From Minutocellus sp. GHC0000111 (taxonomy: Eukaryota): a DNA stretch of 64,000 bases. This document shows, in pieces, positions 1 to 64,000 of the stretch. Location: positions 4,216,001-4,280,000 of the forward strand of contig OZ361257.1 of assembly GCA_977018835.1 (NCBI GenBank), in the 5' to 3' direction. The first letter of the stretch is position 1, and every line of letters starts with the position of its first letter. Below the pieces are notes generated by a model. It saw only the letters and a list, made by a program, of their open reading frames with translations. It did not search any database and was not told where the DNA came from. Both the position numbers and the translations under genes were made by a program.

Positions 1-674
1 CTGGGCGGAACCAGTCCCTTGGACTTGGCATACTCGTGAGCGGCCTGGAACCGGTCAAAGTTCCAGTTGCTCACGCCCCAGCGCTTGATCTTGCCGCTGT
101 TGACGGCCTCGTTGATCCATTCGAAAAAGTCGGCGACGGGGATGCGAGGATCGTCGCGATGGAACATGTACAGATCGACAAAGTCGGTGTGCAACGCGGT
201 CAAACTCTCGTCGATCTCATCGTGCAGACTGGACCGCGTCAGAAGAGGACGGTTAGGATCACCGAAGGCATCATCGCCGATGCCACCCTTGGTAATGATG
301 TCGAGATCGTCACGGGCAATGTCGGGACGGGTGTCGAGCCACTGGCCAAAGATGCGCTCGGACTCGCCGGCGCCGTACGTGTGGGCCAGGTCGAACCGAC
401 GGAAGCCCTTGTCGAACGCCGCGTCGAGGAGGTGGATGGGATCGTCGGCCTTGGACAGGGCGGCCGTGCCGAAGACGATGCGATGGATGGCGTGGGCGTT
501 CTGGCGCTGCTCGACGGAAAAGGCGGAGGCGGGATCGACGAGGAAGGTGGCCGCGAGGCACAGGATGGACGTGGCCGTAAATATGCCGCAGCGGGAGGCT
601 CTGCCGCAACATCGGAATCGACGGTCGGCGCCATCGACGCCGACTGCGTGGGTAAATCGATCGGAGGAAGACAT
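1..674 (-). CDS. Aldo-keto reductase, probably plastid-targeted; 3' end runs off the window
   Basis: Manual translation from ATG 674: MSSSDRF..ILCLAATFLVDPASAFSV (signal + ASAF), RIVFGT, FDLAHTYGAGESERIFG, IITKGG, SLTALHTDFVDLYMFHRDD, GKIKRWGVSNW, giving the AKR D/Y/K/H tetrad. Absent from the ORF track because it has no stop inside the window. Confidence 0.9.
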   Translation of the reverse strand, partial: MSSSDRFTHAVGVDGADRRFRCCGRASRCGIFTATSILCLAATFLVDPASAFSVEQRQNAHAIHRIVFGTAALSKADDPIHLLDAAFDKGFRRFDLAHTYGAGESERIFGQWLDTRPDIARDDLDIITKGGIGDDAFGDPNRPLLTRSSLHDEIDESLTALHTDFVDLYMFHRDDPRIPVADFFEWINEAVNSGKIKRWGVSNWNFDRFQAAHEYAKSKGLVPP

Positions 675-1491
675 ATTTGAAATACTTATTGATGAATGTT
701 GAAGATATCTGATGGATGGGTTGTGCTTGTGGCAGGTTGGTTGTTGGAAAGATTCTGATGGAAAGAGAAGTTGAGTAGAGCAATGACAAAGCACGAGTTA
801 GCAAGCAGAATTCTGCATTGGGGCGCTTTTCAAACTTTTGATTCAAACTAAATAAGGTGTGATGGATCGAACGATTTTGGAGGAACGCAAATCTGTGCAG
901 CAATTGTAGCCGAGGGCTTTGGATGTGCCAAGTATGCAAGATACCAGGTAGTTGCGGAGCTAACAGATGATATTTCGCAAGAACATGCCTTGATTCGAGT
1001 AGATTCTCGTCCTCCAGAAGACAGCAATGACCCATCAGCACGCCAGAGACAGTAGTTGCGAGCACAAACGCAACAAGAGTGATGGGCCGACGTCGACGAA
1101 TGCAACACTTATTGTGCCCGAATCCTTTTGATGTGCCAGATACTGTGCGGCAATCAAAGATACTCGAGACGAGTAGCCACTTGCTCAGCCTTTCACTCAC
1201 CTTTTGCTCAAATGATGTTTCGTTTGAATTATGAAATTGTCTCTGATGGAAAGCCACTTGCACGGATGCCGATGACGAGCACCAACGCGAAGCACGCGAA
1301 AGCAAGGCGGATGAGCAAGATTCGCACGCAGAACACAGCAGAACTTTCGAAAAATTCTGTCGGACCGAAGTTCCGAGGAAGTTGGGTCGGACCCGTTCGA
1401 CTGATGGAAACGAGGATGGCAGGCCACTAAAACTATTGATTTTGTGTAGAGTATAAATCGCATTTGGGCGAGGTTGGCTTGAAAGAAAAGT

Positions 1492-1555
1492 TCGTCGTTT
1501 GTGGTTATGGATAAAGGAAATTCTGGTTGGAAAGGGGAGAATCGCAAGAGGAAGG
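1492..1555 (+). repeat. 64-bp non-coding element with an inverted copy at 8655-8718
   Basis: Ungapped hand alignment to the reverse complement of 8655-8718 gives 53/64 identities; core AAAGGGGAGAATCGCAA. Confidence 0.8.
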
Positions 1556-1793
1556 TAAAAGGGAAAAAGATTGGAGCCACCCACGGAGAGCCTCTCCGTG
1601 GACCACCGCCTCAGCCACTCAGCAACCTTGGCTCAACGGCTCAACAGCAACTCCAACAGGCGAGATGCTGCACTTTCGTCATTCCCGTGCTGCGTTCGGC
1701 ACTCCTTCGCAAGAGACATTTCTTCACTAGTGACAGTCCGACTCGAACTTCGCGAGGTTTCGTTTCCGAGCGTCGCGTCGGGTCCAGTGCGGC

Positions 1794-1963
1794 ATGAGGC
1801 GACCGAACCGGCCGGCAAGGCCACCTCCGCACCTGCTGCCACCCGCAGCCAGAAACCCTGTCTAAGTGTTGACATGATTGCCAAAGTTGCCTCTTTTGCC
1901 AATCACAGAAACACCTTGATGAACGTTTGTGCGGCCGTCGGGCGCAAGGACTGCGCCAGTTAG
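1794..1963 (+). pseudogene. Truncated 5' fragment of an unknown gene with an F-box-like N-terminal helix
   Basis: MRR/EATEP..KPCLSVDMIAKVASFANHRNTLMNVCAAVGRKDCA ends abruptly where the inverted AP2-paralogue fragment ends. The family call is an impression only. Confidence 0.35.
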
Positions 1964-2300
1964 TAGGTCGACAAAGCCAGTGCCTTTTCGCTTTGCTGGC
2001 TTTGACAGTTCACAAACCTCTGGATGAGCGCGTTTCTTTCCCGCTATTGATGATCTGCCGTTCATGCTGGCACTCGTTGTAGCGCATGCTTCTGCTTCAG
2101 CGTGAGGCGTTTTACCAGCACAAGAGTTTGCTTCATCACATTTTCTGTCGTCGCCCTCATCCGCACAAACTGCCAAGCCTACCTAGCACATTGCAAAATC
2201 CTCGGTGTCGAGAATTGCATGACCCTCGCCTACGTCATCAGCACTTGAATGCGCCATGATGATTTCCTTTGAACGTGCTGATTGCTGATCGGGTGGGTTC
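1962..2300 (-). pseudogene. Truncated paralogue of the N-terminus of the AP2-domain gene at 13320
   Basis: MAHSSADDVGEGHAILDTEDFAM..CADEGDDRKCDEANSCAGKTPHAE..KRKGTGFVDLL aligns with PCTDNVDEGCASLDAEDYAL..TDQGDDRQSDAANACTRKTPHAE..KRRGTGFIDLT. The upstream AACCCACC.GATCAGCA is also shared. It is frameshifted and cut off before the AP2 domains. Confidence 0.85.
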
Positions 2301-2410
2301 TGGTGCCAGGTGCTGGCCTTGCCGATCTCATTTGCGTTGTTGTGTGTGTGTGCGTGGGCCATGGGTGGTGCGGTGGTGCGGTGCTGTTGCATGTTGGTCC
2401 CGCGCCGCCC

Positions 2411-2606
2411 TGCTAAGAGGTCCTAAAGCTAAGCTAGATAGATATAGCTAGTAGAGGTTAATAGGACCTACGTAGATGAAAAATGGGCCATCGGAGATGT
2501 CGTTGGCCCATGGATCAACGGTCAGGAGAGGGCACTGAGTCAGTGGTCTGATCACCGTACGTACCGTACGTATGTATACGTACGTACGTATCCCACGGCA
2601 TCAACA
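2411..2606 (-). repeat. 3' LTR
   Basis: Direct repeat of 8434-8629 with 3 differences in 196 bp by eye (one C/A, plus CA vs TG near the + strand end). Confidence 0.97.
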
Positions 2607-2654
2607 CACCCTCGCAGATCAATGACTAGTGCCATTGAATCTACATGTAGAGTC

Positions 2655-5600
2655 CTAATTGGAATCTACATGTAAGTAGACTGGTCGCATGTCGACATGG
2701 TAGCGGGCGGGATGGTGCTTTGTAAAATAATCGGCCAAATTTTGCGCTCCTTTCCGCCAGCACACCTGGAGTTGTCGTTCGTTGCTCTGTGCGACATCTT
2801 GGACCCAGCAGAATCTCATGTCCACAGCCTTAGACCGTCTTTGCTTGACGGTTTTATTGGCGATTCCAGATGCTGTAGAGTTGTCAACGACGATAGCAGT
2901 AGGGGGCTGCGGGTGACCCATTTCTTCTAGTCTAGTGCTGCCCGGATTGGTGCTGCATCTTTCATTCATGTTGAAAAATGATCCTCCCAATTCGGCTTCA
3001 GCGGCTGAGGACATTACATGCTTGATGATGTTGGCATTGACGAGGATGGCTCCATTCATTGGTGGCATGGGATCACTTGAGTCAGGCTGGCGGTGCGGGT
3101 CCTTAGGTCGGGAGCTTAGGTAGAAGCACCCTCCGAGCTTGCTTCTTGATTTCGGGGCTGACAAGCAGGAGGCGTCGCTGTGTGCATGTGGGATCATGTC
3201 TGACTTGACGTGTCGAATGACTGCGTCGGGATGGGTTGCAAGGTAATCTAGAAGCTTCTTGGCATCTTGTCGAGTGCGCTCGGTAGCTTTGGATTGTTCT
3301 GCTGAGATGCTGTTGAGCGCCGCCGGCAAAGTTGTTGAATCAATTGCTCGACCATAGCACAAGGAGCTGCCCACCACCTGTTGAATTTCGTTGATGCCTT
3401 TGGCGTCGAGTGGTGGTGAGTCGTCTTCCGGTTCTGGCAGCTGGGGTCCCGGGCCATACGTCGGACGATTCCATCGACATGGCGCATGCTCGGGCCGTGA
3501 GGGGCGGTCGTGTTGGAACTTGTGGCGCATCTCCTTGACGTAGTTAGGCACAGACAGATCCACCCATTTGGCCTCGTAGTTCCACTCGAGTTGAATGCCA
3601 CAATAAAGTCGGCCTTCCCAATCGGTAGTGATCTTATGCTTGGAGTTGAGGGCCTGAATGAGATGGTCTGCATGCTCTTTCCCGACATGCTTTACTCCAA
3701 AATCGTCAACGGTTAGGCAAAAGGTAATTGGGCGGGTTTTGTGCCTCCAAAGGCCGGCAGCACGCTTGCAAGGGAAACAGCCATGGGGTTTGAGGTGCTT
3801 GACAAGTTGATCGCAGGCTAGGCGCCCTGCCTGGGGTAATCCATGCATTCCGCCATCGATTCTGACCAACACTCGACCATTCTTTACTTTGTCGTGGAGG
3901 TCGTAGGCTTCCATGACTTCGTCGGGGATGAGAGCTACTGGCGCCCACATCCATTCTGGCTCTGGCATGGTGCTATTGAGATAGAAGTCACTGATGTCAA
4001 TTCCCATGAAACGAGCGTTGTCTGTAGAGATGACGCTGTTGAAAAGTAACTTTGCAGTCAACATTTCAGCGGTCGGGGTCGAGACTGTACCAGGGTAATG
4101 AATTTTGTCGCCTCCTGCAGTCCATCGAACTCGATTGGGATTTGGTTTATGGGAGCGATAGTCGGCGACAATGCGGAGGCATGTGGCTTTTTTCCCCCGA
4201 GGCAGTTCGGACCAGTGGACGAAAGCCATTGTGTTGGAGGGAATGCTAGCACTGTTTCCAACTCGGCCGTCCGTTAGCTGTCCAATTTCATCGATGTTTG
4301 CTTGAATGAATTGGTCCCTCATGTTCGTTTTGAGGAGGTCGCGGTATTCAAGCATTGCACCAGTGTCGGGATGGACGACGGCGTTAGCAAAGTGTTGGAG
4401 GTTTGGTAAAGGCGAGAAAGCTGCCATGTTGGCCACGTGGTGGGTGCTACGACGAGATGATGGCCGTGGGGGAGGGTTCCGATGTGGAATGTGCCCTCGC
4501 TGACGGCATGATCGTCGTCGAGGTGGTTTGGCGGTCGATGGTTTGGACTTGCTTGTCGATTTTGCTGGAGCTGGTAATGTTGGAGTGGTATCGATCGTTG
4601 GAGACTTGCGTTTACGTTGCCGACGGGAGGTTGGGCCATTGGAACTTTGATTGGATGTTACGACGGTTGCATCGTCGTCATGATTATCATCATCGTCGCC
4701 GTTGGGCTCGTCTACTGCAGCCAAAGGATTGTAGCAGTTGGAAGAAACTGACGAGCGAGGTGGCGCGTTGGATCGACGTGATCGACGGCTTTTAGTGGTG
4801 GCTGCATCATATGTGGAGGATTTTGCCACCCTCGGAGGTTGCTGGGGCTGAGGTAACGGAGCGTTGGGGTTGGAGACAAGGTGACGGCCTACTTCAGTCT
4901 CGTTCATCTCTTCTACGTCGTCGTCCTCGTATTTGATTTTGTAGTGCTTGTACTTCTTGTCAAATGCAACGACTCTACCCTTGTAATTGCGATCTCCAAA
5001 CACTTTGGCGACGATGGCACCGAGGCGGAATCGTTGGGAGTCGTCATCGTTCTCCAGCACCCTCGGAGCTGCGGTTGTCTGCATCGTCTCATCAGAGGCG
5101 GAGGTGGCAGATTCTGCTGGGGTCACGCTGTTGAAAATCTCGGAGAGCTTTTCTAAAGCTTGACGATGCTCGTCTCGAAGGGGAGCAAGGGGTGCCGCTG
5201 GATGTGGATTCTGTAGAGCGTGCAGGAGTTCATGAGCTGCGACTATTGCTGCATCGGCCTTGACGTTTTGGGTGCCGGAATCATTTTGGGGAGCCAGACG
5301 AGTGTGTTACCAGTGCGTTCCGCCCGAGTTTCCTCAATCCAAACCTTGTAACACCGGTAGTGTTCCATGGCTGGACCGACATAGTACCCATCAACGCCAT
5401 GCGGGGACCAAGAGCCGCGTGCCGAGGGCATCTCGTGAAAGATGACCTTGCATCCGAGGGGGACGAGAGGCGTGCGATTGAAATCAAAGCCGCCATTGAG
5501 TTGCTCGTACGCTGATAGTCGAGGGTTGACTCGGGATGCTCTCAGGAAATTGAGGGTCATTACCGCCTGCTCCAGCAATTTATCCCACAAGATGAGGGGA

Positions 5601-6853
5601 AAGTCGGGATCGGCACCACAGAGAATCGCAATGAAATGATTCTTAAAGGTTCGAATGGCTCGTTCGGCCGCATTTCGGCGGTGGGAGTGCGTTGGGGTCA
5701 ATTGAAAATCTACATCCTTTTCTTCCATGAACTCCTTCAGCTCTCGACTCACTTCATTATCCAATCGTTGCAATTTTGGGCGAAATCCTCGCTTGGAGAG
5801 GTATTCGAAAATAGTTTGGTGCGCTCGGCGCATTTCCGTTCCCGATCGGCTTTTCATTGGTTCGGCCAAGATGCTGTTGGAGTCATAGTCATAGACGACC
5901 ATTGTGCACTGGTGGCCAGAAATAGACGATACCAAGAAACGGCCGGGCTGATCTGAGAAGATCTGGCCCGTTATGTCATGACAATCAGCAAAGACATAGT
6001 TGGTGAACTGTTGGTGTTGTGCCGGGTGGAGATCCTGCTCGGTTTCGTCCACCCCAGGGAGAGATTTTGGCGTAGCCATCGACCGTTTGGGCTTGGTCGA
6101 CCTGATGTTCTTGCGCTGCTGGTCTAAGTGACCTTTAATCATCGGCATCGACTGTAGCATGTGCTTACGTACAAGCTTTGATGTGAGGCCTGGCCAAGAT
6201 CTATAAAATCCCGCATCGATTGCTTTGCACCAGGTAGATAGCTGAGGACTGCCAGCGCACCAATGTAAAAAGGCTACACGTTCCGGAACCGTCTCCTGGG
6301 CAATTGCGGCGTTGGCAGCACATTGGATGACGTTGGGGCCGGGGAGCGGCGACATGGTGGGCGAGCAATTCAGATCTACCATCCACAATTTCGTTGAGGG
6401 GTCTCGTTTACCTTGCAAAATGACGGCATTGTCCTTGGCGATGACTACCGAATCCTTATCGAAAGTGGCAATGCATCCATCGTCACACAGCTGCCCAATC
6501 GATAGGAGCGATGGTGCCATATTATTGAAAATATAGGCCTTGCTAGCCGATGGGGAAACCCCAGGGAGGCGAAGCGTGGCCTCGTGGGTGTTCGTCATTG
6601 TGCTATTATCCGGAAGGGTGACGCTGATAGGAATTGCTGTCTGTTGGACGTTGAAAATAGGGCCATCGCACGACAGGCATTGGGGCTTCTGGACAAAATG
6701 TCCCGTCGTTCCAGTATCTGCTGCGAGGACGATTGGCTCTTGAGTTGGAGGTTTGCTTTTTGACGTAAGAAAAGCTAACGAAGGCGGGGAGGAGGTGGAT
6801 TCAGACATGCTATCCTCTATTTTATACTGATTAATATCCACCGTCCCTCCCGC
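2655..6853 (-). pseudogene. pol: Copia pol polyprotein (protease, integrase, Tudor-like, RT, RNase H), frameshifted near 5260
   Basis: PR: AADTGTTGHF. IN: FSDQPGRF / RLDNE / RNAAERAIRTFKNHF. RT: GIDISDFYL / GMHGLPQAG / LTVDDFG. RH: HSDAS / SAAEAEL / VDNS / NLADYFTK. Confidence 0.93.
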
Positions 6854-8141
6854 TCAGTTACGACGCGAGCTACCACCGCAAGGATTGCACTTGGTGGCGT
6901 TATCAACGTGGTTGGGCCCTTTGCAAGTGCATTCGAAGCTGGGGTGGTTGGACGAATAGCCGCACGTGTGGCGATAATGGCCTCTGGGGAGGATCGACTG
7001 CAGTTCCCGCTTCTCCTGGCGGTTGAGGTTAGGACCTTGGCCTGGGAAGTGGCCGGCGCCGTTCTGCTGGCCACCGCCGCGGTAGCCTCCACTGCCACCA
7101 GTATGGTTGCGTCCCTCACGCAGAACGCGGTTCTCGGCCTTGAGTGAAGCTATTTCTTGGCGAAGTTTGGCAATGGTATCATCCTTCTCGTTGCTCTCTT
7201 TTTGGCGAGGTTCGCCATCATGGCTTGGTTGGTCTTGAGGGCTTCGGTGGCATCAGCCAAAAGGAGATCGGCTCGAGAAAGAAATGGATCGTCCGAGGCC
7301 GATGAGGCCAAATTCGCGCCATGATGTCCTGCCGCTTCGGTGGTGGTATTGGCCATCTCTTCTTATCACACCAATCGCGGAAGTCCGACTGCATGTTGGC
7401 CCACGTGCGTTCGGCCTCCGGTCTGTCGTCCCAGTCCTCGCATGCCTTCTTTGCCAATGAGAACCTGCGCACGGAGCGGTAGAACTTGGAGACCTTTTGC
7501 TTGTTGGTGAAGGGTTCGCCGGCCGTTTCAAACGCCTTGAAGACTTTGTTGAACATGGCGATGTGGGTGTCGATGGGTCCCCCGTCGTGCTCCTTCTCGA
7601 GCTGCTTCTCTAATTCCTCCTTCTGAGTCTCGTTGAATTTCAAGCAGCGATCGGTAATGCTGTCGATGATTTGGCGGATGGTGACTGGCTGGAAACCGAG
7701 CATGTCATCTTCGAGATGATTGATGTAGACGGCGTCGATCGAGTCGAGGAGGAGATTCTTGAGCGCCGTGTTGACTTGCTCGTACAAGTTGTAGTGGCCC
7801 TTTTCGATGTGACATCCCCGGATTGCACGATCGCGTTGGTCTAGATTGGCCACGGCGGGAATGGTGGGGCTGGGGCCAGGATTTGCCGGAGGCACATGTG
7901 GTCGGCCGTTACTTTTGGTGGTGCATTCGGCATCGCTGACGACGAGGCCCGAATGGCCGAGGTCATGGTCATTGCACCCTGCTGGAATGCTGGCCGCCGC
8001 TTGTTGAAGTTCATTGAGCGCTTTGGCAACACGCTCGCGTTGGGGAGGTTGTCCTGGGTGGTCATTCATACGTGTGATTAACTTGGTGGGGAGAATCGGC
8101 GCTGCGCCGAGAGGTTGGCCAAAAACTGCGTCGGGACTCAT
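6854..8141 (-). pseudogene. gag: Copia gag, frameshifted near 7355 and 7150
   Basis: ORF 7218-8141 (GHSGLV..P.NPG..P, ALKNLLLDSID..YI, W..M..DF) continues in other frames to a Cys/His motif HYRHTCGY..NHPSFEC..HVDNAT..NPCGGSSRRN*. Confidence 0.85.
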
Positions 8142-8433
8142 GCTGGTGTTTCAGTCAGCGAAGACAGGCAGCACGGCGGTGTTGCTGCGAGACGTGTGAT
8201 CGACAGAAGGTTCGATCCAGAGAAGTGTGATCGATTGGATGGGTCGATCTGGTCAGGACTTTCGGGGAAGGGATTGGATCGTCGTTCCAATATTGTCGAA
8301 AGAAACGGTCGTTTTGGCCGATTGAAGATGTGTCGGTTTTTCTTGCGTGACGAGTGAGAACCCAAGACACAAACCGGTGAGGTGCGAACCGAAATGGGGC
8401 GAGCACGGGTGGAAAAGATGTATCACGTAGGTC

Positions 8434-8629
8434 TGCTAAGAGGTCCTAAAGCTAAGCTAGATAGATATAGCTAGTAGAGGTTAATAGGACCTACGTAGAT
8501 GAAAAATGGGCCATCGGAGATGTCGTTGGCCAATGGATCAACGGTCAGGAGAGGGCACTGAGTCAGTGGTCTGATCACCGTACGTACCGTACGTATGTAT
8601 ACGTACGTACGTATCCCACGGTGTCAACA
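8434..8629 (-). repeat. 5' LTR
   Basis: Direct repeat of 2411-2606 with TG..CA ends, followed by the TSD CGCCC. Confidence 0.97.
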
Positions 8630-9219
8630 CGCCCCAGCCGGTCAACCCCCCTTTCCTTCCTGTTGCGATTCTCCCCTTTTCAGCTATAATTTCCTTTCTA
8701 CGTAGTCACAATCGACGACCGCACGTCGCCTGTAGGCAGGCCTACTCGAGGTCAGATTCGCGAAATCGAGCGCCCGGTTTTTGACTGCTGCTTTCGAGGG
8801 GCGATTGAAAAGCGCCTCGAAGAACAGTCATGCTGAAATATTTAAGAAAATGGCTATTTTTACTCTAATTTTGATTTGTCTTCATGTGAAACAACAATTC
8901 GGACAAGACTTTAGATTTCAGCGGCTCTAATCAAATGGACGCGTTCGTCGCACTTGGACCGGCACACCACAGCACCATCTGCCAGCCGGATGACTCGCAT
9001 GCTTTTGGTCGCACTTTCGGTGGCCGGCCGGCGCGCGAAGCAACCGACCGGCGCGCCCAACGCGAGCCACCATGGCGGCGGCAAAAATTCAAATTGCCGC
9101 CGCTACGTGCAGAACGAAGGCGACGTCTCGCGCTGGTGTGGGAGAGTTACGGCACGAGACCAACCAGGTGCTCCCGACATCCTGGTGACATTCCCGTTGG
9201 TCTCGATCCACAACTCTCC

Positions 9220-10857
9220 ATGAGCAAAAAAAACAACGGCCGCAATCCCGCGGTCAACACCGCAGACAGAGTTGCGGTGCAGGACGCCCTGGCTGAACTG
9301 CTCGTCCGTCTTCGCAGAAAGGAACTTCATTGCTGCAATTTCATCGGCAACAACAACGACTCCTTGATGAATGTGTTGGGATGCAGTCCCATCATGTGCG
9401 GCGCCGTCATGTGCACTGCGGGCATCTTGGGTTTGAAGAAGAAGAAGAAACACGAAGACTGCGACATGTGTTTTTTGTGAGGACAGACAACCAGAATGGA
9501 TGGGATGAAATGGCATCAAGACACTGCCTTGCCGACGACGTTCAGCGAACCCCATGAAAAAAGAGCACATTTGTTCGCCTCGGTTCTATCAATCCTCGTG
9601 CAGCCGACGCTCTCCATGATGATGGATGGATGGCTTTCGACATGGTCACGGTCGAGCAACAATTTCGCCTCGAAATGCCGCTGCCGCGGCTCAATTTGAC
9701 GAAGGCATGTGGTGCATTCCTCAAGTCGGTCGCACCACATGTGTCGGTGGGATGTGCGGCGATGGACTACGAAATCAACAGGCAGATGTTGCTCGAGGCC
9801 CAGAAGTTCCCTGGTGGGTGTGCACAATGGCCAGGATGATGGGTGGGACAATGACGACGATGTTGGGACGGTGGGCACCCTGACCACGACGGAGGCCGGC
9901 GAGATCAGTGAGGACGATGACGACGAAGACGAGGACCATGTGCCCTGTTATGAGGACGAAGCTGATGTTGCAAGAGAGGACGCTACACATGAAGCATGCA
10001 TGCAGCAGTGCTTTGAGAAGAATCGTCAGAAGCACGGTGATGGCGAGCCAGAGATGGGAGCTGTCGATGATGCCGAGGATGACGATGCCCCTCACTTCCA
10101 TTTCCTGAAAAAGGCCGGCATTGAGGCGGCCGACTCAGGCAAAATAAGGGCAGTGCTGGCAGAATGCTGGAGAGCTTTATCTGTCAATGTTTCTGATGGC
10201 AACAACAAGAAGAAACCAAGGACAATAGAGTTCATCCACCACAACACCTCCACCAAAGGAACTCTCCTAGAGCACAATCGCGAGGAAGATGGCATGACGG
10301 ATGACGACATCAAAGAGCTCTGCAAAGCTTGCTCTAATTTGCTCCACACTCTTGACGCAACACATTCCAGGTTTCTGAAATGGCACATGAAATGGGATGA
10401 TGAGGCAAAGAAGGCTGTGAGAGAGCTTGAAGCACTGATTGCAAGTGCCCTCAAGCAAGCACGGGCAATCGGTGTTAGCACAACGCCCAAGTGGCACTTA
10501 CTCGAAGATCACATCTTGGACCAACACATTTGGCTAGTGAAGAATGGATGGGGCGGCATCTATTGGCTCGACGAATCGTTTGTAGAGCGAGCCCACCAAG
10601 AGGGCGTTAAGGAAGATCGTCGGACTCAGGGCGTCAAGGGATATGAGGCCCAACAGACGGCGCAGTTCAAGGCTGAGGAGAGGGCATCCAATCCAAAGGT
10701 CGAGGAGAGGCGGGAGCGAAACTCTCGGGTGGCAAGAACAAGGAAAAGGACAAGGACCGAAGCTGTTAAAGCAGAAACTGATGACAAGCGCCAACAAATG
10801 ATCATGATGGCCACCGATGGAGATGAGGATGTAGAGATGGGAGCAGGGCATGTGTAA
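9220..10857 (+). mobile_element. Degenerate, internally deleted DNA-transposase remnant with a Chapaev/Transib/RAG1-like C-terminus
   Basis: TTPKWHLLEDHILDQ..GGIYWLDESFVERAHQ resembles the PKxHxLxxH..GxxxExxxExxH C-terminal motif of these DDE enzymes. Upstream frames are broken and TpA is strongly depleted. Confidence 0.6.
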
Positions 10858-11352
10858 AATTAGAAAATGAAATTACACTGCTGCCACACAATGACAAATG
10901 AATTGCACAATCCAACTTTTACAAACAGCATCGCGATTGAGCAAAAAAGTAAATAGTACACCCAAACAAACAAATCATGTCCTTCTTAACTCACCCATTT
11001 ATCTCCCAGACCAAAAAGTCCCTTTGTCGGGTTGATTGTTGCATAAACTTATCCCAACACTATCTGTCTCTCCTCGGGCGCAAAATTATTGTCGGAACTC
11101 CGGGAGGTCGAGTGGGGATGCGATCGGTCGGGATCAGCGAGAGTCGGTCATACGGGGGGTGCGGCGCAATCCCGGCAGTTTATCATCAACAACAACGTGG
11201 GAAAGTACCAGAGGGTCTGGGGCATCACAACGGGAGCACGACGAGCACAAAGACGGAGCAATGGTGCCACCCCAGAGAAACGAACGGCCGACAGATGGAG
11301 GAAAAGCAGGCCGATGGTTCGTGGCGTTGATACGCAGCGGAGGCCAATCTGA

Positions 11353-13017
11353 GGATACAGTAAGCTTCAACTATATCCAAACATGATAATGAATGCGTAT
11401 TTGGTACGAAAATATAGTTATGCGCCGGCGCAACGCCGACGGACCACCATGGTGTTGGACGGTCAAAGAATGGGTGACGAACGAGATTGGGTTTTGGTGG
11501 GTTTCTTCGTGACGTGTTCGTCTTCTGCCGAAAAACGCTTCATCCGACCGGCGAAACAAGACGAGATGGGGCTGTGATACTGCTTCCCAACGAGTGCCGA
11601 TGATTCATCTGATTCGGCCGCCTTCCGTTCTGTCATCGACGATCTTGCAACGGCGACCCGGCGGTATACTGCACCATGTCTCTTTGCAATTGCCAAGTGC
11701 AGGGAGCAGGCAAAGGTGGACTATTCGGTGCTGTCCAGCGCAGAGCATGGTGCACGATTTTCGGGATGGATGAAGGCGTATGGTGCTCTACCTGCATCTG
11801 AGAAGGCGATGTGGGAGATGAAGAGGAGATCTCATCTGGCTATGCAGCCATACATTCGAGATGTAATTGTTGATGCTCTGATACGAAATCCTCGGGAATC
11901 TTGGCGGGAGCTGGAGGTGGATGTCAACTTTTGGTGTTCCTACTCGGCAATACGGCGGTGGATAATGTCGCGGGAAGGGTTCCGGTACTATGCCGAAAGG
12001 ATCATCCCTCTCCTTACTACACATCAGATGGAGAAACATTTGGCATTTGCGCGGAAATTCCGAAACAATTGGGGGCTCGGCGGTGGCAAGTTTCTCCTTG
12101 TTATGTTCGATGAGAAGTGGTTTTGGGGCTTGGTTCTTCGATCGTATGCCAAGCAAGTTGCAGAATTGGGTATTGATCCTCGGTCCTTCTCGGCATATCA
12201 CCGAAATCACATCAACAAGTGCATGGTGGTGGCTGTCACTGCCTTGGCTTTTATTGACAGCATTGAGAATGGCGGCATTGCGTTCAAGCTTGGACTTTTT
12301 CGGGCTCAGGCGCATAAAATTGCGAGGCAGATGGTAAGGGAGGCGGTGCGGCAGGCAGATGGTAGAATCAAATATTGCGGCCCGGTGGTTCGGAAGAAAG
12401 ACGATCTATACCTTGTGGATTGCGCGGTGACTGGATGCAGCCATGGCACCCTTGATAATCCCAAGTTCCCACTGAAAGCTTTGTTTGAGAACAAGATATT
12501 TCCGGATGTTGAGGCTTTGGTCGGACCTGGCGGAAAGTTTGAAGGCTATGTCCCTATTTTCCAGGGCGACAATGCTGGGCCCCATGCCGAGACTGAATTT
12601 GTGGAATATGTGGAAGGATACTGTCGGGACAAGGGATGGCGTTGGGAACCTCAGGCCCCGCAAATGCCCCATATGAATGTTCTTGATCTGTCTGTTTTCC
12701 CTTGCATGTCAAAGCAGCATACAATGTTGTGCCGCGATCGGGAGGGGCTGAAGGTTTTGACAGAGGATCAGACTTGGGATGCAGCGGAGGAAGTTTGGAT
12801 GGGGCTGGAAAACTGGAAGATCGCATCGGCATACATCCAGGCTCATAGAATTGCAAAGAAGGTAATCGTTGCAAAAGGCAACAATGATTTTCTTGGAAAC
12901 GGTGAAGGCATTCATGTTGGGGTGCGAAAGGATTTCAGGCCGACTGAAAATGGCATGGTTCGGATAGATGGGAAAATTATCGCTCCTCCTCCTGCTGATC
13001 CAACCATGGATAATTAG
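11353..13017 (+). mobile_element. Tc1/mariner-superfamily transposase, DD38D spacing; N-terminal part interrupted by TGA at 11575-11577
   Basis: MFDEKWF, QGDNAGPH, QAPQMPHMNVLDLSVF resemble the plant/oomycete DD39D mariner motifs. The frame upstream of 11716 (SVIDDLATA..IAKCRE) aligns with the copy at 41.2 kb. Confidence 0.9.
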
Positions 13018-13319
13018 TCCTGCTGTGCTTTTAAGTTATATTGTGTTTAATAATACTAGATTGGATTGTAGATCTGGATACTAGCTGCTGCAATACATGT
13101 ACTTTGCACTGTACATGTATTCAATGCCGGTAGATCTAAGATTCAGGCGGTTGCGGGCCCAAAAAGTCGCTGTTTTGGTCCCGACCCTGCGCTGCGCTCG
13201 ATTTCTCGCGAAACGGACTTCGTACACATTACCGGCCTCCGGCCCTCTACTGACTCGTACTCGTTCAACCCAGAACCGAACCCACATGTGAACCCACCAG
13301 ATCAGCACGTTAATAGCAA

Positions 13320-14766
13320 ATGGCTTGCCATGTACTGATAACGTAGACGAGGGTTGTGCAAGCCTCGACGCTGAGGATTATGCCCTGCTCGGCTTGGTAG
13401 TTCTCACAGATCAGGGCGACGACAGACAGAGCGATGCAGCGAATGCCTGTACTCGTAAAACGCCTCACGCTGAAGGAGCAGCTACATGCACTACTTCAAG
13501 CACCAGAATACACGTCAGGGCACCAAGACCTGGGACGAAACGTGGCCTTCCAAATGATTACAAGTTATCGAAGCAAACGAAGCGAAGGGGCACCGGCTTT
13601 ATTGACCTAACTGGTGTGCCGCCGCAGCCCCTCATTCTCAAGAATCAACTGAGTGCGACGTGCTACCAGGACAATTCCCGACGTCGGCCGATTGGAAAGG
13701 GTAGCTCCAAGTACACTGGAGCGTTTTATAAGAAAAAAATGCAAAAGTGGGAGGCTCGGATAATGGTTCAAGGTAAGGCGCGGTTTATTGGGTACTACGA
13801 CAAGGAGGAAGACGCCGCAGCGGATTATGCCAGGGCGGCCTTCAAGTACAAGCCAAAGAAACAATCTCTTGACACCTATGGCGGCTGGGATCTCAGTGGT
13901 GTTCCGAACGATTTGCCGCTGATTCGAAATGAAAGAAATGCAACTGGATACGTTGGTGTAAAACCCAACAAGGGGCGCTTCACGGCATACATTGGCCGTA
14001 CGAATAAAACCCTGGGCACATTCGATACTGCCGAGGAAGCCGCATTGATTTATGCAAGGGCCAAGTACTATTTGGAGCAAAGCGAGCTATCGAAGCCAAA
14101 AGACACTCCCTTCTTCGACCTGACTGGCGTACCGCCGCAGCCACTCATTCTCAAGAATCAACTGAGTGCGACGTGCTACCAGGACAATTCCCGACGTCGA
14201 CCGATTAGGGAGGGTAGTTCCAAGTACACCGGGGTATACTATGATAAGGAATCGGAAAAGTGGAAGGCACAGATCATAGTGCAGGGGAAGCTACGTTTTA
14301 TCGGGCATTACGACAAGGAGGAAGACGCCGCGGCAGATTATGCCAGGGCGGCGTTCAAGTACAAGCCAAAAAAACAATCTCTTGACACCTATGGCGGTCT
14401 GGACCTGAGCGGCGTATCCAAAACGCTACCGCTGATTCGAAGCGAGAGAAGTGAAATTGGATACGCTGGTATAAAACTCAAGAAGGAGCGCTTCCAGGTA
14501 CGAATCAGTATTGGTGGAGGGAAAACCAAGACTCTGGGTACATTCGATACTGCCGAGGAAGCCGCGTTGATTTATGCAAGGGCCAAGTACTATTTGGGTC
14601 AAAATGGTCGATCTTCAGACGTAAATGAAAAAAGGAAGCAGCGGTATTAGAAACGACTTCTGAAGAGGCAAGCGAAGATAGCGAAGCAAATTCTGATGAT
14701 GAAGATCCTGTGGACTCGTACTTTATTGATAGTGCTGGCGACAAGGTCGACGGAGTTGCTGTATAA
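13320..14766 (+). CDS. Multi-AP2-domain DNA-binding protein (4 AP2-like domains), probably disrupted at both ends
   Basis: SSKYTG.....KW.A.I.VQGK.RFIG.YD.EEDAA.DYARAA and GY.G.K..K.RF...I.....TLGTFDT.EEAA.IYARA each occur twice. ATG 13320 is 1 nt out of frame relative to the paralogue. An acidic tail (ETTSEEASEDSE..GVAV*) follows in another frame after an A-run at ~14630. Confidence 0.8.
13604..14597 (+). repeat. Internal tandem duplication (period ~513 bp) of a two-AP2 unit
   Basis: 13604-14075 and 14117-14597 share long identical stretches, e.g. CTCATTCTCAAGAATCAACTGAGTGCGACGTGCTACCAGGACAATTCCCGACGTCG. Confidence 0.92.
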
Positions 14767-15153
14767 AGTCGAGTTCCATGAAACCAATTATCGTTTTGAA
14801 GCCAACTTCCGTGAGAATTTGGAACGAGACGCTTGAGAATTTGAAAGTGGGGGCAGAACGAGAAAGTTGGAACCAAGCGCTCAAATCGTGACTTAGACTC
14901 AAATGAAGAGAAATACTGCCACCTATGTATCGGACATGGATACATGTACTCTTCTTAAAAGCGTCTGAATATAAAAATGTTGTACATAAAACACAAGTGA
15001 GAAGCACGGTCTGTTCTCGCCTCTGACCGGTACAAAGTCCTCAATCATTCTATTCTATTTTTAATATCATCCCACTGTGCATATCAACCATTCTACCATG
15101 AAGGGTGCCGTAATGGTATTGCAATATCCCATGTGTTCGACTTCGTTTGCTTC

Positions 15154-15747
15154 TTACCGCCGTCTCTTGGCAAGTTGCCTCCTCCGTCCTCTTAGTAGAT
15201 AGCTGATTGACCCACTGGTCCTGTATGAGTCGGGTGATACCACATTGGCACTCTCGGCGCTGCCATTGATTGTCTCAACAGTCGTGATGACAGTCGCATT
15301 TTCGGAAGGGCCAGTTACGTCTCCCATATCGCCTGGAACCTGAGCGATCGAAATAGATGGTTTGTCAAGCATGGCCTCGGTCGTGTTGAGGGAAGGTTCA
15401 TTTCCCATATCAGCAGGAACCTGCGTGTTTTCACCCTGATTGGGAGTATCGTGGGTAGGCATTGCGACGGTCGTGTTGCCGGGTTGGCTAGCATGTGCTT
15501 CGTCGCCAGCATCAGTGCCCATCTCGTCGTCAGCGTCTGTGCCAGTTTTGTAACGAACGAGACTTAGGTCGACAGGGGGAGTGACACTCGTCTTTGTCTT
15601 AGTTATGGTAACGCTCCCTTCGCCCCGACTTGCCATAGCGAGCAATTCGGCTGCACTTTGAGCCGATGTGAAGGACGGCGTGCTGGAGGAGAAGGAAAGT
15701 AGCCAAAGTAGCGCCAGGGCTGGTCGACCGGAGATTTTGGATTTCAT
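15154..15747 (-). CDS. Secreted low-complexity Thr/Ser/Pro-rich protein of unknown function
   Basis: Hydrophobic N-terminus (ALALLWLLSF), repeated VP.DMG and N.T sequons, C-terminal LRG..RRQL. Confidence 0.55.
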   Translation of the reverse strand: MKSKISGRPALALLWLLSFSSSTPSFTSAQSAAELLAMASRGEGSVTITKTKTSVTPPVDLSLVRYKTGTDADDEMGTDAGDEAHASQPGNTTVAMPTHDTPNQGENTQVPADMGNEPSLNTTEAMLDKPSISIAQVPGDMGDVTGPSENATVITTVETINGSAESANVVSPDSYRTSGSISYLLRGRRRQLAKRRR

Positions 15748-16544
15748 GCTTACGATGCAATGAGTTGTGTGGGCCGGCTAGCACGGTCGTAGTCAACGCA
15801 AATGTGGCAGGAACCAACGGTGGCTTGAAACCTTCTTTTGCACCACGATGATTATTGTCGAAAGAGTTCGGCCGTCAGCAGCAGCAGCAGCCAGCAACAT
15901 ACATGCATGGCACAGACTCTAGCTTCATTCTTGCCTTCGAGCTGCTTTTCCCAAAAATAAAACGGCACATGTGAGTTGAGTCGGACGAGACCCATGACAA
16001 AAACACAACCCTGCATTCCCTCAAATCTCTGTCTTGCGGAGACCCCTCCTCTTCTATCCATTTAGTCGGTCGAACGAGTCCAAAATTGACTATTGTCGCA
16101 TCTTCGGGCAGGTGGATCGACCTCCCCATCGCATCACGACCACGCACCGCACGAACGAGCACATGGCGGGAATCACGGCTCTCGTCAGCCGCATCAAGTC
16201 AGTGGAAGTGTGGACTTCTCGAAGCTCTTCGACTCATTCATTCTATCACAGATTCATTCCAATCGTTCGCTTCATACCACCCTATTATCGGCATAAGCCA
16301 GTATCTTTTCATTTCTGAACGAGCACAACTCGTGTTCACTTTCTTTTTGATCGATCGATTTGTAGCCAAAGAACATTCCCTGGACTTGACACGACCATTC
16401 CTGGAATATCCATTTAGTCATGTCTGCACTGCACCCACGTTCCCACCAAAGTCCATCCGAACGCGCAGCTCAACGCATCACATACGCACAAACGCATTTG
16501 CAGCACATAAGTAACTGCAATCGTATCTTCTGAATTATATTACT

Positions 16545-19529
16545 ATGAACACCCACAAACTAAATCCATCGGCCGCATCTCCCGTCAATATATCCAAGAC
16601 GACCTTAAATATGACAACGAATGCCAGTTCTGCTCCAACAAACGCCAGCGGCAATCCATTCGACGACCCGGCAGCCACTGCCCAAATTTCGACCAGTCAG
16701 CAGCAAACTTCTCTGGTCGGAGGTCCTCGAAGCGTCACGACGAACGCAAACGCTGGTATTTCCTCGTCAGCTCAGCCGCCGGTTGTGCCGCCGTTTGGCA
16801 CTGGAGCTGCCAATGCAGCCGCCACAGCTGGACCTCCTCAGCCCCAGCCTTCGGTAGCTGCTCAGAATCCATTCGACGATCCCGAGCTGATCCGCTCGGT
16901 CGTTGGCGCTGGTACTTCTACCGGCACTAGCATGCGTCCTCCTCTGGCAGGATCGATCGGCGGTGGGATTCCATCTGGAGGTTCAGCCATCGCTCCGGGA
17001 CAGCACGTACGACCCGGCCATCGATCCTCTCGCACTCTGTGCACTTCCGAACTATCCTCGGTCGCCGCTCAAGCTGCAGCCAGTGCTGCCGCTTATGCTG
17101 CACCGGCACCATTCCCCTCAAAGTCTGCAGCGACCACGCCGACCAACGCATCGTCACCGACTCATTCCAACCCCCATTCCACACTCTCCACACCGCCCAG
17201 TGCCAGCCCCACCGTGCCCAACAAGCAGACGGTTCAGGCATTGTCGGATTTGGCCGCGGCACTATCCTCGGCCCGGCCTCGTGCCAACGCCGCCGAGGAG
17301 GCGCAGGAGGAGGCAGCGGCCCTGGCACGCGTCACGCTCGGAGAGTACGCCGTGGACAGCACCGGCGACAAGAAGAGTCATGCGGCGAAAAAGAAGGGAC
17401 ATCGACGTATCGGAAGTGGTGGGGTTGGAGGTCCTGGAATCGTCGGTGGTGCCATGGACAGCAACGTGGCTGTATCACCTGGTAGCTCCCTGACGAAAAA
17501 GGCGGGAGGGGGTGGTGCTGGCCATCGCCGATCGGGGTCGATAGACAAGTTCAAGTCCCTCCTCACCGCATCACCGTCTGGCAAGGCCCCGTCACCTCTC
17601 ACCATCAGTCCCATGCGCCATCGCAAGAGTGCCAGCTTGAACACCGCCGACATGATGGACTTGGTCGACAGTATCAACGAAGCGGGTGGCGGATCGCGAA
17701 CCAACAGCATTGCGCATGGCAAGGGTGCCAAGATATTTGGAAGCATGATGGAAAAGATGTCCCCCCGTGGTGCCGGTAGAGGTAGCATCGGAGGTAGCAG
17801 CAAGGGATCGGCCGGAAGTGCCGGTGGTATACCCTTTGCCCCATCCATTGCCCCGGCATCGGAGAATGTAGGCGACGACAAGCTGAAAGATAGCAGCCAC
17901 GGTGGCGACGGTGGTGGTATGAGAGACATGTACCAGGCCCGTCGAAAGGAGGCGGCAGCTAGTGGTGGGGGTGGCAACCCTTTTGTTTCGGAAACATCGC
18001 TTTTGGGCACAGACTTTATCCCCTCGGTTCCCGATCTCGGTATAATGGTGGGCAGTTTTGATGATGATGACGACAGTATTGATACGCCCAGTGAGAGCGA
18101 CAGTGTGGTAGATGCTGCCAAGGCTGATGATGAGAAGGGACAGAACAATGAGGTACAGAGCCACGAGAGCTCGCACAGCGACAAGGACGACGAGAACACC
18201 GAAGCTGCAGTTCCCTTCAAGAGAAGTTCGCTGACCCATATGCCACCTCCATCGGCTGTTGAGTCGGAGACATTGCCATCAATGCGATCATCTGAACAAG
18301 AACCGGCTCCCCATCAAGTTGAGATTCCGCCCATTGGTGATTTCGTTCTTCATGCCAAGCTCTGCAACGTCCTCGATGAGTATCGAAAGGTCGATCAGAA
18401 CTTTGACTTTGCATCGCTTGTGGGAATGGATCGAACGGAATTGGAGGAATTTGCGAATGGTTCTGGCGGTGGAAATACCACCCTTCAGGAATCGCACAGG
18501 CCCATCGTGTCTTCGATTGTCGAATCTGGTGATGATGTCGTCGTCGAAGGCTTTGTCCACGAGGTTGGAAGCTGCTCCCACGGAGATGCGCAGGATGATA
18601 CCGGCACAGCTCGCGATAAAGCCCCCGACGATCGAGTTGAGGCTGCCATCTTCTACAGTGCCAAGAACCGGCAATTCATCGTGGCATGGCGAGGCCCAAG
18701 TCATGACCAGGCCAAGCCGGTCCGAAACCGTCACCTCAAGGCTGCCAAGGATATGCTTGCCCACGACCCTCATAGCACCAATCTTAGCGCCGAGCAGGCC
18801 GTTCCTGTTTTCCCTGCCTACCGAGACTCGTACTTCAAGCCTGGCGTCGAAGAGGGTGTATTTACATTGCTCGATGAGCTAGCAGATCGCACTCCCTTCT
18901 GCGACGTCGTGATGACCGGTCACTCGTTTGGATCAGCTCTAGCGACACTCGCTGGAGCTCGATTTGCCAGCTCCCGATCGCAACTTCGCGTTTGTTGCAG
19001 TCTCTTTGGATCTCCCAGGGTTGGAGGAGTAGAGTTCCGTCACTGGGCCAACTCTTTGCCTAATCTCAAGGTTTTGAGAGTCGAATATGGTTCTGATCCA
19101 TGGGTGATGGCTCCTGAGGGTGCACCCTGGTCAAACGTCGGCCACTCCATTGCAATCGATTCCACCGTCACATCCGTCAGCGAGAAAGACTTCAAGATGG
19201 AGAGCCTTCACCCCAAGCTCGGCGATCATGCCAAGAAGGACGAGGAAGAGAAGAAGGTTCCGGTCATCGCGAGGGCTTATCGCTTCGATCAGCATCGTCC
19301 CTCCGCTTCAGCTGGCAAACAATTCCTTTCCACTGTTGCCAAGAGCATGACGGGAGGTCATCACGTCGCTACTAAATCAGAAAAGGGCGATCATGAATTG
19401 AGTGTATATGTTTATGCGGTGGAAAGGATTGCCAACCTCAAAATCCCCTGGGTATCAGACTTTGTCGGCGAAGATGCTGGCGAGGGCGTCATTGGAAAGG
19501 GTGGTCATGATAGGCGAATGTTTGTCTAA
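16545..19529 (+). CDS. Class 3 lipase-domain protein with a long disordered N-terminus
   Basis: 994-aa ORF with FIVAWRG, VVMTGHSFGSALATL (GxSxG), FGSPRVG, DPW and DH.L..Y. Confidence 0.9.
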   Translation: MNTHKLNPSAASPVNISKTTLNMTTNASSAPTNASGNPFDDPAATAQISTSQQQTSLVGGPRSVTTNANAGISSSAQPPVVPPFGTGAANAAATAGPPQPQPSVAAQNPFDDPELIRSVVGAGTSTGTSMRPPLAGSIGGGIPSGGSAIAPGQHVRPGHRSSRTLCTSELSSVAAQAAASAAAYAAPAPFPSKSAATTPTNASSPTHSNPHSTLSTPPSASPTVPNKQTVQALSDLAAALSSARPRANAAEEAQEEAAALARVTLGEYAVDSTGDKKSHAAKKKGHRRIGSGGVGGPGIVGGAMDSNVAVSPGSSLTKKAGGGGAGHRRSGSIDKFKSLLTASPSGKAPSPLTISPMRHRKSASLNTADMMDLVDSINEAGGGSRTNSIAHGKGAKIFGSMMEKMSPRGAGRGSIGGSSKGSAGSAGGIPFAPSIAPASENVGDDKLKDSSHGGDGGGMRDMYQARRKEAAASGGGGNPFVSETSLLGTDFIPSVPDLGIMVGSFDDDDDSIDTPSESDSVVDAAKADDEKGQNNEVQSHESSHSDKDDENTEAAVPFKRSSLTHMPPPSAVESETLPSMRSSEQEPAPHQVEIPPIGDFVLHAKLCNVLDEYRKVDQNFDFASLVGMDRTELEEFANGSGGGNTTLQESHRPIVSSIVESGDDVVVEGFVHEVGSCSHGDAQDDTGTARDKAPDDRVEAAIFYSAKNRQFIVAWRGPSHDQAKPVRNRHLKAAKDMLAHDPHSTNLSAEQAVPVFPAYRDSYFKPGVEEGVFTLLDELADRTPFCDVVMTGHSFGSALATLAGARFASSRSQLRVCCSLFGSPRVGGVEFRHWANSLPNLKVLRVEYGSDPWVMAPEGAPWSNVGHSIAIDSTVTSVSEKDFKMESLHPKLGDHAKKDEEEKKVPVIARAYRFDQHRPSASAGKQFLSTVAKSMTGGHHVATKSEKGDHELSVYVYAVERIANLKIPWVSDFVGEDAGEGVIGKGGHDRRMFV

Positions 19530-19726
19530 AGAGTGCAAAATTATCGAAGTCAATATTGAGATATGCATAGAACATGGTGTACAATCTCATAATCAATATC
19601 TTTAAAAAATCAATTACAACTGTTACATTAATCTCAAAAAGGAATTATCAGAATTTTTCATGTAGAAAACTCTGTACATGCGATATTTAAAGGAAACGTT
19701 TTGTGAGTCAAACGAGCTCATCGCAT

Positions 19727-20551
19727 TCAGTCATAATCAACTGTGCAGTCCCTCAAATCAATCTCGTACTCTGAGCCAAGTGGAGAGTAGTTACTCCCAT
19801 AAAGGTCTCTAGTTGTCTGGGCAAAGCTTGAGTCGCCGGATGTGCATGCAATGTTGCGAAATCCACACTTGAGGGTGGCTGTAATGTCGGAATTGCCATT
19901 TTCAAGATTACGGCGACAGCCGAGTTCGCGTCCTTCTCCCTCTATAAGAGCACGGCGACGACAAGCAAGTTCACGGCCACTGCCCTCCTTGAGATTGCGA
20001 CGATCGCAGCAATAATCGTAGTCGGTCACAATATAGAACTCAATGCCCAAGTTTCTGTTTCTATCCTTGGTCACTGCCTCGGTGGAATCCTGGAGATGGC
20101 GGCCGCGGGTGGGGCATGATCCGAAGTTGGTGTCCGTCAGCTCGAAGGTGGCCCTTTGACCGGGGATCATGGGACAATAGAGAATGGTCTTGGGGACCCT
20201 GCAGTCGTCGCAGGGCTTCTCAAACGTCTCACAGGCGTCGATGCTGAAGCTACTACCTATGCTATCCTTGAAAGAAACAGACTCTTGCGTTGGGTTCCAC
20301 TCGAATGCAAAGCCTCCAACTTCTCCGTCGTTGTTGGCGATGATGTCGATAACGCCGCTGATTTCCTCCTCTTCACAGGGACAAGAATTGCTGCCGCTGC
20401 CCCCTCCGCTGCTTGCGTTGTCAGCGGCGACAGCATCGAGTGCAGCGTCAGGAACCATGGCGACATCGGCAGCGGCATCCTGAGTGCGGCGGTTGACGCG
20501 AGCCTCGGCGGTGAAAAAGGTGAGGGCGACGATAGCAGTAGAGAGCTTCAT
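19727..20551 (-). CDS. Secreted Cys-rich protein with repeated RxL motifs
   Basis: Signal peptide MKLSTAIVALTFFTAEA; RHLQ, RNL and REL repeats; many Cys. Confidence 0.75.
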   Translation of the reverse strand: MKLSTAIVALTFFTAEARVNRRTQDAAADVAMVPDAALDAVAADNASSGGGSGSNSCPCEEEEISGVIDIIANNDGEVGGFAFEWNPTQESVSFKDSIGSSFSIDACETFEKPCDDCRVPKTILYCPMIPGQRATFELTDTNFGSCPTRGRHLQDSTEAVTKDRNRNLGIEFYIVTDYDYCCDRRNLKEGSGRELACRRRALIEGEGRELGCRRNLENGNSDITATLKCGFRNIACTSGDSSFAQTTRDLYGSNYSPLGSEYEIDLRDCTVDYD

Positions 20552-21612
20552 TGTGCTTTATTGGATTGGCAGTCTGTTAATGAAGGTTGTTTTGAAAAAT
20601 TAACAGAAATGGAGGGGGGAAATTATGCGTAAAATTAAGTTGGATCTAGTTATGTTCTCGGATCGCAACATTAATTTGGACAAATATCATTTCAAACGCA
20701 ATCATGTGCGGCTATTGCCTTAGCATCTCATGCAATTGAGATTTTCCTTACCTTTCACAACTCTTCGATTGGGAAAAAGTGAACCGAAGTGGAATATTGT
20801 GATCGCCGATGGCTCTACTGGATGGAACAGATTGCCTTTGCTTCAGCGATGCGATGGGAGCTTTTTGCCCGTCGCCAAAGAAAACCCAACCGCCGGAACC
20901 CTCGCCAAAATATGAATGTGTGTAGTCGGTGAGAATGAAGATCGAAACAAGTCAGGGCATCTTCTTCTGTCGCAATTGTCCCCTAAAACCACTATCTTCA
21001 AATATGTTTTCGTGGTGACGCCAAATCGAGACATGGAATGTTGGTTTTTGAGGGCTTTGTGACACACTGCCAGGACTGTGCCGCATTCTTGTTGAGGATT
21101 TGGCGAAGGCCGAGCATTTATTTGCCATTGTATCTTGGCTGTATCTGAGATTAGAGATGCGCTCTGGTAGATTTCTATCGCACATGACGTGCACCTTCTT
21201 CAGAATGAAACTCTCGAACGCCTTCTTGGTGCTCCTGCCACTCTGCGGCGCTGTTGCCGCCAGTTCCAGCAAACGTCGGGCTGGTCGTCGAAACCTCGAC
21301 ATTTGAATTACCCGTCAATTAGTGCGTGTCACCGGTAGCAATGGGAGCGTTGGCGCAAGCCTCAGCCTCGGCCGGGGGTGGAGTGCTCCTGCTGATCCCA
21401 ATTTTCTTGCTGATCCCGACTTTTTGCTGGGACTAAAAAGTTCTTCTGCCATGAAGGATTGGCCCGTCGAATCCCACAGTGGCCATGACTGAGCCGATCG
21501 GCCGCAATGATTGTTTTACTTCGCCTGACTTTTCTCGCGGATCACAATTTACTCTGAGCAACCTTTCCATACACAAAAGCAACATACCAGCTGAAAAACA
21601 AATCCTTTCACC

Positions 21613-22137
21613 ATGGTCATCAAAACTTCATCCAACGCTGACGCCGAGCAGGTCACCGTCAATTCTCTTGCAACAACTCACAAGTCTACTTTGTCGGTCT
21701 CTGCCGATACGAACTCGCCCTCGTCTTTCGCATTGCTCGACATGTCAGCCAAGGTCGACGAGATTAGGTCCTACTTTGCAGAGCTCGATGGCTCCAAAGA
21801 TGCATGGGAGCGCTTCGAACCAAAATTCAATGCGCTCACCCATCCTGACCTCGTCATCGAGGCTGGTCCAGGCCACACCATGTCGCACGACGATCTGAAA
21901 TCTATCTGTCGGGACAAGCTCATACCGAATGGATGCGGCGTGGTCATACTGGATGTGACTGATAATGGCGACGGCACAATCACATATGTGAAGCAGAATA
22001 TCCTGCCTGGTTGTGAGAGAGATGGTCAGATCACTGCGCAGCGTGCCTGCTTTGCCGACGATGGAAAGATCGTTAGAATTACAAGTTCCGAAGAACTAGG
22101 GCAAGTGTTTGAACAAGTCCGGGCGATGAAAAGTTAG
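21613..22137 (+). CDS. Small hypothetical protein, possibly SnoaL/NTF2-like fold
   Basis: ATG-initiated 174-aa ORF; the pattern IRSYF..LD..F.AL.HPDLVI ... DGKIVRI suggests the fold (inference). Confidence 0.55.
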   Translation: MVIKTSSNADAEQVTVNSLATTHKSTLSVSADTNSPSSFALLDMSAKVDEIRSYFAELDGSKDAWERFEPKFNALTHPDLVIEAGPGHTMSHDDLKSICRDKLIPNGCGVVILDVTDNGDGTITYVKQNILPGCERDGQITAQRACFADDGKIVRITSSEELGQVFEQVRAMKS

Positions 22138-22622
22138 TATGGCACACAATAATATGAACTAAAATGACAATACATCCCAAAGTACTGGTGCATGCTGTTG
22201 GGATTGTAGCAATAACATGTTCTTGAGGTGACGCGCTCCTCACAACGGCATTCTTTCTCTGTTTCATCATAAAGAAATCTGTTACGCGCACAGGTTTCTT
22301 AATTTGCACATTTGGAAAAGGAAAATTTCAGGCGTGGATTTTTTAGCGCGCAACAAGCAGATGTTCAACAAACGAGCTGAGCTCTCAACCGATGTTGCTT
22401 TTCAATACATATCATGCGCCAAGGCAGTGCTTTGATTCATATATGTGTAGCAGCATTCGATTGGAATCGAATCGGCGCTTCGATACGATGCAACTTAGAA
22501 TCGGTTGATCCATCGCCGAAGGTTCCGCCCGGTCTTGTCTCGCGACACAATAGGCCATCCTACTAGTACATTTGCCGCCTTCTTTTCTCGGGCTACTTTG
22601 ACTTTCACTTTGGTCCGCCATC

Positions 22623-23930
22623 ATGGAAGCTGGCGCCGGCACAAATCGGCGCAAGACCGGATCAAAAAAGCGCAGAAGAACATGGCGATCTGTTTCGTCT
22701 GCTGTTGCCATCGTGGTTGTGGTGATGATATCATCCCAGCTGATGCTCGTATTGCTATTTCTTGATGGCGAAAGAACTACTGGTCACCAACTCCTTGGTG
22801 AGTTGCAGTCGCCGCTACTAATATCAAGAATATATTTTGAAACGAATACGAGCGCATTACAAACAACCAAGCCCGGAAAGAAGGCCAATGAAGATCGCGT
22901 TGCCGTCAAAACACAGTGGTATCTTCTCGATGACTTAATACTCGCCTCAGGAAAGCCCTTCTCAGCAACTGAAAGAATTTCGACTAGCCCGTCCATACTT
23001 CGGCCAGGCGACCTCGGTTCTATGGGAATACAAATACAAACGCTGGAATCGGAATTGCCAACGTACACCTGGACAATGGATGTGGTGCACGCAGCATGGA
23101 CGCCGCTGCGTAGCGATTCAGTCCGTGCAACGGGGTTGGGTCCCGATGCAAGGGCCGCCTCCGATGGTGGGCTCGCTGTCCTGGGGAGCTGGCCTGAAAA
23201 GTTGTCGCGGCTATCGTATCTCCATTTGCACAAATGCGGTGGAACATCTCTCATGAATGCGATCGGGGATCTAAGGCAACGGCTGGGCGCCAAAGTCGAC
23301 GTTCATGGGACAGGCAGAAAACTGACCAAGATTTTCGAGGAAGCGCAGTCCGATCAAATCCAAGAGAGGCAACGAATATCCCGTTCAGGCAATGATACCG
23401 ATTCTAAAATGTTGGGAGGAAACGCAATCTTTACCGTGCTAAGAGATCCGGTATCTCGGTTTCTCTCCTCCACTGGAGAAATGATGAGGCATAATGAACT
23501 GCTGAAAACCTCGCTATCAAAAGAAGATTGCTTGAAAGGCTCGGTAACAGAACTCTTCCGGTGTGTATTGACAAGGTTGAAGCAATTGGGTCCCTCATTT
23601 GATCCACACTTCTATCCTCAGGTGATGGAAATAATGAAAATGACTTGGGAACAAAAGAATTTGTCCATCGGACTCTTTCCATTCGACGAAATAAAGAAGA
23701 TTCTCCTCGAGCTTGGGTGCGACAGGAATCGAAACGAAAGGCCACGGGCAGCTTCTTCCTACTTTGAAAGCATCATGAATGGAACCAAACACGAGGACTG
23801 GGCGGCTACTCTATCCAAGATGTCAGTGGACGATTTAAGTGAGGATATGAAGAGGGATGTCTGTCAAATTTATGACATGGACGTGAAGCTCATGCGCTAT
23901 TTTGGTATGCATGTTCCCTATTGTTCCTAG
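22623..23930 (+). CDS. Type II membrane sulfotransferase (Sulfotransfer_2-like)
   Basis: N-terminal TM segment; 5'-PSB YLHLHKCGGTS; 3'-PB FTVLRDPVSRFLS; C-terminal IY.MD..L..Y. Confidence 0.9.
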   Translation: MEAGAGTNRRKTGSKKRRRTWRSVSSAVAIVVVVMISSQLMLVLLFLDGERTTGHQLLGELQSPLLISRIYFETNTSALQTTKPGKKANEDRVAVKTQWYLLDDLILASGKPFSATERISTSPSILRPGDLGSMGIQIQTLESELPTYTWTMDVVHAAWTPLRSDSVRATGLGPDARAASDGGLAVLGSWPEKLSRLSYLHLHKCGGTSLMNAIGDLRQRLGAKVDVHGTGRKLTKIFEEAQSDQIQERQRISRSGNDTDSKMLGGNAIFTVLRDPVSRFLSSTGEMMRHNELLKTSLSKEDCLKGSVTELFRCVLTRLKQLGPSFDPHFYPQVMEIMKMTWEQKNLSIGLFPFDEIKKILLELGCDRNRNERPRAASSYFESIMNGTKHEDWAATLSKMSVDDLSEDMKRDVCQIYDMDVKLMRYFGMHVPYCS

Positions 23931-24118
23931 CTAGATCAAGCTACGTAGGTATCTGTAGCCATTCAAGTGTTGTTGTACTACAGAGATTCATTTTAAAAAA
24001 ATACACAATTTCAAATTATTTCGATAGATCTGAAGAACAAAAATCACAACATACAGAAGGATATATTTAATTTAGCCGCGTGGGAGCCATTAGTTCACAG
24101 ACAATATTTGAGGGAGAA

Positions 24119-26171
24119 TTAATTCCCCCCAAGGAAGAGCATTTCTGCCTCGGGATTGTCTGGGATTGGAGGCAACTCAATCGAAAATCTATTTCCTCCT
24201 AGCTCTTCGGGACAACCAATGAATAAATTCCATGCTGTCCCTTGATTCGGGGCTGTGATTAATACTTCGACCTTACTACTTGATCCCGAGAAAGAGAGGG
24301 AGAAGGAATTAGATCCAGAGACAAGCCCTCCCGTATCAAACAACACATTGCCTTCGTACGAGATCGTGAGAGCATCAGGAATGGTATACATCTGATAATA
24401 TACAGGAAAAGTGCCCGCGGTGAGAATCATATCGATCGTGAATCTATAGGTGCCCCTTCCACCTGATTCTCTTGTTGAGGGACACTTTTCGGCACACGCA
24501 TCTGACTGTTCATACTTGCTTTGGTCGGCAACTGCGTTCATTCTTGCAGTGTCCCCACCAAGGACCACACCAGAAAACATTCCCGCCGCTACTATTTCAC
24601 AAATAGGCTGAATTGGTGGCAGGATCATCACAATCACATTTTGCTGCGGAAGAGGACACGCATCTAGCAGGTTTTGATAGAAAGCAACGTCACAATCAAT
24701 TTTCGTGAAAGCATCATAAGCAGAGTAGCAAAAGTCGTGGATGCAACAAGCTGGGCCAAAATTGAATGCATACAGGTTGCCATCGAAGTTGAGGATTGAA
24801 CCTTTTTCACCACAACCATTATCACATTCATCTTTGCACTCAAAGCAATCAAAGGGATCGCCATCTTCACCAACATGGCAATTCGTCCAAATACAATTGC
24901 CATCTGAGTCTTTTGCTTGCCAGTCTGAACATGAAGCAACTTGTAGTTCTCTTGCGTGAGAAGATGTCTCGAGGCGGCGGGCGTTGGTGCTATGCGAGCA
25001 ACCGAAAGGGAGTTCGATGGCTCCATTCGATACCTCTTCGACGAAAAGACCTTCGGCAAATATGTCGGAGAATGTTGCAAAAACTGTTGTGAATAACTTT
25101 GCACCTGCGGATGGACCATCGGTAATAGAAACAATCTTTCTATAAAGGGGGGCACAGTCTAAGCAGACGTCGCCATTTGTCCCTATTGACACAATGAGGT
25201 GACCAACCTGTAGATTGCTGGCGACCTCTCCTTCGGCAAGAACAGTAGTTGCACTGCAGTCTAGGATACGGAAGGAATCGTCGTAACCAGTTGCAATTAC
25301 CGCGGGAACCGGCTCGTCGTTGGGGATGAAATACCACTTGGCGTACGGAGACGTGCGGCTCATTCCGTTTTCGTAGATCTGCCACATCGCATTCATTTCG
25401 CCAGGGCCGTCGCGGAAACGGACGATAACGCCGTCTTGATCACGGACCTTTAGCTTGGGGAGATGATCGTCACGGCCAGCCATGGGGGAACCGATCAGCC
25501 AGTAGCACCCATCGCCGAATATGATGTACAGGTAAGGAATGTTGCCAGCCTTCTCACCGATGCAGAGCTGCTTGGCGCCCTGGAAGGCCTTGTACACGGG
25601 CATGACCGGAGCATCCTCCATCAACAGCTGAAGGAAGGTATCGAATTTTTCAGACATATCAGAGAGAGGCCCTGTGCCAAGATATATTGAAGAAAATGTA
25701 TGGGAACATGCTATTCGAATTAGGAGAAATGAATTTCATGGCGCCATCAAATCGAGCCAAAGAAGACCAATTATAATATGCATCAATAGACTTACCTTTG
25801 GTAATGCCGAATGCCCACCCATCCTTGCCGATGCCTTCACCGATGTTGAAGCACTCTTCGCTGTTCTTGTTCTTGACTTCCATCGATCCACCATATTCGG
25901 CTGTGTCGATCGGGGCTCTCCACCAAAGTTCACGGCCATTGTTGGGTTTTCGCGACTTCTTCTGCTCAGCATGTCCAGTTTTGGAATCTACTTGAACAGG
26001 ACCCTCAGACAAGAACTTTTTCCAGTCTGAGGCCGAATGGTCAGTGACGACGGCACCAAAGGCGGCGGCGTGCATTTCGTCAAGCTTGCGCTGGCCCTTG
26101 GCATGCGTTTTTGCGGCCATGGTCGACGAGACGGCCAGCGAAATCGCAAGAAAAGCGGAAAGTTACTTCAT
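24119..26171 (-). pseudogene. Secreted multidomain phospholipase A2-like gene with TAA at codon 3; intron 25672-25795
   Basis: ATG AAG TAA CTT TCC GCT.. reads MK*LSAFLAISLAVSST (signal). A GTAAGT..CACAG intron joins ORF 25659-26120 in frame to 24119-25657. PLA2 motif NGCG..FGPACCIHDFCYS..KIDCDVAFYQNLLDAC. Confidence 0.8.
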
Positions 26172-26728
26172 TTTTATCTTTGAGTATTGATTTGACGTAA
26201 AAGTGCAACGTTGGCCTAGATATATATAGGTTCAATTCAATGAGTTGATGGCAGACAAGTGAAAGTCAAAGTAGCCCGAGAGGAAACAAAAAAAATGTTC
26301 GTTCGCCTGCCGTAATTGCAAATAATGCGAGATGTTGACCCCGGCCTCACGATGTTACTGTTCTGATTCGGCACACAAAAGCTACGCAGCCAATGTGACT
26401 TTTGGCGATGAATATGCTAATTCCTAATGGCAGACCGCTCGCGCCATCATGGCGGCCGGCCTTGCTTCTTCGCTTGGTTGTGATGGCTTTCTGGCGATCG
26501 GAATGCTTTTTCCTCGGTCGAACGAGTCTGAAAGAGCATGGAAGGGGCGCCTACATGGTTAATTCGGAGTCGGGAAGATCCGACTTCCAGTCAAACGGCA
26601 GTGCCGAACTGCGAACCGAACGCGAGATGCAAAGCAAAGGCCCGCCGGCACCGTAAGCGCAGGCATTGAGTCTTCCTTCTCTTCATAGCTCCGCTCTCGC
26701 CTTATCATCGCGCCAAAATTTTCAGATT

Positions 26729-27130
26729 ATGCTTTTCATGTCTCGCCTCAACATTTGTGCCGTCGCGGTCGGCATTCTCCATCCTGCCATATCATCTGGC
26801 GTTTCTGCCCAGATCGAGCGGGATGGCTACCGGCAGGTCAACACGCTGCTATCTGCAAGTACAACGCATTATTCGCCTTCCCCGACGGCGTCGATGGGGA
26901 CGAATACTGCTCGAAGAACGTCGTCGATCCGGACACTTGCACGCGAAAGTGGGACAACCGCGAGGAGCCCGCCAGTATTCTAGCCAAGATCGTCACCACG
27001 GGCAGGTTCAAGTGGTGCATCCTCGAGCGACATTTGTCCTGACAACGACGATTCCTGCATCAAGAATGGATATGTGGGAGTTGCCGAGGAGGACAACGAG
27101 CTGCAGGGCATTGTCGAGGGTGACTACTAA
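26729..27130 (+). pseudogene. Frameshifted remnant of a small secreted Cys-containing protein
   Basis: Signal-like MLFMSRLNICAVAVGIL..VSAQ, then protein-like segments in successive frames (ICKYNALFAFPDG..CTRKW; CPDNDDSCIKNGYVG). Confidence 0.35.
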
Positions 27131-27167
27131 TTTTCGTTACTAGATATAATCACCGTCCTCTCCCCTC

Positions 27168-27470
27168 TCAACTATCGGACCCTCTAGAAGTAGTCATCGT
27201 TTGAGGAACTTCCTTCTCTAATTCGCCGTAGCGGATACGCTTGCTCTGTCGTTCTTTCCTTCTCTTGTTGCTGGATCCGTCCTTGCGCCTTTTCGCCTTC
27301 TCTGAGAGTTGGAGCTGCTCCTCGTGATCCCCTTGGGTGGGAGGCTCGTCCTGGACATGGGCATAGTAGTCACCACGAGCAAAGTAGTACCGCCGGCGAC
27401 CAGAGGTGGAGCTTTGGCGAGAGCACCAGTTCTTACTGAAGCCGGGAACGGGTTGCTTGGTGGAGGACAT
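27168..27470 (-). CDS. Small basic protein with a degenerate WW-like motif
   Basis: VPGFSKNWCSRQSSTSGRRRYYF..VQDEPP followed by a K/R-rich tail. Confidence 0.35.
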   Translation of the reverse strand: MSSTKQPVPGFSKNWCSRQSSTSGRRRYYFARGDYYAHVQDEPPTQGDHEEQLQLSEKAKRRKDGSSNKRRKERQSKRIRYGELEKEVPQTMTTSRGSDS

Positions 27471-27736
27471 GGTGGCGAGTGGTAGAGCTCAAGCTCTCGA
27501 AGAAGTTTGAAACTTCACTCATGAAAAAATATTTTCATGCAAGCGGTCCAGAGTGCGATATATATTGAAATAGACGAACATAAAATGAAGCTGCACCAGG
27601 TAGAGACGGTGGTTGATTGTTGTGCTTGTTGTATGTATTTGACTTGTTGCCTACAGTCCAACTCGGTTATATTCTACTCTACTGCCACAATCATTTCCCT
27701 TTCCACCAATTCTCCGACCAACATCTCATGATCAAT

Positions 27737-30387
27737 TTAGTTCGCCAGAAGTCGCTGGCGGGGATCTTTGCTGGCAATCATCTGCACGCCCGCGAGCGCG
27801 TCTTGTTCGCTGCAGTCCTGATTAGTATACCCCTGAAAGCACTTGCAAACGCCACGCTCGGGATCGCAGTTGCCGCGGCCACTGTGATATCAGAAAGATA
27901 ATCGAAGATAAATGATATAATGGAGTGAGCCCATTGTTCAATTTTCAATACAAAATCCTTCACAACGATCCCCACCGTACCCCGCCCCCAACCATACTCA
28001 CCTGCACTCCTCAACAAAATTGATCACCTCCCAACCACTCTCCTCAGAAGGAGGAGTAAAGTGGAAGAGCTGGACCAGGCCGGCATTGTCCGCCCAGTTG
28101 GCGTCGGTACCGTCGCCGTTGTTGCCAGCATCGCCGAGAGCGGAGCCATCCCACTTGATGTTCTTGTCGAGAGTAATCTCGTAAATGTTGGCATACTTCT
28201 TGAGGGTCGGATCACCAGTAACGTCAATGGGGATGGTAATGTCGGTGGTAGAATCAGCAGCAAGAGGAAGCTTGGTCACCTTCTTCACCGTGTAGATAAC
28301 ATTGCCAGTGCCGTAGTTCACGGCAGTGGAATCAGCGCACGCGGACGAAAGAGCAGGGCCTCCGTGGAAAGCATTGACAGTACCAGCGCCCTGGTCGCCC
28401 TCGCCCCAGCAGCCGTCCACCAAGAAGATCATATCGCCCTTCTGGACACAGCGGTGGTTGCGATCACCAGAGTCGGGGTTGTTGTCGCACGAGGAATCAA
28501 ACGAGGTGTAGAGCTTGTTGTCCCACTGGTTGAAATAGCCAGTGATGCGAGTCGAGGAGGCTCCACCAGCAGAGTTGTCGGCAATCTTCTGCGCGGCCTC
28601 GTTGCCCCAACCGAGCTGCTGGACGACGCCAGTCGAAGTGTAAACATAGCTCTCGACGGCCTCGTGACGAGTATTGGCTCCATTGTTGAGATTGGCCACA
28701 CGGAACTCCTTGCCAGGAGCAGCCGTCTCATCAAAGAAGACCAGGTAGTACTCGCCATAGGTGAACTTGTCATATCCAGCCGCCGTCTCGGTAGGAACGA
28801 CCTTAATGGCATGGGGGAAGGCACCAATCATATTGTACGTGGTGGGACCAGCACCATCGGCCTCAACGACAAAGCCCTTGTCCCAGTTGGCCACGTCGAC
28901 GTTGTTCTCGGGATCCCAATCGGAATCGCCCAGACAGCGCTTGAGGGTCTTGGCCTCGGCGGGGGTGAGGTCACCGTCGGGTCCGGTCAGATATCCGAGC
29001 GATCCAGGGCGGACGTCGACGTTCCAGGAATCATCGGCATCGCTGGAATCGGCCAGAACCTTGACGGTAAGGCCCTCGCAGCGGGTGGGGAAGTAGTCCT
29101 TGGCCTCGCCATTGACGGTGGTGGCAACGCCCATGGTAATCTCGCCGTCGCCAAAGAGATGGCCGGTGCTGGCGTCGATGATGGTGGAACGCTTGCCATC
29201 CAAGTACTCGAGGATCTCAATCTCCTTGAGAAGACCCGGATTGCCGAGGAACTTGAGCTCGTACTCGATGCCACGGTTGGTATCCACAACAGTCTGGGTA
29301 CACTCAATGTCGGGGACAACGCCGTTGGGCAGAGCCTTGAAGGCGGCAACCACATAGTCGCAATGGTCAACGCCATCAATCACACCGGTGCCATCGAGAG
29401 GGAGAGGATCGGTGATGTAGTCCTCGCCGTGGGCATCATAGAAAACGAGAGCATACTCTCCCGACAAAACACTGGAATTGGTCGTCTCGAAACGGACGGC
29501 AGTGTGAGTGACGCGAGCGGTGGCATCGTCGGTATACAGAGGATCAATGTTGTGGAGGCACAAACGCTCGTGGCAGTCCGGTCCGCCGTAGCCAGGGTCG
29601 CACTTGCAGGCCATGGTAACGTCGTGATCCCACAGAGCGTAACGGTTGCCACCGTCCTCCTCGGCCATGTCGGCAATGCTCTCGCAGGTACCGTGGCCAG
29701 AGCACATGCCAATCATGGGAGTATGGTTGGGACGGCCGGTGAAGGAACTCTTGTGTCCCTTGGTGGCAAGGCCCTGGAGGTTGCTCTTGAGCTCGGTCTG
29801 GGTGGAGGGGTTGGGATTGTGGACGGAGCCACGGGCACTGGGACAGGAGGCACGGTTGCAGGCGGCTCCGTCGTATCCGGGAAGGCACTCGCACATGCCG
29901 GTGAGGCGGTCGCAAAGGCCCTTGTTGGAGCACTCGGCATACTCGTGGGCGGTGTCGATGAGGGTGTTGCCGGCAGTATCGCGCATGTCCGGAAAGGCCT
30001 CAGTGACTCCGTGCGGATACATGGTAGATCCCTCAATGACGAGGGTATCGAGGGTATCGAGGGAATCGATGGAATTGGAGCCATCCATATCGCCAAGGGG
30101 CGTGCTGACGTGCGCCTTGCCGAAGGGACATTGGCGAAGGCTGCAGTCGCTTCCGGTCCATCCAGGGTCGCCTGTTTTGTAGAGATGGAGAGGAGGAAGG
30201 GGATGGTTAGTACTGAGGTGGAAAGGTTAGCAGGTTGACGAGACAGGGGGAACAGGGAGAGGGACTACTTACAGTAACAGCTATCATGGCTCCCGCATAC
30301 CCCATGTCCCCCGCAGCCATTCGGGCAATGAGCTTGAACGCCAGCAAGACTGGCAACGACGAGGAGGGCAATGGCGGTGATACGCAT
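27737..30387 (-). CDS. SIG1: Tubular mastigoneme / sexually induced gene 1-like EGF-repeat protein (~809 aa, 3 exons)
   Basis: Exons 30273-30387, 28002-30171 and 27737-27881 with GT-AG introns in frame. Signal peptide, HCPNGCGGHG.C, TAHEYAECSNKGLCDR..G.C.C.PGYDG.AC.RASCP, terminal ECSGRGNCD..CKCFQGYT..DCS.QDALA. Confidence 0.88.
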
Positions 30388-30653
30388 GGTACAAAGCAGA
30401 TAGTTGGGTTGGGTTGGGGCCTCTTTCAGGGAGAAGTGACTGCTCGAACTGCTTGAAGGATCTTGCATCGACATCGACACACGTCAATCAATTCATTTTT
30501 GCTGATCGAATGAGTCGATTGGTCCATTCATTCAAATTTGAAAAAAAAAATGATCTGCAGAGCAGCTCTCCTTTGTTCACAATTTTCAATATTGGAGTCC
30601 TCGTTCAGCAATACAACTGTATCTTTGCAACAATCTCCTTCCTTCTACCACCG

Positions 30654-33588
30654 ATGGATCTACAGGAGGAGCGTACTCCGCCTCCGCCCCCACCTCCACC
30701 GCTCAAAAGCGGTGATACCGACGATGACATGGAGATGGAGTCCCCGACGGCCACCAACCTGTCGTCGTCGACGGCCTCTTTGACCGCCTTCTCGTCGTCG
30801 TCACCCTCGTCGTCGTCCTCATCGTCATCATCCAACGGCATCAGCCCCATGGAGATAGAGCTGGCCCAACCATCAGCATCACCACCACCACCGCCCACCG
30901 CCTTGGTCGTCGCCGAGCAGCCATCTTCGACGGCTCCGTTACCACCACCCGCTCCCATCACATTGGATATGGGTTCAGAAGAAGCCGCGAAGAATCTCAT
31001 CCAATACCACTACTCACATCCCGATGAGGCCGCCCAGCTCACCAAGAAGGTTGAATTGACCTCGTTCATCAAGGCCGAGATTGACCGGAAGACAGTTCAT
31101 GTGCCAAGCTCTGAACGAAAAGCGAACCAAGGCGCAACTATCGCGGCAACTCTCATTAGTCGACTTCCCATGCTCGTTGAAATATTCTCCACCGGCGTAA
31201 AAGCTTCGGAGTCGAATCAATCGACAGTACATTCGTGACGTGTACCATCGCATCGGTGACGGCAAGCCCGGTTTCGATGTTCATGCGCATCTCTTCTCCA
31301 TGCTTGACATCCCGAAGCCCCAGTCCAAAAGAGAATACTTTCTTGAAAAGCTAGAACTCATTTCCCGGTACGTAGCACAGTGCGAGGCAAGAGGCGAGCC
31401 TATCAACCCCCGAAAGGTGCCATCTTGGACTCAGATTGGAGATGAAGAGGCTACGCCAGAAATCTACCGTTTCTTGACCAAGGTCTTTGCCGGTCAGTAC
31501 GACGAAGATCTCGAATTCCAGAAGATTCTTCCTCAGCTCGAGGCGCTTCTGAATACCACCATCTCCAAACCCCTTCCCTTTGATGAGCTCCGCGCCGTCA
31601 TTGACACAACCTACGCCAACCTCAAGTGCAAGGATCTTTCCATCCACCTCGCCAAGGTCCCCGAAATCCACAAGCGCGGATTCGGTGTCAGCATTACCTC
31701 GACCGACCCCAACTATCTGGCCCTCATGGATACTACCGGCACCATCAAGATCAACGCCAAGATCAATGCGGTCTCAGAGCTTCTGTCGGGCATTCCTCTG
31801 AATCTTGTCACAGACGACGATAAGAGCGTCCTTTACTCCGTCGTCGCCATTCTGTTCCAAGAGCTGTGCATAGCCGAGGCCGATGGTACCAATCGCATGT
31901 CCGGTGCAGAGCTGAAACAGCTTACCGCCGACGTTCTCAGGAGACAAGACGAATATCTCAAGCGATTCGAGCACATCCCCCATGCTGACCGACATGCGCG
32001 GTTCCAGTGTGGAACCGATGGCGAGGGACATCACCCGATCCAAGTCACCGCGAGAGATCAAGATTCCATTACGCTCCGCGACTTCCTCACCAATATTGGT
32101 TATGCTCCCGCGGCCGCTCATTCCATGGCAAAGCTCAAGAAGGAGACCAATACGGGCAGGCTCATGCTCGCTATTTGAGCGGTGTACCACAAGGATAAGT
32201 GGATTTGTGAGGTTGGAAGCGCCGTGTCCATGGTTCAGAATAAGGCCGGCTGGATGCGCGAGGGTCGGCGAACTTACAACTTCAGCAAGGAGGCTCAAAT
32301 TCCACCGGAAACCATTGTTGTCACCCATCACGAGAGAGTCCTAAATACCATCGAGGAGGCATCCCATTTTCACCTCAAGGCTCCCGGTGGCTTTCTCGAC
32401 GCAACCAAGTGCCCACCTCCATTTGCTTCCGAGCAGAAACGTCCATCTTACCTCCCCCCTCCGAAGAAGAACTCAAGGAAGACGAAGGCCGCCGGAGATG
32501 ACTTGGCCGCTGCTACCAGTCGCAAGGAAATCGAGGCAGCCCTGCAGGAGGTCCAAGAATCGGCTGATATCTCAGAAGAAGCCAAGGCTGTGCTTGCCGG
32601 GATGCTCAAGATGTCCGATCGTCTGTCTGTCCTCGAGCAGAAGCAAAAGGACGATGCCGCCAAACCTGCTCCCAAGCCCAAGGTCCTGACCCTTCAGGAT
32701 ATCACCAATCTTGGCCGTGGTAATGCCAATCCGGTGGCAGCATCGTCCAGTACCATCTATACCGTTAAGGCAGCGAATGACCAATCCATCGGTGCCAGTG
32801 GCGTCTCAACGAATAATGCCGCGTTTGGCGCAGCAGCGCATACATGTAGGAGAAGAGGTGAGCCGACTCAGCAACTTGTCGTATCTCAGGAAGACGAGAA
32901 TGAAATTCTCCGAAAGAGAATCAACGATCTCGAGGAACAGTTGGAAAGGAAGGATCTTGCAACGGACGAATCACTCCAAGAAGAGCAGCAAAGCCACGAG
33001 AAGACCAAGATTGCGTTGACCGGTTTGAAGGATACCCACAAGAAACTCCAGCAAGAGCGCAGAATTCTCACACCGCAGCAGAGGGCCGATATCGATCTCC
33101 AGGCTTCCAGACTCGCAGCATTTGACGCCAAGGAAAATGAGTGGGAGGCAGAGAGAGCAAAATGTGAGCGTCAACTGCAAAATGCCCAATATCTGTGGAA
33201 GACTGCCGAGAGAGAGCGAGACGCAGCCCGGAGCGAATGTCGAGAACTCGATGAAGAATTGTGCTGTCTTCGATCTTCTACAGCTTCTGCGGAGCCATCC
33301 AATCAACCAAGAATCAACAGCAGGTCTCAGATGATTGAGAATAGCTCTGTATTGCACGATCAGCAGAGCTCCGATGTGGATGGGGGATATGACCTTCTAC
33401 CCCCGAATTGGGAGAAGCTCTTTTCAAAGAAAGCTGGTCGGCCCTACTACCGGTACTCCGATGGGACGAATGAGTTCAGCCAGTGGCACTTTCCCACGAA
33501 TAGTGAGGTCGCGGATCCTACCACGGCGATGGAACGGGTGAACAAGAATACATCAGAGGAACGGAGAAAGAGGCAGAGGATTGATTAG
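30654..33588 (+). pseudogene. Large disrupted gene: Pro/Ser-rich N-terminus, HNH-like motif, coiled coil, C-terminal WW domain
   Basis: Three ORFs join through one extra A at ~31199-31202 and an in-frame TGA at 32176-32178. WW: LPPNWEKLFSKKAGRPYY....SQWHFP. Confidence 0.65.
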
Positions 33589-33713
33589 ATGTTCTAAACT
33601 ATATATATGTAGCTACAAATTATATGTATCCTGTCTAATTCGCAAAGAGCTACTCACACATGTATGTCAGTGCTGCTTTTCACCATTCACTTCTGATACT
33701 AAGTACCCTCCGA

Positions 33714-34793
33714 TCAACACTTCTGATACTTGGTGCTAGTAACAAACTCAATCCGGGCCTGGCGCATAATGCCCTGACCGTCATTATCAGCCCCACGCGC
33801 CCACACCCTTTCGAAGATTTGTTTGATCCGTCCCAATTCCATATCCTGCACCAGTTGCAAATGCCGCTCGGGCTCACTGGAGCTGCTCCCTGCCGTTTGC
33901 TTCTGCTCATCGTCTTTGCCCCGCATACTCCTCGGCGGTACCAGCATGTACACCACGCTCACCCCCTCGCACCATTTGCGTCTCAATGCCAGCTCGACCT
34001 CCCGTCCCAATTCTTCGAGTACCTCCATCCCATGCGCATCCTTGCCGACATCCAACAACTGCGCCCACAGGTTGGTCCTCGGACCGAACTTGTCGATCCC
34101 CACCCCGTTGATAATGTCACCAAACACATGCTCGCCGGACGTCCAGGCACGGTCCCACTCGGAGCGGTGCGTTTGCCGATCAAACGTCCCACCCGTGGCG
34201 AGGTTGGCGGGGATGGCATCGTGGACGTTGAGATGGGACGCATGACGCTTGGAACCGGCCACGAGGAGGTAAATGTCGCGGGAGGGTGGTAGCGGTGCCG
34301 CGGGGGGTGGTAGTGCCAGATCGGACAGTTTTCGTGCTGGTGCTGCTGATGGCTGTTGGTGTTGAGCATGCTGCGATGCCTGCTCTTGTTGTTGCTGTTC
34401 ATCTTCAAACAATTGCTGCTGTACTTCCTGCATTACTGCACCGCCGCCCCACTTGCCGCGGCTGGGCAGCATCGACGGCGTCCCAATCACCGTGGGCAAA
34501 CCACCTCTCGCCGGCGGTGCCGGAACATCACCCTCGTCCCTACTCATACTGGCATCGACCTCCATATCCTCCACACCGCCACCAATCTCATCGACAGAGG
34601 AGTGTGCATTCGCCTTGGCCTGGGCGTTCTCCGCTCAAGTAACCGTGAGGGCCGGAGCACCGCTCTGCGGATTCATGGCCACGTTGTCGTCCTCGTTGGT
34701 CAGCGTGTCGATGGCACGAACTACCGCGTCGACGAACGACCCGCGGTACGTGTCGCCGATGTCCTCCGCGAGGACCAGGATGACTGCCGCCAT
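33714..34793 (-). pseudogene. Hypothetical protein gene with an in-frame TGA at 34635-34637
   Basis: ORFs 34635-34859 and 33714-34574 share a frame; ATG 34793 starts MAAVILVLAED. No family recognised. Confidence 0.5.
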
Positions 34794-35425
34794 TGGATTG
34801 TTGTGTGTTGTTTTGGTTTCTTGTTTCGTATGTGTGCAATTGAATGAATGAAATTGCACGTACTGAAATTTGGAGATACCGACAAGACTTTCAACTGATC
34901 AATCTCGTCCAAGTCCCAAAAAATAAACGAAAGGGCTTTTTTTTTCTTTTGGGAAGATTGGATACTAACTTTCAGTTCCACAGGCGGTGATCGGATGGAA
35001 TGGAAAAGCGTTCGATCGCGTGACGAATTGTGATGGCTGGGAACAATTCTTCACGAAGCGAAGACGCGCACTGAAACACAAGCAGGCACAAGATGTGTTG
35101 GTTTCGAATGATACAAAGATACGCAGCGTCCCGAAGGGTTGGATACAATGCGGTCAGCGATTGAGGCTACTGTGCGTTCTTCACGATACTAGTAGTCGGG
35201 TCGTTAATAGTTCTGATGTCATGGAGCGAGGAACAAATGACAGGACATGACGGCGACTACCACCTGCAAAGGGTTATGAGTCCAAAATCGAGTTGATTCG
35301 TCTGGCCGTCGCCCGAGCCCGCCAGCCAAATTTGAGCTGTGAAAATGAGGCACATGATGTGTGTGTTCCTCGCTCAAAATAACAACACGGTATCTCTTTG
35401 AATATACTCTATTCATACCACCATC

Positions 35426-36844
35426 ATGAGCACAGAGAATGAGCAGCTCGATACCAGCGAGGGCGGCGTGTCTTTAGCCGACTACGGCAGTACGTCGTCG
35501 GCCCCGGCTCAGCTCGATGCTACGAACAATAATAACGATGACAGCAGCCTGGACTTCAACGACGACAGCGACAGCACCGCTAACAATACGCCCGACACGG
35601 CTGCGGCCAAGTCCAGCGCCAGCCGAGGTGAGCGAGTGGCCTTTCTGTCGAGCACGCGCGACTATCACGACCACTCGCATCACCATCATCACGGCCACAG
35701 CCCCCGTCATTCTCCCCGCCATAACAACCGCAACCAACTGATTCTACCGCAAGACGACGTAGCATCCGGCTCGGCCACCGAATCCATGACCGACCTCCTC
35801 TCGGAAGCGGCCAGCTCGCGGAACAAACCGGCTGACAGTCCCCTTCGTCGGATTGCCATCGACCTATCGCTTTGGATCAACATTGCCATCCTCGTCACCA
35901 AGATATTTGCCTATGCCATGACGTTGTCGCTCTCCGTCCTGGCCGCACTGACCGATTCGGTACTCGACGTGGTGTCCCAGCTGGTACTCAACTACACCGA
36001 AAAGCATTCCAGCCTCTCCCGCTCATCGGCCCTCTACCCCGCCGGTGCCTCCCGTCTCGAACCGCTCGGCGTCCTCATCTGCGCGGCACTGATGGGCATG
36101 GCCTCGTTCGAAATCATCAAGGAAAGCTGCGAATCGCTATTGTTTGATCAGGACACCATTGCCACCGACGATGACAAGATGACGTCGTTCCTAAGCATGC
36201 TGGCCGTGGTGGTCATCAAGTTGGCGCTTTGGGCTCTGTGCAACCGAGCCGCACGCATTCGAATTGTGTCCAGCATCAAGACGCCGGGCAAGCAGAGCGT
36301 GAAAGTTGCCGATCCGACCTTGGAGGCGTTGGCGCAGGATCACTTCAACGATTGCTTGAGCAACGCCGTCGCCGCCATTGCACTGCTGTTTGCGCTCAAG
36401 AGCGAGAGGCTTTGGTTCTTGGATCCGGTGGGTGCCATATTGATCAGTCTGTACATTATCTACAGCTGGTACGAGACGGGGAAGGAGCAGATCGAGCAGT
36501 TGACGGGCAAGTCGGCACCGGACGATTTCATCGACGAAATTATGGAGATTGCTTCCAACTTTGATTCCAAAATGTTGGTCGATGTCTGCCGGGCCTATCA
36601 CTTTGGTCCCAAATTTCTGGTGGAGCTTGAGGTGGTCCTGCCGCGCGACACGCTTCTGCAGGAGAGTCATGATCTGGGGATGGATCTGCAGTACGAGATT
36701 GAGGCCATGGAGGAAGTCGAGCGATGCTTTGTGCACATTGATTACGAGACGAGGCCGTACGATGAGCACGTGGTGAGCAAGGTTCCGGAATTGAGGGAGC
36801 GGATATTGCGGCAGCAGAGCAGCAGTTGTATTCATTCGGTGTAG
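35426..36844 (+). CDS. Cation diffusion facilitator (MTP / Mn-CDF-like metal transporter)
   Basis: SLSVLAALTDSVLD, YPAG.SRLEPLG, LAQDHFND, LDPVGAI, RAYHFG, ESHDLG..LQ..IE...EVERCFVHIDYE; His-rich N-terminus. Confidence 0.95.
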   Translation: MSTENEQLDTSEGGVSLADYGSTSSAPAQLDATNNNNDDSSLDFNDDSDSTANNTPDTAAAKSSASRGERVAFLSSTRDYHDHSHHHHHGHSPRHSPRHNNRNQLILPQDDVASGSATESMTDLLSEAASSRNKPADSPLRRIAIDLSLWINIAILVTKIFAYAMTLSLSVLAALTDSVLDVVSQLVLNYTEKHSSLSRSSALYPAGASRLEPLGVLICAALMGMASFEIIKESCESLLFDQDTIATDDDKMTSFLSMLAVVVIKLALWALCNRAARIRIVSSIKTPGKQSVKVADPTLEALAQDHFNDCLSNAVAAIALLFALKSERLWFLDPVGAILISLYIIYSWYETGKEQIEQLTGKSAPDDFIDEIMEIASNFDSKMLVDVCRAYHFGPKFLVELEVVLPRDTLLQESHDLGMDLQYEIEAMEEVERCFVHIDYETRPYDEHVVSKVPELRERILRQQSSSCIHSV

Positions 36845-37352
36845 GTTTGTCTTGGAAACAAGAGCGGGTGCAACGAAATGCACATCGGAGCTACGATACC
36901 GGTACGTCGGTATGCTAATGGACAGACACACGTGCATGTTGCATGGTTGGTAGACCTATACGTAGTAAGACTCACCTGTGTATTTGAGGTGGTTTCCGTT
37001 GATATTGTGATTTATTTACCGGTAGAGTCTACTGCGAGTCCTAGCTGCTAGGAGCTGTTCTGCTGATCGAGCTAGCAGACGCCTCGGAGCCTGGGTATTA
37101 TGCTTTGGGGAGTCTCTTGTTTGTGCATTCCGTCAACATTGATTCGATTCGGGCGTTCGGCTTGCTTCGGTGAGCATCAGTGGGCTCATCAAATGCTTAT
37201 GCTCAACGAGCGAGAGAAAAGGAAAAAGAAGAGGGGAAGAGGAGGAAAAGGAGAAAGAAAAAAGGCGAGACAGACCACGCTATACACGGCCGCTACGTGA
37301 CTGTACACGTATCGAGCGATCTGATTTTGCTGGCCTTGTGACTTGTGACACC

Positions 37353-38161
37353 ATGGGCGCCTTCACTTATTGCATCCAATCAAACCAGCCAGTTCAGATA
37401 AGCTACTGCCGAACAATCAGCATCGAGTCGGGCGGCCGGCCCAACGGCGTCGTCACCTTCCGCCACGCCGACACCAAAAGCTTCGAGGGCCCGCTCATCT
37501 CGGTCTTTGTCGAGGCCGCCCGCCACAAGGACAGCGGCAAGTACGTCTACGAGCTGACGCAAAGCGAGGAGCAGGAGGAGGTGAACGCTCTCCGGGACTT
37601 CTTCCGCGAGGAAGAGGGCGGAAGCAATGACCCCGATGGCGTCGGTGTCGTCGAGTACGAGATATGCTCCATCTTCATTGACGCCAGTAACGAATGCGAT
37701 CCTGCCAACGTTGACTCCTGCAATCTTTCCCGGATGGATTTCATCCGGGTTCCCTCATTGACGCCAGTGACGAATGCGATCCTGCCAACGTTGACTCCTG
37801 CAAGATGGGCAATTGTGTGTGGAAAGAGCATAAGAGCGACTGCGAAGCATGTCAGTGCTACGTTTCTGGATGTGGGTCGAAACCCAATGACAAACATGAG
37901 TTGAATGAGACGCCTCCTTACTTTTGCGAGAAGAGTGCAAGAACTGGGAACAAGGCGAAGTGTGTGGACAAGAGGCCTAATGATGACATTTGTCACGTGA
38001 GCTGGCAGTGCAAAGGTGGGTATTGCAGGCAAGATGGCTTTTGCGCATCGCTCAAATCGGGCATTGATCGCTGTGGTGCAAACATGGAATGCAGATCAAT
38101 GGGTTGTTGTTCTAATGGTTATTGCCAAGCTACTAAAGATTGGACGGACTGGTTGGACTGA
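37353..38161 (+). pseudogene. Chimeric or frameshifted gene ending in a Cys-rich domain
   Basis: The frame from ATG 37353 runs into a 49-bp duplication. The second copy continues as IDASDECDPANVDSCKMGNC..C..SWQCKGGYC..C....EC.S.GCC..GYC*. Confidence 0.5.
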
Positions 38162-38498
38162 CGCACAAGTGCATGTGTGAGAGGATTGTAGGCCACTAAA
38201 GTGAAGTGAATTTGTTCGCTACCCCATTCTACTTGTTCTGCATGTTTTGGTGGTTGTTACGATGCATGAGTCTCACCCGTTCATTGGGGCCGGGTGGTTT
38301 TTGTTGATGTTGTGGGTTGCCTTCATTCGCTTGACAGTCTTCGCCGTCGGCGACGTTTCGGGGGGTCACTTTTGGGCTGTTGTTTTTGGGCCATACGATA
38401 TCCGAGGAAGACAGATGACGGCCTCTTTCATCATTCCTCCCAACGATATCCCAGCCCACATGACAAATTCCACTTACAGCGGCAGCGCACGCTGTGAT

Positions 38499-39633
38499 AT
38501 GGCCCATGATCAGGCAGGCCAGCATCAAATGCATCAAGGCACGATACGACGTCGACGAGGGGCCCTCGCATGTTTCGTCGTCGGATGTTCTGTGCTCTAC
38601 TTCACTTTCCTTCCTCCTCGAATACGATGCGGAGGTCACTTGCCATGGAAAGCAAAACAGACGTATCAACCAAGAAACGCCCACTCTTGAAGCTTTTGGA
38701 AGGAGGAGGGCGCCTCGGTGATCAGCTTTTCATGTATGCCTCCCAACTTGGCCTGGCTAAGACACATGACATGGACTCTTGTATGGTCAAGACCGATCAA
38801 CGTTTGACCATCGAGCAGATGTTTGTAGGACCAATCGAGTGGTGCGATGACGAAGAATACGACATCGAGTGGGTGGGTGGCTGGAGATCTGAGAAGGTCA
38901 GCCAGCTTCGACGCGTCGACGACGATGCGGATCTTGTCTATGGATTGAGTGGATACATGCACTCGCCTCGAAACTTTGTCGCGGCCAAGACGCCCAGCGG
39001 AGACTTTGTCGACTACAGCGACCTACTGTATGAAAAGCTGACGTTGAAAACAGATGCAGAGTGGCAGGACGCGATACAAAATACAATGGAAGAGGGCGAA
39101 CGCTACGAAGATGAATCCACTGAAGTAATAAGGTTGGCATCCATGTTCGGCGAGGAGACAAGGTTGATGATCCCAAGTACACCGTGGCTGATGCCGACTA
39201 CTATCGAAGGGTCATGGACTATTTCCGCAAGAAATACAACCGTGATTGCGAATCAAGCGGCGACACAGAGGATTGTCCAAGAGCACGAGTCAAGTTTTAC
39301 ATTAGCACCGACACAATTTCCTGGATAGACGAAAATGACGACATTTTTGAGCATCCGGACGTCGTACTGATGTCGAATGCCGCCGAAGAATATGAAGATG
39401 ATGACACGAACATGATGATTGACTTTGTCATGCTCACTAAGTGTGATCACATCATACTTTCGGGAGGTGGGTTTGGGTTTTGGGCTGCCTACCTTGGAGC
39501 ACAACGTAATGGAGGAGAGGTCATCATTGGGTCGGCACAAGAGCATCTCAAGATGCGAACATGCAGCCTTGAGGAGTGGACTAATATTGACGAAGTGGAC
39601 TTTGATGCAGAGGAAATTGCGGCTGTTGAATAA
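38499..39633 (+). pseudogene. Glycosyltransferase family 11 (alpha-1,2-fucosyltransferase-like) with two 1-nt frameshifts
   Basis: TM anchor RRRRGALACFVVGCSVLYF; GRLGDQLF; VGIHVRRGD after a shift at ~39128; DF.ML..CDHII.S..FGFWAAYL. The other shift is near 38611. Confidence 0.85.
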
Positions 39634-39695
39634 CATGTATCTCTAAATTTACTGTTGCGCTTATTTATTCTCAAGATTGTAAATCACTCTTCGAA

Positions 39696-40765
39696 CTAGC
39701 CACAAGTACCGTCGTGGCGGCACTTTCTACCGGCGGGACATTGGCTAGAGTAGCGGCACATGCTCGACGTTGTCTGAGTCATGAGGTTAGCCGTCGTGCC
39801 AAGTCCAGTATCTAGAATCACGTTGGGTTCGGCTCGCCGGGTCATCTTCTCCTTAATCTAGGCCGGGCCCTGTTTCTTATTGCCGGGATATTCGCGAGAT
39901 GTTTCGCTAAGGAAGAGAGTGGCCACGCCAGCGACCAGTGTGGAGGTGCCCTGAGCTTGGACGGATCCGTCGGTGCCAACGTTGGATGCGCCGGTAATGG
40001 TGGAGCCGGGAGCGAAGAGGTCGATGCAGGCCCCATAGTTGGAGAAGGAAGAACGCGTGTGAGATCCGGAGAGGCTGTCATCGACTGCGGCGACCGTAAT
40101 GGCCAGGCTTGAGTAGGGAGAGTAGTTGCAGGCGTCCGCTGCAGATTATCGAAAGAGACAACAAAAAGGGATAGATTGAGATATGGAAAGTGAAGGATAT
40201 CATAGGAAGGCAAAAATGCAAATGATAGAGGCATGAACATCTTACCGTTCTCATTTCCAGCAGCAATCACAACAGTAATTCCTTCGTTGATTAATTCTTC
40301 CACAGCCTGGTTCAAAATTTCACTCTGCCCTTGCAGACCCCACCCAATGACCGCCACGGCCTTGCTCTTGGTGCTACCGTGACTGGCCTTGTGGTTGCTC
40401 ACCGCCCATTCCATACCGCACAGTACCGACGTCACAGTGCCCTCTCCGTTCATGTCCAATACCTGGACGGGATGGAGCGTCGCCGCCTTGCCGGCACCAT
40501 AGGATGCTCCACCTGCAATCGAAGCAATGTGCGTTCAATGAACTGTGTTCGACCAGTCACTTGATCCGCCTGCGCAGCTGGTGCCACTCTGCATCCTACC
40601 GGAGAACTCTTGGTGCGCTGTATGGATACCTGTATCGAGAATGTACAAATCGACGTTTTTGCCGTCATGGAAGTAGACATATGCGCCATTGCGAGCGCCA
40701 CGAGACGACATACGATCCAGTCCCCAGTTCTGAGAAGGATCGGCGATGTTGTTCCATCGCCACAT
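39696..40765 (-). pseudogene. Subtilisin / proteinase K-like S8 peptidase pseudogene, 5'-truncated; intron 40139-40245
   Basis: WGLDR, YILDTGI, H*THIAS (HGT motif broken by TGA 40535-40537), VIAAGNEN|ADAC.YSP, FSNYG.CIDLFAPG, shortened GTSTLVAG, and a further in-frame stop. Confidence 0.9.
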
Positions 40766-40779
40766 GCCGATTCAATTGC

Positions 40780-43700
40780 CAAGGACAGGCGCAAACGGAC
40801 AGTAGCTGCTCAGGCGGGGATGGATAGTGTTGACAGCGCCGGTGCCAATAAGCGTGCAAAGAGCGATGGCAGTCCGATGGAGACTCTTGTCGGAAAGCTT
40901 TTGCATGGCATGCGATACAGGAAGAAGGATGGATATCTTCGAAAGGAGGCGAATCGAGCAACCAAAGGCAAGAAGGGATTGAACGACGAGGACAAGAGCA
41001 TGCTTTTTGCCCAGGGATTGCTTCTGGAAGTGCATTTGAAGAGCACCGGAGGGACGCAGCGAAGTTTCAGTCGGATGGGAGGGTCACTATTCGTGAGCTC
41101 TGCAGAGCGTGGGGGGAGGGTAAGAATGGGCTGCGAGACATCCAGAACGAGTCTCGGAAGAATGCCATTGCCCGGGGCATACCAGCAGATCAGGCCGAGC
41201 TTGCATTTGTCACCCCCGCTCCCAAGGATTCGTCGGTTCGGCCAAAGTCTACCATTGACAATTACAAGACGGCTGAGCAGTACTTTACTGCTAAGCGCCT
41301 GCATGCAATCAATAAGTGCAGAGAGGCAAAGGAAGACTGCTATGATTCTGTATCGAAGGAGGCTGACAATGAGTTGCTCAAAACGTACCTGACCGAGTGC
41401 GACACCATCAGCAGCGACGATGACAAGCAGCTGTGGGAGCTGAAGAGGCGGGAGCACTTGGCAAGGCAGCCGTACATGCAGAACGACATTGTTGCGGCCC
41501 TTTCCAGCAATCCTCAGCGATCGTTCCGTGGTTTGGAGCAGGACATTGGTCTGTGGTGCTCGCACAAGACGATTGAGCGGTGGCTCAAGTCATTCGACAC
41601 CTTCACTTTCTACAAGGAGCGGCTGGTACCGCGCCTGTCGGAGGCTCAAAAAGCTAAGCATCTGGCCTTTGCTCAGCTCGTGCGGAATTTCTGGAACATT
41701 CGGGATGAGAACGGCAATTTACCGAATGGAAAGAAGCGAGTTCTCCTCGTGCATTGCGATGAGAAATGGTTCTGGGGTCTCGTCCTCCGAGCTTTTGCGA
41801 AGGCTTGCGAGGAAATCGGCGTGAAAAAGCGAGATTACGCGGCCTTTCACAGGAGCCACATCAACAAGGTCATGGCCATTGCATTTGTTGCCGCTGTCTT
41901 TGACGGTTCTCTTGAGAGTGGGTGCGAGGTTGTAAAACTGCCACTGGTACGAGCTCAAGCTCCTAAAATAGCGGAGCGAGCTCAGTACGAAGCAGTATCA
42001 CAGCCTGATGGTTCAATACGGTACCCAAATACCAACCCCGATGGGACACCAAAGGAACCTCTTCGCCGGAAAGGAGAGTCGTTTCTTGTTGATTGTTGCG
42101 TTACTGGATCGAACGAAGGCACCAAAAAGGATCCGAAATGCTCTTTGCTCCTCGTATTCAAGGAGACTATTTTCCCAGCGATTCTCAACCTTGTCGGTCC
42201 GGGCAAGCATTGCGAAGATTGCCATGTTATTATCCAGGGCGACCAGGCCGGGCCTCACGAGGACGGAACCTTCACGCAATTTGTTACTAACTTCTGTGCT
42301 GAGCAAGGCTGGACGTGGCAGCCACAGGCACCGCAGATGCCTCACGCCAACGTCCTTGACTTGAGCGTGTTCCCCGCGATGAGCCGGCGGCACTCGGAAT
42401 GGGCACGAAAAATGGTAGGCACCTCCGTCATTTCCACCGACCAGATCTGGGACACTGCCGAGGACGTTTACGATAGCATGCCTAACTGCAAAATTGCTTC
42501 GGCCTTCATTCAGTACTGGAGGATAATGGGCCTGGTGATTAAGGCCGGTGGTAGCAATGAGTTTGTTGGAAGGTTGGGTGACGAAAACTTGCACACTGGA
42601 ATTAGGATCGACTTCAACGAAACGGCCAAGGGCTCGTCATCCTTCTAATAAATTGATAGTGTTAATGTCTTTACACATGTATTAAATAAATGTTACACGT
42701 CTACAAATTATTTATAGATCTACATGTAAGATGCAGCAGCATTGGTTTGTTTATGTCACGGTGGGCTTCTTTGTTCTTCTATTTCTACCGGTATTCTTTT
42801 TTGCCTCCTTGGCCTTCTTATGATCATTAGAAAGCCACACAGCGTGGAGGGACTGACGAATCTTTCCGCGCTTAACACCATATGCATCGGCAAGTTTATT
42901 GTCAGTGAGGGCAGGGTGAGCAGTTGGTTGTTTACTCCCATCCTCATGTCCCAACTTATATGCATCTAATGCAATCTTGTCAGTAGATAATGCAATAGAG
43001 AATTCTATTGTCTTGTTATCATACAATCCGAGTTCTCTGCTTCTCCACCCTTTCGGGTAGGCACCACGACCCTCTCTTACTTGGCGATCGACTTCGATCA
43101 TGCCTAGCACTGTGGTGACCGCGACTTCGCTACCCCAACCAGGAACTTGTTTGAAGGGGAGGTAGACCCCTTTCTCTTTTCTTCTTGGTTCGGGCCTCTG
43201 ACTACATGTGGGTGACTTGTAGTTCTTTATATCTTGTGGTAGTGGTGCTTCTCCGTACGTCAAAAAGCACGCAAGCCTCCGATGTTCCTCAACCTCTCGT
43301 TCAATCTGTCGTTCGGTTGGTTCGGTTGGAGGCAAGGGCTCCAAGATGGTAGGGGATGACAATTGAAGGTTGCTGAACGACGGGCATGAGCGGCTTGGGG
43401 TAAGAGCATACTGAGTATGAACTGACATTGGACTTGTTACCATGGGCGTGGCGGAGGGAAGGTCGAATGAGCTCACGGGCTTTCTCCTCTCGCCGCTTGG
43501 CTTTGCGTCGGCGGTTGCTATGCTCATCTTTGAGAATGAATCATCTTCATCAGAATGAGATGAAACGGTAGCGGTACCGCGAAAGTCGGCACGCAATATG
43601 TCAAGATGCAAGTACTTCCTTGCTTGGGCTTGTTCGGCGGCGAAGCCATCCTCTTCGTTGTACTCGCGTCGATATTTCAACACACGAGGAGATGTGAGGT

Positions 43701-44322
43701 CTGACGATGCCGGTGGGACCCCTTGGTTGTCCTCCTCGTCATCGTTGTCCTTGTTCTCTCGATACCGCGGATGTTCCGGCGTTTCGTTGGAAGTTTCCTT
43801 CTCATGGCGCGAGGGGCTGAATGCAGTCGCCTCGGCGCGTTTCGGTGGACGCGGTGGACTGAAGATGTGTCCCTTTGGAGTATCCATGAGTATGGAAACT
43901 TCTTGAAGCGCCAGTCGGCAGAAGTTGCCCAGTCTATTTGTGGTAATTGCTTGGAGGTCGGTTGTTGACGGATGTGTTTTGATTTGCTTGCTTTGCCGCG
44001 TGTTTTTCAAGGTGCGCGCAAACCGCCGTGTCGGAAAGTCCAAAGACCCAAAAAACCGGGTCCCCGAAATTGCTGTCCCGGACCTCGTTGCTATCTGTCT
44101 GATTTTCGTGATATTTCCGTTGTAGGGGGTAAGATTGCTTATTTCAGTAACACATTTTTGTTGAAGTATCTGCTAACTGCTTCAATGTTTCTTAGCGTTG
44201 CTGAAATCGCAGGCATACTAGTAAGCAAAGTGCCGATGACCTTGCCGATGCCTTTTTCGATGCCTCAATCAAGAGCTGGCCGCCCGCCTACCAAAAGTTC
44301 TACGTGCTTCTACCGAGGAGAG
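40780..44322 (+). mobile_element. Second Tc1/mariner-like DD38D element (transposase core 41374-42648); left end lost, right end tentative
   Basis: HCDEKWF, QGDQAGPH, QAPQMPHANVLDLSVF; clearly homologous to 11716-13017, with a frameshifted N-terminal extension. Putative right terminus ..CCGAGGAGAG|TA at 44313-44324. Confidence 0.8.
42751..43887 (-). CDS. Unknown 378-aa protein convergent with the mariner transposase
   Basis: Uninterrupted ORF with a disordered S/P-rich N-half and a basic NLS-like C-terminus; no family recognised. Confidence 0.55.
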   Translation of the reverse strand: MDTPKGHIFSPPRPPKRAEATAFSPSRHEKETSNETPEHPRYRENKDNDDEEDNQGVPPASSDLTSPRVLKYRREYNEEDGFAAEQAQARKYLHLDILRADFRGTATVSSHSDEDDSFSKMSIATADAKPSGERRKPVSSFDLPSATPMVTSPMSVHTQYALTPSRSCPSFSNLQLSSPTILEPLPPTEPTERQIEREVEEHRRLACFLTYGEAPLPQDIKNYKSPTCSQRPEPRRKEKGVYLPFKQVPGWGSEVAVTTVLGMIEVDRQVREGRGAYPKGWRSRELGLYDNKTIEFSIALSTDKIALDAYKLGHEDGSKQPTAHPALTDNKLADAYGVKRGKIRQSLHAVWLSNDHKKAKEAKKNTGRNRRTKKPTVT

Positions 44323-44507
44323 TAGTCTCAGGGGAAGCTCGAGGAAGTCATCTTTGCATCTTGCGAGGGAATATAGAAGACATATCTTGAGGGCGGTTAT
44401 TCTTTTTGACTGCCGGTCTCTCCGTATCTTGTGGATCATACAGTCTTTGAGCAAAGTTCGACCCTACAATGACTGCCACGTGTGGATTGACCCTCTCCTC
44501 CACTTCG

Positions 44508-46247
44508 ATGGCCAGCATGACCAAGGCCAAGACCACCAGGCAGAAACGGCTCATCCAGGCATTGCCCCTTCTAACCGTCGGCCTGGTCATTGTCTGCTGC
44601 GATCTCCATCCAACCTCCACATCGATTCGTCGTTCACTCCTCGAAAGCAGCGCGGCACGCTCCCTCCGTACTCTTACGCGAACATCGTCCGATTCCGACC
44701 CCTACGGGCGTACCTTTGGAATCCTCAAAAATTGTGCCATGAAGGGAGCGCGCATCGCCAACGGACCAGTTAAACCCAACGGAGAAGTACGTCAACTCTC
44801 ACCTGATCGTCAGCTATATCAAGTTGGCGCATTACAACGAAACCACGGGAGAGTGTTGGTTCAGCAAGACATTGGGTCCAACAGAAATTCCCAGCGATGT
44901 TACCTTTGAGAATACCATTATTGTCGGTTATCCAGGTGGTGATAAGCGAACGATACTGAGGCAGATGGAGGCATTGACGGAACTGAGTGGATGTGACGCA
45001 TGGGATTATGGTAAGTCGAGACGATATCAGCCTGTCAATACTTGTCCTCACGAATTATCTCTCACATGCATCCACTGCACTTTTTCCTCTTCATAGAATT
45101 CCTCGGCATGACCGCCCAGCCGTACATCAAGACCAACTATCCCCATCACGAGGGCATTTGGGGTTGGCAAGACCATGCCGATCATGTCATTCTGGTTGTG
45201 CGAAATATCCGCGAGACCATCGACGAATATCATGACATCCTTGCTGATATTGACTACGCAAAGACCTGGGAAGAAGCCACCGAGAAAATTCCAAATCTGT
45301 ACAGCGGTTACATCGACATGGACAACTATGCTGGTTGGCGTGATGAGCGAGTTATGGATGAGGTAAGAGAATTCCGTCAGGGAAAAATATCTCAATGTTT
45401 GCGCGATTTCTAATGTTTATCCACCTTCTCTCACAATCGTTTACATCTCATTCTTTATCCTCTCAGATTGGATGGTACGGCTGGGTCATTGACTACTGGA
45501 TGGAAAGTGGGCTCATGCGAGACTATTTCGATCACAAGATCACTACCCCAGCTCACTTTGAGCTGTTGAGAGAGCCCGAGACGTATACTTATGGCGAGCT
45601 TCAGTGGGACGTGAGCAATTGCGCTACCGACATCAATGAGACCAACCCTCTTCCCCTCTCCTATGATCCTCATTGCGCCAACGAAAGTCTCTGGTGGATG
45701 CGAACCTGTTATGGTAATGAGTGCTGAACGCCTCATGGACCCCGCCACTGGCTATGATGAACATCGGCGCATCGCCAACTACCTTAGCCAAACGCCTGGA
45801 GTTCAAGATTATCTCATTCAACCAGAAGCGTGGGATTGTCTTTATGATACTCTCATCGTGAACAACCCCGATGGTGCACCCCCTGCCGAGTCGGTTGGCT
45901 ACCACGATCTCCGGTGGCGTGACAGTGCCAATCCCAACCCCGCAGAGCATCCTCTATCAACAAGAATGCTCACCAAGATGGTCGAACAACTTACCCGCCT
46001 GATCAACAAGTACAGCGCATACGATCCCGAGACTGGTATCGACTGGACGCAGAAGCAGATTGCCATTGATTTGGTCGACATATTGACAGGCTATAGAACT
46101 GAAGTTCAGGCTGAGCTCGACGTTACCCCCAGTGCAGTTTGGACGCACGCCCCTCATCCACATTGGGTGATCTTCCCAATGTGCGGCGAGTCTCAAAGAT
46201 ACACATGGGATTATTCTTATCCCCATATCACTCAGATGACAATGTAG
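44508..46247 (+). pseudogene. Membrane-anchored sulfotransferase-like (WSCD-type) gene; introns 45011-45096 and 45363-45466; two frameshifts
   Basis: TM anchor; IIVGYPGGDKR..RQMEALT, IKTNYPHH, VILVVRNIR; both introns splice in frame; shifts near 44800 and 45685. Confidence 0.75.
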
Positions 46248-46308
46248 AAATATCTTTACTTCGTCATTAGAAATACATTATTATGCCACATTCCATCCTC
46301 GACCTTTG

Positions 46309-48314
46309 TCAAATGTAACTCGCCGGAGTGAAGGTGTAGTCGCCCCACGAGTTGCGTCCATAACCACCATAATATCCATAATAGCCCGTCCATCGGCTGC
46401 GGGCCTGGGCATCGTAAACTCTCTCCCGCTCACTCCGACGGATCTGATCGGAGAACCAATCCCCACCTCGCACACCGCCGTAGCCACCGTAGTAGGGGTA
46501 GCTGTACCCGTACCGGCCCCAGTTGGAATAGCCAAAGTAAGGATCCCAGTAGCCGTTGGCGGGGGCGTAGGCTGGATTGTTCTAGCGCGAGTCGCTGTAC
46601 GAGGTGCCGTACCGGTCGTAGCCGCGACGGAAGGGCATCTGCTCGGCCTCGGCGTAAGGGGCATCGGCAGTGCCGACGTTGCCATTGGCGTCAGCGTAGG
46701 TATTGGCATTGCCCTGCTGAGATGTGGCAAGGGCCGAGTTGGCGGCATCTCTCTCGGCCGACTCGAGGTAGGAGAACTTCTTCTCTGGCGTCTTGGGGGC
46801 GGTGGTTGCTTGAGCCGTTGCTTGTTGGGCTTGAGGTGCTTGAGGGGCTTGTTGTTGAGGCTGCTGAGGCGCGTTGTTCTGAGCCCCCATACTATTGAGG
46901 TAGGAATTCGTCGCTCCTGCTCCATTGGCGGCAGGGGCGGCCTGGGCTTGTTGCTGTTGAGCCTGCTGTTGGCCCTGCATCTGCATCTGTTGGTGTTGCT
47001 GCTGCTCCGGTCCAGGGGGGAGCATGTTCTCCCCCCTCATCCTGCGTTCCTGCCAATCCCTCCGTCGGGCGTACTCCTGCCTACCACGTTCCTTGTCCAT
47101 CTCGCGCTGTCCCTCGGCGAACTCGACGGTATCGGCGTAGTAGTCGGGACCGTTCCGCTGCGATCCCCACAGGTAGGCGTTGCGTCGACCATCGCCGTAG
47201 TAGTTGCCCCACCCGTAGTCGTAGACGAAGGGATCGTAGTACCCCCACGGACTGCCGCCGTAGCCGTAGCCGTAGGGTCCATAGGCGTAGCCGGGGTTGG
47301 AATAACCGTACCCATTGTAGTAAGGACCGCTGTAAGGGTAGTAACTCCCGGCGTAGCTCTGCCACGAATTCTCGTAGGGGGTGCCATATCTGGACGACCC
47401 GTAGGCACCGGCCCACGGACCGTACCCGTAGGCCGAATCCCACACACCGTACCGTCTGCCGTAATACCCGGCGCTGCCTCGAGTGAAGGCCTCGGTGGCC
47501 TCCATCCGATTGCCCTCGGTCTTGGCGATGCGGCGGGCCTGAGAGGGGGTGGGCAGATATCGCGCGTCGATTGAGGGGTTGACCATCCGGTCAATGTCAA
47601 TGTTGGTACCCGACGTGGGAGGGCGGAGGGGCCTGATGTTTTGGTTCTGCTTGTAGGGCGTCCCGAGGGTGGCGGAGGAGCAGTGGCTGAGTTGGCGAGG
47701 ATGGTGGGACGGCGGGGGACCATCTGGCCGGCTGCCTGGCTGGGCTGCTCGATCTGGAGCAGGCCTGGGGTCTGCGTTTGGACTTGTTGAGGTTGAGCCT
47801 GCTGCTGTTCGAGAAGGCCTTGACCCTGCTGACCAGCCTGCATCTGAGTCCGAGCCCGAGGCTGCACCTGCCCGCCGACACCAACCTGACCAGGACCTGA
47901 GCCGCCCATCATCTCCCGAATCGTCTTGAGCTCATCCAGCGCGGCATTGAGCGCGTCGGTGGTCGTCTTGAGCTCCGTCTGCGACACGGTCGCTGTTGTC
48001 CCTCCTCCCATTCCTCCCAGACTACCGGTACCGCCGCGCTGCGCCGCGCCGGCCCGCATGGCGTCGTAGCTGGCGGCCGAGTAGGCGCGCTTCAGCTGCT
48101 CGTCATAGGACGCCATGGTGGACGCAGTAGTAGAAGAGGGTGGGTTCATATGGAGAGACAGGGACAGAGCCCGTCCAGGAGGGGATGATTGGGTCGGTGT
48201 CACCTCATGGGACGGAAAGACATGGGAATTTTGGTGGGCGGGAGGTTGAAAAGCGGCACATGACGGGCTCCATAAAGCCGCCGAGGCGGCAGCGGCCGCC
48301 GAAAGGCGCTTCAT
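46309..48314 (-). pseudogene. Probably plastid-targeted Tyr/Gly/Gln-rich low-complexity protein; frameshift ~47680 and TAG at 46582-46584
   Basis: MKRLSAAAAASAALWSPSCAAF|QPP bipartite-like start. YG/YGPY/YYG repeats continue in frame past the TAG to TGA 46309. Confidence 0.65.
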
Positions 48315-48798
48315 GATGCCGATCAAAGGATAAGGTGTCTGTATTTGGCAAGGCAAAGACAGCCCTGGTCTCCCTTTCTCTTCTTTGACCTTTCACCTCG
48401 AGCTCTCGAATGTTCTGGAGAATGTTGGACGTGGCGGCACTTTCAGTGCAAAATAAAAGCGGCACTGGCCTGGCCGGCTTGCTCGCTTGGCGCCATCGGG
48501 ACTAAGGCTTGATCCCGCTTTTCGACATCTCCCGCCGCCCCGAAAGAGCATTGCAGCCGTGTGCGTCCTGGCTTGGCGATGTACAGTATCGTTACCATCT
48601 ATATACAAGTTACAAATGAGGTGTAGCGTCGATAGCTGCCCTGCTTTACACGGAAAGATCCTCACCTTCATGTAAAAATGAAAAACAAAGGGAATGTGAT
48701 TAGATTTTGCTTGACTGATCCCGATTTTCGATGTCTACGGCACTTGACGCGGAGAACAAGCAAAAGTGCATCCAGAGCAAAACGCATGTCTAATTCCA

Positions 48799-49989
48799 TT
48801 AGAATTGCCAAGGATTCTCATAAATAGTGCCCTTTGTGACACCAAAGATTGTTGTAGAGCGACCATAAATATCCACATAACTGCTGGGAAAGACACAAGT
48901 GAGGTCGGAGTTCGCTTCCTTCACCAACTCCAGTGAAACGTCACAATCACGGGCTTCATCCAAATTCCAGGCTTCGTTCTGCCAATGTGTGTACCGATTG
49001 TCCAGCAAACAGAAAAATTGCAGCCGATGGCAGTACTTTGCAACTGCATTGAGAGACACGAAAGTGAGCGGCTCCCTAACTTCTAAATCCAACACGTCCC
49101 TTCCATACGTGTCGCCAGGATCGTATTCAGCTTGAGCGTGAGCTCGGAAGCAGTTGACAAGTTCCAACGTTTCAAGGTTATCTCCGACATGACTGAGCAG
49201 TCTTTTAACGTGGTCATCTGTCATCCAGGGAACTCCAAAGAGAGATAACGACCGAAGAGGCGTTCGCAATGAAGAAACGAAATCTGCCAACTCCTCCATC
49301 GCATGTGACCCATTTAGCCAACATTCTTCCCAGTCAAAACAATTACCAAGGCAAAGATGATCAAGTTTTGGGAGCGCGGCTGGTAGAGCTTTGAGGACGC
49401 CACAACCAATCAACTCAAACTTATAATGTGCAGTTGGACGATATATGTCGAGGCACCTGAGATTCGGGAAGGAGTTCGGCTCTTGCAGTAAGCCCAGCAA
49501 GGAGGCGAGAAGAGGAGCTATCTTCTTGTTCAATCTTTTTGCGTAGAGTTTGTGATTTTTGTCGCCGCTTCGCCTCCCCAACTTTCCAAGATCACCGGGG
49601 TTGAAATGAAGCTCCGTGATTCTAGCCCTCGCCACCTCGTCCTTCTCGAGGAGGACGCTCAGAAAGTTCACGCTCAGGTCACGCGAATGAGATCGAGCTT
49701 TGGCGACTGAACAATAACTGTGAAACTTATTCAAGTCTACTGCTACACCTCCATTTATATCACTATCTTCTCTGGATATACTGCGGAATACACGGCAAGT
49801 TCGGCCGACAAGGCCTGACCATTCGAACCGGTGATGATGTTCGGTTGGCTGAGCGAACCCGAGAATCTGACGAAGCAGGTCGGGATCTAAATCAGCGAGA
49901 GATGATGGCGCGGAGAGAGTAGAGTGATCAAGTTTGGCATCCGCAGGCGCAGGCTTTGATGTGGGCGGGGAGGCAGTCGAGGACGGCAT
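48799..49989 (-). CDS. F-box / LRR (RNI-like) protein
   Basis: SLADLDPDLLRQILGF..GRTCRVFRSI; LRR-like FPNLRCLDI, LPKLDHLCLG, LRSLSL, NLETLEL, CHRLQFFCL. Confidence 0.75.
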   Translation of the reverse strand: MPSSTASPPTSKPAPADAKLDHSTLSAPSSLADLDPDLLRQILGFAQPTEHHHRFEWSGLVGRTCRVFRSISREDSDINGGVAVDLNKFHSYCSVAKARSHSRDLSVNFLSVLLEKDEVARARITELHFNPGDLGKLGRRSGDKNHKLYAKRLNKKIAPLLASLLGLLQEPNSFPNLRCLDIYRPTAHYKFELIGCGVLKALPAALPKLDHLCLGNCFDWEECWLNGSHAMEELADFVSSLRTPLRSLSLFGVPWMTDDHVKRLLSHVGDNLETLELVNCFRAHAQAEYDPGDTYGRDVLDLEVREPLTFVSLNAVAKYCHRLQFFCLLDNRYTHWQNEAWNLDEARDCDVSLELVKEANSDLTCVFPSSYVDIYGRSTTIFGVTKGTIYENPWQF

Positions 49990-50276
49990 GATCTTGTTGT
50001 TTGTATGTTGGTATTCTATCTTCTCTCGTGGGTCGTACCTAGGTAGGCTACCTAGGTACCTAGGTACATCTTTTGGCAACGCAACTTTCGGCTCTTGAAA
50101 TGCGAATTTCACTTGTTGTCTGTCCGTCGCATCCTACATCGAAAACGACAACTGACTGCCAGACACATCTGTGGTCGTCACGGCCTACTACATACATGCA
50201 TGGCCCTTGCGCGCGCGTATTTGTGAAGCTGTACCTCGCTAGATAGAATCTGGCAAGCTCAAAAATAGTGCGAACA

Positions 50277-51118
50277 ATGTCCTACAGTGCCGGGGCTTCC
50301 TTGGAAGATGACGGAGCAAGTGGCTACTGGTCACCCCATTCTTCCTCGATAGACTTTTGTGAACCCAATTATGCCCACACTTCACACACATCGTTGAGAT
50401 TCACAATGTTTGGTCGTCAATCGTCGGGCTATCTCTAGTCGGCTGCTTTGGATTGAAGTACGGAAATCCAACAGGCGAATGGAGATTTACCATCGTCTAC
50501 CTCATACTCATAATTATCGGGATCGGTTCAGCGTGTCTGCATGGCACCTTGCACTGGATATTTCAGAGCGCGGATGAGTTGCCAATGATTTACATTGTAA
50601 TTGGGCTATTTTATGCAGTTGTGGAATGTGAAACGCCAAAGGGCCAGCAAAAGTACCCGTGGTTGCCGGCAGCGTTGGTTGGGCTGGCTGTGCTCAACAC
50701 CGCCATATACTACACCTTCCAACATTTGTATCTGGTCTTCATTGCAACATATTCGGTTATGACGATCGGCACTACGACTGGTTTGGTTCGATTGCTGTTC
50801 TATCGAGATGGGCGTCGGCCGGAAGCCAAGAAATTGTTCTGGCTAGGAGAAATGTGGTATTCGTTGATAGGGATACCGGTGTGGGCGCTTGACATGCTTC
50901 TCTGCCATCACGTACGATTTGTAGCGGATGTGCTTCCGGGATGGTTGGGAGGTATGACTCCTCATGTAATATGGCATTGCGCAGCGGGGATGGGGGCATA
51001 TTTTCTCACATTATCGTGCTGCTGTTGTAGGGCCGAAGCATTGGGAGTACATTATGAGTTGCGTTTTGTGTTGGGAATTGTTCCCATAATTTCGATTGGA
51101 GTAGCAAAGCAGGAGTAA
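50277..51118 (+). pseudogene. Alkaline ceramidase (CREST family, ACER3-like), frameshifted in a CA repeat at ~50385
   Basis: GYWSPHSSSIDFCEPNY, IVEIHNVWS, GIGSACLHGTL, SADELPMI, PHVIWH; multiple TM segments. Confidence 0.85.
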
Positions 51119-51237
51119 GAACGAAAATCTTAGTTTAGATGGTACCGGACTCAAAAAAATTCCTCGCTGATTTGTAATACATATGCACAATTCATTTCTT
51201 GCTCTGATGTCTGCACACCATCTACAGGTGATTGCTA

Positions 51238-52132
51238 CTATTCCAATATCATTGTAAATTTCCATTCATTGCCTGTGAAAGTGTGTCTGCATTTTCTACG
51301 ACGTCCATCAAATTCAATGCTTACCCCACCACCTTCCCACTCCGGTACATACATCATACAGAAGTCGTAGTCATCGCCTTGCATGACCTCAGCACCATAC
51401 ACGAGCGCCTCAGAACTACTTGGTCTCAGCTTCTCGACTCTTGCGGCGTATTGGGAGAGTAAATGGCGTCTGTAGATAGGGGAGCTTCGAATCGCACGTT
51501 GACGCGGTGTTTCGCCATATGCTTTGCGCTTCGCATCAATCGCTTTGTCGACGGCGATCCAGGCATCACTGGCAGCGTTCTTGACAAATTTGGATGACAT
51601 CTCGCAATGCACTAGGGAAACAACGTCGAGAAAACCAAGGGCCCTCACAAGTGCGTCATGAGAGTCAAGTGCCAGCCAGACAAGCATGTTGTTATACCTG
51701 CCACTCGTTGCTGGCGGCAGGATAATTTTGTTTGTAGAGTCGAGCAATGTGCTGGGCAATCTTCGTGCGGGTAGGAATGTGGCTTTGAGAGTGCCACTTG
51801 ATGCTTCCTGTAGTATCGACACTCTTCTTAGTAAGGACGGGTGCTGGCTTCTTTTCGTCGTTATTATTGGGCGTAGTGTCCGACTTTATGAGCTTTGAAG
51901 GCTGGTTGAATGCTGAAGTTGAGTGATCAAACGATGACGATCGCTTATTGTCGGTATTTTGGGGCGAATCTCTTTTCTTGGATTCGTTGGAAGCGTCATT
52001 GGTCTTGATTGATTGTTCTGTTGTGCCATCTTTCTCGAAGATGGTTTGCGACGATGGCTTCGCAGAATTGGCAGAAAAAGGTACGGAAGACGACGGCGCC
52101 GTGAGGTCAGATTTTGCGTCGGTATTGGACAT
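51238..52132 (-). pseudogene. F-box-like gene with a Ser-rich N-terminus split across two frames
   Basis: MSNTDAKS.. (ORF 51692-52321) followed by LALDSHDALVRALGFLDVVSLVHCEMSSK (ORF 51238-51822). Confidence 0.4.
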
Positions 52133-52438
52133 GGTTGAATGGGGCGAGGAATATGAAGAGATGTGTTTCTTCGGTTGATTTGCTCGGTAATTCGCTTTTG
52201 TTTCGTTTGTTCCGATGAATTGTGAAGATGCCATGCGCATCTCGTGCCGATTTCTTCTATACCAGGAATTCCAACCGTCAGATGTCAAGCGTGCGAGAAA
52301 ATTCGAAATAATCGAAGCCAAAGCGTCTGGCCGTCAGCTGTCAACGGCGTGGTCGCGAAAATTCAACACAAAAACGCCTTCGCGTCGTTCAGCAGCCGAA
52401 CGAAGACAAGAGGGAGGGGCGGAGGCAAAGAACGCACG

Positions 52439-53626
52439 ATGCCAACATTCAAGAAGAGGCAAAGGCCATGCCAACCTGCCGGCGCAAGATTATTGTTGTC
52501 TGTTCTTGCTAGTTGCGCTGGCCCGTCGCTCTCCTTTCAACTGCCGGTCTACCGATGTCGGCACAACCAACTTCTCCAAAGTAGCACATATCGTGCTTTC
52601 CCATATGATTTGCAAGCCATGAGTAGTGGAGGGCGACTGGAGGCATCAGAGGGCCCAACAATATCAGACTTTGGCCGTCCGTATCCGAATGTAGTTATTT
52701 CTTCCGACTCGTCGGATCCTGGCTGGGTCTATGGGGCTTCCCAGTATCTCAATCGATATGGCGTTTGCGCACTCCTTGCTGGGCCCGCTGACGTCAGTGG
52801 TGCTGCTGGCGGCATCATAAGTGCCGAAACATGCAATAGAGCATCAAATGCCGCCCAAGAACGACTGGCCGAGCTCCACCATCGGATTGAATCTCGGGGA
52901 GAAGATCCAAATGGTGCCGATGGTGAATATCGCTACTTGGAAGTTGTATGTCGTGATCCCGGTGGCAATCGGTTCGATATGCCGGTCGGTTGGATGGCAG
53001 ATGATGTCGAGAGTGGTGATATCAAGTGCACAAAAAGCAGCTTTGACCACCCGGGCATGCCACTAGAAAGAGAGCACGAGAATGCTTTGGAAGCATTTCA
53101 TTCCGAGCTGGATGGCATTGTAAGCCCAGTGGTACAGCGACTCTTTGATTGCTACGAGACGGACTCAGATGAGAGTGCATCATTTTCGGTAGCGTCAGCA
53201 GGATTTCTCATCAATCGCCCAGGCTCCACGGCACAAAAATGGCACAAGGATGGTCCCGACCAAGGTTTCATCGACACATTTGTCCCGCTGATTGATGTGT
53301 CTGCTGAGCTTGGACCTACAGAAGTTCAAATTGGAACGCATACTGCTGACAAAGAGGACTTGAAGCAGGCAAACGATGAAGAAGAGCCAAGAAACTACTT
53401 TCACGAAAACTGGGAGGATATGCCCTACTCCGTTGCGCCCATTTTGAAAAGGGGTGAAATTTTGCTTTTGGATTACAGAACAGTGCATCGCGGACTTGGC
53501 AATTCAAGTCCTTTAACGACGAGGCCTCTCGCGTATGCAGCTTACAAGCACGAGAAATCATCAGATGGAGATACAGCAGGCGATGTGCGAAACTTTCCTG
53601 CAGCAACGACATTGGAGTATGACTAA
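52439..53626 (+). CDS. PhyH-like Fe(II)/2-oxoglutarate dioxygenase, probably organelle-targeted
   Basis: AQKWHKDG (HxD), FVPLID...GPT, LLDYRTVHRGLGN; signal-like LLLSVLASCAGPSLSF. Confidence 0.88.
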   Translation: MPTFKKRQRPCQPAGARLLLSVLASCAGPSLSFQLPVYRCRHNQLLQSSTYRAFPYDLQAMSSGGRLEASEGPTISDFGRPYPNVVISSDSSDPGWVYGASQYLNRYGVCALLAGPADVSGAAGGIISAETCNRASNAAQERLAELHHRIESRGEDPNGADGEYRYLEVVCRDPGGNRFDMPVGWMADDVESGDIKCTKSSFDHPGMPLEREHENALEAFHSELDGIVSPVVQRLFDCYETDSDESASFSVASAGFLINRPGSTAQKWHKDGPDQGFIDTFVPLIDVSAELGPTEVQIGTHTADKEDLKQANDEEEPRNYFHENWEDMPYSVAPILKRGEILLLDYRTVHRGLGNSSPLTTRPLAYAAYKHEKSSDGDTAGDVRNFPAATTLEYD

Positions 53627-53635
53627 GAATCATAG

Positions 53636-54337
53636 CTATTTAAGTGACTTTATCATGAATCCCGAATATACCTTATCGTCAAACAAAAATCCCTCTTGTT
53701 CATACAACCTAGCAGCCGTTGGATTTTGATCGCGCTCAACCTTGAGCGTCACCGCTTCAATATTTCCTTCACCAATCTGACAATCCTCGCTCATGGCATG
53801 CTGCATCACAGCCTCGACCAAAGCTTTTCCAATACCCTGCCGACGATATTTGTGATGCGTGCGCAAATTTGCAATATGTAGCCGATTGGGCAGAGCGAAT
53901 GTCCGTCCCTTGGTGGCTCCCAGAGGTTCAGCCTCGATGACTCCTATAATTTGTGCGAGGAAATCACTCTCTTTCTTGGCTTCATCGCTTTCAAGTATGG
54001 CAGCAAACTGAATAATTGAGCCACCCATTGCTTTATAGTGTTTTGCACTTTTTGGCGTGCTAGTTTTCAACTCGTTGCGTATCATTTGAAGTTCATCCAT
54101 TTCTTGCTCGGGATAGTCTCCAGCAGGAACATCACCCAACGAAGAGTTACTTGAAGATTGCTGGTCAGCGAATCGCATCCTCCGTTCACATCGCATGCTC
54201 CACCGACGAAAGGCAATGGTGTCTAAACACTGCTCTTGAGTTGATACTCGGTGAATGCTGAACGCCAGTCCATTGGTACTGGCAATGGTGAGCAGAAGAA
54301 GTAGGGCGCCGACGTGGTGCCGACGCCCCATCAACAT
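53636..54337 (-). CDS. GNAT-family acetyltransferase with N-terminal signal
   Basis: LHIANLRT..YRRQGIGKALV (motif A), VTLKV..NPTAARLYEQEGF. Confidence 0.88.
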   Translation of the reverse strand: MLMGRRHHVGALLLLLTIASTNGLAFSIHRVSTQEQCLDTIAFRRWSMRCERRMRFADQQSSSNSSLGDVPAGDYPEQEMDELQMIRNELKTSTPKSAKHYKAMGGSIIQFAAILESDEAKKESDFLAQIIGVIEAEPLGATKGRTFALPNRLHIANLRTHHKYRRQGIGKALVEAVMQHAMSEDCQIGEGNIEAVTLKVERDQNPTAARLYEQEGFLFDDKVYSGFMIKSLK

Positions 54338-54623
54338 TGTCCCGTGGCTACTTTCAACGCATGTCAACCCACATTAGAACGTATGTATTTCTTCTCTCGA
54401 CAAAGCGGTCGACATGTATCCCATGGATGATCAGCGGTACTGCTAGAAATGACTTGTGGTTTTCAAGGGGCGAAATGATAGCAAGACGAGCAACAAGGGT
54501 GGGCGGCGTCGTTTCTCATCATTTTTGGAGGGCTCATTACCTATGGCGCCATCCGAGGGCCGGTGCCCGCCATGGCACTTGAAGGACGGAGGCAAAGTTA
54601 AAAGGTCAAAGCAAAGGAGCAGG

Positions 54624-57600
54624 ATGGACAGCAACCCTTCGAATGGTAAAGAACAAGTTGCCTCGATGGCATCTGGCGATATCGCTAGCGAGCGGCAGGG
54701 CATGGCACAAGATGTGCCGGCTACAAATGCCCGCCCCGGCTCACAAGAGGGTGTTGAAGGGAACCCGAACTCTGCCGGTACCGCAAATGCGAATGCAGCA
54801 TCAACTAATGACCGGAGGGACACCCCCATGTCTCCGCGCGGTGATTTGGACGCGGCAGTAACAAGTTTTGTCAAGCATGGGTCGTTTGATATTTCGAGAA
54901 ATGGCGAGGGCGGTACTAGTAATGCTGAAAATGACTCAGGTGACGAGAAACCAGCACATGATGGTTCGCGTAATCAAAGGGACGATAGTAGGGAGGGAAA
55001 CGATACAACGAAAGGAACTCCTGATAATTCGGCGGTGCCCAAGATGGATGGTAGCAGAGCCATTCAATCATCTGCCCCAGCCGCTGCCAAACCAAAGTGG
55101 ACCTTTCCTGGCGATGGCAATCCCCGTCAATCCGACCGACTTACCGCCAACAACAAACCAGCCTGTGCCTACGACGTCTGTCCCAAGCAATCTCAAGGCC
55201 ATCGGCTCAACTTTATGTGCATGGCGCACTTCAAATCCATCACCGGGGGCAAGATGATCACACCCGTGAGCAAGACCGCCTACGATCCCAACAAGGTTAT
55301 TCCGGCAGAAGATGTCGGCAAGGGGTGGACGGTATTGGAAGTGCCCCGCATCAAGGCCAAGAAGACGAATGGGGAGAAGACTGTTGATAAGTACTGGTTC
55401 TCACCCGTCAAGCATCATCGTTTTCGGTCGAGGGTGGAGATTGAACGTTTTCTCAAGGCATTGGAGGAGGTGGAGGATGGTGATGAAGATGCTGCCTGGG
55501 AGTTATTCCGAAGGGGTGGCAAGAAGGACAGCCGATCGGCCAAGGGCAATGGCGATGACGATGATCGATGTCATGATAGCGATTCTTCTTCCGACGAAGA
55601 CGATACCAGCCATTGGATATGCGACAATTGCGGGGCGGAGGTTCCCGGATCCTTGTCGCGATGCAAGTGCTACCGATGGCGAAATGGCATTCATCCCATG
55701 AAGAAGAAGAAGTTTAGGCGGCAGCGAGAACAGGCAAGGGCCGAACGTTCTGGCGATGATAATGAAGATCTCAATGGTGGATACTGGGATAAAGATGAGG
55801 GCAACGGCGGTGATGCAGAAAAGGTGCCCGGTGCAACAACCACGCGATCAGGGCGCAAGAGCGGTCGCCGGAAGACCCTTGCCGACGAGCAGGCCAAGGC
55901 TGCCGAGGCACCGACCAAGAAGAGACAGCGTTGCGCGAAGACTGCTGCCGCAGGCAAGGAGGGCGCCATATCTGCCACTAGCCCTGGAAAGGGCGGCGCC
56001 ACCGCAACAAAGACCAGCAGGGCGGCATCACCAACGCCTGCAAAGGCTCGGAAGCGTGTCAAGTCATCTGCCAAGGCTCGGCGAGATTTGCGAAAGCGGG
56101 ATGCGGCCGAAGAAGAGGAAGTGGCCGCCGAGGAGGGCAAGGTGAGCGATAGTTTTCATGCCACGATGCTGCGGGCGGTCAACGAGGCGCCGAATCCGTA
56201 TGCACAGGCCCTTGCCGCAGCGGCTTTTGATGCTTCCGGCGGTGATGCTTGGCTCCGGGAGCACATGGCCAAGCAAGCCGTGAGGACGAATATAAATCTA
56301 AAGGTGCTGGGGATGGCACCAATCTCACCAGCGAAGATACTTTCAGCAAAAGACGATTCCGTGAAAGACGTTTTGGAAGAGATTGTATCGGCAGTCGAGG
56401 CTAGAGATCTTGCGGTAAACCTACCGCCGGAGTCGGTCCTTGTGTCATTGAGCAAACCGATGGGAATCACCCTAGCGCAGATGGGTGGTGGCGGCGTTCA
56501 AGTCTCCGCAATCAAGGCAGGCAGCCCTGCCGATATTTCAGGCAAAGTCAAACTCGACGACGTCCTTCTAGCAGTAAATGGAAAATATGTGAGAAGGAAG
56601 GATTTCCGTGATATCCTTGATGTGATCGGCAAGACTGGACCGTCCGTGGACATGCTCTTTTCCTCTAAAGAAGAACAGAAAGAGCAGCCAAACCATGCCA
56701 TTACGCCTGAAACCTCTATTCCCATTGTCTCAGAGAAGAATAATCTTGTCGATGACACCAATGCTGCTATGAAAATTGAGAATGAAGTACCTCCGGATAC
56801 TCCCGCCGAGCCTCTGGTGGAAGACCCTCATTGGGATTGGGACGAGGCGAAGCAGATCAGCTACCGGCAAGTTCTGCGCATATCGGTCGAAGATCCTCAC
56901 GCAAAGCAGCTTGTGACCGATGCTCGCATCAGTGGCATTCCTGTCGTTCTCACAGATCATATTGGATGGGCTGGGTTTGCCGCCCGGTGGCTCCGCCGAA
57001 AAGACACCGAGGAAGCCCTTGATGCATGTGGCGACGAGGAAGAAAAGAAGTCCGATGGTGGGAGGGAGACTACCAACACAGAAACTATCGATGGCAAAGA
57101 CCTCGATCTATCTGATCCTTCTCTCTTTCTTGACGTGGAGGTAATGGCAGAAGATATCGGTGAGCAAGAGGTTCCGGTCATCAAGAAGAGCTATGATGAT
57201 ACAGATCCAATCGCCGGCAAAATCCCTCTTCGTTTGTTTTTGCGGGAATCGTGGCCTTCTCGTACATCAAAGACTGCCCACAACCAAACGCTCTACCTTC
57301 ACCAATGGCAGTTTCCTTTGAATGAAGTGGCAGGCCGAAAGCTTTGCCACCAAAGTGAGCCCCTTCCCAACTCAATTTTCGGTGAGGATCTGCACAAGTA
57401 TTGGCTGGATCGGGTGCCAAACGATTGTCCTTTGCAATATCTCTTCATGGGGAATGAAGAATGCATGAGTCGCATGCACAAGGACCCTGGCGGTCTTGCC
57501 ATTACAATTGCGCCAATTGTTGGCGAAAAGGAATGCGTGCTTGTCCATAGAGATGACGGCAACACTTGCCTGTATCACTTGGAAGCATCGGTCGATCCCG

Positions 57601-58907
57601 ATAACATTGATCTTGACGCCTACCCTCTCCTCGCAAATGCTCGTATTTGGCGCACTACGGTGAAGCCTGGAGAAATTCTTCTCATGCCACAGGGCACCTA
57701 CCATCAATGCCGCAACGTAAAGTCTTGCCTCTCTTACAGCCGATTCCATCTCGACGAGGTGAATCTTCCAGCCTTTTTGCAAAGCTTGTTCGATGGGGAT
57801 GCGACCGAGCTTCTGCACGATGAGGTCATCTGGAACGCGGTCGAAGCACTAATGAAGAAGGTGGACAAAGTCACCGATGCCGGCCAAGATCAGGTGAAGA
57901 ATGCCATAAAAGAAGGGAAAGTCGCCCCACTCACCTCGGACGATATGCGGGTGAGCGAGGACATTTGCAAGGCAATTAATGCCCTCCGATCACTCCGTCA
58001 TGTTGCTCGTGAGATTGCACGTAAGCTCGACCTCCGGGAAACCGTAAAGGGTGTTTGTGCTGACGAAATGCCCGGGCCGTCATCCGGCTCTAGCAGAATC
58101 GAAGGTGGAAAAGAGACCTGGTTTGCAATGGTAGAAGATATTGACTATTGTTTGCATGAATTTTGTTATCGCTTCTCCAAGGAGGTTCCGCCTCTTTCAT
58201 TCAGCAGGCCAAGGGGAAAGAAACGCTTTGCTTTGCCATCGACACTGATGAAGTCCAAACGTGACGATGCCGCGAACATCACAGTGTACAATGGATACCA
58301 ACGAGTTGATAATGCCGAAGATGGAAGTCCAATATTGGCCTTCTCCACAGACATTGAGAGAGGATACATTTTGCTTTCAAAGGCCCCGGCACAAATGACG
58401 GAGGAAGAGCGACGGCAGATGAACAACAAGATTGCAAATCTTTCCATCGGCGAGACAATTATGGTCAGAGTCAAGAACAAAATGTGTGACGCGACTGTGA
58501 TGGAGATTCGCAAGCATGAACATGCTGCATACATCAGCTACGAAGCCTACCCGGGTCTCTACGATGAATATCTACCATCAAATCTCTTGCGTGAACCCAT
58601 CGGCGGCAAAGTAGAGGTACCGCTGGCAGAGCTAAAGCCGGGAAAAGTCGTAATAGGCCTTGTGGGTGACAAGAGGGAAGAGTACAGAGGGACCGTCAAG
58701 TCAACAAAATCCGGACTTTTGATTCGAGCCAAGCTCAACTTTCGAGCTGGCATTTTTGTCGAGCGTTGGATTGATTCTGATGCGATTGTCGGGGTAGGCG
58801 CAATTCAGAGAGGAAGAAAGAGAAAAGCATCTATAAGTGATGAAGAGGGGAGCTCCACTAAAGCCGATGACAGTGACGAAGATTGCGAGTCGGTCCAAAA
58901 GAACTAA
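54624..58907 (+). CDS. Chromatin-associated JmjC protein with Zn fingers, MBD, PDZ and Tudor/chromo-barrel domains
   Basis: MBD: GW....PR..DKYWFSP..RFRSR.EIERFL. ZnF: WICDNC..RCKC. PDZ: KPMGITL..AIKAGSPA..GKVK.DDVLLAVNG. JmjC: SRMHKD..GTYHQCRN. Tudor-like: YISYEAYPGLYDEYLP. The start could be ATG 54543. Confidence 0.88.
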   Translation: MDSNPSNGKEQVASMASGDIASERQGMAQDVPATNARPGSQEGVEGNPNSAGTANANAASTNDRRDTPMSPRGDLDAAVTSFVKHGSFDISRNGEGGTSNAENDSGDEKPAHDGSRNQRDDSREGNDTTKGTPDNSAVPKMDGSRAIQSSAPAAAKPKWTFPGDGNPRQSDRLTANNKPACAYDVCPKQSQGHRLNFMCMAHFKSITGGKMITPVSKTAYDPNKVIPAEDVGKGWTVLEVPRIKAKKTNGEKTVDKYWFSPVKHHRFRSRVEIERFLKALEEVEDGDEDAAWELFRRGGKKDSRSAKGNGDDDDRCHDSDSSSDEDDTSHWICDNCGAEVPGSLSRCKCYRWRNGIHPMKKKKFRRQREQARAERSGDDNEDLNGGYWDKDEGNGGDAEKVPGATTTRSGRKSGRRKTLADEQAKAAEAPTKKRQRCAKTAAAGKEGAISATSPGKGGATATKTSRAASPTPAKARKRVKSSAKARRDLRKRDAAEEEEVAAEEGKVSDSFHATMLRAVNEAPNPYAQALAAAAFDASGGDAWLREHMAKQAVRTNINLKVLGMAPISPAKILSAKDDSVKDVLEEIVSAVEARDLAVNLPPESVLVSLSKPMGITLAQMGGGGVQVSAIKAGSPADISGKVKLDDVLLAVNGKYVRRKDFRDILDVIGKTGPSVDMLFSSKEEQKEQPNHAITPETSIPIVSEKNNLVDDTNAAMKIENEVPPDTPAEPLVEDPHWDWDEAKQISYRQVLRISVEDPHAKQLVTDARISGIPVVLTDHIGWAGFAARWLRRKDTEEALDACGDEEEKKSDGGRETTNTETIDGKDLDLSDPSLFLDVEVMAEDIGEQEVPVIKKSYDDTDPIAGKIPLRLFLRESWPSRTSKTAHNQTLYLHQWQFPLNEVAGRKLCHQSEPLPNSIFGEDLHKYWLDRVPNDCPLQYLFMGNEECMSRMHKDPGGLAITIAPIVGEKECVLVHRDDGNTCLYHLEASVDPDNIDLDAYPLLANARIWRTTVKPGEILLMPQGTYHQCRNVKSCLSYSRFHLDEVNLPAFLQSLFDGDATELLHDEVIWNAVEALMKKVDKVTDAGQDQVKNAIKEGKVAPLTSDDMRVSEDICKAINALRSLRHVAREIARKLDLRETVKGVCADEMPGPSSGSSRIEGGKETWFAMVEDIDYCLHEFCYRFSKEVPPLSFSRPRGKKRFALPSTLMKSKRDDAANITVYNGYQRVDNAEDGSPILAFSTDIERGYILLSKAPAQMTEEERRQMNNKIANLSIGETIMVRVKNKMCDATVMEIRKHEHAAYISYEAYPGLYDEYLPSNLLREPIGGKVEVPLAELKPGKVVIGLVGDKREEYRGTVKSTKSGLLIRAKLNFRAGIFVERWIDSDAIVGVGAIQRGRKRKASISDEEGSSTKADDSDEDCESVQKN

Positions 58908-59004
58908 CGACTATTGCTACTTACGAATCGTAGCAATTTAACAAAAGAAAATGGCATCCTAATAAGCTATCGCAATAGGATTTTATCACATGAAATTAGA
59001 GTTA

Positions 59005-60898
59005 CTATTTCGCCGATTTGCTTTTGCTTCGCTTCTTCTTGTCGGAGCTACTGCCCTCGTATTTTGGTGATGTCCTGCGGTTGACCATCTCACGCATGAC
59101 CTTGTAAGGTGCCATTCGGCCCGTCCAAAGCTCAAACTGACCAACGCCCTGCTCCCAAAGGATTTCCGATCCTCGCACCACATCAAGGCCAGCCTCCTCG
59201 GCCTGCGATATGAGCTTGGTCCAGTAGGGAATGTAGCTTACATCATAAACAATGGGCTTGTTCGATGGAGGCGACAGTGCCCCTGCTTCATTGCCTTCTT
59301 CGTCCTCGGCGTCCTTGATGAGCCACTGAGGAAGGACGAATTCGGCGGCCGGGGGGATGGCGCAAATAACGACTCGGACCTCAGCATCCATATCACGAAG
59401 AGCACTCTTCAGTCCACCCTCGAGATCGTATACCACGCGTCCACTAAAGGTATCGGCCACCTCCGCCGGCAGTTCTCACTGTGAATACAATGGGCATGGC
59501 ATCATCAATTACCTCCAACCCAACCAAAGGTAACGCTGGCGCCCGCACGACTTGCGGTTGACACAACCTCCTCAACACCTGGACGGAGTGCAAGATCTCA
59601 AACCGATCGGTGCGCTTGCCGAGCAAATCGGCCCGAAATTCCATGGCATCCACGTCCAAACACATGGCCTGCACGTACGGTTCCACGTCCCACATGTCGG
59701 GAAACACAATGCTCAGAAAGAACGTGTTGTACCCAATCGTCAGCTCGGCGTTCTGTCCCACCACGGCCTGCTTGACGGAGGAGGGTGCCCCCGGCTTGGG
59801 CGGGGGGAGGATGGCCCGGGCGACGAGGCGGGTCAATTCCCACTCAACCCCCGACCACGCCGTCGACTGCTTGGTGGTCAGATCGGCCAGCTGGGTGAAC
59901 TGGTCGGGCGTCGAGATGGTCCGGAGGGTGGTTTCGGCGGTGCAGTCGTCGGCAACTTCGGCACTCTTTCCATCTTCCTCGTTGTCGTCCTCCTCCTCTT
60001 CGTCATCGTCACAACCGGCACCAGTCCGCGCCAATACCGTCATGGCATCCAACCCCTCGTCCTTGACGCAGATCTCATAATCCGAATATTTAATCAACAC
60101 CTCCTCCTCCAACTCTTCTCGTCGCTTCACCGCCTCCTTGGACAACACACCGTGGACGGGATGGACGTTGACGTACACGCACAGCAACCCCATGTCCTCA
60201 TACAGCGTTTTCGCGAGGTGGGTCAACCGCTGGGTCAGCGTGGTCGATTCCGTCGTGGAGAATCTGCTGAGTGGATTGAACGCCGGATGGCCAAAGTCCA
60301 CCACGATGACGGAACTGCGGGTGAGCACACCCTGGGCGATTTGTTCTTCAATGAGCTCGGGGGTGAGGGTCACCGCACCACCTGCACTACTACCGGAAGT
60401 TGCACTGGAGCCGAGGGTGGGGAGTACCGCACCGTTGACGCTGGAAGCGGCCGAGGCCGATCCCCCGGCGGTGGTGAGGGTGGTCACCAGCGATTCGGCC
60501 AGGCGGTTCAGCTCGTTGCCCGGACCGGAGGTTCCGAGGAGGACGATGGGTTTGTCGTACGATCCGGATTGGAACTTGCCGGTGGGCAGATCGTCGGCGG
60601 TGGCGGTGGGGGTGTCTTTTTCGTTGGCTGCGAATAGAGAGGACATGGTGGCGCGGATGTTCGACGCGCCGACACGTCTATTATTGCCCTTGATATTCCT
60701 AGCTCCACAGCGACTCAATAGATTGGATCCCTCCGATCGTTTCTTGCTGTTGGCAGGCGAGCCGTTGCCATCCTTTGGCACTGCTGGCCTCACCGACGAA
60801 GGTGTCAATGTCTGAGGAGGCGTCACCCAAGCATCGACATGAGATGTGCTGCAAATAATTAGCAGGGAAAGACCAAGAGCGGCTGCCGATCGAGCCAT
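59005..60898 (-). pseudogene. Shikimate-pathway multifunctional gene (type I DHQase / shikimate dehydrogenase) with a large internal deletion
   Basis: Signal (..VDAWV); DHQase start TFFLS..DAMEFRADLL..PIVFTVRT, then at ~59465 an abrupt out-of-frame join to the SDH C-terminus (VYDVSYIP..GSEILWEQGVGQFELWTGR.AP). Confidence 0.85.
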
Positions 60899-61111
60899 CG
60901 TTTCAATTACGTAGCGGCAAGCCCAACCCTTTAGTTATCCCCCGATAGTTTCAATGCGGTCTATTATGAATGCCTCGTTTGCTTTTTTGGATACCGGCGT
61001 ATCTCTGGGGGCATGCGGCCTTCAACACAACTTGTGTGAAAAAAAATCGGCGGCTCCGAGAGCGAGGGTCCTTTCCGCCGTCCGCGCCTCCCAACACCCA
61101 GCCAGAATTCA

Positions 61112-62482
61112 GAGGCGGTCCAAACAAGAGAGTTTTTGGGGGAAGCGCGAATTTGAGGCAAGTAGGTAATGGTTTTGTGTACTTCAAGACGTTGATCAAC
61201 TTCGAGATGTTTTTCCAAAAGCACCCGGAGGTCTTCGATGAAATGCCGTTCGCTCCAAGGTCGACAAACGTCTTTGAGAGGGGCGGAGAAAGAGCCAAGC
61301 TCCTCTTTCCGCAGTGAAAATGGGCGGTATCGATCGGAGTCCGCCCATCACGCTCTCCTTCACAATGTTGAGCCATTTTTTTCAGGCCCATCCCGCATCT
61401 GGCTTTGTATCCTTGCCCGGCCTTCTGTGCACCGTATCTTGTGCGTCTGCTACCAGAGGCCGCCGCCGTCATGGCAAACACGCGGACAGAGGCGTCAGAG
61501 GCGGCCGCCGCTTCCGCTTCCGCAGCAGCGGGCGGTGCTACCGCCGCATCCGATGCCGACGAGGATGGTTTGACCATCCTTTCATTCAACTATTCAGTCA
61601 ACAAGTTTGAACCTGTCCGATGTAGCATGTGCTCTACTTCTACCCTCACTGAGAACATCTGCCGCTTCATCGTGCCACAAAGTACTGTTGCTTACCGCCC
61701 AGGCCCCCATCACCTCGACCGCCGTGAGTAAGGATGAGATCGTACACGGCCGCGCCGGCGAAGTATCGTATGGCGCAACTTAGCCGAAGCTTGGTTGACA
61801 CCAAACCGTTGGGAGCGAATTGACCCTCAGTGGTATCGCCAGCCTTTCGAGAACTGAACTTTGCAGCAACATCAGCCTCGAGAACATCATGGAGTTGGTA
61901 GAAGACATGGGGGTCCATTCGCAATGCCTTTCTTGCGCTGACGCCGAGCTCGAGAATCGTCTTCTCAACGCTTTTCCGAACTCTTGGTATGTTTTTACAA
62001 CCAAGTTTCGAACCGAGATGTTCCATTTCTTCCTCATCAAGAACGATTACAAGCGTTGCAAGATGAGAGAATCGATCATTTCGTCTATCACGAGCAAATG
62101 AGGTACGACCACGTCGAGAACGAGGAGGTCTCGCCATCGTTGGCACAACTAGATCTACACGTAGCGGACGGGCAAACGTGTTGTGCTGACTGCTCGAACA
62201 CGAGAATAGTGGCTGATTGTTGCGCATCTTGCTTCAAAATATAACTAGGAGTATATATTTTATCATACTATCTATCTGGTACATGCATCCAACGCCTGGC
62301 ATCATCGTCTCCGCGATCGGTTTGCCCAGTGTCTGGCCAAGCACTTCGTTTTTTATCCTTGCCTCTTTTTCGTTTCGGCCTCGATCGCTTTGGACGGGCT
62401 TTTCTCTCTCGAATTTCCAAGGAAGTTTTCTGACGTGGCTGTTTTTCGCTTCCCTCAAAAACTCTCTTGTTTGGACTGCCTC
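61112..62482 (-). mobile_element. Internally deleted PIF/Harbinger DNA transposon
   Basis: 36-bp TIRs (61112-61147 and 62447-62482, 2 mismatches) and 3-bp TSD TCA on both sides. Transposase N-terminus at 62137-~61720 (ALRMD..F..L, KLRLSCAIRYFAG..YDL); convergent second ORF from 61471. Confidence 0.92.
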
Positions 62483-62874
62483 TCATTTGTGGAAAGAGAG
62501 CGAAAGCAAAGAGAGAGGAAGGATAGGAGGACAAGGAATTAGCTCTGGCCATCTAATCCTCCTTCACACAGCACGTCGCTCGCGTTGACAGATTACCACC
62601 ACTCTGGTCTCGCTGCCCATATCGGCAGTGCGTAGTCCATATATATCCACGGTCGCATCTATTTCGTTTTGCGTCGAGTCTGAACTGTAACAAAAAACAG
62701 ACAAGACCAACCGACCAACCAACCAACTTGGAGAAGAGGACAAGGTCAGCCAGAGCGTAGCTAGCTAAAAGGGTGCTCGTGCAGGGGCCAGCCCAGAGGG
62801 AATTTCACGAGACCAAGCAGCTGCATTGCACCTTTGGCGGTTCGAGAGGCAAAGCGCAGTATTAATAATAAGCC

Positions 62875-63234
62875 ATGGCCCTCTCTCCGCAAACCTCCCG
62901 GGCCTTCAAGCTCCTGACCATCGCCGCCACGACCGCCACCGGATTTCACTGCGTCTTCCGCACCGACTACGGCGATGAGGAGCACTGCTTCTCCGACCTG
63001 CAGCGGTGGTACAACGCCAAGATTGATTCGATGATGGGGATCGATACCAAGTACGTCGAGGCGGAGCGCATAGAGAGGTTGGAGGCGCAACGGAAAAGGG
63101 AGGAGGAGCTCAGGGCACGGGTGCAGGGCGCGGCACGACGGTTGGGGGAGGAACTCGACGATCGGCCCGGGGGACGAGGTAGAAAGCACGGAGGGCAGAG
63201 TTTAACGGAAGAGGTGGTGGTCAGGGAGCGATGA
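62875..63234 (+). CDS. Small putative membrane protein of unknown function
   Basis: ATG-initiated ORF with coding-like codon usage, a hydrophobic segment, DYGDEEHCFSDLQRWY and a charged coiled-coil-like tail. Confidence 0.65.
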   Translation: MALSPQTSRAFKLLTIAATTATGFHCVFRTDYGDEEHCFSDLQRWYNAKIDSMMGIDTKYVEAERIERLEAQRKREEELRARVQGAARRLGEELDDRPGGRGRKHGGQSLTEEVVVRER

Positions 63235-63450
63235 TGGTGGTGGTTGTACACGTATATACCATGGTGCAAGGACCCGAGTAACGAGAGACGAGATATTTCC
63301 CTGCCGCCTACACCAAACGTGATATAATAGAACATGAATACAGAAGCGCTAAATTAAACATATGTATACTTGATCGAAGCAAGGCCGTTGTGCTGGTGTC
63401 AAAAACGTTTTCTCCGAGTTGATGACCTGTGTTGTTTTCTGAGCTCGTCA

Positions 63451-63864
63451 CTACAAAGAATCAACCTCGGCTGCTGGGTACTGCGAGAACGACGACGCCG
63501 AGTAAGTGCCGTTGGCCATCTCCACAATCTCCACCGACGAATCGTTGATGGGCACCACAATTCCGTCCTCCTCCGCCAACTCTCTCCCATTGGCATTCCT
63601 ATTCCTTTTGTTTCGATCGAGCAGCTCCTCGTCCTCCAACAATAGGGGAACAGCACGTGGATCGCAGCTTGAAATGAAGGCGCCGCGGCTGAACAGGCAG
63701 GTAAAGGCCGGGTTGCCCGTTGCCGCCAGCTTTTTCATCAAAATTGTGCCGCAGTTGTTGTCGACGGGGACGACGGGTTCGATGACGTTGCTGTTGGAGA
63801 CAGACGTTTGTTGTTGGAGGAACCGTCCGTCCTTGTTCTTGATGCGCTTCCTCCGTCCGCGCAT
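63451..63864 (-). CDS. 3' part of a hypothetical gene that probably starts further right or beyond the window
   Basis: Protein-like frame with RFLQ/REL motifs, preceded by an acceptor-like CCACAG. Confidence 0.35.
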   Translation of the reverse strand: MRGRRKRIKNKDGRFLQQQTSVSNSNVIEPVVPVDNNCGTILMKKLAATGNPAFTCLFSRGAFISSCDPRAVPLLLEDEELLDRNKRNRNANGRELAEEDGIVVPINDSSVEIVEMANGTYSASSFSQYPAAEVDSL

Positions 63865-64000
63865 CTGTGGTTGTAGGTATTGGCATGTAGAAAGGTTGAT
63901 TGTTTGGGCCAAGATATGTGAGTCAAAGTAGATATGCCCAAGGTATACCGATGTTGAGCAAGAACAGCACAGAAAGCAAAGCAAAGCCAAAGAATCAGCA

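Follow-up and report, generated by a model that had tools for sequence, protein, structure and literature searches.

To our knowledge, the known mutators that are targeted within genomes, namely RIP, AID/APOBEC and 5mC decay, all change C to T. In ascomycetes, RIP is a premeiotic process which depends on pairing and on the RID methyltransferase. A regional mutator acting from A to G appears to have one prior report, a preprint on the viral inserts of a single alga, the rhizarian Bigelowiella natans (Mettrop et al., bioRxiv 10.64898/2026.01.13.699255). According to its main text, a TpA spectrum arises de novo in single-copy viral inserts of mutation-accumulation lines, with a rate raised about 1000-fold in clonal growth in some lines only, ADAT2 is the candidate enzyme, and TpA-poor transposase and RT genes also occur. 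The same spectrum is found in the DNA analysed here, for which a first-pass annotation had proposed a "reverse RIP" and had known of no described mechanism, a statement that the preprint does not bear out.

The window, which is the whole stretch of 64,000 nt analysed (contig OZ361257.1 of Minutocellus sp. GHC0000111, likely a diatom; all positions are those of the window), shares with B. natans, as the main text of the preprint describes it, the change of TpA to TpG/CpA by transitions only, on both strands and at the DNA level, as well as, apparently, the regional attack on foreign or selfish DNA, the enzyme being only a candidate in B. natans. The two differ in that single-copy viral inserts are hit in a member of the Rhizaria and dispersed multicopy transposons in a likely diatom, and in that the B. 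natans rate comes from clonal lines, whereas 10-29% of strand-opportunities are already hit in the window. Moreover, an RTAY motif, a weak AAT target and spared LTRs are seen in the window, while the main text of the preprint gives no flanking context. The locus carries regional A-to-G mutation over to ordinary transposons and to a second SAR lineage; a diatom report of the TpA spectrum was not found among the best matches of a literature search. Like the process in the window, fungal RIP degrades inserted transposons through transitions that are specific to a dinucleotide and fall on both strands, but RIP creates TpA from CpA and makes stops, whereas the process seen here removes TpA and makes none.

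The first of the two heavily hit elements is a copia element on the minus strand, bounded by LTRs of 196 bp, the 5' LTR at 8434..8629 and the 3' LTR at 2411..2606, the ends of the latter agreeing with loose ends in run X7. The 5-bp target-site duplication CGCCC is present at 2406..2410 and 8630..8634 (plus strand), its right copy beginning just past the empty-site joint of runs X1 and X5, and the reads contain both filled and empty-site alleles of this still polymorphic insertion. Part 1 of the pol ORF (5243..6853) resembles named diatom proteins and on this basis encodes protease and integrase, and part 2 (2655..5306), which is out of frame with part 1, a Tudor-like domain (about 4887-5021), reverse transcriptase and RNase H. 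A gag-like ORF at 7218..8150, also on the minus strand, is named from its position and has low RTAY; a Pfam search with it gave no match, and no tRNA genes were found in the window. The LTRs, the target-site duplication, the integrase placed before the RT and the diatom relatives (7 of 7 organism-named integrase matches among 120 rows) assign the element to the diatom Ty1/copia (CoDi) type. TG...CA LTRs, target-site duplication, the order gag-PR-IN-RT-RH and haplotype-specific insertion are all common to the window element and to the CoDi elements in the accessible part of Maumus et al. (PMC2806351), a description from which the window copy departs in being mutated and frameshifted and in having the Tudor-like domain ahead of the RT. 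The second element, TE2, is a very high-copy dispersed repeat on the plus strand with approximate ends at 8760..11030, whose ORF at 9220-10857 is broken.

The mutation spectrum was obtained from protein fragments, 119 of TE2 and 40 of copia (2411-8629), as rates per residue observed, from copies that lie on Mb-scale contigs, probably of one assembly, with many frameshifts. In TE2 and copia, respectively, the rate of TA>TG was 0.149 and 0.103, that of AA>AG 0.0072 and 0.0036, that of GA>GG 0.0008 and 0.0015, and that of CG>CA 0.0060 and 0.0036. Transversions at TA (0.0004 and 0.0008, or 1 in 2,520 and 2 in 2,433 observations) were comparable to those away from TA (0.0005 and 0.0012), and the changes are transitions only. 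Among sites that are still TA in the window, the rate was 0.267 for RTAY (16 of 17 sites hit), 0.132 for YTAY and 0.069 for RTAR, while YTAR was untouched (rate 0, 0/16 sites); in the TE2 copy of the window itself, 16 of 17 ancestral RTAY sites have been hit. The preference for RTAY persists when Tyr codons are left out (p 5e-6), and at DNA level a pyrimidine follows the mutated A on its 3' side in 25 of 25 TA-linked read variants (P 6e-6). The contexts rank as TAT > TAC > TAG > TAA > AAT > rest, with AAT as a weak second target, so that the target is broader than TA, and with a weak CAY rate of 0.003-0.011. By the genetic code, TA>TG/CA cannot create stop codons, and the damage is therefore missense: Tyr to His/Cys, Ile to Val/Thr/Met, Leu to Pro and Val to Ala. 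CpG (5mC) decay was considered as the main change and rejected, with CG>CA at 0.004-0.006 against TA>TG at 0.10-0.15. The rhoCG is near 1 in most segments and 0.64 in 9961-10860; since CpG decay is slight, heavy methylation has no independent sign here.

With regard to direction and timing, the same Tyr codon reads His in part of the copies and Cys in others. In TE2, 210 Y, 215 H and 211 C were counted with a single R, against 71 R expected under independent bases, and in copia 215 Y, 50 H, 57 C and 0 R, against 10 R expected; the TG/CA product is no longer a substrate. At 16 columns with Y, H or C, the outgroup P0150 has Tyr at 9, Phe at 3, His at 1 and Ile at 1, with 2 unaligned, which together with the double-product logic gives the direction as TA to TG/CA and not the C:G to T:A of RIP. 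Both strands are equally hit, with no coding/template bias (p 0.11). The two LTRs differ at 3 bases in 196 bp, two of which are CA (2599-2600) against TG (8622-8623) at one and the same dinucleotide, so that both strands were hit in DNA after insertion. Additionally, TE2 hits are unlinked among copies (mean r2 0.030 vs 0.025 permuted; four-gamete share 0.97 in both): the hits are independent in each copy. The load per copia copy varies from 0 to 42% (p 2e-12), TA load and other divergence among copies show Spearman coefficients of 0.15 and -0.08, both non-significant, and the still polymorphic insertion has taken 21 hits over 101 TA sites.

The replacement of Tyr in copia RT/RNase H, from which the first-pass annotation had started, is real, as 21 conserved columns contain 5 Cys, 3 His, 1 Trp and 12 Tyr. 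The same columns in 119 distant relatives hold 20 His/Cys among 2,479 residues (Fisher p about 2e-11 vs the window), and His/Cys at conserved Tyr is absent from 107 of these 119 proteins, occurring once in 9 and two to five times in 3. Sibling copies (n=6) carry His or Cys at matching codons. The His of GMHGL is present in 6 of 6 siblings as well, although the Tyr allele at this site (3845) also occurs in all four runs. The same variants were recovered from four runs of three studies, the read comparison covering these 4 of 22 listed runs and leaving aside X19-X22, whose shares were small or zero. For X1, X3 and X5 there is no recorded library type, and X1 possibly comes from the sample of the window itself. 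At 6 sites with TA in the window, the Illumina RNA run X7 reads CA/TG, and the CA of the window at 8825 has single-copy depth in runs X1 and X5. None of the three outcomes named beforehand as counting against the initial reading (the same His/Cys in intact family members, no enrichment at TpA, absence from raw reads) was found, and its core, an A:T to G:C change at the DNA level in TA context, on both strands and mainly in repeats, is supported.

The hit domain extends from about 1450 to about 10900, LTRs excepted. The density of RTAY is low from 1453 to 10900 but normal from 14700 to 64000. Hand counts of TA made earlier were reproduced (5 in 8941-9960, none in 9150-9586 and none in 2233-2413), and the "about 30" of 11761-12780 came to 32. 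The loss of TA in copia is seen by alignment or RTAY count but not in bulk composition, rhoTA being 0.38-0.61 in four internal coding segments vs 0.58 in 14700-64000. A gag pattern had also been claimed; by composition, RTAY is low there (5 in 6854-8150). As for the left flank, the 183-bp TA-free run to which attention had been drawn is unremarkable, 10 longer ones occurring in the window, some inside ordinary ORFs; it is the 991-bp RTAY-free run from 1453 that carries the signal, with 0 RTAY in 1501-2410 (Poisson P 1.8e-5) and about 11 expected in 1453..2410. This depleted flank (1453..2410) is likewise present in the empty-site allele, which does not support the idea that mutation had spread into it from copia, and its read depth is single-copy over 1900-2331. 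Its start coincides with one arm (1492..1563, plus strand) of a 72-bp inverted repeat, with 82% identity to the other arm at 8649..8718 (minus strand). Within the flank, a decayed AP2 duplicate (1964..2247, minus strand) matches the 5' part of the AP2-domain gene at 13292..14650 (plus strand) at 71% identity. In a 70% alignment, the fragment has TG/CA at 8 of the 15 sites where its sister gene has TA, and 0 of 8 sites show the reverse, in line with what had been noticed at first reading.

Sparing is equally patterned. The LTRs do stay TA-rich, as first described: the 3' LTR retains 22 TA, 10 of them RTAY, and 2 of 22 RTAY sites were hit in the LTRs, whereas the coding part had hits at 17 of 27 (p 1e-4). 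CpG adjacency fits poorly as a cause of this sparing, the rate at copia RTAY being 0.23 by CG (10 sites) vs 0.31 elsewhere (32 sites). The Tc1/mariner-like transposase ORF at 11578..13017 (plus strand), which adjoins the hit domain, has 13.2 RTAY per kb vs a background of 12.0 and is not visibly hit. Both the LTRs, which would be expected to be silenced, and this element are thus spared, an observation at odds with targeting to silenced domains. The AP2-domain gene with its 80% tandem repeat is TA-rich and unhit, and the apparent sparing of single-copy genes is read from composition and from one intact gene, itself under selection. In other copia families (79 loci, 46-64% identity), the RTAY share of TA has a median of 0.31 and a minimum of 0.19, compared with 0.16 in the window, although these loci lie mostly on short contigs that may be collapsed consensus masking per-copy hits. 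Furthermore, 7 of 7 named diatom integrases lack His/Cys at 6 columns, called ORFs being biased to intact copies. A metagenome scan with a family protein as query gave no match, and when 7 proteins of the window were looked up in clusters, 3 were present, with 1 informative relative.

On balance, the mechanism that fits best, and somewhat more likely than not the right one, is the deamination of adenine in DNA by a host enzyme directed to silenced domains. After insertion of a transposon, such an enzyme would deaminate A in DNA that is likely silenced, mostly at RTAY, turning dA into dI, which would then be copied as G. The candidate may have a TadA/ADAT fold, and it would be guided by a chromatin mark or small RNA and not by homologous pairing. 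A role in defence seems plausible; as both families are high-copy and seen in RNA runs, control would be incomplete at best. In the accessible parts of two studies, TadA-derived DNA editors favour YAY and disfavour AAA (PMC10188366, PMC12528748), and ABE7.10 and ABE8e-YA share with the window's scar A>G after a 5' T, TAY above TAR and a cold AAA. Engineered TadA accepts CAY, which is weak in the scar. ADAR prefers UAG (PMC10661471), and in fungal mRNA editing by Tad2/Tad3 the preferred base at +1 is A/G (PMC11156358), both thus having a purine at +1 and an RNA substrate, whereas the scar has a pyrimidine at +1 and lies in DNA; the +1 preference of natural eukaryotic deaminases is in this respect the wrong one. 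That diatoms possess a natural RTAY-preferring DNA adenine deaminase, guided to transposon domains and shared with Rhizaria as an old SAR-wide defence, is a more tentative proposal and less likely than not to be true.

Among the alternatives, the one that survives best, albeit unlikely, is a modified base on repeats (5hmU/5fU at the thymine of RTA, or methylation of the adenine of TAY) that decays or is misread, giving T>C or A>G. 5-Formyluracil mispairs with G, and GTAC is the recognition site of some algal-virus methylases. A sequence-specific modifier of double strands would be in keeping with the strictness of the dinucleotide rule and with an optimum, RTAY, that is palindromic, and the attacked strand is indistinguishable from sequence; A>G is T>C on the opposite strand, and a thymine-directed route would fit equally. 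Conversely, the strands of one TA differ by their own +1 base (YTAY 0.132 vs its mirror RTAR 0.069), the graded ranking down to AAT recalls the neighbour preferences of deaminases, and the best matches of a literature search contained no such mark in diatoms.

A true reverse RIP, in which repeats would be recognised by pairing at sex and then mutated, seems less likely still. Both heavily hit elements are multicopy (by read depth and by 119 and 40 protein fragments), the hit flank contains one arm of an inverted repeat and a duplicated piece of a gene, and the uneven load among copia copies is as expected from episodic rounds. Nevertheless, no part is hit less than the 196-bp LTR pair, the tandem repeat of AP2 (80%) and the Tc1-like element are spared and the hit flank is single-copy by depth, so that pairing dependence, as the initial name implied, finds no clear support; in the main text of the preprint, moreover, a single-copy insert of B. 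natans mutates in clonal culture. Similarly improbable, and perhaps slightly more so, is error-prone repair in silent chromatin by a polymerase eta-like enzyme placing G opposite T at WA motifs. The order TA >> AA > GA agrees with this motif, and hot spots of antibody hypermutation include TAC/TAT. Polymerase eta makes many transversions and strongly targets AA, whereas here transversions at TA are at background and the rate of AA>AG is lower than that of TA>TG by a factor of 20-30.

Very little speaks for RNA editing of transcripts, or reverse-transcriptase error, fixed at transposition: copia has an RNA stage and ADAR, like fungal ADAT, favours a U on the 5' side (PMC10661471, PMC11156358), but the strands are equally hit, the LTRs differ, the flank is hit, the +1 preference is opposite to UAG, and TE2 hits are unlinked among copies, although an RNA step is conceivable for TE2. 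That modified TA sites gave rise to an artefact of sequencing or assembly is scarcely credible: the copies do come from Mb-scale contigs, probably of one assembly with many frameshifts, but identical variants recur across four runs of three studies, including the Illumina RNA run X7, and the B. natans hits were, by the preprint's main text, Illumina-called with a subset Sanger-checked.

A natural RTAY-preferring DNA adenine deaminase of diatoms would, if confirmed, represent an A-to-G counterpart of RIP and APOBEC. Base editing has needed engineered DNA adenine deaminases, and a natural one would be valuable as a tool, namely a natural adenine base editor. The fingerprint TAT > TAC > TAG > TAA > AAT, with YTAR immune, can be compared with purified candidates and with B. 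natans mutations. Unless TA sites are masked, diatom transposons will be misdated, whether from divergence or from the identity of their LTRs, and wrongly annotated by protein likeness, since here the divergence of TA sites is faster than that of other sites by a factor of tens to hundreds.

As for the nature of TE2, its protein had no Pfam, PDB or fold match (model pLDDT 44), and terminal repeats were sought and not found. A likeness of TE2 to Transib/RAG-like proteins was seen in 1 of 30 Atlas rows (score 0.91, 147 shared features).

The Ty1/copia element (copia; 2411-8629, minus strand) is bounded by two minus-strand LTRs of 196 bp each (2411-2606 and 8434-8629) with TG...CA ends, and is flanked by a 5-bp target-site duplication, CGCCC. 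Its minus-strand reading frames, broken by frameshifts, comprise gag, protease-integrase and Tudor-RT-RNase H, and in a listing of 120 integrase relatives each of the seven entries with a named organism comes from a diatom, so a diatom host is likely. To the right lies TE2, a second dispersed repeat (about 8760-11030), followed by a Tc1-like ORF and further on by the AP2 gene (13292-14650). In four read runs the depth over copia is tens of times that of the flanks and that over TE2 is higher still, depth being no exact measure of the copy number of either. Sibling copies of both repeats sit on other contigs, mostly of megabase scale and from the same source, and an 800-kb contig on record carries three proteins of the window; we infer that the contigs with window proteins and sibling copies form one assembly. 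The copia pol includes a PTM/DIR17-like Tudor domain (PF21743, E 1e-11; 4887-5021, minus strand) between integrase and RT, also present in a sibling copy. Chromodomains steer integration to marked chromatin in some gypsy elements, and by analogy the Tudor domain might do so here. TE2 is a very high-copy repeat whose ORF is unclassified, with more than 100 protein fragments over many contigs among the members listed; a RAG1-like lead is only weak, and two relatives (P0150 and P0154) look intact at 58-70% identity.

Alignment with 119 distant RT/RNase H relatives gave 21 columns of conserved Tyr; eight of these are His or Cys in the window, as against 20 of 2,479 residues in the relatives, so the replacements noted in the first-pass annotation are real. 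Its hand counts of TA also agree with our recount. Among six sibling copies, one and the same codon can read His in one copy and Cys in another. When reads were compared with the window, transitions made up 88-93% of the differing places per run. Among the 40 of 197 variant rows examined, TA was restored in 19 of 21 C>T/G>A rows; in 6 of 11 T>C/A>G rows the window has TA and other copies CA or TG, and one further row is the CA partner of a TG in the window. The other 8 rows were transversions. All six CA/TG alleles were found in the Illumina RNA run X7, and the window's CA at 8825 has single-copy depth in read runs X1 and X5. The variants are thus no base-calling error of one assembly, and the confirmation in raw reads that the annotation had called for is provided by independent runs, X7 included.

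The substitution spectrum was taken from 119 TE2 and 40 copia protein fragments aligned to the window DNA, excluding residues by gaps or mismatch runs and columns holding fewer than five copies; the fragments cover only those members that were listed, up to 15 for each cluster, and some may derive from a single copy or be duplicated between haplotypes. Among these, the rate of TA>TG per residue, strands pooled, was 0.149 in TE2 and 0.103 in copia, compared with 0.0008 and 0.0015 for GA>GG, 0.0072 and 0.0036 for AA>AG, and 0.0060 and 0.0036 for CG>CA, while transversions at TA sites stayed at background level in both. In the same members, 14 TE2 Tyr codons gave 210 Tyr, 215 His, 211 Cys and a single Arg, where independent mutation of both bases would give 71 Arg; once changed, a TA is therefore no longer a target, and this settles the direction as well as the dinucleotide rule. 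An outgroup has Tyr at nine and His at one of 16 such columns. Template and coding strands are equally affected. The two LTRs of a pair are identical when inserted, through the mechanism of reverse transcription, and at one site here one LTR has CA and the other TG. Linkage of changes among copies is almost absent in TE2, and some is seen in copia, as its unequal load (0-42%) predicts. Strand symmetry, the divergent LTR site and the near-absence of TE2 linkage show that the changes are made in DNA, after insertion and independently in each copy, as the proposal of a DNA-level process on both strands had held.

The favoured motif is RTAY (R, purine; Y, pyrimidine). Sites that are still TA in the window changed at rates of 0.267 for RTAY, 0.132 for YTAY and 0.069 for RTAR, with none of 16 YTAR sites changed, and this order persists with Tyr codons removed. 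A pyrimidine lies 3' of the mutated A in all 25 TA-linked read variants (P 6e-6). By trinucleotide, rates fall from TAT (0.26) through TAC (0.16), TAG (0.065), TAA (0.048) and AAT (0.020) to zero for GAG and AAG; AAT was changed at 15 of 83 sites, as opposed to 16 of 643 for AAR and GAN.

The density of RTAY is 12.0 per kb over 14700-64000, 4.1 in copia, 0.5 in TE2 and 0 in 1501-2410, whereas normal values are found in the AP2 gene, in the Tc1-like ORF and in a gene at 1-700. Read depth over the depleted left flank of copia is that of single-copy DNA, and RTAY loss therefore does not require many copies. In X1 and X5 a joint links 2331 directly to 8630, the base that follows copia; we read it as an empty-site allele. 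By this joint the copia insertion is still polymorphic, yet 21 of its 101 scored TA sites are changed. Over 1900-2331 the X1 contig is one letter apart from the window; the flank depletion thus predates the insertion and does not demonstrate the suggested spreading from copia. The depleted zone includes a decayed AP2 duplicate (1964-2247), and at its left edge lies an arm (1492-1563) of an inverted repeat of 72 bp that has its other arm at 8649-8718. TE2 lies near the left flank on the empty allele, and this flank may be an old element itself or have been changed from TE2. Between the arms of the repeat lie the AP2 fragment and the site where copia inserted, and the whole may be an old element that carried a gene. 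A hint of more recent changes comes from position 2006, where X5 has a TA allele at a depth of 55.5, close to the 55.6 of its empty-site joint, and X1 has no such allele. The LTRs are spared, with 2 of 22 RTAY changed as opposed to 17 of 27 within coding sequence. Each LTR contains a series of CGTACG-like palindromes (2556-2591 and 8579-8614) in which every RTAY is intact, perhaps a protected promoter block, protein-bound or methylated. One host gene, which is under selection, kept its conserved Tyr in 10 of 10 cases and lost none of 49 possible TA relative to a 93% orthologue.

Adenine deamination in the DNA of transposon domains, giving A>G at TA, would fit the restriction to transitions, the 5' T rule with graded neighbours and the strand symmetry. 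A thymine-directed route, or one through a methyl mark, would leave the same sequence as adenine deamination. As to known deaminases, editors derived from TadA prefer YAY, with AAA disfavoured (PMC10188366, PMC12528748), whereas CAY is weak in the window repeats; the reported ADAR preference is UAG (PMC10661471) and Tad2/3 editing in fungi favours purines at +1 (PMC11156358), both unlike the pyrimidine taken here. These differences argue against simple reuse of such enzymes. Polymerase error is disfavoured, as the behaviour of polymerase eta leads one to expect transversions, which are absent above background. Targeting by chromatin or RNA seems likelier than targeting by homologous pairing, since DNA of single-copy depth is changed and neither the tandem repeat of AP2 nor the LTRs, a perfect pair, are much affected. 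The label 'reverse RIP' captures a RIP-like outcome, but the scar is not RIP. Changes from TA to TG or CA yield only missense codons, and a defence role is plausible, given the loss of 8 of 21 conserved RT/RNase H Tyr. LTR elements of Phaeodactylum are reported to be CpG-methylated (PMC2806351).

The first-pass annotation knew of no described mechanism. A preprint on B. natans lines (bioRxiv 10.64898/2026.01.13.699255, Mettrop et al.) counts 231 mutations across two viral inserts, the larger of them single-copy; 230 are A>G or T>C, and each of the 230 falls on TpA. It puts forward an ADAT2 candidate, and its main text makes no mention of diatoms or flanking context. No diatom report of a TpA spectrum was found in the literature searched, which takes in only a minority of subscription journals. 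The scar is real, strong and not ordinary, though not categorically new: it varies on what is seen in B. natans, occurring in another lineage, affecting transposons and having a sharper motif.

Elsewhere, three distant RT relatives from other samples have His or Cys at five (P0075), four (P0018) and two (P0054) of the 21 conserved Tyr columns, which suggests the same scar in other organisms. Two Tc1/mariner-like transposase ORFs (11578-13017 and 40852-42648), about 50% identical, have near-normal RTAY density. Away from transposons, 20032-20685 is an RTAY-free run of 653 bp, the third longest listed outside the main domain, and could be chance or a small changed patch. Inverted repeats of 46 bp (61102-62492), with normal TA content, enclose a short ORF that has no Pfam match and that we take to resemble a PIF/Harbinger transposase fragment. 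A 38-bp inverted repeat (22586-22623 / 26246-26281) lies immediately upstream of two convergent ORFs and may be a shared promoter motif.
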